Origin: Schmidtea polychroa
Taxonomy: Eukaryota
Length of the DNA stretch: 64,000 bases
Direction of reading: 5' to 3'
Assembly (NCBI GenBank): GCA_044892525.1
Contig: CM097885.1
Location: 25,112,001-25,176,000 of the forward strand
Shown: piece after piece, positions 1 to 64,000 of the stretch
Position numbering within the stretch: the stretch's first letter is position 1
How the letters are laid out: every line of letters begins with the position of its first letter
Notes under the pieces: generated by a model
Seen by the model: only the letters and a program-made list of their open reading frames with translations
Database searches by the model: none
What the model was told of the DNA's origin: nothing
Position numbers and translations under genes: made by a program

Positions 1-729
1 AATTGTTTATTTGTGGTTTGAAAATGCATGAGTTCTCCTAGGAGTCAGTTCATAGTTCGGCTTAGAGTCATGACGGGGAATAACATAAACCAAAAGAAGT
101 AAATTTGAACAAGACAAAGACATTAATATATAACATAATTTAATTTTTCAACGCCTGAATCATGAAAATGTTAGAGTGATTATTTCTTTAAAAAATTGAG
201 AATATCAATTCCCCAAGTTGTTTAAAACCAAATACCGCTTTTCTTCCAGAAATTTACTATTTTTGAGGTATTTTAATTGTGCATTTTTGGAAAAAAATTT
301 AATTCATATTATTTTAAAATAAAATCATAAATAAAAATATGCAGAATTTAAAGTATTTCAATATGAAATTTAAGATAATAAATTTGATGAGATTATTAAT
401 TTTCTACTATTAAATTTAACTTAAATTGTTTTACCTAGCTTCAAAATTAAATTTTGAATAATTTCATGCTCATTATATTTTGATATACTATTTAATAATT
501 ATTTGAAATTTAAAATAATTTGTTTAATTTTAGTTACATGAATCCACATTTTTTGGTTGGATTATTTGTCATTCGAATAAATTATCAAAAATTAAGAAAA
601 CTGAATTTATTTTTATAAAAAGAAATCAAGAATTTACTTGTTTATTAAAATTTGTGAAAAATACAGCATCTTAAAAGTTGATCTAATATTCGATAAATTT
701 GCAATTCTACTGGAATATTTAATTTTAAT

Positions 730-2274
730 GAACACGACACATGAAACGGATTTATTTGAGTTTTTTCATTGTTTTATACCTTTAATAAATTCTCATTCAA
801 ACGATTTTATCATAAATGACTTATGGAACAATTTTTTGCCAGAAAAAATTCGTCATTTAATTGATTCAATTGATAATCCTAATTACATATTAGATCAATA
901 TATAAAATGTTGTAACAGAGTTCCTGTGTACAATAATTTAATTGTAAATACTAATTGCAATTGGTCTTCGTTAATTGATACTAAAGAAAAAACAATTGAT
1001 AGAAATATACGGCCTAATTGGGAAATAGTTTCCAATGACCTTGATGCTTTTATTCAAAACTGTGCCAATTTTTCTTCATTCAAGACATTTATTAATGAAA
1101 AAGAGAATTTTTTTGATGACATTTTTATTGATTATGGAATGAATGAAAAGAAATCATATGAAGTTGAGAAAATGAGCTGTCTTTGTCGCAGTATTTGTAA
1201 AAAACATAATATTGATAATGTGGTAGATGTTGGTAGTGGAAAAGGATATTTAGGTTCAGATTTGTCAATATCAAATGGGCTAAATGTGATAGAATTAGAT
1301 TCAAGAGAGTCAAATAAAGCAGGCGCTCTGAGTAGACGTAAGAGATTTATATTGCAAGTTCCAAGTAAAAAAAGAAAATTAAATGCTACTGAAAATCTCA
1401 AAATGGGAAGTTGTAGAAGTATTGCTCGTAATATCACATCAACTGATACAATTAGCAAAATTTTATTAGAAGAAGGATTTTCGAATACCGAATATTTGAT
1501 GACCGGTTTACACAGTTGTGGTGGATTGTCATCCACGATGTTGAGGAATTTTGTTAATTGCAAGGATGCCAAAGCAATTGTTCTTGTTGGATGTTGTTAT
1601 CATTTATTGAACGAGAAATTCGTCAATAACTTTCCGAATGATCAATTTGAGATGTCAGATTTTCCGTTGAGTAACAAATTTCAAAAATCGGGTATTGTTT
1701 TGGGTAGAAACGCAAAAACATTCTCCAGTCAGACTGTGAAAAGAGTCCTGCGCGACGGAAACTTGCATCCAACAATGTTTCATAGGATACTTCTCCAGAA
1801 ATTATTGCATGATAAATTAGGCTACGTTTCTGATAACTTGATAGTTGGTAAAATCGGTAAACAGATAAAAGATGAAAATAATTTCGAAGAATATGTTCGA
1901 ATATCTTGTCGAAAATTAGGATTTGTTGATTTGATAGAAAATGTAATTGTTTTATTTAATCATATTAACTACTTATTAATTTAATCAGTAATACTAAATT
2001 TTTAAGATTAATTTATTATTTTATCAATTGAACATTTTGATAATTCCAGATGACAAGTGAAGAAATTAAGGAATATGAAATCAAATATTCCGATTTAAAG
2101 TTTCGATTTACAAATTTCTTTTATCTGAAATGCTGTATGTCAGCAATTGTTGAAAATCTGATAATTTGGGATCGATTGATTTATTTAGTAGAGAATGGAA
2201 TCGATGCTCAAGTTTTGGAATTATTCGATGAATTGAGGTCTCCACGGAGATACGCAATAGTGGCAATTAAATGA
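730..2274 (+). CDS. METTL25: METTL25-like methyltransferase; exons ~730-1942 and 2050-2274 (5' end uncertain)
   Basis: Motifs MNEKKSYEV, VVDVGSGKGYL, GLHSCGGLS, VGCCYHLL and C-terminal SPRRYAIVAIK. Phase-0 intron 1943 (GTAATT) to 2049 (TTCCAG). AATAAA overlaps the stop. Confidence 0.85.
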
Positions 2275-3065
2275 ATAAATTTGACTTATTGATTATATTA
2301 TATATATATATATAGATATTTTTTATTGATAGTTATTTTATAAATATTTCATAATTTATTTTATTAAATTTGCTCGAATTCTTGATAAACTGTATGAGAT
2401 TTTATATGGCCTATTATATAGGAATTTTTTAAACGCATTTTTGCTCTCACATCTTAATCATATCAAGAGGCATTTAATACCCCTAATCGGATTTAAATTT
2501 ACGTATAAGTTATTAGTACTACAAATTAAAGTTTTTACTAATTATTGTTTTGCTTTCACAGACAAATTCGGTAAAAAAGTTGTCAACAGAAAAAGTATGT
2601 AAATTTTATTTAAACTTTTGAGTAACATTAAATTTGATTCTTATTTCAGTGTGCACTCTGCCAGGAGTCTTTATTGGATGCAGCATATGAAAAATTTCCC
2701 CCATTTAAAAATATTCATATATCCGTACTCCTCAGCTGGGAAGAAAAAAATTAAAGAATTTCAAACATGCTACTTATGTCGAGTTTTCGAGGACGAATGG
2801 AATGTCAAACATTACATTAAAATAGATCACTTATGCACAATATATAATTTTATATTTATTCAAAATTAAACAACAGTTGCATAGAATACAGAAAAAATAT
2901 GCAAATGATAAATATACTAGGTTTAACCCGTGAAAAATCACGAGGCGAAACAGAGATAACTCACATAAAGATAAAAGACAATTTTAATTTAAATAATCGC
3001 AAAAAAAATATTAAAAATATGCGTACGGACAGTGTACTCAAAAATGTATTTTGAAAGTTAGTAAC

Positions 3066-6000
3066 CATGGGCGTCCGCAGGGTGGGGGGCAAAAATATTT
3101 TTTTTACCAATTAGACAAATTTTCTATGGGCAAGAGTTGAAAAAAAATGCATGTGTATAATAAATATTTGGGGCATTATACAAAATAGAACACTTTAAAA
3201 CCAGAACGTCAGTTAATATTGAAAGTTTTTATACAAATAAGATGATTTGAAATCATTGATATTGTTGGCGTATGTGGGGAAAAAAGAAAGTATACATACA
3301 TAGTTATCATACACGTCAAGCATCATGATTCCGCTCAGACCATTCCCGCACACACTCCAGATGATCATTCACAAATTCCCACGTATGAGCCCGTGGTGAT
3401 GTTCCACGTTGGTGCTGCTCACACGGGTTGGAAAAAGTTAGCAGGTGAGCCCCTGTCTTAGGACTACTCCTAACCCTTTCTCGGTTCGGGTTCCATGGCG
3501 CCCTAGAAGGTCTTACCCGGTTCTTCGCACAAAAATTCAGTCCGACCCTGGTCCAAGGGGACGACATTTAAGCCTCTACTACACTTTCAGGATCCTGCTC
3601 TTCCGCAATTCAACCATGGCAATTCATACATTCAATTAGCACAATCAAAGAAAATAGAACAATTGTATTATATCGAAACATTAAGATACATCCATCATTA
3701 CGTAAATAAATATAAAACAGTAAAGATAATAAATATAAATAAATATAAATGTAAATAAATATAAAACAAGATAACGTCAATTTTTCAAGTTTATTTGTAA
3801 TAGCAGAGTATTGAGACCCGAGAAGAAGTTTGCTACGAGAATGCTTCTCCTTCTGCAAGCATCTCGTCGATGTCAACCGGCAATCGTTGGTTGGAAATGT
3901 ATTTAATGCCTTCTGCCAGAACAATGCGAAAGATTTCCTTTGTGGGAATTGAGTGACTAGACGATATCTCTTTTATGGTGGATTTGGCTGCAGATAGTGA
4001 CGCTTCGAGTGCAGCCATTGCATCTCGGCGTTTCTGATTTTTCTCGGCTCGGGTTGGCCGTTTTCGTTTGCGAGATGGCGGAGGGTTGTCCGTGTTCGAG
4101 GTGACGACGGGAGCCACTAGGATTGGAGCTAAGATGGGATCAGTAGGTCCACCCACCAAAGGTTGATAACGAGATAATGTTGGAGCCGGGACGGGTGGTA
4201 GATATGAACCATGTCCTTGGCAGTTTGTGGTGGTCGATTGAGATACCTGATGATGAAGTGGGAAGACGTTGGTATTCTCCAAGACGGGGAATTCCCGTAC
4301 CCGCTTGGCCAGTTCCGCCTCCGTATAAACCTTGTGGAGGGCTTCGGACTGGGCTTTAATAGTCAATCGTTGATTTCGGCTCTCCTCTAGGAGGCTATCT
4401 CTGCAGTGTTCTAGTCGGAGAATCTTACTCCGCTCCTCCTTCATTTGTGGCGGGGAGAACCACGTACCCTCATAGAGATCGATTCTCTTCTTCAATGCCC
4501 CGATGTATAGGTGAAGTTGTGCTATGTCGGCATTTTTATCCGCACACGAGAAGCACGGTCGAAGTTCCTTAGTGTTACTGGAAGATGTCGTCATTCTAGA
4601 AAATCAATCAGTTTTATATCGAGTCAGGACATTTATTTTCGAATGATATAGTCGAGTTTAGGACACAAGCTGGCCATCTTATCTATCATCTCACCCAATG
4701 ACAACCCACAGATCTCGTCATCCGTTCTCATTCACTGGCATTCCACTACAAACATTCAAATTCACTCATACAATCGTTTACGAAAAAGGGAACGGGAATT
4801 TGATTAAGAAACGCCTCTGATCTAGGTCCACTTCCTTATCATATCGTTATTCTCTAGTTTTCTCATTACTGTCTCAGCTTTCTGTCGATGTAATTATACC
4901 TAATGACTTTAAAACGAGACCAAAATCCCCGACAACTTATGGCCAATTATATGTTAATCTACGCTAGGGGAATTATAATAAGAAAATTTAGTTAGAAAAC
5001 TGAATATTAAATTAAAATTTCCAGTGATTTAAATTATACGCGGAATTCGTCGTCATGGAGACATTTATTTAGTTGTACATTCTGATTGGATAGCTAGAGG
5101 TGTCAATCTTCCGATCGCAATTATAATTGTGCATTAGCTGTTATTTTTCGAGCAACTGTCTGTATTATTGGAAAAGATTATTGCTTGTCTAGTAAGTTGG
5201 AGAAAAAATTCCAATTCCTCACCCTCGTCTATTGAAAATTTATTTCTGAAGAAAATCCATGTACTCACGTGATCATTACATCACCAGCATTTCCTACCAA
5301 GCAGTAGATTCATTTGTACACCGCATTACGTGGGAGTGACAGAAGTGTGTGTATGTACTATGACAGAATAGAATGGATTACATAATCGGCTTTCCGACAA
5401 GAAGCAGTAAACAAATTGAGAATCCGATTTATCAGCGCAAGCAACCGACGATGTAGCAGAGTGCGGAGTAAGTTGACTTTGTTATCAAATTTCATTTCAT
5501 GATGTTGACTCAGGATAATGATTATTAGCTGGTTCACTCGACTATTCCTACTCACAGAGCGATATATCATCAATTTAATTTTAACATTATCAGATAACCC
5601 TGTTGGCTGACGGTAAACTGGCTATTGCAGATCAATTGAATACGGTTATCGTTGACGATAATTTCCCTCGACCTCATAGTAAGTATTCCTAAATTTTTAT
5701 CGTACCGTGTTTACCTACCCGTCAAAGAGAGATTATTCCTCGCTGGTGTCTGTGGCTCAAGGACAGAAATTCGACATTCAAGAGTACGTCGATGGTGGAT
5801 GTAACTGCTAACAACCGGGTGACAGATTCAAAAGAAAAGAAAATCGAATTCCGCAGAAGGTGAAGACATTATACAATATCTCTGACTGATTCGTGAAATG
5901 GTGATGGTAATGCCTCCGAAAAATGCTTTAACGACGACCTGACTGTCATGAGGATCCTCTTTGCCTGCGTGGATTACTATTAGCTCAATGTCAATATCAA

Positions 6001-7623
6001 ATGTCTATCTCTATCTAAATTCTTGGCCATTTCTAAAATTCGTTGACACAGATTTTTTTTGGAATTTTCGCCATAAGAATGGAACTAATCGCAGAACGAT
6101 CGCACTCGGTGGAAATGATTTTACTCCGCAAACGCATCTCAACTACTAAGTCTCTTCACCCCTCATGACACACCCAAGAAGGCATTCATTTCTGCCGCCA
6201 TTCTTGCACCGTCATGAGGGACCAATCGACTCATTCAACTTCAACATCTTTAGCATCATGTATGATTATAAAGCAATAAAATCATGAACAAATAAATAAA
6301 TATAAAAATTCTTACCCGGCAACCATATCATCTGGCATCCAAGTATGATGTCTCCTCTTTCTCAAGCTGCGTACTCAATCATCACTTTTATAACCATCTC
6401 ATCAATTATGCTCATATTCTCCAAAGGTCTAAAAAATCTTCAACATTGCCTAGATACATTCTAAAAAATTTCCTCGTGACATATCTCTGCTGACCACATC
6501 ATACTCGGATCTTCCAGAGGATACAGCTGCCGGCACCATGAAGAAAAGGCCATTGTCATTTAAATAAAATTTATTCTATGAAATGAGCTTTGTTTTTTCA
6601 TTTTAACCATCAAATTAACAAACATAAATAATTAATAAACCAAAATAAGTCACCATACCTAGAGCTTCGAAAAATTGGAACGAATTGAATTTAAAACTGA
6701 TTTCGTAATAAACTGGTCACTAGTCCTGTAAATGTAAGTTCTGGAATCTCTGAAGTAATGCTTGTAAGTATGGTTCTGTGGAATATCTGTGATCTGTAAT
6801 CTGTAATCTGTAATCGTGAAAAATCAAAGTGGGTGAACTTCTTCTTAAAAATTTTACCTGTAATCGTGAAAAATCAAAGTGGGTGTCTTCTAATTTTTCA
6901 CGTTACATATATAGTATTTTTCGTCCAATCAGGACGCAGCTTGTTTGTGATTTTCTATTTATTATTATTTTTTTATGTTTTTATTATAATGTATTGGGTT
7001 TTAATAACTTAACTTATTTCTTATTATTATTTTATTTATTTTTCTTATTTTTCTTATTTTTCTCTTATTTTCTGCGGACTTATTGTTATTTGAATGTAAT
7101 ATAATTTTTTGTTTTAATTAAACTTAGAAATGGTTTTATTTTTTATTTATTTCTTTAATTTTCCCGTTTATTTGTTTCACTTTTTTGTTCATTCTATTTT
7201 TATTTCATCCGCTGTGTGTCTTAAATCGTTTTATTTCTAAATCTTAGGGGTTTATTAGGTTTTATTTAATTAGGTTACTTATTCTTATTCTTTTGTTAGT
7301 ATTTTACTGTTCCTTCCTATTTACTAATGAGATATGATGGTAATTTATATATTTCTTATTTTCATTTATTTTTCGAGGTTTACCTTTCTATTCGTTCCAG
7401 TTTTCTCCGCTCTGAAATTTAGCCCAACAATATTCAGATATAGTTAATAACATTAAAAAAACAGGAAGCCTCTTAAAATTAATTTTTTTTTGTCTTGGGT
7501 TTTTCCAACATTGTTTGAGCGCATCTATTAAAATGTGTTTAAATTAACCGAAAAATAGAATTGTTTTTCGGAAATTCAGGGGGGGGGCAAATGCCCTAAC
7601 TTGCCCCCTTGCGGACGCCCATG
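3066..7623. mobile_element. Non-autonomous hAT-type TIR element carrying GC-richer cargo
   Basis: TIRs CATGGGCGTCCGCA / TGCGGACGCCCATG; imperfect 8-bp TSD TTAGTAAC / ATTGTAAC; no transposase recognised inside. Confidence 0.75.
3833..4594 (-). CDS. Uncharacterised 253-aa ORF (CxxC, coiled coil, Pro-rich, RKRKR) in element cargo
   Basis: Uninterrupted ATG-started ORF in a GC-elevated segment; no family recognised. Confidence 0.45.
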   Translation of the reverse strand: MTTSSSNTKELRPCFSCADKNADIAQLHLYIGALKKRIDLYEGTWFSPPQMKEERSKILRLEHCRDSLLEESRNQRLTIKAQSEALHKVYTEAELAKRVREFPVLENTNVFPLHHQVSQSTTTNCQGHGSYLPPVPAPTLSRYQPLVGGPTDPILAPILVAPVVTSNTDNPPPSRKRKRPTRAEKNQKRRDAMAALEASLSAAKSTIKEISSSHSIPTKEIFRIVLAEGIKYISNQRLPVDIDEMLAEGEAFS

Positions 7624-7794
7624 ATTGTAACAGTTCTTTAATTACAATATTTTGAGTAAAATACCTAGCAAAATCACAATGTTACACATCACAGACATTC
7701 ATACATACATACGCTAGCTAATTATTATAAGTAGATTTGCGGAATTATAATATATCATTTAAAATTAGCGCATAAAACGTGATCCAAACTTTAA

Positions 7795-8080
7795 CCCTCT
7801 AGCCTCGGGCGTTTTTTTTTCTGTATAGAATCACCGGCTTTTAAAATAGCTTTTTATAATAGTTATAAGGATTATATTAAAAGGATATAAAAAGAAAACA
7901 GAACATTTTAGAAAAAGTTGCTTTTTTATTAACTTTTAGATGACATAATGCAGGAAGCTTGATTGCCGCGTTCAACAGTTAAATGATAAAAAAGACTTTC
8001 CCGACGCTTAAATATCATCAAAATTATATAAAACGCGCTCCACGTCGAATTGTGTAGAAATGATGCCCGATGCTAAAGGG
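7795..8080. mobile_element. piggyBac-type MITE (286 bp)
   Basis: TTAA on both sides (7791-7794, 8081-8084); TIRs CCCTCTAGCCTCGGGC vs CCCTTTAGCATCGGGC (14/16). Confidence 0.8.
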
Positions 8081-8954
8081 TTAATGAAAAAAAATTGTTA
8101 TAAAATTATTTTTTTGAAGAAACAATAAGGATTTTATTACATCGTTGCAACTTGGATGATCATGATTAGTTGTTGTTTGAAAACTATAAATTTTTGTCGA
8201 ATTTAAATTCATTTGAAATACCTTAATTACTTGAAGCAAATTCTAGATAATATAAAATTTCATTGATCAACACAATTGATTGCTAATTTAGAACGACATA
8301 AATAATTCAATATTACAATAACGATTATCGTGTGTTTATTGCAACCCATTTGCAATATAACTTGAAATTCATGACCACTTAACTACTGCTTCTGGTTTTG
8401 TCAATAGGTATGATCGATCTAGTTGCTTTCTTGACTTTGACTTGAAGTTAGACGATACTCAAGATTACTAACTTTCAGGCCAGGCGACCTAGGCCATAGC
8501 CTAGGGCGCCAAAATTTATTATAAACAATCAAAGTAAATTATAAAATAAGCCTCCAAAACTTTATATTTTGAAATTTATCTATGAAACCAACCGTTTTAA
8601 AAAAAATTGAAAATAAGAAAAAACAAAAAAAAGTACATGCAAAATATACGAATTTCCAATTCTGAGAAATTCTGATATGTATTGAAAATTGAAATAAAAA
8701 AAAATTATATGTATGTATTACAAAAACTGATGTGCGAGTTAAATTAACAGCTATAGCTACCAGTTTTTTTTTAACAATTTTTTTGTTTCAAGTGTGTAAC
8801 TAATGTGTTGTTGCAGTTTGTTCAAATTAAATTTGTATTCCTATTCTGTTTTAAAAATATAAATATATAAGAGGTAAGGTAAGATTAAGATCATTTTTTA
8901 AAAATATATTGGAAAATATATAATATATTTATATAAATTTATGCCATAGCTAAG

Positions 8955-10154
8955 ATGCCACCAAAAAAATTGAGTGGGTATGAATATCGGAAACGAAAAA
9001 TAAATAGACAACAACAAGCTGATAAGCACGATAAAATATTGAAATATTTTAATTCCAGTAAATCAGTAGCCGATGATAATCAACATTTCGAGTCAACATC
9101 TTCAAGCTCAGAGGACGATATAGGTAATGTGTCATCAGAAGCTGAAAATTGTAATATTATCAATAGGGATAATTTAACGTCTTCTCACGGAACTGAAATA
9201 ATTGTTCCTAGTGATTCAACTCATTCTGTATTTGAAAATATTTTAAATTATAATGATATTGGGCTATGGCCACAAAATTTAAAACATACGGAAATTGACA
9301 ATATAGTTGTAACTGACTTATATGGAAACGAAGAAAGGTGTAATCAACAACATATTTATCCAAGAGATGAAAATAATCGAAGCTTTTCCAATTCGCTTTT
9401 TTATCGTCAAATAAGTAATGGTGAAAAATTCCTAAGAAAATGGTTGCACTATTCAGAATCCAAAAATTCTGTATTTTGTTTTTTTTGCAAACTTTTTGAT
9501 CCATCAGGTAGGTCAAATCTAGCCAAATCTGGTTTATCGGATTGGAAAAATATTCACGACAGCTTGAAAATGCACGAACGGTCAGTTTCACATTTAAAAT
9601 GTGAAAAAAACTGGATAAAAACTCGATTAAGATTAAAAGGCAATAAAACTATTGATAAGAATTTGCAGTCTTTGATAGTCCAAGAAAAATATAATTGGAA
9701 AAAGGTACTAGAAAGATTAATAAACATTAGAAATTAGAAACGCATTAAATGAGTTGCAAGACACAATATTAGACGCTGCAGTTGTTTCAGAAGCTAGCTC
9801 TTTATCTGAAAAAATAGAAGATTTCGAGTTTTTGTTAACATTATCTGTCTGGTACGTACTTTTGTCAAAATTTAATATTGTCAGCAAATCCATGCAAAAG
9901 CTACATTTGATATGAGTAACGCCATCGAGCTTCTTCGGAATTATAAGATTTTTCTAGAAAATTATAGAGACTCCGGTTTTTCTGATGCTTTAAAATCGGC
10001 CAAAGATCTCGCCGCGCTATTAAACGTGAACGCACAATTTAAGGCTGTAAGAATCAGAAGGCGACAAAAACAATTTAGTTATGAGTGTGACGATGAAACT
10101 CCAGATGTAAATGACCCAGAAAAATATAATAAAAATCATGTTTTTAATGTTATG
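8955..10154 (+). pseudogene. hAT transposase 5' part (TTF-type zinc finger); catalytic core deleted near 9730; frameshifted
   Basis: RKWLHYSESKNSVFCFFCKLF...HERSVSH; sequence jumps from KKVLERLINI to the late FEFLLTLSVWY...IVSKSMQ region. Confidence 0.85.
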
Positions 10155-12400
10155 AGTAGGTAGTTAGTAGCTCCCTGCCGCAATTACCCTCCCCCGGGGG
10201 GGGTCTGCGGCAACTTTTGATTACGCAATTTTTCAGACTATAGTGAGGGGGTCTCGATGGTCCTGGGATTTTCAATACAAAAAATTTTTTTCAATACAAA
10301 AACGATGGTCCTGGGATTTTCAATACAAAAAAATTTTTCAATACAAAAAGCTGGTCTCAATAAAAAAGCATGGAATTTTCACACTATAGTGAGGTGGGTC
10401 TCGATGGTCCTGGGAATTTCAATACAAAAATCCGACTACCACTAAAAAGTATGGAATTTTTCACACTATAGTGAGGTGGGTCTCCTTGGTCCTGAGAACT
10501 TCAATAGAAAAAGGTGGTCTACACTAAAAAAGCCAAGGATTTTTCAGACTATAGTGAGGTGGGTCTCCTTGGTCCTGAGAATTTCAATAGAAAAAGGCGG
10601 TCTTCAATAAAAAAGCATGGATTATTCTGACTATAGTGAGGGGGTCTCCTTGGTCCTGGGATTTTCAATAGAAAAGGCAGTCTTCAATAAAAAAGCATGG
10701 TAATTTAAGGTCTCAGGATTTTTTCAATACAAAAAGGCGGTCTTCAATAAAAAAGCATGGTAATTTAAGGTCTCAGGATATTTTCAATACAAAAATCCGA
10801 CTATCAATAAAAAAGCATGGATTTTTCGAATTAAATTAAGGTGGGTCTCCTTGGTCCTGAGAAAAAGGTGGTCTACACTAAAAAACGTGGTAAATTTTTC
10901 TATTAAAGTAAATTATGGTCAAAATTTTTGAATTACAGTAAATTATGGCTCAAATTTTTGAATTACAGTAAATAATGGTTCTTAAAAATTAAATTACAGT
11001 AAATAATGGTCCAAATTTTTAAATTAAAGTAAATTATGGTTCTAAAAATTAAATTAAAGTAAATAATGGTCCTAAAAAATTAAATTAAAGTAAATTATGG
11101 TCAAAAATTTTGAATTACAGTAAATTATGGTCCAAATTTTTCAATTACAGTAAATAATGGTTCTAAAAAATTAAATTACAGTAAATTATGGTCAAAAATT
11201 TTGAATTACAGTAAATTATGGTCAAAAATTTTGAATTACAGTAAATTATGGTTCAAATTTTTCAATTACAGTTAATTATGGTCCTAAAAAATTAAATTAC
11301 AGTAAATTATGGCTCAAATTTTTCAATTACAGTAAATTATGGTTCTTAAAAATTAAATTACAGTAAATTATGGTCCAAATTTTTCAATTACAGTAATCAA
11401 TGGTTCTAAAAAAATTAAATTACAGTAAATTATGGTCCAAATTTTAAAATTAAGTAATCAATGGTAAAAAATTTTAATAAGTAAATTAAAGTAATAATTT
11501 TTAAATAAGTAAATTAAAATAATAATTTTTAAATAAGTAATGTAATAAGTAAATTAAAGTAAGATTTTAAAATTTATTAACAAATAATAGAAGGTGTTTG
11601 AGAATTGAAATTTTTTAATGAAATTTTTTATGAAATAATTTTTAAGTAATTTTTAATAGAAATTTTAATGAATTATTTTTCAATGGTAATTTTTAATGGA
11701 AATTTTTATGAAATATTTTTCAATGATAATTTTAGATGGAAATTTTTAAGATAACTTTTAATGAAAATTTTTATGAAATATTTTTCAAAGACAAATTTTA
11801 ATAATAATTCAACAACAAACCAACAACTTAGTAGCAACAACCAGTAACTTACGAACATGTATTAACAACCAGATACCTACAACTAGTTACTAACAACCGT
11901 CAACAACCAGCTAACAACCAGTTACCTGCTACGAAGTACTTACAACAATATACCAAACGCTATCAGTTAAGTACTTACAACTAGATACCACGTACTAACT
12001 AACTCTCAAACAACCAGATACCTACAACTAGTTACTAACAACCTGATACCAACTACTTACAACCAACATCAACCAGCTACTAAGCATTATCAACCAAGTA
12101 CCTACAACCACATACCAAGTACTAACAACTAAAAAAACCTACAACCAACTAGCTACCAACTACAAAGTACTTACAACCGACAACAACCAGCTAACAACTA
12201 ACTACCACCTAACAAGTACTAACAACCGACAACAACCAGGTACTATGCATTAATTACCAACTACCAAGTACCTACAACCAACTAGGTACTAGATACCAAG
12301 TAATTACAACCAACTAGGTACCAGATAAAAAGTACTCACAACCGTCAACAACCAGCTAACAACCAGATACCTACAAATAGATACTAGCAACCAGTTACCA
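10155..12400 (+). repeat. Left TIR of outer Polinton, built of tiered minisatellites (inner boundary approximate)
   Basis: C/G palindrome, ACTATAGTGAGGGGGTCTC units, ~30-bp GTAAATTATGG units, an AT tier and AC-rich units; mirrored at ~32795-34828. Confidence 0.85.
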
Positions 12401-15400
12401 AGTACCTACAACCACATACCCATTAACTACCTACAACCACCTACCAAGTACATACAACCAGTTACTAAGCATTATTAACCAACTACTTACAACCTACAAC
12501 CAACTAGCTACCACCTACCAAGTACTAACAACCAACAGCCAGCTAACAACTAGCTACCACCTACCAAGTTCATACAACCACCTACCCATTTACTAGCTAC
12601 TAAGTACTAACAACTACCTACCACCTACCAAGTACATACAACCAACTAACAACCAGACACTAAGCATTATCAACCAAGTACTAACAACCAAGTAACTTAC
12701 CTAGTACTAAGCACTGTCAACTAGATACCAAACACTTACAACCAATTGACCACATGAAATTATTGGTTAAATATGAAAATAAGGATTATATTTAGTTGTT
12801 AAGTAAATTATGGTGTAAAATTAAGAAATAAAGAATAATTAGGTAAATTAAGGATAAATTAAGGAAAATTAAGGTTCAAAATTTAAAATTAAGTAACCAA
12901 TGGTTCAAATTTTAAATTAAAGCTAAATAAGTAAATTAAAGTAAGATTTTTAAATTTATTATCAAAAGATTGAATAACCACCAACTTTTTTGAGAAATGT
13001 AATTTTTAATGAAAATTTAAATGGAAATTTTTTTTAAGTTAATTTTAAATGTAAAATTTTTTAAGTTAATTTTTAATGAAAAATTTTATGGTATAATTTT
13101 TTTAAGCTAATTTTTTAAGTTAATTTTTATGAAATTTTTTTTTAAGATAATTTTAAATACAAATTTTAATGAAATAATTTTTAAGTTAACTTCAATGAAA
13201 TATTTTTCAAAGTCAAATGAAAATTTAAATGGAATAATAATAATAATAATAAAAATAATAATAATAATTCAGCAGTTACCAACAATCGCTTACTAAATAT
13301 TTTTAACTAGATGCTAACAAATACTTACAACATGATACCACGTACTAACTAACTCTCAAACAACCACATACTTACAGCTAACTACTTAGAACTAACTACT
13401 AAATATTCTTTATTGTATTTTATGAAATGTATTTTTTAAAATTAATTTTTTATCTATCTTCAAAAATATATTTAATTAATATCAGTAGAAAAACCTTTTC
13501 AAATTTAACAAAAATGTTGATTTTCATCAAAAAACCACAACTCAATCACTTTAAAACACCACGTGGAATTCAAAATAATTTAAATTACAATGAAAGACTA
13601 ATGAATTCTAATTTACAAAACATTCTTCTTTTAAATGATAACTACTGACTTATTATTGCAATGTAAAAATCGCATTCAATAAATACTTATTGTTGATCAG
13701 TTTTATTATATATACTCTGAGTTTATCCGACAGGATGTTTTGACCCCCTAAGGGTACAGGTCGTAAGGCTACTGGTCGTAAGGGTATTAGTCGTAAAGGT
13801 ACTATTCGTAAAGGTATTAGTCGTAAGTATACTGGTCGTAAGGATATTGCTAACTCATTATTGCTACCCATTAACTAGCTACTAAGTACTAACAACCAGT
13901 TACCTGATACCAAGTACTTACAACCACCATCAAAATCCATCGAGAAATTAACAAATATCAACCTACAACTATATAACAACAATCAGTAAACAACACTGTA
14001 CCAACTACCAAATACAAGATACCAACAACTTAGTACCAACAATCAACTAACAACACATAAAAATAATAGCAATTAAATACAAAATATTCTTCATCACATA
14101 CACTATCTTCTTATCAAAATCTAAAAAGTCAACCAACTACTTACAACCAACAACTATGTATTAACAAATAGATCTTTAAAAGCAAATACTCTTCACTTGA
14201 AAAATTGGATGAAAAATTAATTGAACTCAAGGCATCAATAACTTGATAAAAATTGATTAAATTATTGTAAAAATTTAAATTATTCAAAATAAATATCATA
14301 AAAATTTAATTAATGGACAAGAAAAAATTCTAATCATCCAGTAAATAAAAAAAATACTGATCATTCAAGTTAATATGGATCGACTAAGTTAATAAATAAT
14401 ATCTAATAGATAATTGATTTAGATTGAATAAATTAATTGAAATAAAATTAATTTTAATTATTTTTTTAAAAGTAATGCATGTACTCAAATTGATTGACTG
14501 ATTGCTCAAAATATTCAAAAAAATCAGTATAAATTCATTACCATTATCAAAGTCAGCAATCTACAATAAAAATAATTATCATTAAATTCCAAAAGAGACT
14601 AGATAACTAATGATAACATCTAACAAACCAGTAAATTCATTTAAATAACAATAATTGGTATATCCAAGTGAATTCTCCAATAAAATCATCTAAAAAGAAT
14701 CATTTTCTCCCCAAATATATCAATATTTAAAGATTGGTATTTTAATGATAAATAATTGTTAAAGATCATATATTTACCTCAAACTAACAAGATTCCTTAA
14801 AATCCCTTAAATGACTATATTTCGACCCTTAATTCATATTATTACAAATATTTTACTAAAATCATCTAAAAACCATCAAATTTCCCTGAAATAACTCTAA
14901 CTTTAAAGATTAGTATTTTATCGATAAATATCCTTAAAAGGTTATATATTTGCCTCAGACTAATAAGATTGCTTAAACTCCCCTTTAAATGACTATAATT
15001 CTAACTTTAATTTCTATTATCACGAATATTTCCCTATGAAACATGTAAAATCATTAACCCTAAATAATTTATAAAATCTAATGATAAAACCGGTTATAAT
15101 TAAATTTTCGTTAATCACTGTACTCGAAATTTAAAATAAATATAACTGACTAGGTCCCATTGAAAGATTAAATTTATCCATTCAATAAAATATATTTCTT
15201 CAAATGGTCAACTTTTGTCGTTGTCCGTCTAAATAAAGATAAAAATAATTTAAAGTTGATATCAATCCAAATTATCTATAAAGATTTCATTGTCAAAACC
15301 AAGTAAATCGGTCATTAACACTACTTAATAAAACCCTGGATAATTAAAAGAAAATTTAATAAAACATTATTCTAAAATCTAAATTAATATACAATGGATT

Positions 15401-15988
15401 AATCACAACCTAATAAAACGATATAATTATTATTGATTCATAACTGACTAATGTATTGCAATTTCCTTAAAAACATTGATATTTGACCAACATTACCCAT
15501 GTAAATATTCAAAAGATTCCCATCGAAACCCTTCCCTCATTAAAAGCAACCGACTATATCTTTCTTAAAATGAAATATTTCCCATATTAACCGACTATAT
15601 CCCCATTAAAAAATCATATATTCCCACCTTATCTAATCTCTCATTAAATCTAACCGACTATATCCCTTTAAAAATCATATATTCCTATCTTAACCGATTT
15701 ATCATTAAATCTCACCGACAATATCCCATCTTAACCGATCTCTCACCAAATATTTCTACCCTTTTAAACATCTATCCGATTATATCCCTTATTTTCCCTA
15801 AAGATTCCGCCCACTTGAGCCCTTTAATATATATCAATCCTCTTAAAATCCTCAGAGAAATTCAAAAATATGACTTTTAATTAATTGTTATAGAACCAGA
15901 CAAATAATAAGAGCCCATTAAAAGATCAAAATTCACTAAATTTTCTACAAATATTTACCATCAAATACTGGAGATGATATATATTGTT

Positions 15989-18900
15989 AGTAGGTAGATA
16001 GTAGCCCACGGGAACAATTACCCCCCCCCCCCCCGGGGGGGGGGGAGGGGTTTGTTCCCAAATTTTTATTACGCAATTGTTCCCAACTCATTTTTTTGCT
16101 TTCAGGGATTTTTGGTCCAAATTTTTTTTTATCACACTATAGTGAGGGGGTCTCGATGGTCCTGGGATTTTCAATACAAAAAATTTTTTTCAATACAAAA
16201 AGCTGGTCTACACTAAAAAAAGCATGGTAATTTAAGGTCTCAGGATATTTTCAATACAAAAAGCTGGTCTACACTAAAAAAGCCAAGGATTTTTCAGACT
16301 ATAGTGAGGTGAGTCTCCTTGGTCCTGAGAAATAAAGAGGTCTCGATGGACCTGGGATTTTCAATACAAATAAAATTTTTTCTATACAAAAATCCGACTA
16401 CCACTAAAAAAGCATGGAATTTTCACACTATAGTGAGGGGGGTCTCGATGAACCTGGGATTTTCAATACAAATAAAATTTTTCTATACAAAAATCCGACT
16501 ATCAATAAAAAAGCCAAGGATTTATCACACTATAGTGAGGGGGTCTCGATGGAACTGGGATTTTCAATACAAATAAAATTTTTCTATACAAAAATCCGAC
16601 TATCAATAAAAAAGTCAAGGATTATTCACACTATAGTGAGGGGGTCTCGATGAACCTGGGATTTTCAATACAAATAAAATTTTTTCTATACAAAAATCCG
16701 ACTACCACTAAAAAAGCCAAGGATTTTTCAGACTATAGTGAGGGGGTCTCGATGGTCCTGGGATTTTCAATACAAAAAAATTTTTTTCAATACAAAAACG
16801 ATGGTCCTGGGATTTTCAATACAAAAAAAATTTTTCAATACAAAAAGCTGGTCTACACTAAAAAAGCATGGTAATTTAATGTCTCAGGATATTTTCAATA
16901 CAAAAAGCTGGTCTACACTAAAAAAGCCAAGGATTTTTCAGACTATAGTGAGGTGAGTCTCCTTGGTCCTGAGAAATAGGTGGTCTACACTAAAAACGTG
17001 GTAAATTTTTCAATTAAAGTAAATAATGGTCCAAATTTTAAAATTAAAGTAAATTATGGTTCTAAAAATTAAATTATAGTAAATTATGGCTCAAATTTTT
17101 AAATTACAGTAAACTATGGTCCTAAAAATTAAATTACAGTAAATTATGGTCAAACATTTTAAATTAAAAAAAACAATGGTTCAAATTTTTCAAATACAGT
17201 AAATTATGGGTCTAAAAATTAAATTACAGTAAATTATGGTTCTAAAAATTAAATTATAGTAAATTATGGCTCAAATTTTTCAATTAAAGTAAATAATGGT
17301 TCTAAAAAATTAAATTAAAGTAAATTATGGCTCAAATTTTCAAATAAGGTAATAATGGTCCTAAAAAATTAAATTACAGTAAATTATGGTCCAAATTTTT
17401 AAATTAAAGTAAATTTAGGTTCTTAAAAATTAAATTAAAGTAAATTATGGTTCTAAAATATTAAATTACAGTAAATTATGGTCCAGATTTTTCAATTAAA
17501 GTAAATAATGGTCCAAATTTTTGAATTAAAGTAAATTTAAGTTCTTAAAAATTAAATTACAGTAAATAATGGTCCAAATTTTTAAATTAAGTAATCAATG
17601 GTAAAAAATTTTAAATAAGTAAATTAAAGTAATAATTTTTAAATAAGTAAATTAAAGTAATGTAATAAGTAAATTAAAGTAAGATTTTAAAATTTAATTA
17701 CAAAATAATAGAAGGTGTTTGAGAATTGAAATTTTTTAATGAAAATTTTTATGAAATAATTTTTAAGTAATTTTTAATAGAAATTTTAATGAAATATTTT
17801 TCAATGGTAATTTTTAATGGAAATTTTTATGGAATAATTTTTTACGTAATTTTTAATGGAAATTTTTATGAAATATTTTTCAATGATAATTTTAGATGGA
17901 AATTTTTATGAAATATTTTTCAATGGTAATTTTTAATGGAAATTTTTATGGAATAATTTTTTAAGTAATTTTTAATGTAAATTTTTATGAAATATTTTTC
18001 AATGATAATTTTAGATGGAAATTTTTAAGATAATTTTTAATGAAAATTTTTATGAAATATTTATCAAAGACAAATTTTAATAATAATTCAACAACAAACC
18101 AACAACTTAGTACCAACAACCAGTAACTTACGAACATGTATTAACAACCAGATACCTACAACTAGTTACTAACAACTAGTTACATGATACTAAGTAAATA
18201 CAACCACCTAACAAGTACTTACAACCAAAAACAAGCAACCAACCAGGTACCAGTTACCAACTACTAAGTACCTACAACCAACTAGTTACCTGATACCAAG
18301 TACTTACAACTAAATACTAACAACCAGTTACCTGATACCATATACCTACAACTAGATACCTACAACTAGTTACCAGGTACTAAGCATTAATTACCAACTA
18401 CTAAGTACCTACAACCAACTAACAACCACCTACCAAGTACTAAGCATTATCAACCAACTACTAAGTACCTACAACCAACTAGCTACCACCTACCAAGTAC
18501 TAACAACCAGTTACCAACTACTAAGCATTAATTACCTACAACTAGTTACTAACAACTAGCTACCAAGTACATACAACCAGACACTAAGCATTATCAACCG
18601 AGTACTAACAACCAAGTACAAGATACCTAGTACTGTCAACTAGATACCAAACACTTACAACCAGATGACCACATGAAATTATTGGTTAAATATGAAAATA
18701 AGGGTTATAATTAGTTGTTTAGTAAATTATGGTGTAAAATTAAGTAATAAAGCATAAATAGGTAAATTAAGGATAAGTAAATTAAAGTTAAAAAATTAAA
18801 TTAAAGTTAATTAAGGTCCAAATTTTAAAAATAAGTAATCAATGTTCTAAAAAATTAAATTAAAGTTAAATAAGTAAATTAAAGTAATAATTTTTAAAGA

Positions 18901-21900
18901 ATTTAATTAAAGTAATAATTTTTAAATAATTAATGTACTAAGTAAATTAAAGTAAGATTTTTAATTTTATTATCAAAAGATTGAATAACCACCAACTTTT
19001 TTGAGAAATGTAATTTATAATGAAAATTTAAATGGAATAATAATAATAATAATAATAAAAATAATAATAATTCAACAGTTACCAAAAATCGGTTACTGAT
19101 TATTTTTTAACTAGGTGCTAACAAATACTTACAACTAGATACCACGTACTAACTAACTCTCAAACAACCAGATACTTACAACTAACTACTAAATATTCTT
19201 CACTGTATTTTATGAAATGCTTTTTAAATTAATATTTTTTATACAGCTTCTATAATAATTTTAATTACAATCAGTAGAAAAACCTTTTCAAATTTAACAA
19301 AAATGATGATTTTCATCAAAAAACCACAACTCAATCACTTTAAAACACCACGTCATATTCAAAATAATTACAATGAAAGACTAATGAATTCTAATTTACA
19401 AAACATTCTTCTTTTAATTGATAACTTATTATTGCAATGTAAAAATCGCATTCAATAAATACTTATTGTTGATCAATTTTATTATATATACTCTGAGTTT
19501 ATCCGACAGGATGTTTTGACCCCCTAAGGGTACTGGTCGTAAGGGTATTAGTCGTAAGGGTACAGGTCGTAAGGGTACTGGTAGTAAAGGTACTGGTCGT
19601 AAGGGTATTAGTCGTAGGGGTATTGATCACTCTCAATCCCCACCTACTCATTAATTAGCTACCATGTACTAACCACTAGGTTTCAAACAACTAAATACTA
19701 AACACTTACAACCATGTACTAACAACCACCATCAAAACCCATCGAGAAATTAACAAATATCAACCTACAACTAGATACTTACAACCAGGTACCTGCTACC
19801 AAGTACTTACAACAAGATACCAAGTACCAACAATCAACTAACCACACATAAAAATAATAGCAATTAAATACAAAATATTCTTCATCACATACAATATCTT
19901 CTTATCAAAATCTAAAAAGTCAATCAGATACCAACTACCAAGTACCAAGTACTAACAACCAACTACCTAGAACCAACAACTATGTACTAACAAATTGATC
20001 TTTAAAAGAAAAATACTCTTCACTTGAAAAATTAGATGGAAAATTAATTGAACTCAAGGCATCAATAACTAGGTAAAAATTGATTAAATTATTGTAAAAA
20101 TTTAAAATATTCGAAATAAATATCATAAAAATTTAATTAATGGACAGGAAAAAATTCTAGTCATCAAGTAAATAAAAAAATATTGATCATTCAAGTTGAA
20201 TCAACTAAGATAATAAATTAATAAGATAAGATCTAGTAGATAATTGATTTAGATTGAATAAATTAATTTAAATAAAATTAATTTAAATTATTTTTTTAAA
20301 AGTAATACATGTACTCAAATTGATTGACTGATTTCTCAATATATTCAAAAAAAATCAGTATAAATTCATTACAATTATCAAAGTCAGCAATCTACAATAA
20401 AAATAATTATCATAAAATTCCAAAAGAGACTAGATAACTAATGATAACATCTAATAAACCAGTAAATTTATTTAAATGACAATAATTGGTATATCCTAGT
20501 GAATTCTCCAATTTCTCATTTCCTCCCAAATATATCAATATGTAAAGATTGGTATTGTAATGATAAATACTTGTTAAAGATCATATATTTACCTCAAACT
20601 AACAAGATTCCTTAAAATCCCTTAAATGACTATATTTCTACCCTTAATTCATATTATTACAAATATTTCACTAAAATCATCTAAAAAGCATCAAATTTCC
20701 CTGAAATAACTCTATCTTTTAAGATTGATATTTTAATGATAAGTACTTGTTAAAGATCATATATTCCCCTCAGACTAATAAGATTGCTTAAACTCCCCTT
20801 TAAATGACTATAATTCTAACTTTAATTCCTATTATCATACATGTTTCACTATTGATAAAACCGGTTATAATTAACTTTTTGTTAATCACTGTACTCGAAA
20901 TTTAAAATAAATATAACTGACTAGGTCCCATTAAAAGATTAAATTTATCCATCCAATAAAATATATTTCTTCAAATGATCATTTTTACCAATATTCAACC
21001 GATTTAATTACTAATTAAAATCAAGATTTCTTCCAATAAAGATCAATTTTATTTAGTCGATGTTTTAAGTCCATATTTCTAAACTTTTGTCATTCTCCGC
21101 CTAAATAAAGATAAAAATAAATTAAAGTTGATATCAATCCCAATTATCTGTAAAGATTTCATTGTCAAAACCAAGTAAATCGATCATTATCCCTACTTAA
21201 TAAAACATTGTTCTAAATTAATTTACTATGCATTAATCACAACCTAATAAAACGATATAATTATTATTGATTCATAACTGACTAATGTATTGCAATTTCC
21301 TTAAAAAACATTGATATTTTACCAACATCACCCTTAAAAAATCATATATTCCCATCGAAACCCTTCCCTCATTAAAGTCAATCGACTATATCTCCCTTAC
21401 AATAATATATTCCCATCTTAACCCATCTCACATTAAATCTAACCGACTATATCCCCTTAAAAGATCATATTTTCCCCATCTTAACCGATCTCTCATTAAA
21501 CCTAACCAACAATATCCCATCTTAACCGATCTCTCATTAAATCTAACCGACTATATCCCTTTAAAAATCATATATTCCCATCTTAACCCATCCCTCATTA
21601 AATTTAACCGACAATATCCCATCTTATCTGATCTCTCAGCAAATATTTCTACCATTTTAAACATCTATCCGATTATATCCCTTATTTTCCCTAAAGATTT
21701 CACCCACTTGAGCCCTTTAATATATATCAATCCTCTTAAAATCCTCAGAGAACTTCAAAAATATGACTTTTAATTAATTGTTATAGGAACCAGACAAATA
21801 ATAAGAGCCCATTAAAAGATCAAAATTCACTAAATTTTCTACAAATATTTACCATCAAATACTGGAGATGATATATATTGTTTGATCATAATTCTTCAGC

Positions 21901-24001
21901 TATTCAACCAATCATTTTCAAGCAATAACAGCAAACTAAATTTCTGTATATCCTACAATAATTATCACGTAAATTTAAAGTCCTTGATAAAGTTAACTGG
22001 TTTCTTAGCTTATGTTTTTTAAAGTGCATCAATGTAAATATTCTTAGAAAATTATTTTTAGAAAATTATTGAAAAATTATTTAGTCAAATACATTACAAA
22101 GTCATCAAAAATCACTTAATTATTAACCTAATTGTCAATGAAATTAATTTTTATTTAAAAACTATTCAATAAAATACAACTAATTATCAAGAAATTAATT
22201 AAATTTATCAATTAAATTTATCAGTCAACATGAAAGTTTTAGAAAATTGTTCAATATCCTCATAAAAAATTTATCATATCACTTGATTATTGTAAAAACT
22301 CTAATTATTAACCTCATTGAAAATAATTTTTATTTAAAATTAAAAAAAAAAACAAGTCATTAAAAATACATCCAATATTCAAGAAATTAATTAAATTTAT
22401 CTTAGAATTAGCATTAAATTATTAAATATTCATTCAATAATCATGAAATCCACAAAAATAATAGAAATTTACAAAAATCAAAGAAATTCACAAAATTGAT
22501 AAAAATTCACATAATTCGCCATAATTTACTTTAATTTAATTTTTTAGAACCATTATTTACTTTAATTGAAAAATTTGAGCCATAATTTACTATAATTTAA
22601 TTTTTAGAACCATAATTTACTGTAATTTAATTTTTAGGCCCATAATTTACTGTATTTGAAAAATTTGAACCATTGTTTTTTTTAATTTAAAATGTTTGAC
22701 CATAATTTATTGTAATTTAATTTTTAGGACCATAATTTACTGTAATTTAAAAATTTGAGCCATAATTTACTATAATTTAATTTTTAGAACCATAATTTAC
22801 TTTAATTTTAAAATTTGGACCATTATTTACTTTAATTGAAAAATTTACCACGTTTTTAGTGTAGACCACCTATTTCTCAGGACCAAGGAGACTCACCTCA
22901 CTATAGTCTGAAAAATCCTTGGCTTTTTTAGTGTAGACCAGCTTTTTGTATTGAAAATATCCTGAGACATTAAATTACCATGCTTTTTTAGTGTAGACCA
23001 GCTTTTTGTATTGAAAAATTTTTTTTGTATTGAAAATCCCAGGACCATCGTTTTTGTATTGAAAAAAATTTTTTTGTATTGAAAATCCCAGGACCATCGA
23101 GACCCCCTCACTATAGTCTGAAAAATCCTTGGCTTTTTTAGTGGTAGTCGGATTTTTGTATAGAAAAAATTTTATTTGTATTGAAAATCCCAGGTTCATC
23201 GAGACCCCCTCACTATAGTGCGAATAATCCTTGACTTTTTTATTGATAGTCGGATTTTTGTATAGAAAAATTTTATTTGTATTGAAAATCCCAGTTCCAT
23301 CGAGACCCCCTCACTATAGTGTGATAAATCCTTGGCTTTTTTATTGATAGTCGGATTTTTGTATAGAAAAATTTTATTTGTATTGAAAATCCCAGGTTCA
23401 TCGAGACCCCCCTCACTATAGTGTGAAAATTCCATGCTTTTTTAGTGGTAGTCGGATTTTTGTATAGAAAAAATTTTATTTGTATTGAAAATCCCAGGTC
23501 CATCGAGACCCCTTTATTTCTCAGGACCAAGGAGACTCACCTCACTATAGTCTGAAAAATCCTTGGCTTTTTTAGTGTAGACCAGCTTTTTGTATTGAAA
23601 AAAATTTTTTGTATTGAAAATCCCAGGACCATCGAGACCCCCTCACTATAGTCTGAAAATTCCTTGGCTTTTTTAGTGGTAGTCGGATTTTTGTATTGAA
23701 AAAAATTTTTTGTATTGAAAATCCCAGGACCATCGAGACCCCCTCACTATAGTCTGAAAATTCTATGCTTTTTTATTGATAGTCGGATTTTTGTATTGAA
23801 AAAAATTTTTTGTATTGAAAATCCCAGGACCATCGAGACCCCCTCACTATGGTGTGATAAAAAAAAATTTGGACCAAAAATCCCTGAAAGCAAAAAAATG
23901 AGTTGGGAACAATTGCGTAATAAAAATTTGGGAACAAACCCCTCCCCCCCCCCCCCCCCCCGGGGGGGGTAATTGTTCCCGTGGGCTACTATCTACCTAC
24001 T
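15989..24001. mobile_element. Non-coding 8.0 kb Polinton deletion derivative nested in the outer element
   Basis: Ends AGTAGGTAGATAGTAGCCCACGGGAACAATTACCC and its exact inverse; 6-bp TSD ATTGTT (15983-15988, 24002-24007); TIRs ~15989-17331 and ~22518-24001. Confidence 0.92.
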
Positions 24002-25425
24002 ATTGTTTGATCATAATTCTTAAGCTATTCAACCAATCATTTTCAAGCAATAACAGCAAACTAAATTTCTGTATATCCTACAATAATTATCAAGTAAATT
24101 TAAAGTCATTGATAAAGTTGGTTTCTTAGCTTATGTTTTTTAAAGTGCATCAATGTGTAAATATTCTTAGAAAATTATTGAAAAATTATTTAGTCAAATA
24201 CATTACAAAGTTATCATCAAAAATCACTTAATTATTAACCTAATTGTCAATGATATTAATTTTTATTTAAAAACTATTCAATAAAATACAACGAATTATC
24301 AAGAAATTAATTAAATTTATCAATTAAATTTATCAGTCAACATGAAATTCTTAGAAAATTATTCAATATCCTCATAAAAATTTATCATATCACTTCATTA
24401 TTGTAAAATCTCTAATTATTAACCTCATTAAAAATAAATTTTTATTTAAAATTAAAAAACCAATCAATAAAAATACATCCAATTATCAAGAAATTAATTA
24501 AATTTATCTTAGAACTAACTTTAAATTATTAAATATTCATTCAATAAACATGAAATTTGCAAAAATGTTAGAAATCCACAAAAATAATAGAAATTTACAA
24601 AAATCAAAGAAATTCACAAAAATGATAAAAATTTATGAAAATGATAGATATCCACAAAAATTACTGATATTCACAAAAAATTATGGAAATTCATGAAAAT
24701 GATGGAAATCCACAAAAAACGATAAAAATTCACAAAAATGATAGAAATCTGCAAAAATAATAGAAATTTACTTGAATATTTACTAAAACCATCAACTCTA
24801 AAAATTATCAATGCCTTAAACAACAAATTTGTCTAAATAATCATTCAAATAAAAGCATTAAATACCTTTACCACTAACACCCTTACGACACGTTGAATGT
24901 GAGTAGTACCCTTGTGAGCAATACCCATAGGGGGACAGAATATTTTTTCGGATAAACTCCGAGTATATATAATAAAACTCATTCAAATTTATCATTGAAT
25001 CAGTAAAATTATCATAAATTTCGATAAAAATTCTAAAGTGGTAAGCAATGAAAAGACAATTATTCTTTAAACTTTGATAAAATTAACAATGGTGGTAAGA
25101 ATCATCATTAAAGTGAGGAAATTATTCATTACTCGATTCAAATGGGTGAAAATAATTGGTAGAATAATTCATTAATGGATCATGAGAGGTAAATACTGAG
25201 AAGTGGCATAGATAAAATGAAGGTTGATAAGAATGGAAATATATTAATTGAATTTATTTCATAAATTTAATAAAAAAAAACTTTTAAAACAAATATTTGT
25301 GGGGATGTTTTAAGTGAATAATTAATCAAAATCGGTGGAATATAATTGATTAAATATCGAGGGTGGGGGTTATAAGTGATTAATTAATGGAAAATCGAGA
25401 ATCGGGGGGAATATAAGTATATATA

Positions 25426-26209
25426 CTAAGATATTCTTGGTTTGCGTATACCAGTCGATTTTTCTCGATATTTTTGCTTATCTAATCCAAGTGAATTTGC
25501 CAAATTTTTATCAAATGTAACTTCGCAAATGTCATCATTCAAACTGAAGGTAAACATCAAATCTTTCACAATTTCCAAATTTTTAAATATGTGTGAACAA
25601 TTGAACTTTAAATATTTAAGTAAATCATCAAGTTTATCAAAATATAATTCATCAGCAAAGGTAAATGATTCTTCAACTTCATCATTATACGACAGAGATA
25701 TTTTGATTTCTTCTTTCACTATACTGTTTGCTTCAAATAGATTAAAACATAATAAATACTCCGTCTCCGTAACAATATTTTTCAACTTATTGCAACCCAT
25801 TCGTTTGGCATCTTCAATAGTTTCGAATGTTATTGTAAATGGTTTAAAATCACAACTGATATTTAATCCATCCTTGTAAAACATATAGCAATGCGAATCT
25901 AATATTTGATTCGGAATATGATATGTTTTATCATAATTACTGATAACAAAGATACCGCTACATGTTTTCACAATATTCCTTTTGAAATCAATATTACATT
26001 GACTATAAAATGGGAATGTGTTGTACACGAATGTAAAATCTTGCAGTGCAACTTCCCAGTCCCCATTTAAAGAAATCGGATTCTGGAGATTGACCATAAA
26101 TTTACTGGCTTGATTGTCTGGCTTGATTGTCTGGATGAATTAATGGGCAACTATTGCTCGGCAAAATAGTATAAAAATTCACTTTATTAGGTCTTTTGCT
26201 GATATCCAT
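25426..26209 (-). pseudogene. Polinton minor capsid (penton-like) protein; frameshifted and probably 3'-truncated
   Basis: Removing one copy of the 13-bp duplication GCTTGATTGTCTG (26108-26133) restores MDISKRPNKVNFYTILPSNSCPLIHPDNQASKFMVNLQNPISLNGDWEVALQDF, which matches the FYxxLPSNS...GxWEVAL N-terminus of this family. Confidence 0.75.
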
Positions 26210-26811
26210 GACGGGTTTTGATAACCATGCCATTTGACATAGTATTGTTTATCCTTACCGACCTTTTTAGTTTTCAATATTTTTTGAATTCTAAATACTT
26301 TTGGGGGAGGAATGACTTATAATTCCTGCTCATAAAATTTCCCTTGTACAATATTATTATCATTCTCATTGATGACATACATTACAGGATTCTGTTTAGT
26401 ATTTATTTTTGAAATTACAAAGACTTCATCACTCCAATTTGTATCAAAATTTTTAATAAATGGTGATGCACTAATTTTACTAATTCTAACATGGTCACCG
26501 ACTTTATATTTAGGTTTTGCAATTTGTACAGATTTCTTAGAAGTCAATGATGTTTTTGATGTAATATCAACCGGTCTCAATCCATTCAGTCCTCGATGTG
26601 ATGAATGATTATAACTTGTTATTATTTTCGGTAAAGCATTTACCCATTTTTTATTACCTTGATGCACGAACAATTTCTTTAATCGATCTCTCAATGTTCG
26701 ATTAAATCTTTCAACATGGGCAGCTTTGTATTGAGAATGTACCGAGTAGTGATTTATTTTCAGTTTATCGAGGATTTGCTTAACTTTGCTATTGTAGAAT
26801 TCTTTACCTAA

Positions 26812-26891
<80 letters not shown>

Positions 26892-27278
26892 CTAAATCTG
26901 TTTGCAAGTTATTAGGATGTCCATCTTTAAATAAAATATTAATTGCCTTGGACATTTCTTCTGCAGATTTTGCCTTGACTGGTATTGCTCGTGCAAACCT
27001 GCTGTATACATTAATACATGTTAAAATATATTTGTTCCCATTGTTAATTTTCGAATAAGGTATCATCTCCATCAAATCCATTTGCCATAAATCGTCAATA
27101 CCAAATGTTTTATACGCTCTTGTTGGAAATCTTTTCCGCATTGGTTTGTTCAAACTGTACGCAAGCTGATCTGATAACCACTTCTGGGTTTCTTTTTTCG
27201 AATTCGGAACTCTTTTGTTTAATTTTGCCACTCCACCGAAACCGGCTTCGTCTTCTGGGTTCGTCCAAATCTTCTCCA
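26179..27278 (-). pseudogene. Polinton retroviral-like (rve) integrase with C-terminal chromodomain; intron 26808-26891; premature TAA at 26317-26319
   Basis: DDLWQMDL, LQTDLG|KEF, VERFNRTL, YNHSSH, NWSDEVF and GKFYEQEL*; the same frame continues as FRIQKILKTKKVGKDKQYYVKWHGYQNPSWISAKDL. Confidence 0.92.
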
Positions 27279-27340
27279 TTACAACAAGAAGATTTAAAAT
27301 TAAATTTAATGTCGGGCAATGAAGGATTAGCACCCATTGT

Positions 27341-27865
27341 TTATGATTGATTTCCTACAACTCCACCTAATAATGATAATGCCAGAGGTATCAATGTACC
27401 AATAAATCCACCTTGTTGTTTATATATAATTTTCCTCATTTGCTTACGATTTTTATTATTTACTAAAGATATCAATGGTTTCCTATGTTTGCTCAATAAA
27501 TGCTTTTTTGATTTACTGATTTTAATTTTGCCTTTGACTACTTTAAGTATAATATTGAGTAAATCATCGACAACAAAATTTGGGAATGATTGCAATATAT
27601 TCATTCTTTTCATAATCGGGGCCTTTAACAATGCATTAAAAAATGGAAAACTGCGATGATTCTTAACTACTTTTTTACTGGTTTTACGGGTTTTACGTTT
27701 AGGTTTAGGATTTTTCGAAATAAGATTCATTGCAGAGAAATTTTCAGTTACAAGTTTCTTAGATGGTGTATAACTAGTTGTTGGTGGTACTTTTGGAACT
27801 TTAATACTCTTTCTAATACTTTTTCTTAATTTCCTAATATTTTTCACCCTTGCTTTTAGAAACAT
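27341..27865 (-). CDS. Basic Polinton virion-type protein with an adenovirus pX-like GG|F + hydrophobic tail
   Basis: Very K/R-rich; C-terminus KQQGGFIGTLIPLALSLLGG; lies between the ATPase and integrase. Confidence 0.7.
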   Translation of the reverse strand: MFLKARVKNIRKLRKSIRKSIKVPKVPPTTSYTPSKKLVTENFSAMNLISKNPKPKRKTRKTSKKVVKNHRSFPFFNALLKAPIMKRMNILQSFPNFVVDDLLNIILKVVKGKIKISKSKKHLLSKHRKPLISLVNNKNRKQMRKIIYKQQGGFIGTLIPLALSLLGGVVGNQS

Positions 27866-27883
27866 TATTATTCATAGAGGTTT

Positions 27884-28510
27884 TCAACTTTGTTTATAAA
27901 CCATGGCACCTTTTGGGTTGAAAATATCTGTTTTTACTCGTAAATCATCGGGACATTGTTGCGTGAAATCAAGAAATATATATCCATGAGGTATTTTTGT
28001 TGCATCTTGAAATGCACTGATAAGAAAATTACGATTGTTAGGGTATGCTTGGCGTGCAAGAAAATCAATCACTGTTGCATCTCTAGGATTCTTGAAAATG
28101 ACTAAATATTGTACATTTAAATTACGTGTTCGATGTGCCCCACCTTGATGAAATAGATTTTGAGTTATGAAAATAACTGTTACACCGACATGTCTGCTAA
28201 TCTTTGTAAATAAATTATTAAAATCTTTTTCTTTATTAGCTTCTTGATACAAATCATCGATAATAATGACATCACCTTTCTTTAATCGGCTGGACCAGTT
28301 TTTATCGAATCCCTTTACTATTTTCATGTTTTTTAATTTACAGAAACTTGATTGAGTTAATCCATGTTCTTCATCAGCACCCCTATGCCAATAAATCCTG
28401 TTGAATTTTGATTTGAATAAATCTGATTTTAATAATTTACAAACAAATAATGTTTTTCCACTACCACTCGGACCAACGATTTGGTATACTGCATCATTTC
28501 TTAATTCCAT
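27884..28510 (-). CDS. A32/FtsK-type DNA packaging ATPase
   Basis: Walker A IVGPSGSGKT, Walker B IIIDDL, family motifs LFTKISRH, IFITQNLF and YLVIFKNPRD; likely start MELRN at 28510. Confidence 0.93.
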   Translation of the reverse strand: MELRNDAVYQIVGPSGSGKTLFVCKLLKSDLFKSKFNRIYWHRGADEEHGLTQSSFCKLKNMKIVKGFDKNWSSRLKKGDVIIIDDLYQEANKEKDFNNLFTKISRHVGVTVIFITQNLFHQGGAHRTRNLNVQYLVIFKNPRDATVIDFLARQAYPNNRNFLISAFQDATKIPHGYIFLDFTQQCPDDLRVKTDIFNPKGAMVYKQS

Positions 28511-28613
28511 TTCAAAAAGTTTATAAATATATATGTATTTGTTTATATTCGATGATTTAATGAACTCGTGCTCAATTTGTATATAAAGACTAATTTTCAT
28601 AAATGATTTAATA

Positions 28614-29021
28614 ATGTTAGCAAATATAAATTATCGAGGAAATTTTAATGTATCGAATATGAGGTTCCCACCAGGGAAACCCCAGCAAATTATCGATAGA
28701 AGCGGGAAATATCCGATAATATTTTTCAAGACTGGTAAATGCAGAATTATGGGATGTAAGAAACCTTTGGATATTAATAAATTACAATATCGAATAAATA
28801 ATATTATAATCCAATCAATTACCGTTACTATGGATATGGGACATAGTATCAATCTATATAACATGTCGAAAAAATGTGATTGTATGTTTGAACTGGAATT
28901 ATTTCCAGCACTAAGACTATTAAAATATAACCCTATATGTGTCAACGTGTTTGCTAGTGGAAAGGTTGTCATGTTGGGGTTGAGAAATTTGGAGTATAGA
29001 GAATTTGTTGACAATGTTTGA
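28614..29021 (+). CDS. Divergent TATA-binding-protein-like protein; possible premature TGA, frame continues to 29051
   Basis: Two TBP-like repeats: IIFFKTGKCRIMGCK, and IQSITVTMDMGHSINL...FELELFPAL...VNVFASGKVVMLG (compare TBP YEPELFPGL...LIFVSGKVVLTG). Confidence 0.85.
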   Translation: MLANINYRGNFNVSNMRFPPGKPQQIIDRSGKYPIIFFKTGKCRIMGCKKPLDINKLQYRINNIIIQSITVTMDMGHSINLYNMSKKCDCMFELELFPALRLLKYNPICVNVFASGKVVMLGLRNLEYREFVDNV

Positions 29022-29110
29022 AATGAGATAATTTCATTGGTCGATTTCTAATTGGTTATTGATTGATTTAAACAAACGGTTTTTTGTTTAGGATTCATTT
29101 ATTCAACAAC

Positions 29111-29518
29111 ATGTACAAAATACCAAGCGCAGCAAATTTAATGAAAGATATTGACGACTACGGTAAATTTAAAATTTTTATTTTGACATTTTTTATATTT
29201 ATTATTTTAGAAAAATATATAGAAGTAATGCTCAATAGGATAAAATATTATTATCCTCAAATTGCAAAAATAACCAAAGACAGAGAACCTGAAATCATAC
29301 CGGATTTGATTTTCTATGCGACTCAAATTCGAATAATGGAGGTATTCCATCAATTTTTATGGGATATCAAGATTAATAGAACCATGAAAGAAATGGAGCC
29401 GGAGTATCAATGTATGTTCGGATGTTCATGCTGTGCCGATCGATATCGGCGATATGTCGAATGGGAGTTAGTGAAAACTCTGAGAAGGTTTCACTACTCC
29501 CGGATTGTATCAAAGTAA
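29111..29518 (+). CDS. Unknown Polinton cargo protein with a Cys cluster; predicted intron 29163-29210
   Basis: ATG at 29111; 48-bp GT-AG T-rich intron; CMFGCSCC motif; AATAAA after the stop. Confidence 0.6.
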   Translation: MYKIPSAANLMKDIDDYGKFKIFILTFFIFIILEKYIEVMLNRIKYYYPQIAKITKDREPEIIPDLIFYATQIRIMEVFHQFLWDIKINRTMKEMEPEYQCMFGCSCCADRYRRYVEWELVKTLRRFHYSRIVSK

Positions 29519-29552
29519 ATGTTTTGTATATAATAAACGTTTTGTATTATTT

Positions 29553-29585
<33 letters not shown>

Positions 29586-29860
29586 GTTGACTTTTAATAT
29601 AAAGTAAAACATTAATAGAAAGTTAATAATAATGATGATAATAATAATACTAATTAAAATAAGTTAAAACATCAATAATAATAGGAACATATATAATTTA
29701 AACATTAATAATAGGAACACATATATTTAATTTAATCATTAATAATAGGAACATATATATTTAATTTAAACATTAATAAAACATATATAATGCATGTTGG
29801 ATGCATGTTGGATGCAAATTTAACAAAGACGTATATTTTAAACAAAGCACACTGTAATTT

Positions 29861-29912
29861 GATTGGATGATTGGAAGTATAAAAACCCTGTAACATTTCA
29901 ATTTAATCATTA
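29861..29912 (+). promoter_or_regulatory. Pol II core promoter-like arrangement upstream of ORF 29919
   Basis: Two inverted CCAAT boxes (GATTGG), TATAAAA at 29878-29884 and an Inr-like TCATT about 30 nt downstream. Confidence 0.5.
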
Positions 29913-29918
29913 TTCACT

Positions 29919-30329
29919 ATGACCAAGAAAATTTCATGCACCGAAAAACCTAAAGAAATGGTACAACCAGTTCAAATGTTCCAAAATTACAAAATGTATT
30001 TTTTGAAAGAAGAAATCAATATGAAATTGGTTGCACCAGTCAAGCTAATTCCAACTAAATTTCAATTCTTATCCGGCACGCTTTCAATGATTGATGTCAA
30101 AACTATTGATGATGTTTTTAAACGGTTAGATTCGAATCTATCATGTAATCAACATGCATGGTTCAACAATAGATATGCAAGATTTTATGATGCTTTTGAT
30201 GAAATCAGTTTCAAAGAAAATGAAAATTGGTATATAACAATTGCAATCCAGGGATATAAAGTTGATAATAATGATGTATATTCTCCTATTTGGAAAATTA
30301 TGTCTGCTAGACTTTCACAAATATTTTAA
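29919..30329 (+). CDS. Unknown 136-aa cargo protein, possibly an OB-fold ssDNA-binding protein
   Basis: Intact ORF with upstream TATA and downstream AATAAA; C-terminal ITIAIQGYKV...PIWKI is reminiscent of viral SSBs (weak). Confidence 0.6.
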   Translation: MTKKISCTEKPKEMVQPVQMFQNYKMYFLKEEINMKLVAPVKLIPTKFQFLSGTLSMIDVKTIDDVFKRLDSNLSCNQHAWFNNRYARFYDAFDEISFKENENWYITIAIQGYKVDNNDVYSPIWKIMSARLSQIF

Positions 30330-30455
30330 TGTTATATTTAATAAATGTATTAGTCATATTTGTTTTTCTCTTTATTAATTGCAACATAAATGCAAATGAC
30401 ATGCAAATTTAACAAAGAAAATCTATAAACAAACTTAAAATATAGCTTTAAAGTG

Positions 30456-30832
30456 ATGAAAATGACTGCAGAAAAAGGTTAACATGATTAATTAATTACT
30501 GAATTATTTATTATTATTATTATTTAGAATTATTAATCAACTTTTTGTTGGAAAAATTAGCAGAAATAGCTGGTGTAAAAATTGAGGACATATTATCTGT
30601 TACAAATGCATTAAATATCGACTGGGTAGTTGAGAGTCAAGATTCAGGATTTGATGATCAGGAAGAAACTCAAGAAACCGATACTGAAGAAATTGATGAG
30701 GAAATCTTTGAACCTATAGATGAACCTATAGAGGAACCTAAAGATAATATTACGAATGATTGTATTGATCATGTCGTTGAAAATATAATGAAATGTGGAG
30801 ATGACGACTGCGAATGTGTTAATAAATTTTAG
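30456..30832 (+). CDS. Small highly acidic cargo protein; predicted intron 30478-30527
   Basis: Splicing gives MKMTAEKE|LLINFLLEKLAEI...DSGFDDQEETQETDTEEIDEE...; the intron supplies a start codon for an ORF that otherwise begins at TTG. Confidence 0.6.
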
Positions 30833-30946
30833 TTAATTATTGTTTGTAAATTTATTTAAAATAACTATATTAATTTTTATTTAAAAATCAAAATAACTAG
30901 ATTAAATTTTTATTTAAAAATCTATTTAAAAAACAAAATAACTACA

Positions 30947-31467
30947 TTAATTTTTATTTAAAAATCGAGATATAACATACAAAATAGCAACACCTGTTGC
31001 AAGTTTTACATAGTTTTTAAACTTCATTTTGTGGTCGTCGATTTCTTTTGCATTTCGGGCCAATTGGTTCAATACACCCCATCCGCCATTGGCTTCTATC
31101 CATGGTGTAAACTTTGACTTGATTATCTAGGAAATAAATATTAATAAAATATAGAGTATAAAAGTATTACTTCTTGAGACCACTGATAATAATGTTCAGA
31201 GTCCCATAAACCTTTTTCGATTATAATCTTCATATAAGCGAACCCTACTAGTATTCGGGTCCACTTCATCTCATCGTCGCATAGGCAGTTAAAAATCCTA
31301 TGAAAATTGATTTTTCTCGTTTCGAGGCAATCGGAATTGAGCACATCCTCATAATCAATATGATTTCCTTCTATAATCTTTTCGGTCCGATCGACCAGGA
31401 AACTGAGGCTTTCCATAATCTTCTTGTTGATAAGTTCGCTTAAAAGATTTTCCATAAAATGAGACAT
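30947..31467 (-). CDS. Bcl-2-family protein, 158 aa; exons 31467-31171 and 31126-30947
   Basis: BH1-like DDEMKWTRILVGFAY; a 44-bp phase-0 GT-AG intron joins in frame to BH2 FTPWIEANGGW; C-terminal hydrophobic tail LATGVAILYVISRFL. Confidence 0.85.
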
Positions 31468-31572
31468 TTCTACAATATTTTAAAATATGATGTTTTATTT
31501 ATACTAATACCGTATGATTTTGATTGGTTGATAGACTATAAATGTAAAAGAAAGGTTTTGATTTGATACACC

Positions 31573-32075
31573 ATGAAAAATATATATTCATATTGCTAAT
31601 TATTATAACGAGTGTGTGCTCACACAATACAACAATAACAGTGGAGTCTTTTAATAAATCAATATGTGTTTGTCCGAATACAGTCAAGTTGATGGATATT
31701 TTATATATTCTCGACAAACCAAAGTGGTCAAAGCATCCAGGAAAAAGAATATCTCAAAGATTGGAGAATTTAGAAAACAGTTATGAACTATCATTTGCAT
31801 ATATACAAAATATAAAAATTAAATTGATCGATCATATTGAAGTTTTCAATAACTCTATTGTTGAAAATAAAAAGAATATGAAAATTATTGATAAGAAGCA
31901 TGATTATTTGTTAAAAAAGATCGAATTATTAGTAAGAGATATTCAAACAATCAAAGGATCAATAGAATATCTGAAAATCAATTCAACGTTACCAATTTCA
32001 AACAATATTGCTGCGAATACTAGTACATCAATATTTAGTTTACCTTTGCTAATTTTACATTATTTTATTGTTTAA
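31573..32075 (+). CDS. Secreted or surface coiled-coil glycoprotein with hydrophobic C-terminus; apparent 1-nt frameshift right after the ATG
   Basis: ATGAAAAATATATATTC is one base off the frame encoding KYIFILLIIITSVCS (signal-like); five N-x-S/T sites; heptad-like region; tail STSIFSLPLLILHYFIV. Confidence 0.55.
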
Positions 32076-32197
32076 ATAAATGTATGTTTTGTTGATTTGT
32101 TTAATAATACCCTTGTGACTTGTTGAGTGTGAGCAGTACCCTTGTGAGCATTACCCATAGGGGGACAAAATATTTTGTCGGATAAACTCGGAGTATA

Positions 32198-32291
<94 letters not shown>

Positions 32292-32480
32292 TAATAATAA
32301 TAATAATAATAGTGAGATGTTGAGTGTAACCAATACCATTGAACTCTTTGAAGGTTATTGAACCTCCATAGACCTTCGATGGTCTCAAATACTCACCATT
32401 CAAATACCTTTTGAATGAGCTATTAAATAATAAAAACCATTGGCGGGAACTCTGAGAATTTAAATTTAAAAAAATTTAGC

Positions 32481-32713
32481 ATGACTCATCGGATGAGTCA
32501 TATGACCTTGAATGAGGCACCGGATGAGTCATATGACCTTGAATGACCCATCGGATGAGTCATATGACCTTGAATGAGGCATCGGATGAGTCATATGCCC
32601 TTGAATGGGTCATCGAATGAGTCATATGACCTTGAATGAGTCATCGGATGAGTCATGGTCTTTGTTTCAATGACATTGGTGAGTCATATGTCTTTGTTTA
32701 AAATTTGACCTTG
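32481..32713 (+). repeat. 31-bp tandem array containing TGAGTCA and TGACCTTGA motifs
   Basis: About 5 units of CATCGGATGAGTCATATGACCTTGAATGAGG plus degenerate flanking units. Confidence 0.9.
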
Positions 32714-32794
32714 AAAAAAATTTTTAAATGGCGGGGGGTATGTCTTTGTCCCAGAGGGCCACTGGTTTAGTGGGCCGCTATCCCTCTACTTACA

Positions 32795-34828
32795 TGGTAG
32801 ATGGTAGCTAGTTGGTTGTAGGTACTTAGTAGTTGGTTGATAATGCTTAGTACCTGGTTGTTGTTGGTTGTAAGTAGTTGGTATCTGGTAGTTAGTTGTT
32901 AGCTGGTTGTTGGTTGTTAGTACTTGGTAGTTGGTTGGTTGTTAGCTGGTTGTAGCTAGTTAATGGGTAGGTGGTTGTAGGTACTTGGTAACTGTTTGTT
33001 AGTATCTAGTTGTAGGTACCTGGTTGATGTTGGTTGTATGTACTTGTTAGGTGGTTTAAGGTACTTAGTAGTTGGTAACTGGTTGTTGGTATCTAGTTGT
33101 AGGTATCTGGTTGTTAGTAACTAGTTGTAAGTACTTGGTAGTTGGTAGCTGGTTGTAAGTATCTGGTTGTTTGAGAGTTAGTATGTGGTATCTAATTGTA
33201 AGTACTTGGTAGCAGGTAATTGGTTGTAAGTATCTCGTTGTTTGAGAGTTAGTTAGTACGTGGTATCTAGTTGTAAGTACTAGGTATCTGGTAACTGGTT
33301 GTTAGTATCTAGTTGTAGGTATCTGGTTGATGTTGGTACTTGGTAGCAGGTAACTGGTTGTTAGTATCTAGTTGTAGGTACTTGGTAGCAGGTAATTGGT
33401 TGTTAGTAACTAGTTGTAAGTATTTGGTATCAGGTAACTGGTTGTAAGTACTTGGTAACAGATAACATGTTGTTAGTAACTAGTTGTAAGTACTTGGTAT
33501 CAGGTAACTGGTTGTTAGTAACTAGTTGTAGGTATCTGGTTGTTAATACATGTTCGTAAGTTACTGGTTGTTGGTACTAAGTTGTTGGTTTGTTGTTGAA
33601 TTATTATTAAAATTTGTCTTTGAAATATATTTCATAAAAATTTTCATTAAAAATTACCATTGAAAAATATTTCATTAAAATTTCTATTAAAAATTACTTA
33701 AAAAATTATTTCATAAAAATTTTCATTTAAAAATTTCAATTCTCAAACACCTTCTATTATTTCAACTTTTTGTTAATAAATTTAAAAATCTTACTTTAAT
33801 TTACTTATTACATTACTTTAATTTACTTATTTAAAAATTAATACTTTAATTTACTTATTTAACTTTAATTTAAAATTTTTTTACCATTGATTACTTAATT
33901 TTAAAATTTGGACCTTAATTAACTTTAATTTAATTTTTTAGAACCTTAATTTAGTTATTTGAGCCCATTCATTACTTTAATTAAAAATTTGGACCATTAT
34001 TTACTTTAATTTAATTTTTAGACCCATAATTTACTTTAATTTAATTTTTTTAGAACCATAATTTACTGTAATTTAATTTTTAGAACCAAAATTTACTGTA
34101 ATTTAATTTTTTAGAACCATTATTTACTTTAATTGAAAATTTTGGACCATTATTTACTGTAATTTAATTTTTAGAACCATAATTTACTGTAATTTAATTT
34201 TTTAGAACCATTATTTACTTTAATTGAAAAATTTACCACGCTTTTTTAGTGTAGACCAGATTTTTCTATTGAAATTCTCAGGACCAAGGAGACCCACCTT
34301 AATTTCATTCGAAAAATCCATGCTTTTTTATTGATAGTCGGATTTTTGTATTGAAAATATCCTGAGACCTTAAATTACCACTGTTTTTTAGTGTAGACCA
34401 CCTTTTTGTATTGAAAATATCCTGAGACCTTAAATTACCACTCTTTTTTATTGAAGACCGCCTTTTTGTATTGAAAATATCCTGAGACCTTAAATTACCA
34501 TGCTTTTTTATTGATAGTCGGATTTTTGTATTGAAAATCCCAGGACCATCGAGACCCCCTCGCTATAGTCTGAATAATCCTTGGCTTTTTTATTGAAGAC
34601 CGCCTTTTTGTATTGAAAAAAAAAATTTTGTATTGAAAATCCCAGGACCATCGAGACCCCCTCACTATAGTCTGATAAAAAAATTTTGGACCAAAAATCC
34701 CTGAAAGCAAAAAATTTGAGTTGCCGCAATTGCGTAATCAAAAGTTGCCGCAAAAAAAAAGTTGCCGCAGAGCCCCCCCCCACCCCCGGGGGGGGGTAAT
34801 TGCGGCAGTGGGCTCCTAACTACCTACT
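32795..34828 (-). repeat. Right TIR of outer Polinton
   Basis: Reverse complement of the tiered repeats at 10155-~12400. Confidence 0.85.
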
Positions 34829-34831
34829 GTT

Positions 34832-35359
34832 ATGCTGGATCAATCGTTGATATCTATATCAGAAAGGTTTCAGCAAATGAAAGATTTCGAAGATTCGTGG
34901 GGTTTTTTGTTCAATATTCACAATAATAAAAATCGTTGTGATTTGCTGAAGAGTTGCAAAGATTTACATCTGAAATTAACAAATGAGGCCAGTAGTGATA
35001 TAAATGGAATAGAATTGTGCGAGGAAATCGAATCATTGAAGCAATTGGTACCAGATGATGTTAAAGATCCTTTAATATGTTTACAATTTATCAATGATAA
35101 TAATTTGAAAAGTACAGTACCAAATCTGTGGGTGGCTTTACGAATCCTCGTAACAATTCCTGTTAGTGTTGCGAGTGGTGATAGAAGTTTTAGTAAATTA
35201 AAACTAATAAAAACGTATTTGCGATCTACTATGACGGAAGATAGGTTGAATAATTTGGCCATTATTTCAATTGAAAATAATGTTGTAGCAAACCTAAATT
35301 TGGAGGCAGCAATAGAAATATTTGCAGACATGAAAGCCAGGAAAAAATCATTCTTATAA
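34832..35359 (+). pseudogene. hAT transposase 3' part with dimerisation domain
   Basis: PNLWVALRILVTIPVSVASGDRSFSKLKLIKTYLRSTMTEDRLNNLAIISIE; the catalytic E of ERSFS appears here as D. Confidence 0.92.
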
Positions 35360-38300
35360 ATTCTGTTTTTTTTTATATATATGTCAATCGAAAAAAATGA
35401 AATAAAGTAATAAATGGATTGTTTTTTGTTAAACTTTTTTATTTTATCATAATTTTTGTACCTAATTTTTAAAATAGGGCGCTTTTTATAATTTTCGCCT
35501 GGGGCGTATAATTATCTCGAACCGGCGCTGCTAACTTTAATAATTTGTTTTAAATTGGTTCTCCCGGCTGACAATGTTTTCTACAATAATTTCGCAATTC
35601 ATTTTGTTTTCGGCTTTGTGTTTTGTTTAAATTTTTTCCTCTCGTCCATTTTTTCATTTTAAAATTGTGTCGTCTAATCCAAGTTGTGTTTCACTTTTAA
35701 AGTCTACCATATAATGGAATTTACAGATAATTATTTTGATTTCTACTACCAACCATTTCTTAGTGCCATCCGAAATTACTTTATTATCTCTGACACCTTT
35801 CGAGATATACAATTTAATTTTGTTTTCTCCCTTTTTATTTTCCCGACTTTCCGGCAGTCAATTCACTATCTCAAACAAGTTATTGTGATAAGGTAATTTC
35901 ATTTTCAAATTTGTATTTTGTTTATAAATTGTACTTGTTAATTAAGAACAACCTTGTATTTCATTGTTTAATTTTATTGATTTTGTTATTTTCTCATTTT
36001 CAATTTCTTTTATCAACCCTGTTTTTCAGAATTTTGGAACAACATATCATTTATTTTATATATTTTCTTCTACTCTAACATTTATTTTATTTTATTATTT
36101 ATGTAATTTTTATATAGGCTGGGAAATTTCAAAATACGTTTGCTTATTTTTCATTAGTCATATTATGGTTAAAAAATACTGTTATGTAGATTGTAGATGT
36201 TATAGAAATTTCTGTTGCAAGTTCATTGCAGATTAGGTTATGGGTTTTACTACAAACAATTCTTGTCCAACCAGACTTATATAATTTGTATGCGATTCGC
36301 ACTATATTTTTCTTTTCTTTATACGCCTTTTTTATAAGTTAATTCATTTGTAATAGCCATTATAAATTGAGACAATGAATTTAAGAGATTCACGCGTTGC
36401 AAAAAATGAGCTTGAACTTTTTGTAATAAAGGACGAGTAGTGTCTATTTTTTGCAATAATTTATTCCATAGGATGGTTAACAATGTCTTTTAATACGTAT
36501 CTAAACAATTACATAATTAAAAAGCATATTCTTTATATACCAGTTTCGAGCTTTTGCTCTCATCATTACTGTGCACGAGCCGTGAAGATTTCACTTCACG
36601 CCAGGTAAGTCCACAACATTATTTATTCAGCTTTATTGCATACTTTGCCTGTTACACTGAATATCACATCGCTTGCCTTTTTAACTTGGTCACAGAAAAG
36701 CTGTAATCTGGCAAACATGGCGTATGAAAAATCATATTCACCTCTGCGGACTGAGTTCCTTAAAATTTCGGTAAACATTAATATAATTTGATATACACAT
36801 CAGAACTCCTTAGTACTTACAATTATTTATTAAAATATAATTTTTTTAACATAACTTGTTATTGTTGAAATTAATTAGTTTAAAACAAAATAATTGAAAT
36901 TAAATGGTAAAACGACCTTTAGGTTTTTGTTGCGTAATTTAATTCTAAGAACAATAATGTCAACAAGCATATTCAAAAAAATAAACAATGAATTAAAACT
37001 TGGTCTATATGTTGTTACATCGCATTCTAATTTGATATTTCACACAAACATTCACATTTCATTAAAACAAAATTCAAATGAACAATTAGTTTCTGAATTT
37101 TGTATTTTTGCCAATGATTTTATTTTTTGTGTTGTCTAAACAGCGGAATTTTACTAAAAAACTAAAATGCTACAATATCAGTGACGAATAATTTGTGACT
37201 TTTTTATGTTTGTAAAAGAATATATTAACTCAAAATTATTTACTCGATTTTCATTTTAATTGAACCGGATGTATTTGGCATTTATCGCATAATTCTGACT
37301 GCATGCCTCGGGCAGTGTACGCATTTTCTGCTTATTTCAGATTGAATTTAATTAATGACCACCAAATCAATTAATTAATTTTGATAGACTTTGCAAAAAC
37401 AAAACTTTTTGTAATCTGTATAAATTAAAGCAATATCCAGGCACATTTTATTAAATCAGATTTTTCCAAAAATTTTTTCTTATAATCAAAAGTGTTCCCT
37501 TGCCTTAAAAAGGATAAAAACACTGTTCAAGTTTTGTGTGATGTTTCTTGTATAGGATGTTTTTCTTTTGTTACAATAGAATTTTATTTGGATGATTAAT
37601 TGGGTAAACAATTTTACGATTTCTAGGATTGCTAATTTGTATTTGTCCCTTTCTGAATTTCTAATTTCCCTCAAAAAATATTGATTTTTAAATTTAATTA
37701 ATTTGTGCCACATCAGAACATACTTAAAAGTCTTTTTGAACATAATTTTGAAATCGTAATGCGAAGCTCGTCTATTACACTAATCCAGTACTATTGGATT
37801 TTGCACTCAATTGAACCTAATATCCAATGAGCTAAATTTCAGAGAAACTACACAAAAAGAACTGGAATATACGAGGATCTATTCGAACATTTGCTAATTT
37901 TTATTCTGATGACCTCACTGCAGTAGGATGGATGAACTGCTGGATTTCACAAGTTCTAAAAAAATTGTTTCGGATAAACAAATTCTTATAAAAAAGCTAA
38001 TTAAAATTAATTAAGGAATTACGAAGTCTGAAAATCGATATTTTTCGCGAGAAAGTGGAAACGCCTAGCAAATAAAAAGATGAGGACGAATATAACAATG
38101 TCACAATTACAAACCAATACAAAAAATAAAGTAGTTTGCATGAATAATTGTAACAATTGAACAAGATTCCGATGTTGATAACAACCTTTCAAAAAAAATA
38201 AATTAAAAACAAATATTTATTTGGCTCAATATTTTCACACAGATATAGATAACCATATTGACAAAGGGTAGTCCAAGGTATAATAGCCAAGTTAAAATCA

Positions 38301-38406
38301 TCAAAATTGCAAGGTAAAAAATATACTTGATTCACTCCTAATAATTTTAATTATAAAAAGTTGTTTTAATGACTGCAAAATGTTTAAAATTAAAAAAAGT
38401 TTCTTG

Positions 38407-38784
38407 TCAATTTACTGATACATTCATGACTTCAGGAAGATTTGGTCTCGGAATTAATCTCAAAGCGTCTTCATAAGAAGGTAATTGGTTTCTACTTTGA
38501 CAATAACATCTTAAGCCCACAATTAATAACACTGCAACCACAAAAAAGACACATAAAAATAGAATTATTTTTTCTTGGAATAGTAAAGTTTCTTTCGAAC
38601 AGACTTCTCTAGAACTAATCTGTTTACAATCTCCGCAACATCTCTCGTACCGCATTTCAATGAAATCCATTGAGTGACAACAATAATTTTCACAGACTAG
38701 TTTGGGATGATTGAAACATTTTTGTCCTGGAATCGTTTGACTGCAAATAATACTCAAAAAAAACAAAATCATCAAAAGAGTCAT
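38407..38784 (-). CDS. Small single-pass membrane protein with Shisa-like/WBP1-type architecture
   Basis: Signal peptide MTLLMILFFLSIICS, Cys-rich ectodomain (C..C..CC..CC..C..C), TM helix, CYC and an LPSY motif. Confidence 0.65.
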   Translation of the reverse strand: MTLLMILFFLSIICSQTIPGQKCFNHPKLVCENYCCHSMDFIEMRYERCCGDCKQISSREVCSKETLLFQEKIILFLCVFFVVAVLLIVGLRCYCQSRNQLPSYEDALRLIPRPNLPEVMNVSVN

Positions 38785-40289
38785 TTTTAAACGCCAAACG
38801 CAAATAATATTCCAGAATGAAAATAATAATAATTTATTTATAATTATATATAAATAATATTGTATTTGATTGCACAATATTAATTGGTTTACCAAAATTT
38901 ATAAATGCACATCAGTTTGTTTTATTACACAAATATTTTACACAATTCTTTCTGCAATGCTCACTGAGCACTCACAATAACGATTTTTTATTTTTGCTAA
39001 ATGCTTATCTGAAATGGAAATATTATTTAAAATCAATATTTTACAAGGCAAAGAGTATAAGCATGCAACAAATAAAAGTTTAAGATAAATATAATAATTA
39101 AATATTAACGGGAGGGTCATAGGCAGTGGTGAGCTATGCATGTCCTGCGGGGGCTCGGCAGAGCCCCTTGTTAACTTTTCAAAAAATTTTGCGAGCCCCT
39201 TGTTGTTCTTTCAACTGTGATTTTGCGCTTCACTTCAAATTAAAATTTCTATTGTTTTAATGGGAAAACGTAAAATATAGAACTTTTTCTTTCGTAAAAT
39301 CAAAATATTAAATTTTTTTTTCTAAAATCAAAATATAAAACTTTTTTTACCTCAAATTAAAATATAAATTATTTTTAGAATAATCAAAATATAGAAACTT
39401 TTTTAATATAAATAATTTAACAAATTATTTAAAATTTTCGATTTTTTACGATATGTGATATCATTTTTATGGTTGCTGATTTTGCAGAGGTGTTTGGAAA
39501 TTCAAAAAAAATTCGACGTAATTAAAAACGCTATGCTATGTAAAGTCGTCTTTTAATCGAGTATATCTGTCAAACTGTCACGCGAGCCCTTTGCTAAATT
39601 ATTATATGACTTGCGAGCCCCTTGTTAAAAATTTCATTATATAGGTAACGGTATATAAAAATTAAAAACTAATTAATTAATTATTCAAAAAACGTTTTTT
39701 AATAATCCTAAATTTTGCAGGCGAAGTGGCGGCCTATCAAATTGAGAATCAATAATGGATAATTAGATTTCACTAAAGCTTGAAAACGACTGTTGGAGAT
39801 TATCGGCTAATTTGGATCGATAACTAACAGCCCTAATAAATTGGTATCGTTGAACAAATTTTGTTGATTTTTGAAATTTATTAAAAAGTTAGCTTCTATA
39901 CTAAACGGTATAAAAGTAGAAACAACAATAAGACAAGGGTTTAACCTTTAAAGTTTAAACAATACCAAATAAAGAAATTTTTTGATTAAGCTAATTAGAT
40001 TTTCTTTCGCAAAATCCATTAAAACCCATTTGATTTTAATGAGTGTCACAGGATATTAGCTCAGCGATCTCTGATTCCAAATGAAAGGATTTTCATTCAC
40101 CATTACTTGATATAGCCGAGGCTTTATAACTGATTATGCAAATGTTTGAGTTTTTCATTTATTCTGCAATATGGTCTACAATTCTAATTGCTGTAAATTT
40201 AGAATAATAAAAAAATTCCAAACATCCAGTGAGAATAATCGTGTTGAGCAAGAAACAATATAAAAATACGGGAAGAGTTAACTCTCTAA

Positions 40290-41240
40290 ATGAAAATGAA
40301 ACTGACAGAACTACCCATAGAGAATTCAAATATCCATTCGGTCTTGATGTCGTATCACTGTTACCCACCTATCGATCCAAAAGATGCTATTAAATATTTA
40401 GAAAAGAAATTAAGAGAAAGAAACTTGTTAAAAAAGAAAATGAATACTGAGAAAATCATCAAACTTAACGTTATCCTCGAAAAAACTTATTTTCAAATTT
40501 GAACAAAATATATATGAACAGGTTAAAGATCTGTCAATGAGTTCGAGCATCTCAGGATTGTTAACAATCATCTTCATAAATAACTTCGAACGACAAACAC
40601 CGAAGATAATACAATCCATCTATTTCTATGCAAAATATGTAGATGATATGTTTATCACGACCAAGACAAGAAAAGAAGAGGAAGAAATATTTGATATATT
40701 TAATGTGGCTCACCAAAATATTAAGTATGAAATCGAATATCCGGAAGAAGATGGATCTCTCAATCTACTGGATTTAAAAATTAAAAAAGAAGTAGATACT
40801 CCAACTTACATATTCTACAAAAAACAACTCGCAAAGGAATATATTTATGCACCAAAGATCAGCGCTTCCATACTTACAGAAAGTAAATATCATAAAATAC
40901 GAAAAACAAAGGATAGTCAATCGATGTACTGAAGAGAAGGAGAACTACAAACAATAATTAAACTTCAATAAAGTCTTACACAGAAACGGATATCGCAATA
41001 AGGACATTGAAAGAATGAATTTAAACCCAAAAAGATCTTGGGAGACCACACAATAAAAGAAGAAAATTTTTTATCCGAATATACATCAGACATACCCTAC
41101 TTTAAGATCATAAAAGAACTTAGACACACTGGCCTTCCAATTTATGAAGCACACAAGTCTTGAAAATTAAGAGAAACTCTGTCAAACAACACAAAAAAAG
41201 AAAATATTTTTACAATGGAAAATTGTTAGACACCGAAGAA
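40290..41240 (+). pseudogene. Penelope-like retroelement reverse transcriptase fragment
   Basis: Frameshifted motifs LDVVSL, LSMSSSISGLL, YAKYVDDMF and LNLLDL; its 3' part resembles the GIY-YIG-linked fragment at 62657-63085. Confidence 0.8.
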
Positions 41241-42138
41241 AATAAAACTCAAATCCCAACAAAATATTTATTTCCAAATTTTTCAAATTAGTTATATTAA
41301 TAGTTACACAAAATGGGTATCACCTTAAAAATCAAAACACAATTTTGTCTATTTCGTTTCTCTGAATTACTCCTCGATTCGTTCACTGTCTTTATTCAAT
41401 TTAATAATTTATCCTTACCAAATTCCTCTTCCACCAGCTAGCACTACCCGTCAACTGCTCTCACATGAAAACTTACTCAAATATAACCGAAACACATAAA
41501 ACAACAAAAACAAATTTGAATAAAGGCGATTAGTAAAATTAAAAAGAAAATTAAAGAAAATCTCCATAAAATCTTACGTAAGGAAAATTAGATCAAAATT
41601 TTGAATGAAAATTCAAAACAATCCATAAAAAATGGCGAAATCCATCATGACCGCCAAACGACCCAATAAAATTTATAAAAAATAAATATTTTTGTTTAAA
41701 ATATAAATATTTTAGAAAAGAATTTACAAAAAACCATTTATAAATAAGAAATAGATTAAATTTAGCATGGAATGTTCTGGAAATGCCCAAATCCATCATG
41801 AAGGCGAATTTAATAAAAAATAATTCAAAAATAAAAACAAAATTAATATGTCAAAATCGCCATAAAAATCGAATGTTCTAGAATTAAAATAATTCGAATT
41901 TGTTTTACTACATCAATGCACGCATGGATACTTGCACACCAAAAATCGGGTATATAAACTAACACATTTCGTCACTTTTCAATGCTTACTCTTATGTCAA
42001 ATTTTTGAGTTTGATTTTTCTAAGATTGGGAAGTAAGGACGATTTTGTTGTTATAAATCCACCCCCTCTCAAGTTGTATGGTAATCAAAACCGATGCTAA
42101 TAGTACAAATCTAGATTATATATATATATATATATATA

Positions 42139-45318
<3,180 letters not shown>

Positions 45319-45319
45319 G

Positions 45320-45676
45320 TCCTTTAATGATCGTAAAGTAAGGTATGTCTGATGTATATTAGGATAAAAAATTTTCTTCTTTTATTGTGTTGTCTCCCAA
45401 GATCTTTTTGGGTTTAAATTCATTCTTTCAATGTCCTTATTGCGATATCCGTTTCTGTGTAGGACTTTATTGAAGTTTAATTATTGTTTGTAGTTCTCCT
45501 TCTCTTCAGTACATCGATTGACTATCCTTTGTTTTTCGTATTTTATGATATTTACTTTCTGTAAGTATGGAAGCGCTGATCTTTGGTGCATAAATATATT
45601 CCTTTGCGAGTTGTTTTTTGTAGAATATGTAAGTTGGAGTATCTACTTCTTTTTTAATTTTTAAATCCAGTAGATT
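45320..45676 (-). repeat. Inverted copy of Penelope segment ~40762-41120
   Basis: Encodes the same peptide NLLDLKIKKEVDTPTY...DSQSMY as ORF 40537-40932. Confidence 0.9.
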
Positions 45677-48216
45677 CGGAGACTCGAAAAAATATAATTT
45701 ATAATTTTTCATAAATACCCCCCCCCCCCCCAAAGTTATATAATAGTAAAAATAATGCTAACACTAACAATATAAATGTATGTATAGAAATATTCGACTT
45801 ATAACATTAGGATCTATATTTTTTCTAAATCCCCCCAAGTTATATTTATGATAATAAATTATATTGAATTTCTTAATATCATTTTAACATATATTCTAAA
45901 ATTTCATAAATTTAAGATTCGTAAATTCCAATACCCCTAAGTTTGATACTGATAATCAAGTCTAGTGAACTTTATAACATAAATTTGATGTATATTTTAA
46001 TTGTTGGAAAAATTCAAAATTTCCAAAAGTATGAATTTCATTTTTCTATCGACAACCCCCAGGTTATCGCACGATAAGAAACAGGTTCATATGACATCTA
46101 TATATTGTAAAATATAAATCTTAGCTTATGAAGTAATTTCTTAAACCCCATGAAATATATAAAGATGGAGAAAATTCTCAATATAGTTGCAATTATTATT
46201 ATCATTATAAATATTGCTACCATTTATATTGTTACTCTCATTAATAGGATTATTATCATTTTATTTATCATTAAAATCGCTATTGGTAATATTATTAGTT
46301 TCATTGGCATTGTTAATATTGTTAAGATTGTAACCCTTTTTATCGGTAGGCCCAGTGCGCTAATCATATATTTAAGGTAGTTAATTTGCGAAGGATGATG
46401 CGCTGTTAGTCCGGGGAAATTGTGACTCCACTACTGATTACAATAAATTTATTTTGTTTAAAACTCTTTAAGATCGTCAAAACGGTTAAGGTACGACAGT
46501 TAGTATATTATCACGATTTTTATATATTATAATTAATATATACGTAATTAGATCTATTTCATAATTTTGTGTTGTATTTATTATGTTTACTCCGAACCCC
46601 CCACTAATTTTACTATATTACTAATATCCGTAATTAATTTATTATTTTACAAAAATTAAAACAAAATTACTTGTTTGGAAATTCCCACTACTAAAATTAA
46701 CCCCAACAACGCATTACCCAATAAAATCTCGGCAAATAACATGACTATTTTTAGTACCCCCACCCCTGTTGGTAAACCATCATCTAATAACGGAGTAACA
46801 GTGATACCATTAGCCGACATGCAACCACTGATACGATGGACCTATCACAATCTCAATTACAATCTCTACCCCCCCCCCCCCCCCTCCCCCTAAAAGAAAA
46901 ACCCTCGAAGTACCAGTGGCATACGCTCCCAGTTAATCCCAATAAAACAAACCAACCACTTAGATCCAATAACCAACATCATGGATCTACCAGTAACGAG
47001 TGAGGGTGTCATACAGGCAAGCACAAAATACAGTTTGAGGGCTAATCGAGTAAGTAACACCTTTACACTACCAGTTTACCCTGCCTTCATTCCATCAGTG
47101 GCTAATATAAAACCGTCAAGGTGTAGAACTCCATTCAGGGGAAATCCACTAGCAAACCCATCTGCCAGAAACTACTAGTTCCCTATTTACCTCAGGAACA
47201 ATGACGTAAAACCTTCTATCTGCAGTCAACAACCCGAAAATGAAAATATCATGAGGAGTAGTTTTAGCAGTAGAGCTGACCTACTCATCGATTTTCAATC
47301 ATTGTATACAGCGCCAACATGGTTATCACCATGGATACACAGATGGCATAAGGATAATAGTCGTGAAGGCGTTTAGGAAGGAGCCGATTCCATATCTATA
47401 AGCATCCCTAACACATTTACAATTAAAATGACACACCCCTAAGTGCCATCAAAAGCAATAAACCTGTTTAAGCCATTATGCAAATTTTAGAGTATTAGAT
47501 CAGGTAAATCGAACTATATGACATTGTGGTAATTATGGAAACGAAATTTCAATCAAATTTCTTTAACCTACCTGAACACAGCACTGGGCTTTGTTCAATA
47601 ACATCATTTTATGGACATCAAATAATCAAAGCTAAACAAATTCAAATATAATTAAGATTTTCCGGGTTCAATGGCGGTAAATTATTTTCAAAGTAACTTC
47701 AATATTTTGATTAATTCTAATATTAATGAGGAAATCAATACATTTTACATTTTAGTTTTATTTTCTGTTGTCAAAATTCACATATTTAGTCAAATAATAT
47801 TTACATTGAAAGTTAAAATAAAAATTAGATTAAATATTGAACATTAAATTTGTTCAAATTAATGACGTATAAATATTTTTTAAAAAATAAATTAAAATCA
47901 ACTATAGTTTAAATTGATCAAAAACATCAAATATAAGTTTAATTCAAATGTATACAAATTGGCGCAAGGACAATTATAAAGGTAACAATAGCTTAATTCA
48001 GTTTATTAGTGATCTAAATTTTTAAAAGAAATTATTTATTTTTCATTTTTAGTTTATTTAGAAACATTTGTGTGTAGTAAACTTGTAAGTTTGCATTAAA
48101 TTTAAGCCAATTTTGTTGTTATTAGTATTTGCTTTATAAACAAAGTTTCAGTTTATTTTTCGTTGTTAATCAACATTTACCATCAAATTTTCAATGGTCT
48201 ATTTCCAGATCGCAAC

Positions 48217-51200
48217 ATGAAAAACGAAAACAATTACGACAATGTACCTGTTAAAATTAAAATCAACGAGGAATATACAAATAATCGAAAAAAACCGAAG
48301 TAATATATAATTATTCATGCTTAAAAGTTAAGTGAAATAAAGGGGCTGGGGTCACTGGAATAGTTTTTTAAAGAGTGAAGAATATGCAAGTTTGTTACCG
48401 TTGAATGATGATATAACTGAGGAAGAGCTATCGAAACATAACAAACCCGGGGATTTATGGATAGGATTGATGTATGAAAAGCGAAGTAAACAACAACTAG
48501 ATTAGTTATTAGATAATTATGAAAACTTTCCTTTTGCAGTTTGTGTATTTGATGTGACCTTATTTGCTGAATACCATCCTGGCGGGTATGCTATCATGAA
48601 ATCTGTTGCCGGCAGAGACGCAACTGAAGATTTTCGAGTGGTAAATTAATAATTTTTTCGAAAGAAAATGCCAAATTGATATTTTAATTTAATTGGTTCA
48701 AAATAATATTAAGGGGACAAATTATCGATTTTATAAAATGGAAGGGTGGGAGCAAGTTAGATATACGGCAGATGGGTATTATAGGACCGTTTTTACATTT
48801 TTACATTTTATTTTTTAATAAAACTGTTCCGGTCGGTATACTATTATAGCATCATTGAATTATGTCTATTTATGTGGTCTGCCAGGAAGTAACAATATTT
48901 AAACTTTTCAGGGCCCGCTAGTACCGAAAAATGCTTTTTGTGTTATGAAAATCAATTATTTTACAATTGCTTCAATTTTATTGATTTTCTTATTATATTT
49001 ATAATGATTCATTAATATTTGTAATCAATCATTAATAATATTTATAATCAATTAGTAATAATAGTTATAATCAATCATTAATAATATTTATAATCAATCA
49101 ATAATGATATATCAATTATTAATAATATTTATCAAATAATATTATAAATCAATAATAATATTTATGATCAATAATTAATAATTTGATTTTTCTATATTGT
49201 CCGTTCTTATTAAATATCGTTCAATTTGATTATTCGATCCTTTATTTCTTTGAATGTTTTCAGGTTATCCAATTTCAAATCTTAGTTTCTTGATCTTCGA
49301 TTTCATTTTGAATTTGCTAAATTTTTGACTTTGTTAAGAAACTCCGCAATTGAAGCAGTCTTTGATATAGTAAAGTATCATAAGACCAATTGTCAAATTT
49401 AATTGTTATAAAAGCATCTTGAATTTTCTTCTGTAGTGCAATTTGACATATTTTTGATTTTTGGCTTTTCACGTTATTCACAGACATGGTCGAGGTCGAA
49501 ACTAAGTGTTGCTGACATGTTGAAAGAATATTAAAATTTTTCCATAATAACAAGCTATATTCAGAAAAATGTTATTCAAATAAACTTATTTTCAAATCCC
49601 ACGTGGTTAATTTTAACTAAATCTACATTATATCCTGAGCAAAGCCACCATTCAACTTTTGACAATGATAAAATACCAAAAACTAGTATGAAAAAATGAA
49701 CTTTTGAATTATATGACATTAAGGAATTTTGTATAATATAGGTGTCCTAAACATTATTAGGCTTGAAAAATACATACTTTTAGCATTTAATCCTTAAAAG
49801 CATTGCATTACCGCTTGATACCATACCGAATTTTACTCCCTTAAAGTAAAATACATTTTAAGTTGGTGCACCATATTGGAGATTGACTACATACAATCGT
49901 ATCATCTTTTTTCGGTTCATTATTCAGGTTAAAAAATTCATTTAATTCTGAATTTTCTATTTTATAATCTTGCTTAATATTGCACTTAAGTCTTTGGATT
50001 TCTGTACATCATTTATACTAATTGTCGAAAATTATCGAACCCATATACGGCTCTACCCATATACGGAACCGTAAAAATAAAAATGTAATTTTTATTATAA
50101 GATCAAAACAATCAAAACCACTCAAACATTCTTTTCACGATATATTTCGACAGTTTTCCTGTTATCATTAGGTGGGATATAAGAACTATATAAAGTAAGA
50201 TTTTAAACAAATTTATTAATTTTATTAATTATATAAAAAAATTTTTTATTTTATAAAAACATTTCATTCTTTTTAAAAATTATAATTAAAATTATATATC
50301 ATTTTTAAAAATTTTAGCATTTATAATTTAATTTAATAATTTAAAAATGTTTTTATTAATTATTTAATTTAACAACAACAATCGATAAATATATAAATTA
50401 TTTAAAAAAATTTCAAACACAAGTTCTGCACATTAATTTTCGGATTCAATGACTTTATCAACAACGCCTCACAAATTACACGTTACCAATAATTATCGAA
50501 ACTTTTTAATAAAATTTTAAAATCAGACATTCCTATTTTACTCTTACAGTGCTCACTAATATTGGCCAATACCTTCGGTCTATAATGCTCTCGAGCTCGA
50601 ATACATAGATGACGGGAAGTCTCTCCCATGTATCTGGCATTACACCCATTACAAGTAAACTGATAAACGAGATCGGAACATAATTCGACCGAAGTTTTTG
50701 ACTTATTAATAACATATTGCGTATTTTCAATGAAGGTAACACTATCCTATAGTTTAAATTCCCTAACTGCTTTCTTATCTTTCCTTTATAATCCTTAAAA
50801 CCTTCCGAGTACGGCAATACTAAACAAATTTGGGCTCATCATCATTGCTCACACTATTTAATTTATTTAACTCATCACACTCACACACCTCAACAAAATC
50901 ACAACCAGATTTTAACTCATCAGATAAAGTCATTGAATCCGAAAATTAATGTGCAGAATGTAGTAAATACTTGTATTTTAAGTGTTTTTAAATAATTTTT
51001 CTTTGTATATTGTATGTATTGATTGGTGTATTAAATTAAATAATTAATAAAATTTTTAAATTTTTAAATTAAATGTTGAATGCTAAAATTTAAAAAAATA
51101 ATATATTAATTTAATTATAATTTTTTAAAAATAATTGTTTTTATTAAATAAAAAATATTTTTTTTATATATATAATTAATAAATGATGATGAGAGGAAAA

Positions 51201-54200
51201 CTGTCGAATTATATCGTGAAAAGAATGTTTGATCGTTATCTTATAATTATCTTATAATTTGGCGCTATCTTATAATTAAATCTTTGCCAAGTATGTTTAA
51301 CTAATTTTTTATTGATTAATTTTTAATTTATTTAAAGTTTTAAGATATAAAATTAGTTTAAAAAGAATTTCCCAATAAAAGCCATACTTACCATAAAACA
51401 AAAAAATAATTGAATTTCTGAGATATGAAACAGATTCATTGTTCGGTATGACGAATCAATCTCGAAAGAATTTTCTTAAAAAAATTAAGAAATATATTTT
51501 ATATTTGTTGAAGGGTCAGATGACGAGTCTTAACTATCTTCTTCTTCAACATGGATTATAGTTGAAAGAGTTGGATCTGATAACTTTAAAATTGAAAAAA
51601 AGTGGTAATCAATCAATTAAAGACTGTAAAAACAGACTTAAAAAAATAAAACTTTGAATTGAATTCTTTTAATTCAGTAAAAATTGTTTTAAAAACTTAT
51701 AATTTCTTATTTACTCTGTTTTTATGTATTTTATTTTAGTTCCGTATATAGTAAACATGTTAAAATCATATTAAACATCAGATTATTAATTATTGATTAT
51801 AAATATTATTAATAATTGATCATAAATATTATTAATGATTTATTATAAAAATAATTGATAAATATTATTAATAATTGATTCCACTTAAAATTTGTATTTC
51901 TCTATCATATACTTGTTTAGCATTTAATTTTTGAGGATTAAAATTTTAATTTAAAATAAGTCTTTAATTCTTAACTTTTTTAATTTTTAAAATCCCTCTC
52001 GACTTTCACTTTTATTTACACATTAAATTAATTAAATATCAAGTACCATATTTGAACAAATAATGTTTTTTTCATATATTTTTTAGCTTCCTCCATTTTT
52101 TATTAATTTAATAATTTAATAATTTCCCAGTCAAAAAATTTGAAATAAGTATTCATATATCCGACTGGCAGTTATATTATTTATTAAATAAATGCTATTT
52201 ACATTTTGTAACTAAATATATATTTCTTAAATAAATATATTAAATAAAAAATTGAAAAATTAAGGCGATATTTTTAGTCAAACATTTTTCTGTCTATTTA
52301 CTAGTTAGATGAGAAAATAAAAAATTTTACTTCTAAAGTGGGTCTCGGTTGGCTGAAGTTTGATATACTGCATTCCTTTTATTTTTGATGTTGTCATTGA
52401 CAATTTTTGCTATAGAAAGTACCATAAAAATTACTCTGATTTTTAAAGTTTTAATTTTGTTGTTTGCATTTTTCTGTTTATATTGTGCTTTATCAATAAC
52501 AAAATTTTTCAATAGTTTTCGTTCGGTCTAGACATGAAATCTCTTAAAACGGTCAGAACAGACAACCTAACCTGCATTTTGTACTAAACTATGTGAATAA
52601 TATGGCATCTCTATATTTGACCAGATTCTGTATCATTTAATTATAAACAATTCTAGTCTACATTTTACCAGTCAGTTAATAAAAATTTTTGAAACAAAAT
52701 TTCATGGTCTTGAGCCAATTAAACTAAAATATTTCTTTTTAAATTCACTTACTTATTTGTTTCACCTCAATTCTACATTATTGTAGGCTCACGCCTATGT
52801 CAATCCAAGCATGATTTCCAGGTTCAAGAAAGGCTATCTCGTCCGCACAGCCTTCAAATCTCCCAATAGTATGATTACAATTTTGCTTTTTGTTAACATC
52901 CTATTTCTTGACTGGAATTGTAATAATTTTCCTTTCATTTTCACATATAAATATTCCGTAATTAGTATAATATTTTAAAGCCTACTATTATCCCAATCAA
53001 TCTAAGATACCGTAGATACTCGAATATATCACAATATTTTTCTGCTGGAATTTATGCCAAATAATTGAGAGTCGCGATGTATTCGAGAACTGCCTAAATT
53101 TTATTTTAGTTAACAATATACAATCACCTATTTAAGTTATTTGAAGCTTTAGAGATTTGATCGCAATAGATCGATTACTATAGATCAAATTTATATTGTT
53201 TATGATAATAAAAAAAATCTAATTGTGTTAGGTCTTGTCTTTTCGAATAAGAATACGACGAGTCAGATTGTGATTAAATTCCTCCCGAAACTTTGACGAA
53301 ACACATGTTTAAAAATAATCTATAGTTTAAGATAATTTATAAGATTAAAACGTTTAAAAAGGAGATTAAGATAATTGAAATTTAACAAAAATCTGCTGGA
53401 AAGAAAATAAAATATTTCTTATTTATTCTAAAACGCTCTGAAAATGTCTGATTTCTTTTGTACTATTTTGTATATTAAATAACAAATAATATTTACGTTG
53501 ACCAAAGGTCTTTCTCCTGGAATGATGATGTTACCACCTGTTAGAAAACCACAGCCTAACACTAAACCAAAGTAAAATAGTGATTACTTTATTTCCATTC
53601 CATTTACAAGCCGTTTCATTAGATGGGATTGGACCGAATCCGGTAGCGTTGTTTTAAAATTTAATTTGCACAAAGTTCTTGGCCAGAAATTGGATTGTGT
53701 ATCAGTTCTCTGTCCTGGTAAAGGAGTATTTAAATTACAGATATTCTTTGATAATGAATATTACTTTTTCGAAATTCGTAAGTAATTTTTATTAATTTTT
53801 TGTAGTATTAATAATAATTATAATTTATTATATAATTCGTTTAATAATAATAATTTACCTTTTAACATATTTTATTTGAAACCAAATAATTCCCAAATTG
53901 ATTACCCTTTTCATGAATATTAGACAAATATTCAAATCAATAAGTTTAATTTATTTAAAACTAGTTTTAATAGTTAACAATTTAAAAAATTAAAATACTT
54001 GGCAAAATTGAATAAATTATGCATTATTCGATAGAAATGTCGATTAAAATTATAAATTTAGTGTAAAATCTTTAATTAATTATATATTGAGAAATAGGTT
54101 TATATATATATATTTATATATATATATATATATATACATACATTAATGCATACATACATAAATTTCTCCAGTATTATAAATGTCCTTTTAGATTTTTATT

Positions 54201-57200
54201 CTAGAATTCTTTTATTTATATTGGATTATTGAATAAATTTCTTTCACTGTCTTCATCAATTGCCGAATATTCAACAAGGTCATGGATATCATTTTGGGAA
54301 TTTTCATTCTCATTTCATATCACGATACGATGCAAAGAAGAATTCGTTTTCCTTTTACTCTTGCAACTTCTATTTTGTAAATTACAAGATTTATCCGTTT
54401 CATCAGTTAGAATATTACACGATGACTTTTGCAATGTATCAACACTTGAGTTTCTTTTTAAGTCTCCAGTATAATTTTGAATGGAATCATGGGATTGTTC
54501 GTCATGTTGAAATAGACTTTATCTAGATCTATATTCCATTGTCGATGATATGGTGTATTTTTAATCTCGTTACATTTCCTCATGGTGTTCTTAACAAATG
54601 CACATAATTTGAATCCTGTTTGTCATTATTGAATTTATTATCCAATTCTTTTGTATCTACCGAGGAATTTTTGCAGACTGCTTGTTTAAAATCTATTACT
54701 GTAAATTTCTTTTCTCCACTCAAATTACACCTCGATTTATTACTATACCATTTATCATTCAATTTCAACATTTTGTCATTCAATTTCAACATTGTAATCA
54801 GAAACAATATTTATAAAAGATTAACAACAAAAATATTTATTGATGAATATAAGGTAATTCCGCCGCAAAGTAACTGATATTTCGAATTATATGCCTAAAA
54901 TATCCTACACAATAATTTGCTGTAACGTTATCAACTTCTAGTAACATTAATTCAGATAAATTACCAGTGGCACCTAATCGCAATCTAGAACGATTCCCAT
55001 TTTTGATTTTTGAAAACGCATTTTCGATAGGATTCAGCATATAAGAATAAGACGCAAGAAATTTAAAATTATAATTAAATTCTGATGTAATTCTTTGAAT
55101 GTATGCTCGTTTATGCACTCTTGCATTATCTAAAATTAAGCATACATTTTCTAGGCGGAGCACATCTCTTAGATGAATACATAGCTCATTAATATAGCCA
55201 GAGAAAATATCTGCATTGACAGTGGAATGATAGATTGTTTTACAATATAACATCACACTAAGGGACATGCTTGCAATTAGCGAAATTGAACGTCCTTGAG
55301 TCGTTTGGAGTTGTACATTGCTGCGAGTTCCTTGTTTAGATCTTGAGTAAGTTCTTTTAAGATGCAAATTGAATGAAGACTCATCAATGAATATTGCATT
55401 GGACATTTCATTATTCAAATAGTTATTGAACCAGAGAGCATATTCTTTTCGTGACGAGTTTTTTTCGGGAATATTGACTATCAAATTCTCGATGAGACAA
55501 TTTCATAGTTATTTTTAAATTTTTTAAAGCTCTATTAATTGTCGGAATTGAAATGGAAAAACCATTGCCTACCTCCTGTTCAAGGCATGCATTAATCTCT
55601 TTTAATGTAAATTGAGGATTGATGGAGAAGATGTTATCAATTTTTACTTGTAATCTTTCCGTAAGAACTGTTTTCTTACTTCCACTCCTTTTAGTATGAA
55701 CGATCACTGACTTCTTACGAAAATTTCTAACAACTAAACGTGCGGAACTATGATTAATTTGTAACAGTTCTGCTGCCTCTTGTTGTTTTTCCTTGTTCCT
55801 GAACCATATATATTAAATTCTTCCGGGTTTCATTTGAAAGTTTACTATATTTAACTCTTGGTCTTGAACTATTTTCTGAATTGCTTTTGGCTTCGGATAT
55901 ATTATTAACAACCATTGGATATTTTATTAATTTTTAATTATAAGCGTTAATTAATTATAACTAATTTTTAATTATAAGTACAGTATCTGTACTTTTATAA
56001 ATTCGTATAAAATATTTAAGATTTGAAATGTTGAAATTGACTGATATAATGTAGAAATTGAATGATAAATGGTTAAATTGTTAAAAATTGTTAAATCTAT
56101 ATTACATAGGTTTTGATGATTTAGAGGTTTTCATTAAAAAGGTTTAAAATATCCTGACAGAGAAGGAATTTTATTTATGAGGTATTTTTGAAAAAACTTA
56201 ATAATAAGGTAAAAATAGATTTATTAAATGCAAAGGTAAATTAAACTTTTGACAAATTTAGCAACTAAGTTGTTAGTTTGATATAGATCACTGCAATCTT
56301 CAATTTCGTTAAATTTGTTGCTGGGAAGTGCTCCTATCATGTGTGACTCACACGGGGTGAGCACAAAGGTTTGGTTGATTTTATTCCCGACACTGTTAGG
56401 GTTAATTTGGCGAATTCTCACCATTTTGAAGTGTCCCATTTTAGTCGGTAAAGTAATTCGGAATATTTGGTTTTGTGTTAATGATTGAGTTTATTGAGAA
56501 GGAGTTATCTGAGTTAAAATGACGGTTGCGCTTTTCGTTCGCTACTCTACCAAACACGAATTTGTACACATCTACGAAACTTTAGGAGTTTGATCAGAAA
56601 TTTGATAGTTTGAAATTAAGCAGAAAAGCCTAAAACCAGAAAACTAATTCTGAATAACTATAAAGTCTCCAATAATCACCAATCATCTACAATCTAAACA
56701 GTTATGATAACGATACTCCCAATATCCATTCATTATTAATTAATTATTTAGGCATTCAATTTATTCAATTTATATATTTAGTATAGCAAATATGTTTTGT
56801 TCAAATTATTGGCGCCTTATTTAAATTCTTTTTGAGAAATAAGCGAAAATGGTATAATGTTTCCTGATAATCTATAGTTGAATTATTTTAAGTTTATTTT
56901 TTAATATTTAATATTTTAATTAAATTTTGGCGCGTGTTTTAAAATTTAATTTCAAATTTTAATATTTTTTCACAAATTTTTTTATTAATAAAAAAATGTC
57001 TAAAATTTTAAGTGATTATCGATTTCAAAATTTTTGATTTTTTTATTGATTTCTTCTATAATTTTGAAAGTGCTTTTAATTGTTTGATAGATTATTAAAT
57101 TCTCTCAACATGATATGTAAAGTTTTGTGTGTAGTTATTGATTTTCAAAGTTTTCAATTTCAACATGAAATAATCCAATTTTCTCATCTGATTCAGTATT

Positions 57201-60200
57201 TGATTCTTGATTCAAAATTATCTACTCACCGTATTTTTTCCATTACTTTTCCGGAACTGTATTGCAAATATTATTCCATCAAATCTTTCAACTACTATAG
57301 TTCTTATTTCATTTTCATCAACATTAGTTCTTTATTTCAAAATTCTGTTCTATTATTCGATTTAGCATTTGTCGAGTTTCTAATTTGAAAACAAAAGGCT
57401 TTATAATAATATGATTAATTATATTTTCAACATTTGGCAATATAATTGCATATCCTTCTGTAGTACTCCACTTATTAACATTAAACCGATATATTATTTG
57501 TGCCAAAATATAATTTGTTGTCATTATCAGTATTTATTTCACAACAATTTCTGAACAAAAGGTTTAATTATTATTTTTACTACCATTTTGCTTTCCATTA
57601 CTTCCTACATTTTTTAAAGACCTTCATCATTACTTGATTCCTATTCTTGATTCAATGGCTTGTGATAATCAAGGCAAGTCCATATCAATCAATTTCAGAA
57701 GCACTCTGGGTTCACCTGTATCCAGTTTAGGTGGAGTTGTGGAAGATTCGATCATGTCTATAACAGATTCTATTGACAGTAAGTTTTTGATTTTATTGTA
57801 AAAGTATAATAAAAAATATTTTTGGTTGAAATATTTCATTTAATAAACACTACAGAAATGGCTTATCTATTTATCTGCTTGAATTATATTTTTTAAAAAT
57901 AATTGACAAATTATTTTGAAATGCAAAATAATAATTACTGTAATAATAATACAAAATAAAATATAAAATGAAATTATTAAAAACTCAAAAATATTAATTA
58001 ATATATTACAAATTATTATATTACTTATTATATTATATTCGTATTTATTATATTATTTATAATTATAATAAAAATAAAAAATATAAAAAAATTAAATAAA
58101 ATTAATGAAATATAATAAATAGTTAAACATACATGGCAATGATTTAATTATAAGCAAACACCAATCAAACATTATTTTCACGATATATTTCGACAGTTTT
58201 CCTGTTATCATTAGGTGGGATATAAGAACTATATAAAGTAAGGATTTTAAAAAAATTTATTAATTTTATTAATTATATAAAAAATTTTTTATTTTATAAA
58301 AACATTTCATTCTTTTTAAAATTATAATTAAAATTATATATCATTTTTAAAAATTTTAGCATTTATAATTTAATTTAATAATTTAAAAATGTTTTTATTA
58401 ATTATTTAATTTAACAACAACAATCGATAAATATATAAATTATTTAAAAAAATTTCAAACACAAGTTCTGCACATTAAATTTCGGATTCAATGACTTTAT
58501 CAACAACGCCTCACAAATTACACGTTACCAATAATTATCAAAACTTTTTAATAAAATTTTAAAATCAGACATTCCTATTTTACTCTTACAGTGCTCACTA
58601 ATATTGGCCAATACCTTCGGTCTATAATGCTCTCGAGCTCGAATACAGAGATGACGGGAAGTCTCTCCCATGTATCTGGCATTACACCCATTACAAGTAA
58701 ACTGATAAACGAGATCGGAACATAATTCGACCGAAGTTTTTGACTTATTAATAAACATATTGCGTACTTTCCATGAAGTTGACAGTATCCTATAGTTTAA
58801 ATTCCCTAACTGCTTTCTTATCTTCCCTTTATAATCCTTAAAACCTTCTGAGTACGGCAATACTAACATAAATTTAGGCTCATCATCCTTGCTCACACTA
58901 TTTAATTTATTTAACTCATCACACTCACACACCTCAACAAAAACACACCCAAATATAATAAAATTAAAATAGTAATAAAAATAAAATTTATAAACATAAA
59001 GGTAATCAAAAATCAAAAATAATACAAATAATAAAATCAAAAATAATAATAATTATTACTATTATTTTCATCTTTAACTTTTTATTATATTTATATTTTT
59101 ATTTTATAATTATTTTTATATTAATAATAAAAATTATTAAAATCATGAAAGTGATACGAAATAATTTTAATTGCATTGCATTTATCAAACCTCCACATTA
59201 TTTCTAATTGTAAAAATATAGATAAAAGGAAATACTGCAAAATCTCGATTATAATACGCACTCGTGTATAATACGCACGCTTGATTTTGCGAGTATTTTT
59301 CGAGAAAATCAAAAATTCGAATATAATACGCATAACTTTTCAAACTTTTATTGAAAAATAAGATATACTTATTTTTTAAAATTTCTAATAAAAAATAAAA
59401 GTAAAATTCGGTAGAAAAACAACTTAAATTAAACAACTCATTTTTAATCACTATCACCAGAATGCAGCTCACCTAGTGTTGCGTCTATTTCATAATTATT
59501 GTTGCCGTTGTAATAAATATCGCCATCATCATCTTCATCTGACGACACCTGCTCACCATCTCATAACATGTTTTTCTCACTACCTGCCAAATTATTCGAT
59601 ATGCAACATTTCAGGAAGCGGATCTAATTCATTCCATACCGAAAGTATCCATTCTGTAACCTCTAAGAGAGTTGGTTGACGCATACGACCTAACCTTTGC
59701 CTAACCAAGCATTCCATTTACGACGGATAACTTCTTTCATCGGCTAATTGACAGAAACGTCTAAAGGTTGAAGTATGAATAATGATCAGATCCGACTTTA
59801 TTTGGTCCATTTCCCTTTGAATAGAAGGCATCCGATGACACCAAAACGAATCGAGTACCAACATGGAAGGTAATTATCTTAGATCATTTGTACGATGCCC
59901 TCCAAACGCGTTTCAACCAATCAATAGTCAGTGCTTCATCCATCCAGTCCTTCTCATGGACACGGATGTGTACAACTTTTAGAAATTGTATTTTTGGAAG
60001 GTCTTCTTTTTAAAAACGATGTACGGCGGCTACTTTCCTCCATCTGCGGTACATGCTAGCATGACAGTGAAGTGAGACTTCTCGTGTCCAGTTGTTCGAA
60101 TTGACACACTCAATTTTAGCACAAGCTTTTGGAACTTCAGAAGTTTATCTTCCTGGTCGTTTGAAAGATGCTGCGCGATTGTGGTTCTTCGACGAACAGA

Positions 60201-61480
60201 AAACGCATGTCGTTTCATGAAACGAATTGCTCATCCGTATGAAGCTTTGAATTCTATTGCGTTTGCATGTGATTTTTTGACTTCTAGACCTTGAAGTCTA
60301 ATTTCAATACATGAAACCCCGATGCCTCGTTGTTTCTTATCCACTATCCACTCCATTAAATTGTTTTCTTTCTCTGGACGGTAGGCCTCGATTCGAATTT
60401 TTCTTCATAGGTATGGGTTGAAGGGTTTCTTTGATTTTTCTCCATAATCGAACATTTGCTTCATTTATTGTAAAGTGGTGACAGGCGGCTCGATTTCCGT
60501 GAAACTATTCATATTTGATAATTTATAGTTATTCTGCTGATGTATGACATCGTCTTGAAGCCATTTTGATTTGAACTCTGTTTCCGGTGAACTAAATACC
60601 TGTTTATAAGTAAATACGTAGATGAATCAATGAAAGCATGTGCGCACAATAGTTAACCGTCTCTTTCTGCCCACATTTGGTGATGCGATGCCTATCTTTG
60701 TTTACCAAAATGACTTGGATTGTTAGCGTATCTTACTACAGACACAAATTATTTCTCTTTCAATGTCAACTTTAGTTTTATACATACAATTGATATGAAC
60801 AACGTAAAATTTATCACAACATACATAAGTTTTCTTTTGTACTCGAGTATAATATATGCACCCTAATTTTTGCGGAGTAAAATGTATAAAAAAGTGCGTA
60901 TCATACTCGAGATTTTACGGTAATCAAGATTAAATAATAAAGATATTAAAGGAGATAAAGAAAGAAATAGTCACAACGATGAACAAAAACCCCATTAATC
61001 ATGAAGTAATGATCAGAACACTGGAAAGTTAGCAATATGCTATGATATTTATTATTTACCGGTTGGAATAAACATGCATTGGTATTTGACTGACAAATTA
61101 TATACTTATTTTATTCCAATTCCAAAATGTAACGAATATATTGTAGAAGAACAGTTTCTCAAATGCCACATTGTTAAAACAAGCAATCTGAATAATAACT
61201 GCCGGGAATTTATAATTCAGTGGCCAAGTTATGCTCGCATCGGGGTGCCACTTGGTCACCATGTCATTATTCAAAGCACTATTGATGGTTAGGAATAATA
61301 TAATACAAATTTCCGTATCAAATCATTAAATTCAAGGAAACACTGTTCAGCGACCATATACACCGATTTGTGTAATCTCTCCTGATCAGAATAGCTACAA
61401 ATCTAAAAAACAAATTACGTTAATGGTGAAATGTTACCCCGATGGAGTTTTATCATCTTTCATGCATTCTTTGGATGAAG
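48217..61480 (+). CDS. CYB5R4: Cytochrome b5 reductase 4-like gene, 3'-incomplete. Exons 48217-48299, 48343-48485, 48540-48640, 52787-52868, 53508-53571, ~53611/53623-53777, ~61074-61288 (structure uncertain) and 61337-61480
   Basis: Spliced cytochrome b5 domain (ITEEELSKHN..DLWI..VFDVT..YHPGG..AGRDATEDF|AH), CS-like WDWTE exon and FAD-binding domain (VPLGHHV, RPYTPI, MVKCYPDG); splice phases are consistent for the first six exons. Confidence 0.85.
50120..51231 (-). mobile_element. Penelope-like 3' fragment (GIY-YIG) with inverted terminal copy, inside a CYB5R4 intron
   Basis: Frameshifted VYQFTCNGCNARYMGET; ~51000-51231 is an inverted copy of ~50120-50400. Confidence 0.75.
54837..55860 (-). 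pseudogene. Tc1/IS630-family DDE transposase, frameshifted
   Basis: IFIDESSF, LILDNARVH and YSYMLNPIENAFSKIK; HTH-like N-terminal pieces; inverted motif ACCATTTATCATTCAATTTC at ~54747 and ~56054-56073. Confidence 0.85.
58165..58945 (-). mobile_element. Second copy of the Penelope GIY-YIG fragment (direct repeat of ~50122-50905)
   Basis: LVYQFTCNGCNARYMGETSRHLCIRAREH; near-identical to the 50 kb copy. Confidence 0.85.
59235..60920 (-). mobile_element. pogo/Tigger-like DNA transposon, degenerate
   Basis: TA flanks; TIRs CTGCAAAATCTCGATTATAATACGCA / CCGTAAAATCTCGAGTATGATACGCA; remnants FMKRHAFSVRRRTTIAQ and RTTGHEKSHFTVMLACTADG. Confidence 0.85.
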
Positions 61481-61527
61481 GTATTTTTTGATTAAATATT
61501 CTGCTCTACTAGTATTTTATTATTTGT

Positions 61528-61530
<3 letters not shown>

Positions 61531-61607
<77 letters not shown>

Positions 61608-61610
61608 AAT
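61531..61610. repeat. (AAT)n microsatellite in an intron
   Basis: Visible AAT run. Confidence 0.95.
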
Positions 61611-62149
61611 TTATTTTATTATTTTTATAATATTTTTATATTTTGGAATTCGATTATTATTATATTATAATAACCGTCTTTATTATTATTTTTGATTATA
61701 TTTAAATTATTAATTATAATTTAATATTATTTTTATATTCTTGTAATTTATTTTGTACATTATTCATATTGTTGTATTATTGTTTTCTTATTTTTTTGAT
61801 ATTAAATTTTTTTATATTTGATATACTTGTTACTATATTTTTTATTATTTTTCTTCTTAACATATTTTTCAATAATTATTTTTATTTGTATTACTATTTA
61901 TATATTTTATTTTATTATATTGTTATTTTTGTATATATATATTTATAGATAATATAATATTTTTCTTTAATTATTATTTTTATCTATTTTATTATTTTAT
62001 TAGGCTATTATTTAATATTATTTTCAATTTTTACTTTTCTTATAAATATTTATGTTTTAGTAATTTTTGTATATATTTATTATATTTATATTTTTTCTTA
62101 ATTTATTCTTTTTATATTAATACTTATTTATTTTTATAATCATATTATT

Positions 62150-63700
62150 CTTCTAGCATTAAGTGATGATTTCTCGGTAGCAGCATTAATCAAATTTAAA
62201 ACAATTAAATGATAATTTAAGCTTTTTGCTGTGAATATTATATTTAATACAAATGAAAAAATATTTTCGACTATAAGATATCCCTTTTCAATTTCCTGGA
62301 GTTTAGTTTCTTATATTTTCAAAATGCTTTTTGATCTTCTCTTTTATTTCCTTTTTTTACATCTCATTTGTTAAAAATAATAATAAACTTTTTCTGAAGA
62401 ATTTAAAAATTAAAATTTTTTTTTAATTAAATATTCTCTAAAATTCAAAACGAAACGCTAAAAAATTTTTAAATCTTCTATAATTAGCTTATAGAAACCT
62501 CTTAATAAATACTTAAAATATTTATAAAATATAGTTTCCAATAACTATTTATATACGCAATTTAAATATTTTAAATAATATTTCTATATTGATTTTTAAA
62601 TCCTGACGGTCTTTTAAATTTATATTTTATCTATTTTTCTATATTATTTTAAATTATTATTTTTTAATTTGTTGGATATGTCTGTTTATTGAGGATGCTC
62701 CACCAGGATCTAGATGTTCTTTAACTCTTTGGTGCAAGGCCCTGAGTGTACTTCCAATGTAAATTTCCTTGCATACATTGCACGTGATGCAATAGACGAT
62801 GTTTTTTCTAAAGCACATATCTTTCGGTGTCTGGCAGTTTTTCATTGTGCAATTGTTTTCTCTATTTATGTTGTTCGCCAGAGCTTTTCTCAATGTCCAA
62901 GATTTATCTGCTATACGAATTGGAAGGCCGGTGCGTTTAAGTTCTTTCAGGATTTTGAAGTACATTATGTCGACTGATGAATGAAATATCCAGATAAAAA
63001 TATTTCCTCTTTTTTTGTGTTAATTCCCTAGATCTTTTTGGAATAGAATTTATTCTTTTAATGTCCTCACCTTGATATCCGTATTTATTATTTATTATTA
63101 TTTTTATAGTTTATTTTTAAAATTATTATTAATTTTTTTAAGTTACTAATTATTTAATATTAGGAGATCAATGAAATCATCAGTTTGATTTGTTATTAAC
63201 CTTAAGAATAGCTCTATAAAAAAATTAAAAAATAAAAATTTAAAATAATATAGAAAAATAGATCAAAAATACCTTTAAAGGATAATTAGGATTTAAAATC
63301 AAAATAGAAACATTTTTTTAAATATTTAAATTGCGTATATAAATAATTATTGGAAACTATTTTATAAATATTTTAAGATATCATTTATTAAAAGGTTTCT
63401 ACAGAAGCTTTAAAAATAAAAAAATTTTTTTATTGTTTCCTTTTGAAATTTAGAGAATATTTAATTAAAAAAAAATTAAAATTTTTAAATTCTCCAGAAA
63501 AAAGTTTATTAAAGGAAATAAAAGAGAAGATCGAAAAGCAGTTTGAAAATAAAAGAAACTAAACTTCAGGAAATTGAAAAGGGCTATCTTATAGTCGAAA
63601 ATTTTTCATTTGTAATAAATATATTATTCACAGTAAAGGACTTAAATTAACATTTAATTGTTTTAAATTTAATTTATGCTGCTACCAAGTAATCATCAAT
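62150..63700 (-). mobile_element. Penelope-like GIY-YIG fragment flanked by ~400-bp inverted repeats
   Basis: IVYCITCNVCKEIYIGSTLRALHQRVKEH (62657-62965); ~62165-62590 is mirrored at ~63290-63700. Confidence 0.75.
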
Positions 63701-64000
63701 TTATAAATAATTAAGGTAATGAAATAAAAGTTCTGTGAAATGAAATATTATGTTATTTTATCAAATATTTGAATTAACTCCGCCTGATGATCCAGTTGTT
63801 GATTATTAAATAAATCCGAGAGAAAAAATTATTTAATCTTACTCCTCGTGCTCTATATTGAAACACCAAAACCCAGCATAAATAAATTTTATTTCCAAAA
63901 TAATAATTCGCAAGATTCATTTGTCATCAATAATTACAAACTCGGCTTGATTCTATATTTTATAACTGTTTTATAACACCTAATTCCGAAATTTAATAAC

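Follow-up and report, generated by a model that had tools for sequence, protein, structure and literature searches.

The cellular TATA-box binding proteins (TBPs) are saddle-shaped proteins that comprise eukaryotic TBP and TRF and archaeal TBP (PF00352). A canonical TBP is about 180 residues long and contains four intercalating phenylalanines (99, 116, 190, and 207), two helices per repeat, and an acidic C-terminal stirrup. Residue numbers follow yeast TBP, are anchored on F207, and were checked against Table 1 of PMC12529657, which lists V71, V122, T124, N159, V161, and L205 as DNA-face positions. The same source names the TFIIB-binding acids E184 and E188; these are 186 and 188 in the present numbering. 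The N-terminal repeat sits on the 3′ half of the TATA box, P191 restricts box position 1 to T, and the yeast altered-specificity mutant TBPm3 is changed at positions 194, 203, and 205 (PMC1636458).

The beta- and gamma-herpesvirus TBP mimics (vTBPs; ORF24, BcRF1, and UL87) are large multidomain proteins with a polymerase-binding N-terminus, a C-terminal DNA domain, and no acidic stirrup. Nucleocytoviricota and mirusviruses encode TBP homologues of their own, and they mostly bring their own RNA polymerase. Polintons/Mavericks, including the "adintoviruses" (Starrett et al. 2021, PMC8502044), carry a pPolB, an rve integrase, an A32 ATPase, a double jelly-roll capsid protein, a C5 protease, and PLA2-like and Bcl-2-like cargo, and they have inverted ends and a 6-bp duplication. 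The elements described here share these features and bear a miniature TBP (mini-TBP). Together with a TATA-like box found before the late genes, mini-TBP suggests that the element switches on its own late genes.

A Defective Polinton/Maverick Copy

The window, which is the whole 64,000-nucleotide stretch of DNA analysed, contains a defective Polinton/Maverick copy at 10155-34828. It has AGTAG...CTACT ends and long degenerate inverted arms, and it is flanked by a 6-bp target duplication (GTTATG, 10149-10154 and 34829-34834), so that both the terminal inverted repeats and the duplication of this element class are present. A related 8-kb element without a long ORF is nested at 15989-24001, with its own AGTAG...CTACT ends, 1084-nt perfect inverted arms, and an ATTGTT duplication. 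Remains of hAT-type transposases flank the element at 34832-35359 (Pfam hAT dimerisation, E 1.8e-12) and, by appearance only, at 42288-44431.

The copy retains an rve integrase and an A32-like packaging ATPase, as a Polinton/Maverick should. The ATPase gene (27884-28510(-); Pfam Pox_A32, E 5.5e-7) likely starts at 28510, the mechanical ORF start being 28600, and its product is 74-76% identical to two metagenome Polinton ATPases. A basic Lys-rich ORF follows at 27341-27865(-) and is conserved between ATPase and integrase in relatives. The integrase gene (26200-27279(-); Pfam rve, E 8e-6) runs into a stop near 26317 before reaching the homologous end. A GT...AG-bounded (ATT)n stretch at 26813-26892(-) interrupts the integrase ORF in frame, differs in length among copies, and is probably a spliceosomal intron.

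A putative minor capsid gene at 25432-26188(-), recognized by tblastn and by comparison with another genomic copy (L046), has a frameshift near 26120 and is cut off at 25432. We take it to be a minor capsid gene from its position, not from its fold, and the names PZ-like, minor capsid, and exonuclease-like are presumptive for element ORFs in general. Downstream of it, the window copy lacks the PZ-like, major capsid, and pPolB genes; pPolB and the double jelly-roll major capsid gene are present in copy L046 and in relatives. The capsid protein has no match in Pfam or by PDB sequence and was identified through its fold, the candidate of one relative (L053) folding as a double jelly roll (Z 25.2). 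The protease of relatives matches Peptidase_C5.

Further genes lie beside these. A 136-aa ORF at 29919-30329(+) has homologues beside TBP in many elements; it gave no useful Pfam match, and its Atlas leads are weak (best 0.83). An ORF at 31141-31467(-) is Bcl-2-like with a weak Pfam match (E 0.047). One relative (L058) carries a ubiquitin-conjugating (E2) gene at 225-719(-) (Pfam UQ_con, E 1.7e-12).

The Mini-TBP Gene and Its Family

The mini-TBP gene occupies 28614-29051(+). The family length is 145 codons; in the window, a premature TGA at 29019-29021 (codon 136) leaves an ORF of 135 residues (28614-29021(+)), and the frame beyond it continues for nine codons (NEIISLVDF) to a stop ending at 29051. 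Of 4118 candidates in the AT-rich, 781-Mb genome, 150 were scored, which gives a minimum of 150 near-identical TBP copies. Since only 2 of these 150 stop at the TGA and 148 read through, the TGA is a lesion, as the preliminary description had proposed; among the 30 best-scoring of the 150, it occurs in two. The window copy is a damaged gene inside a non-autonomous element.

The ORF contains the motifs IIFFKTGK, FELELFPAL, and VNVFASGK, which bears out the earlier reading of the second-repeat phenylalanine motifs (ELFPAL, VNVFASGK) and of an acidic stirrup (FELELF). The Pfam TBP profile PF00352 matches well above its curated cut-off (E 2e-13; 50.4 bits against 22.9), with the match confined to residues 64-125, the second repeat. 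The top solved-structure sequence matches of the window protein are also TBPs (E 1e-6).

The gene had been described as head-to-head with the ATPase across a gap containing TATATAAAG at 28580. In the window this is correct, with 103 bp between the TBP ATG and the likely ATPase ATG at 28510(-), but the order is kept in only 4 of the 23 metagenome loci with both genes; in 18 of them the two genes are in tandem, with TBP on the upstream side. Among the contigs of four presumed RNA runs, one crosses the divergent gap, which speaks neither for nor against expression.

Mini-TBP has many relatives. A word search found 93 at 38-96% identity, mostly 144-194 aa long, and a profile search found 60 clusters at E<1e-30. 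A Polinton hallmark gene is present in 33 of 80 metagenome TBP loci and in 22 of the 30 loci of at least 3 kb; cellular-type TBPs account for 4 of the 80. No relative turned up when viral contigs were scanned with alignments of TBP, ATPase, and capsid. The genome contains several other multi-copy TBP-like families, represented by about 139 additional scored matches. A TBP-less element family was sought there, but the two further families sampled both encode a mini-TBP, of 154 and 145 aa. Besides a canonical TBP and a second TBP-like gene, the host itself (L035-L044) contains three or more additional divergent TBP/TRF-like loci, of which two read as single long frames. Three loci from the host TFIIB search are presumably Brf1, which they resemble by motifs.

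The element family stands apart from the proteins of its host. In a quick tree of 120 rows, in which most representative rows came without genomic context and which held no labelled giant-virus TBP, an SH-aLRT of 100 separates 105 element-type rows from 15 rows that comprise cellular-type proteins, host TBP and host TRF-like ones among them. The family groups with neither host TBP nor host TRF, and its identity is 18% to the host TBP exon, 18-24% to host TRF-like genes, and about 26% to a canonical TBP. Median dN/dS is 0.185 over 30 unsaturated, non-independent pairs among 58 sequences, and the 30 genomic copies contain 26 synonymous and 6 non-synonymous alleles, on 85 and 350 sites. Tree and substitutions together indicate that mini-TBP is an element-borne family under purifying selection, separate from host TBP/TRF.

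A captured fragment of host TBP in neutral decay would fit the window copy, with its premature stop and broken element. For the family, this origin is refuted by the separate clade, the dN/dS, and the read-through, and the low identity to the host genes stands against it as well; it has almost no probability left. The two outcomes that would have undone the preliminary description, the lack of a significant TBP profile or structure match and nesting inside host TBP as a neutrally decaying pseudogene, both failed to appear.

Fold and DNA-Binding Face

A natural 145-aa relative (P0001), 96% identical to the window protein, was folded with 79 relatives and gave a model with a pLDDT of 95.4. The model is a two-lobed TBP saddle (Z 13.3, rmsd 2.5 Å, 142-145 residues), whereas the next unrelated fold reaches Z 6.5. 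It matches cellular TBPs over its whole length in Foldseek (E 4e-9) and TBP clusters in the Atlas. By the profile match and this model, the ORF at 28614-29021(+) encodes a TBP-fold protein. It has no N-terminal extension, as had been noted; the model starts at the equivalent of yeast TBP residue 66 (human TBP 160).

The first repeat is the more reduced. Helices in the model are restricted to 81-85 and 129-142, both in the second repeat, and both first-repeat helices of a canonical TBP are gone. The F99 column is empty in 79/79 relatives, so that three of the four intercalating phenylalanines are kept, each in 78-79 of the 79. The first repeat had been described as shortened and as keeping only IIFFKTGK; it is indeed shortened, but it also keeps its strands, the N69 equivalent, and G125, and what it has lost is F99 and the two helices. 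The lost helices carry surfaces for TFIIA, Brf1, and other TBP regulators in canonical TBP.

Core residues are highly conserved among the 79 relatives: N69 in 75, F116 in 78, F190 in 79, P191 in 71, and F207 in 79. By sequence, the acidic C-terminal stirrup is also kept, with E186 in 76 and E188 in 78. The stirrup of the preliminary description is therefore real, but its ELELF spelling is a minority allele (5 of the 30 best-scoring genomic copies), and the family form is EPELF, with P in 76/79.

The DNA face differs from that of cellular TBP at nine positions, eight of them near-fixed. The near-fixed changes are V71N (76 of 79), V122R (78), T124M (79), N159S (76), V161T (73), I194R (77), V203C (79), and L205N (79); T215L occurs in 68/79. 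These replacements indicate a DNA face that is remodelled and more polar.

A subgroup of about 167 aa (L095, L103-L105, L108-L112, L121) keeps the first-repeat helices by alignment and shares the R/M/N face. It adjoins a PLA2-like gene and favours CATAAAC.

The YATAAAC Box

Two types of promoter-like box are found in the window. A canonical TATA box, TATATAAAG, lies at 28580-28588(+), 34 nt before the TBP ATG, and would be an early promoter read by host TBP; a TATAWAWR match occurs 34-36 nt upstream of TBP in 29 of the 30 best-scoring copies. Canonical TATA boxes also precede the 29919 ORF (41 nt) and the Bcl-2-like ORF (36 nt). On the opposite strand, a TATAAAC box at 28541-28547(-), a putative late promoter, lies 37 nt before the ATPase ATG and at the same offset in 30/30 copies. 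A second box at 28525-28519(-) is found in the window copy only (two boxes in 1/30). Another TATAAAC box (27892-27898(-)) falls within the final codons of the ATPase gene, where it is read as YKQ, and stands 33 nt ahead of the basic ORF; a CATAAAC box (27339-27345(-)) lies 66 nt before the integrase ATG, with a further box at 27424. TATATAAAG is a canonical host-type box before the TBP gene, not the element-specific one. A TATAAAC box at 30424(+) lies ahead of a degraded acidic reading frame (about 30460-30830).

The box was counted in metagenome loci L047-L122, in the 100 nt before each start codon placed by homology. ORFs without a placeable start or enough flank were dropped, and the sample was dereplicated (TBP 61 to 42, ATPase 23 to 18). 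The 86 late-type ORFs comprise ATPase, basic-protein, integrase, capsid, PZ-like, protease, PLA2-like, and exonuclease-like genes, "early" and "late" being labels by gene function. Sense YATAAAC precedes 71/86 late-type ORFs, compared with 0/86 in antisense and about 3.3 in shuffles, and it precedes none of the 42 TBP genes (Fisher p 2e-21). The genes without a box include 15 late-type ORFs, and 4 of 21 unknown neighbour ORFs have one. Canonical TATA is found before 16/42 TBP genes, against 3.3 in shuffles. Spacing is also constrained, with 43 of 75 boxes falling 31-45 nt before the ATG where 12 are expected. The box-preceded capsid candidate is the double jelly-roll capsid protein (9/9 cases).

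Loci with no TBP hit provide a control. By the same rule, the box precedes 61/73 late-type genes in 27 TBP-bearing loci and 1/37 in 23 Polinton/PLV-like viral loci with no TBP hit. The control loci came from integrase and pPolB scans of viral contigs and are of other lineages and partial (4-20 kb), so that a TBP could lie outside them; because TBP and box may each have arisen once in one clade, the comparison amounts to a single evolutionary contrast. The pattern recurs in the two further element families of the genome, where boxes favour the structural strand by 8 to 0 and 6 to 2.

Many boxes lie in the ends of upstream genes. Of those inside genes, 57 fall within the final 120 nt of the upstream gene (12,240 nt in total) and 11 elsewhere (55,158 nt), and the embedded boxes are read in two frames, as YKQ/HKQ or as xIN. 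TATAAA and CATAAA are known polyadenylation signal variants, and YATAAAC could accordingly be a variant polyadenylation signal of the upstream gene instead of a promoter, as the concentration of in-gene boxes within the last 120 nt would allow. This is very unlikely, as the ATPase box lies in a divergent gap with no gene end on that strand (30/30 copies), the box keeps its distance to the ATG that follows, it is missing before TBP genes that come after a gene on the same strand, and the fixed C would go unexplained. Y-K-Q is invariant in 12/12 aligned ATPases, and 16/16 YKQ tails use TATAAACAA, though these genes often use TAC and AAG elsewhere. The position of the embedded boxes, their two frames, and this codon usage indicate that the constraint on the box acts on the DNA.

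The reader of the box could be a factor other than mini-TBP. The forkhead motif RYAAAYA overlaps ATAAACA, which is the top 7-mer (58/86). The box might be read by a forkhead or other host factor, or by a different element protein, and mini-TBP would then have another target; no function is assigned to several conserved element ORFs, and TBP and box may merely share a clade. The forkhead form GTAAAYA, however, occurs in 1/86 sense and 2/86 antisense regions, the box is strictly sense and position-fixed, and G follows the C in 15/82 sites. The first box base also follows the TBP subgroup, with 19 C to 9 T in the long-lobe group and 41 T to 6 C in the short group, albeit as one contrast. Such a reader is improbable on these grounds.

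A Probable Early-to-Late Switch

Mini-TBP is probably an altered-specificity TBP that serves as the early-to-late switch of one Polinton/Maverick clade, a reading that concerns the family and not the window copy. In the likely course of events, host TBP makes mini-TBP early, and mini-TBP then reads YATAAAC to start the late genes, as herpesvirus vTBP does. TBP and the other non-structural genes have ordinary TATA boxes as a sequence pattern, which the host machinery would read first. Mini-TBP would bind YATAAAC(R) through its remodelled concave face, and the kept acidic stirrup could recruit host TFIIB and RNA polymerase II, so that the ATPase, integrase, capsid, and protease genes would be switched on. 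With the first-repeat helices gone, TFIIA, Brf1, and other regulators of TBP would lose the surfaces they use. The C at box position 7 falls in the 3′ half, where the N-terminal repeat sits, and this is the most changed lobe in mini-TBP.

Extended to the whole clade, the balance tips slightly toward a natural altered-specificity TBP with a matching YATAAAC core promoter, together forming a one-protein, nearly orthogonal switch. With the same slight preference, this protein would use three phenylalanines, drop its regulatory surfaces, and still engage host TFIIB and Pol II. The preliminary description had offered a dedicated late-promoter factor or a TFIIB decoy. The first idea has good indirect support from a box that marks late genes and never the TBP gene and from the remodelled DNA face, but the likely target is YATAAAC, not TATATAAAG. 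Some observations run counter to the switch: P191 is kept, yet CATAAAC precedes 24/86 late-type ORFs; wild-type TBP has been solved on a C(-25) TATA variant (PDB 1qn3), so the host protein can bind a similar site; and only 16/42 TBP genes have a clean canonical TATA.

As a decoy or competitor, mini-TBP would bind TFIIB or block host or early promoters, and host TBP/TFIID would read YATAAAC as a weak TATA. The acidic stirrup is kept in 76-78 of 79 relatives while F99 and both first-repeat helices are lost, wild-type TBP crystallises on the C(-25) variant, and the box lies at a TATA-like distance. A pure decoy, however, needs no invariant R, M, N, and C on its DNA face, TBP selections disfavour C in the downstream part of the site (PMC1636458), and CATAAAC is common. 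The class split of 71/86 against 0/42, with 1/37 in TBP-less loci, would also be left unexplained. A TFIIB decoy accounts for neither the invariant DNA-face changes nor the box, and it is an unlikely alternative to the altered-specificity switch.

Mini-TBP and its box bear on capsid-gene control in Polintons/Mavericks and on a possible viral cycle in animal copies. A dedicated TBP with its own box would be a testable early-to-late switch, in which the box predicts start sites and mini-TBP RNA predicts late-gene activity. As a natural minimal TBP with changed DNA contacts, mini-TBP also tests which parts of TBP are needed and how specificity shifts. If the altered-specificity switch is correct, Polintons would have an explicit early/late programme, their late genes could be recognized by a sequence marker, and the two TBP subgroups would track TATAAAC versus CATAAAC. 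Viral TBP-driven late transcription would then exist in a form separate from, and much simpler than, the herpesvirus complex.

Comparison with Known Systems

Mini-TBP shares the full-length saddle fold of cellular TBPs along with N69, F116, F190, P191, F207, and E186/E188. Unlike them, it is 145 aa long instead of about 180, lacks F99 and the first-repeat helices, and is borne by a mobile element. Viral TBP homologues of Nucleocytoviricota and mirusviruses match it in BFVD down to E 3e-8, but their identity of 8-20% is no closer than that of cellular TBP (20-27%). No RNA polymerase was seen in the mini-TBP-bearing elements. Yeast TBPm3 is changed at the same positions 194, 203, and 205, with F, T, and V there versus R, C, and N in mini-TBP. 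TBPm3 relaxes box position 2, whereas YATAAAC differs at positions 1 and 7 (PMC1636458).

The Polinton literature may touch on this protein in labels. In the available parts of PMC8502044, "TBP" stands only in the legend of Fig. 5, for related MELD viruses, with no accompanying text or promoter box; the gene so labelled may belong to the mini-TBP family. Beyond the "TBP" labels in PMC8502044 and bioRxiv 697771, the open-access literature, as far as its texts were available, gave no description of a Polinton TBP family or box. TBP and TATA are absent from the available parts of PMC11161782, 10.1101/2023.08.22.554363, PMC11131425, and 10.64898/2026.10.13.758929. A TATAAAC or CATAAAC motif with Polintons is absent among the literature matches listed, and no link between TATAAAC and Hoogsteen pairing was found in the open-access literature.

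The closest functional parallel is probably herpesvirus vTBP. KSHV ORF24 is a virus-encoded TBP mimic with a polar DNA face (PMC12529657), and in both systems a non-canonical TATA-like box precedes late genes, TATTWAA there and YATAAAC here. In the elements, this dedicated box is present as a sequence pattern (71/86 versus 0/42; control 1/37). The proteins differ in build: ORF24, with 752 aa and multiple domains, is part of a six-protein complex and keeps four phenylalanines without the acidic TFIIB residues, whereas mini-TBP, at 145 aa, is a bare core with the stirrup kept and F99 lost (PMC12529657). The structural comparison of BcRF1 with mini-TBP gives E 0.02 at 10% identity, and similarity at the level of the fold only makes an independent origin likely. 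Within the TBP superfamily, to which it belongs, mini-TBP is distinct from canonical TBP, from host TRF, and from herpesvirus vTBP; by analogy, it most likely works as the herpesvirus protein does.

What the first reader, a model, noticed from the sequence alone, without database searches (positions are those of the whole stretch)
30947..31467. Hidden spliced Bcl-2 homologue in the Polinton
The ORF track shows only exon 1. A 44-bp GT-AG intron (31127-31170) joins it in frame to an exon carrying BH2 (WIEANGGW) and a hydrophobic tail anchor, giving an intact 158-aa protein. BH1 reads KWTR rather than NWGR; that Gly is known to matter for BH3 binding, so specificity may be atypical. Inference: a viral-style apoptosis modulator that keeps host cells alive.
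Basis: partly seen in the sequence, partly recalled or inferred. Interest (0 to 1): 0.9.

Follow-up and report, generated by a model that had tools for sequence, protein, structure and literature searches.

The report
Spliced host-derived Bcl-2 in planarian Polintons
A virus-like jumping element in a flatworm genome carries a two-exon gene derived from the host's own essential anti-cell-death gene, probably to keep its host cell alive, and this kind of cargo is already known from related elements in other animals.

Summary
Observation confirmed. A 44-nt GT-AG intron (31170-31127) joins two exons into 158 codons. They align without gaps, end to end, to planarian bcl2-1 (residues 40-126, 127-182). 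The intron sits at the same codon boundary in relatives only 30-45% identical, and both exons are under purifying selection. No spliced reads were obtained; fold prediction was inconclusive.

The gene lies in a TIR/TSD-bounded, internally deleted Polinton (10155-34828) and has at least 150 close copies.

One correction: the missing BH1 glycine is not the element's invention. Host bcl2-1, whose knockdown lyses planarians, also lacks it. The element copy lacks the host's BH2 intron, which suggests capture through mRNA and later gain of a new intron.

Best reading: an anti-apoptotic accessory gene; function inferred, not shown. Bcl2 cargo in Polintons/adintoviruses is published (PMC8502044), and this scan found the gene before on another copy in this genome (e1-7879924). 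New here: the identified donor gene and the intron history. Verdict: new member of a known kind, interest 0.42.

The parts
31171..31467 (-). Bcl-2 homologue, exon 1 (99 codons; degenerate BH3-like helix, BH1)
   Evidence: gapless to bcl2-1 40-126; Pfam Bcl-2 14.7 bits for the exon-1 ORF alone, below the 31.4 cut-off
31127..31170 (-). 44-nt phase-0 GT-AG intron, 16% GC
   Evidence: same position in divergent families; not seen spliced in RNA
30947..31126 (-). Bcl-2 homologue, exon 2 (59 codons plus stop; BH2 and tail)
   Evidence: gapless to bcl2-1 127-182; dN/dS 0.09-0.26
31255..31266 (-). BH1 core KWTR (no glycine; host bcl2-1 has RWSR)
31079..31102 (-). BH2 WIEANGGW, not followed by the intron that the host gene has at GGW
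30956..31012 (-). C-terminal moderately hydrophobic segment with basic flanks (probable tail anchor; inferred)
31497..31527 (-). CCAAT box (31527-31523) and TATAAAT (31503-31497) upstream of the ATG; possible host-type Pol II promoter (weak in AT-rich DNA, no chance control run)
10155..34828 (.). Polinton/Maverick element carrying the gene: matching inverted termini, 6-bp target duplication GTTATG, inserted in a hAT-type transposon; lacks PolB and major capsid
15989..24001 (.). nested related element with its own inverted termini and 6-bp duplication ATTGTT; no long ORFs seen in 19200-22000
26317..27279 (-). rve integrase with an 84-nt GT-AG candidate intron (26891-26808); ends earlier than in a related copy
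27341..27865 (-). basic, core-protein-like ORF (inferred from composition and position)
   Evidence: no Pfam hit
27884..28600 (-). A32-type packaging ATPase
   Evidence: Pfam Pox_A32 29.7 bits, above the 22.8 cut-off
28614..29021 (+). TBP-like gene
   Evidence: Pfam TBP 50.4 bits

Best explanation
A planarian Polinton ancestor captured the host's pro-survival gene bcl2-1 as a processed (mRNA-derived) copy, losing the ancestral BH2 intron and about 25 N-terminal residues. The lineage leading to this family and several others then gained a short AT-rich spliceosomal intron eight codons before the BH2 tryptophan. When an element is active, host Pol II transcribes the gene, the host spliceosome removes the intron, and the 158-aa protein anchors by its tail in the mitochondrial outer membrane. 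There it restrains Bak-type effectors as bcl2-1 does, so the cell survives replication and integration of linear element DNA (an E1B-19K-like role). SHOWN: gene structure in DNA, homology, selection, element context, absence of the host intron. INFERRED: mRNA capture, intron gain, transcription, splicing, localisation, anti-apoptotic activity. Odds: real spliced gene about 0.93; pro-survival given that, about 0.7.
For: Gapless, abutting match of the two exons to bcl2-1. P0007 = ACW83059.1 = bcl2-1 (supplement table of PMC4993586). bcl2-1 inhibition causes systemic cell death and lysis (passages of PMC6970515 and PMC4993586). All aligned element proteins share with bcl2-1 a 5-residue gap after BH1 and a glycine-less BH1; the other planarian paralogues aligned lack the gap. 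The host orthologue is the single top locus (86% and 91% to bcl2-1), in two exons split at GGW, a boundary conserved in animals (PMC8998228 passage). Related copies read through with X pass the Pfam cut-off (34.4 and 34.6 bits against 31.4), as does the intronless family (32.7). Purifying selection: window versus L058 dN/dS 0.06 (exon 1, dS near saturation) and 0.12 (exon 2); versus L055 exon 2 0.26. Variants shared by at least 3 copies have pN/pS 0.22 and 0.13; singletons 0.60 and 0.52. Exon 2 has no ATG upstream in its frame, so selection on it implies splicing.
Against: No transcript evidence. Both AlphaFold models were low-confidence (pLDDT 56.6 and 66.6) and their fold searches were inconclusive. 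Identity to bcl2-1 is only 23-27%, so function may have drifted. The tree is poorly resolved: element genes plus bcl2-1 as one clade is not rejected (p-AU 0.445) but not shown, and a long-branch host paralogue (L053) falls inside the group. The intronless family B is unplaced, so intron gain versus loss is not polarised by the tree. The BH3-like helix is degenerate and the tail only moderately hydrophobic. Only 25 of 39 close copies pass a strict intactness test, and this element copy is non-autonomous. Splice-site retention among those 39 near-identical copies (GT 39 of 39, AG 38 of 39) is weak evidence by itself. Polintons are piRNA-repressed in S. mediterranea (PMC8532177 passages).
Confidence: 0.63

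Rival explanations
1. The spliced protein is made but acts as a decoy or antagonist of host bcl2-1, or the intron-retained form (103-117 aa, no BH2) does, promoting death or release late in the element's cycle.
For: Low identity to the donor. In every parsed relative, read-through of the intron meets a stop before exon 2, so retention would give a BH2-less product, often with a hydrophobic end.
Against: No canonical killer BH3 motif (LxxxGD) in exon 1. The hydrophobic read-through tail follows trivially from T-rich introns, and its length and frame vary. BH2 and tail are conserved and selected.
Confidence: 0.1
2. It is a Bcl-2-fold protein redirected to a non-apoptotic job (autophagy, innate signalling), as some viral Bcl-2-fold proteins are.
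For: Glycine-less BH1; a Ser there alters BH3 selectivity in mouse Boo (PMC8998228 passage). Adenovirus E1B19K also binds Beclin 1 (PMC11209288 passage). N-terminus shortened relative to the donor.
Against: The donor has the same glycine-less BH1 and is essential for survival. BH1 Trp and Arg, BH2 and the tail are kept.
Confidence: 0.12
3. The many intact copies now serve the host: they are expressed in normal tissue and add to the apoptotic threshold.
For: [quoted passage not shown]
Against: Singleton variants are closer to neutral (pN/pS 0.52-0.60), as expected when selection acts during element activity and not after insertion. Host bcl2-1 knockdown is lethal in S. mediterranea, so any element copies there do not compensate; whether that species has such copies was not tested.
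Confidence: 0.1
4. There is no intron: the gene is a frameshifted relic, or exon 1 alone is the gene.
For: No RNA evidence. 44 nt is short. Gene callers in public data give only exon-1 products (P0001, P0002, P0008).
Against: Same boundary with GT...TAG in families 30-45% identical, lengths 39-63 nt in and out of frame; selection on exon 2; exact colinearity with intronless relatives.
Confidence: 0.05

Closest known systems
Schmidtea mediterranea bcl2-1 (ACW83059.1, UniRef C9WPR4; P0007)
   Same: Colinear over residues 40-182, glycine-less BH1 (RWSR vs KWTR), shared 5-residue gap, BH2 and similar tail.
   Different: Only 23-27% identical; the element protein is about 25 residues shorter at the N-terminus; the host orthologue here has one intron of about 2.95 kb at GGW, the element gene a 44-nt intron upstream of BH2 and none at GGW.
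Bcl2 accessory genes of adintoviruses (animal Polintons), PMC8502044
   Same: A Bcl2 homologue as accessory cargo of a Polinton-type element (section 3.2 read; three Bcl2 labels in supplementary maps).
   Different: No flatworm term was found in the main text or in the stored supplement, which was cut when stored; no donor gene or intron is described in the passages seen. Sequences were not compared, so common descent was not tested; independent capture is my inference from the planarian-specific donor.
BCL2-like domain of planarian Burro gypsy-like LTR elements (PMC6431247, section passages)
   Same: A planarian mobile element carrying a Bcl-2 domain; similar long-ORF matches are abundant in this genome.
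   Different: Part of a retroelement polyprotein, not a stand-alone spliced gene; very divergent, long branch, unplaced.
Viral Bcl-2 proteins of dsDNA viruses (adenovirus E1B-19K, ASFV A179L, fowlpox FPV039)
   Same: Captured Bcl-2 family gene in a dsDNA virus-like genome; E1B19K blocks Bax and Bak (PMC11209288 passages). FPV039 is a weak sequence hit (E 0.44).
   Different: Works-like comparison only; no orthology shown. That review has no occurrence of 'polinton' or 'maverick'.

Membership tests
Bcl-2 family (multi-domain) | Pfam PF00452 above the curated cut-off | tested here: met
   Met by relatives: L055 34.4, L058 34.6 (read through with X), L061 32.7 bits vs 31.4. The window's exon-1 ORF alone gives 14.7; the window's spliced product itself was not scored. 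A profile of window exons, relatives and the host orthologue hits Bcl-xL at E 2e-9.
Bcl-2 family (multi-domain) | BH1 with NWGR | tested here: not met
   KWTR: Trp and Arg kept, Asn and Gly not. Also not met by host bcl2-1 and by a Trichoplax member, so the motif is typical, not obligatory.
Bcl-2 family (multi-domain) | BH2 (W...GGW) | tested here: met
   WIEANGGW; aligns with Bcl-xL BH2; unchanged in 34 of the 35 copies with a full-length exon 2.
Bcl-2 family (multi-domain) | BH3 motif (LxxxGD) | tested here: not met
   Leu and Asp kept, Gly position is Val; argues against a Bax/Bak-type effector, not against the family.
Bcl-2 family (multi-domain) | C-terminal tail anchor | tested here: inconclusive
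   Kyte-Doolittle 1.21 over 19 residues; aligns with the bcl2-1 tail; localisation untested.
Bcl-2 family (multi-domain) | Helical-bundle Bcl-2 fold | tested here: inconclusive
   All-helical low-confidence models. Bcl-2-fold chains appear in the top 50 and span the model (5ua5 Z 5.2, rmsd 5.0, 91 aligned; 7jmt Z 5.9, rmsd 5.0, 101 aligned) but not above unrelated helical proteins.
Bcl-2 family (multi-domain) | Binds BH3 partners and blocks mitochondrial permeabilisation | not testable with these tools
   needs bench assays
Spliceosomal intron | GT-AG ends, frame restoration, conserved position | tested here: met
Spliceosomal intron | Removed from RNA | not tested
   No reads were laid on the locus.
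Polinton/Maverick | Terminal inverted repeats and 6-bp target duplication | tested here: met
   Termini at 10155 and 34828, duplication GTTATG.
Polinton/Maverick | rve integrase and A32-type ATPase | tested here: met
   ATPase above cut-off; integrase rve E 8e-6, below cut-off; chromo domain at the C-terminus in a related copy.
Polinton/Maverick | Protein-primed PolB and double-jelly-roll capsid | tested here: not met
   Absent from this copy, which is therefore a deletion derivative. A related copy (93.6% identical over 5.8 kb) is followed by a 427-aa frame resembling DJR-like clusters (atlas score 0.98; PF21738 in 15% of one cluster; no Pfam hit) and by an interrupted PolB.
Polinton/Maverick | Adenain-like protease | not tested
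   not searched

The most novel reading that the evidence does not exclude
Planarian cell-death control is under repeated siege by mobile elements: Polintons captured the essential survival gene bcl2-1 once, spread it through many families and hundreds of copies with a gained intron, and Burro retroelements carry a Bcl-2 domain too. Intact Polinton copies are switched on during differentiation or PIWI failure and measurably raise the apoptotic threshold of planarian cells, so that an element-borne gene shapes tissue turnover and regeneration. The intron would act as a switch between a protective form and a BH2-less form.
Probability: 0.12. Interest if true: 0.8.

Novelty: new member of a known kind. 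Interest (0 to 1): 0.42.

Why it matters
It gives a Polinton accessory gene a named donor with a known knockdown phenotype in an RNAi-tractable animal, so the idea that Polintons manipulate host apoptosis like true viruses becomes testable. It is also a clean case of intron turnover inside a virus-like element (host intron lost, new one gained and kept), which shows that these genes escape ORF-based annotation. The general idea of Bcl2 cargo in Polintons is already published, which limits the surprise.

Tried and rejected
RNA: no RNA holder was listed among 12 runs (no evidence either way), and no reads were laid.

Folds: job 1 (relative L058 read through with X, so with 15 intron-derived positions) pLDDT 56.6, pTM 0.30; job 2 (window exon 1, 20-row alignment) pLDDT 66.6, pTM 0.53. 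Searches gave no Z of 8 or more and no viral hit at E 0.001 or better. Inconclusive.

Remote homologues: exon 1 found only unnamed short ENA proteins (1, 1); none in phages or viral contigs. The atlas lead to PF00452 (score 0.91, recognition below the tool's threshold) is weak. P0007's top rank is partly circular because its orthologue was in the query; one search is fully circular and was discarded.

Dropped rows: of 17 loci L065 gave no parse and L063, L071, L076 were mis-parsed at the donor, so their intron lengths and exon-1 dN/dS were ignored; exon-1 dS against L055, L062, L067 was saturated. In one search, 11 of 13 loci parsed (L063, L086 did not). One search used the 32 and 35 of 39 copies with full-length exons.

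Rejected ideas: origin from Burro (not supported, unplaced); an element-specific BH1 change (the host has it); an intron inherited from the host gene (different position). No precisely intron-less copy of this family was seen among the loci fetched; L083 has a deletion that is not precise.

Papers: the primary bcl2-1 paper (PMC2835816) and PMC3324028 were not held, so the knockdown phenotype is cited second-hand. Searches for prior description. I found no paper on a planarian Polinton Bcl-2 in these listings, of which I opened only those cited; subscription papers and Repbase entries are not covered.

Full report
OBSERVATION. The feature is there as described. On the minus strand, exon 1 runs 31467-31171 (99 codons), a 44-nt GT...AG stretch of 16% GC runs 31170-31127, and exon 2 runs 31126-30947 (59 codons and stop), giving 158 aa in phase 0. 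Exon 2 has no ATG upstream in its own frame. Of 63 possible GT-AG pairs, the reported one scores best against the host protein (187; next 180 with the same donor; unspliced 107).

IS THE INTRON REAL? Three lines say yes. First, exon 1 aligns without gaps to residues 40-126 and exon 2 to residues 127-182 of S. mediterranea bcl2-like protein P0007 (E 3e-9 and 2e-10 for single comparisons), so the junction falls exactly where an intronless relative runs through. Second, the intron position is old. Subfamilies at 65-68% exon-1 identity have GT...TAG at the same boundary with lengths of 39-63 nt, one as a TTA microsatellite. Four more distant groups (30-45% identity; D, E, F, G) have unrelated 41-46-nt introns there (11 of 13 loci parsed). 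In every locus parsed, read-through of the intron meets a stop. Third, both exons are under purifying selection: dN/dS 0.06 and 0.12 against L058, 0.26 for exon 2 against L055; variants shared by three or more close copies give pN/pS 0.22 and 0.13, singletons 0.60 and 0.52. Against: no RNA evidence was obtained; and the retention of GT (39 of 39) and AG (38 of 39) in close copies says little, as they are 93-99% identical.

CONTEXT. The gene lies in an element with matching inverted termini at 10155 and 34828 and a 6-bp target duplication, inserted into a hAT-type transposon; a second element with its own duplication is nested at 15989-24001. Neighbours are an rve integrase, a basic core-like ORF, an A32 ATPase and a TBP-like gene. 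This copy has no PolB or major capsid. A related copy, 93.6% identical over 5.8 kb, continues into a DJR-like 427-aa frame and an interrupted PolB. So this is an internally deleted Polinton. Exon 1 has at least 150 matches at 88-100% identity (all 150 scored, of 2401 candidates); 25 of the 39 close copies fetched pass a strict intactness test. A further family (B, 143 aa) is intronless, shares the TBP-like neighbour and lies 4-6 kb from a listed PolB in 5 of 8 listed copies (only 91 of 8821 PolB candidates were scored). Polinton context is also seen for D (PolB nearby) and F (ATPase adjacent); it was not checked for E and G.

DONOR. The host appears to be a Schmidtea-like planarian: a single top locus encodes a protein 89% identical to P0007 over 141 residues. 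P0007 is ACW83059.1, listed as bcl2-1 in a supplement table of PMC4993586. Inhibition of bcl2-1 causes systemic cell death and lysis (passages of PMC6970515 and PMC4993586; the primary paper was not available). Element proteins and bcl2-1 share a 5-residue gap after BH1, which the other paralogues aligned lack, and a glycine-less BH1. The tree separates them from bok-1, bcl2-2 and L047 with only moderate support (86/97), includes a long-branch paralogue, and neither rejects nor shows one clade (p-AU 0.445). The host gene has one intron, at GGW, the boundary conserved across animals (PMC8998228 passage). Families A, B, D, E and F read through that point. The simplest history is capture through mRNA, then gain of a new intron in part of the element lineage; loss in family B cannot be excluded.

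BH1. The glycine is absent from host bcl2-1 (RWSR) and from the element families. A glycine-less BH1 can change BH3 selectivity, but here it is inherited from an essential survival gene and is no sign of an element-specific function.

FAMILY MEMBERSHIP. Related copies pass the Pfam Bcl-2 cut-off (34.4, 34.6, 32.7 vs 31.4 bits); the window's exon-1 ORF alone does not (14.7), and its spliced product was not scored. BH2 is canonical, BH3 degenerate, the tail moderately hydrophobic. Fold prediction was inconclusive. I file it as a divergent multi-domain Bcl-2 family member on sequence evidence.

MECHANISM. Most likely (0.63 overall): an accessory gene, transcribed by host Pol II (a CCAAT and a TATAAAT box lie upstream, without the TATAAAC seen before the ATPase and core-like genes, weak and uncontrolled, prompted by e1-7879962), spliced by the host, tail-anchored at mitochondria, restraining Bak-type effectors while the element replicates and integrates. 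All steps after gene structure are inferred; the link from linear DNA and integration breaks to apoptosis rests on general knowledge, not on a call. Rivals: non-apoptotic role 0.12, decoy or pro-death 0.10, host use 0.10, no splicing 0.05.

WHAT IS KNOWN. PMC8502044 (section 3.2 read, passages and stored supplement searched) reports Bcl2 and IAP homologues in adintoviruses, without flatworm terms in the text I could search; the supplement was cut when stored, so a flatworm example may be hidden there. Planarian Burro retroelements carry a BCL2-like motif (PMC6431247 passages). Viral Bcl-2 proteins such as E1B19K block Bax and Bak (PMC11209288 passages). Polintons are piRNA-repressed and desilenced in differentiation in S. 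mediterranea (PMC8532177 passages). An earlier report of this scan covered another copy in this genome and gave me the lead that the cargo was published; I checked it.

VERDICT. Real, intact, spliced on DNA evidence; new member of a known kind. The added value is the named donor with a known phenotype and the intron history across families. Interest 0.42. Most novel open reading: element copies tune cell death in normal planarian tissue (probability 0.12, interest 0.8).

Noticed in passing
window 26808-26891 (-): The integrase also holds an 84-nt GT-AG candidate intron made mostly of a TTA microsatellite; it is in frame, so ORF callers read it as poly-Ile. A longer version is in L080.
   Followed up: partly
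L040-L046 (G000:C4 89.9-90.8 Mb): Seven clustered Bcl-2 frames with canonical NWGR; L043 contains S. mediterranea bcl2-2 (P0010, 192 aa) letter for letter, whereas the bcl2-1 orthologue is only 89% identical. Unexplained: recent transfer, introgression, mislabelled entry or assembly artefact.
   Followed up: partly
L060, L064, L072, L075 and dozens of rows: Bcl-2 domain inside open frames of up to about 3090 aa, resembling the published Burro polyprotein; a second mobile-element class with Bcl-2 in the same genome.
   Followed up: partly
window 28614-29021 (+); L061:3394-3861: TBP-like gene in two Polinton families; TATAAAC boxes lie before the ATPase and core-like genes but not before the Bcl-2 gene. 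Noted earlier in this scan (e1-7879962).
   Followed up: partly
window 13719 (+), 19495 (+), 24959 (-), 32189 (-): A conserved non-coding motif (TATATA, then GAGTTTATCCG, then short AAGGGTA-type repeats) occurs four times in the element and upstream of the Bcl-2 gene in L058; possible promoter or small RNA.
   Followed up: no
window 15989-24001: Nested element with long inverted repeats (1084 nt, near-perfect) and its own 6-bp duplication; the outer element splits a hAT-type transposon (8955-9737 and 34832-35359).
   Followed up: partly
G000:C1:82532376 and 82538468; G000:C3:91615950 and 91620615: Some copies of the gene occur as close inverted pairs 5-6 kb apart, suggesting palindromic element derivatives.
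   Followed up: no
L081:924-3860 (+) and 4775-6724 (-): Two divergent protein-primed PolB genes face each other next to a related copy; one is interrupted by stops.
   Followed up: no
window 31548-32075 (+), 29111-29518 (+), 29919-30329 (+), 30503-30832 (+): Accessory ORFs flanking the Bcl-2 gene with no Pfam hit above cut-off; two have apparent counterparts in family B.
   Followed up: no
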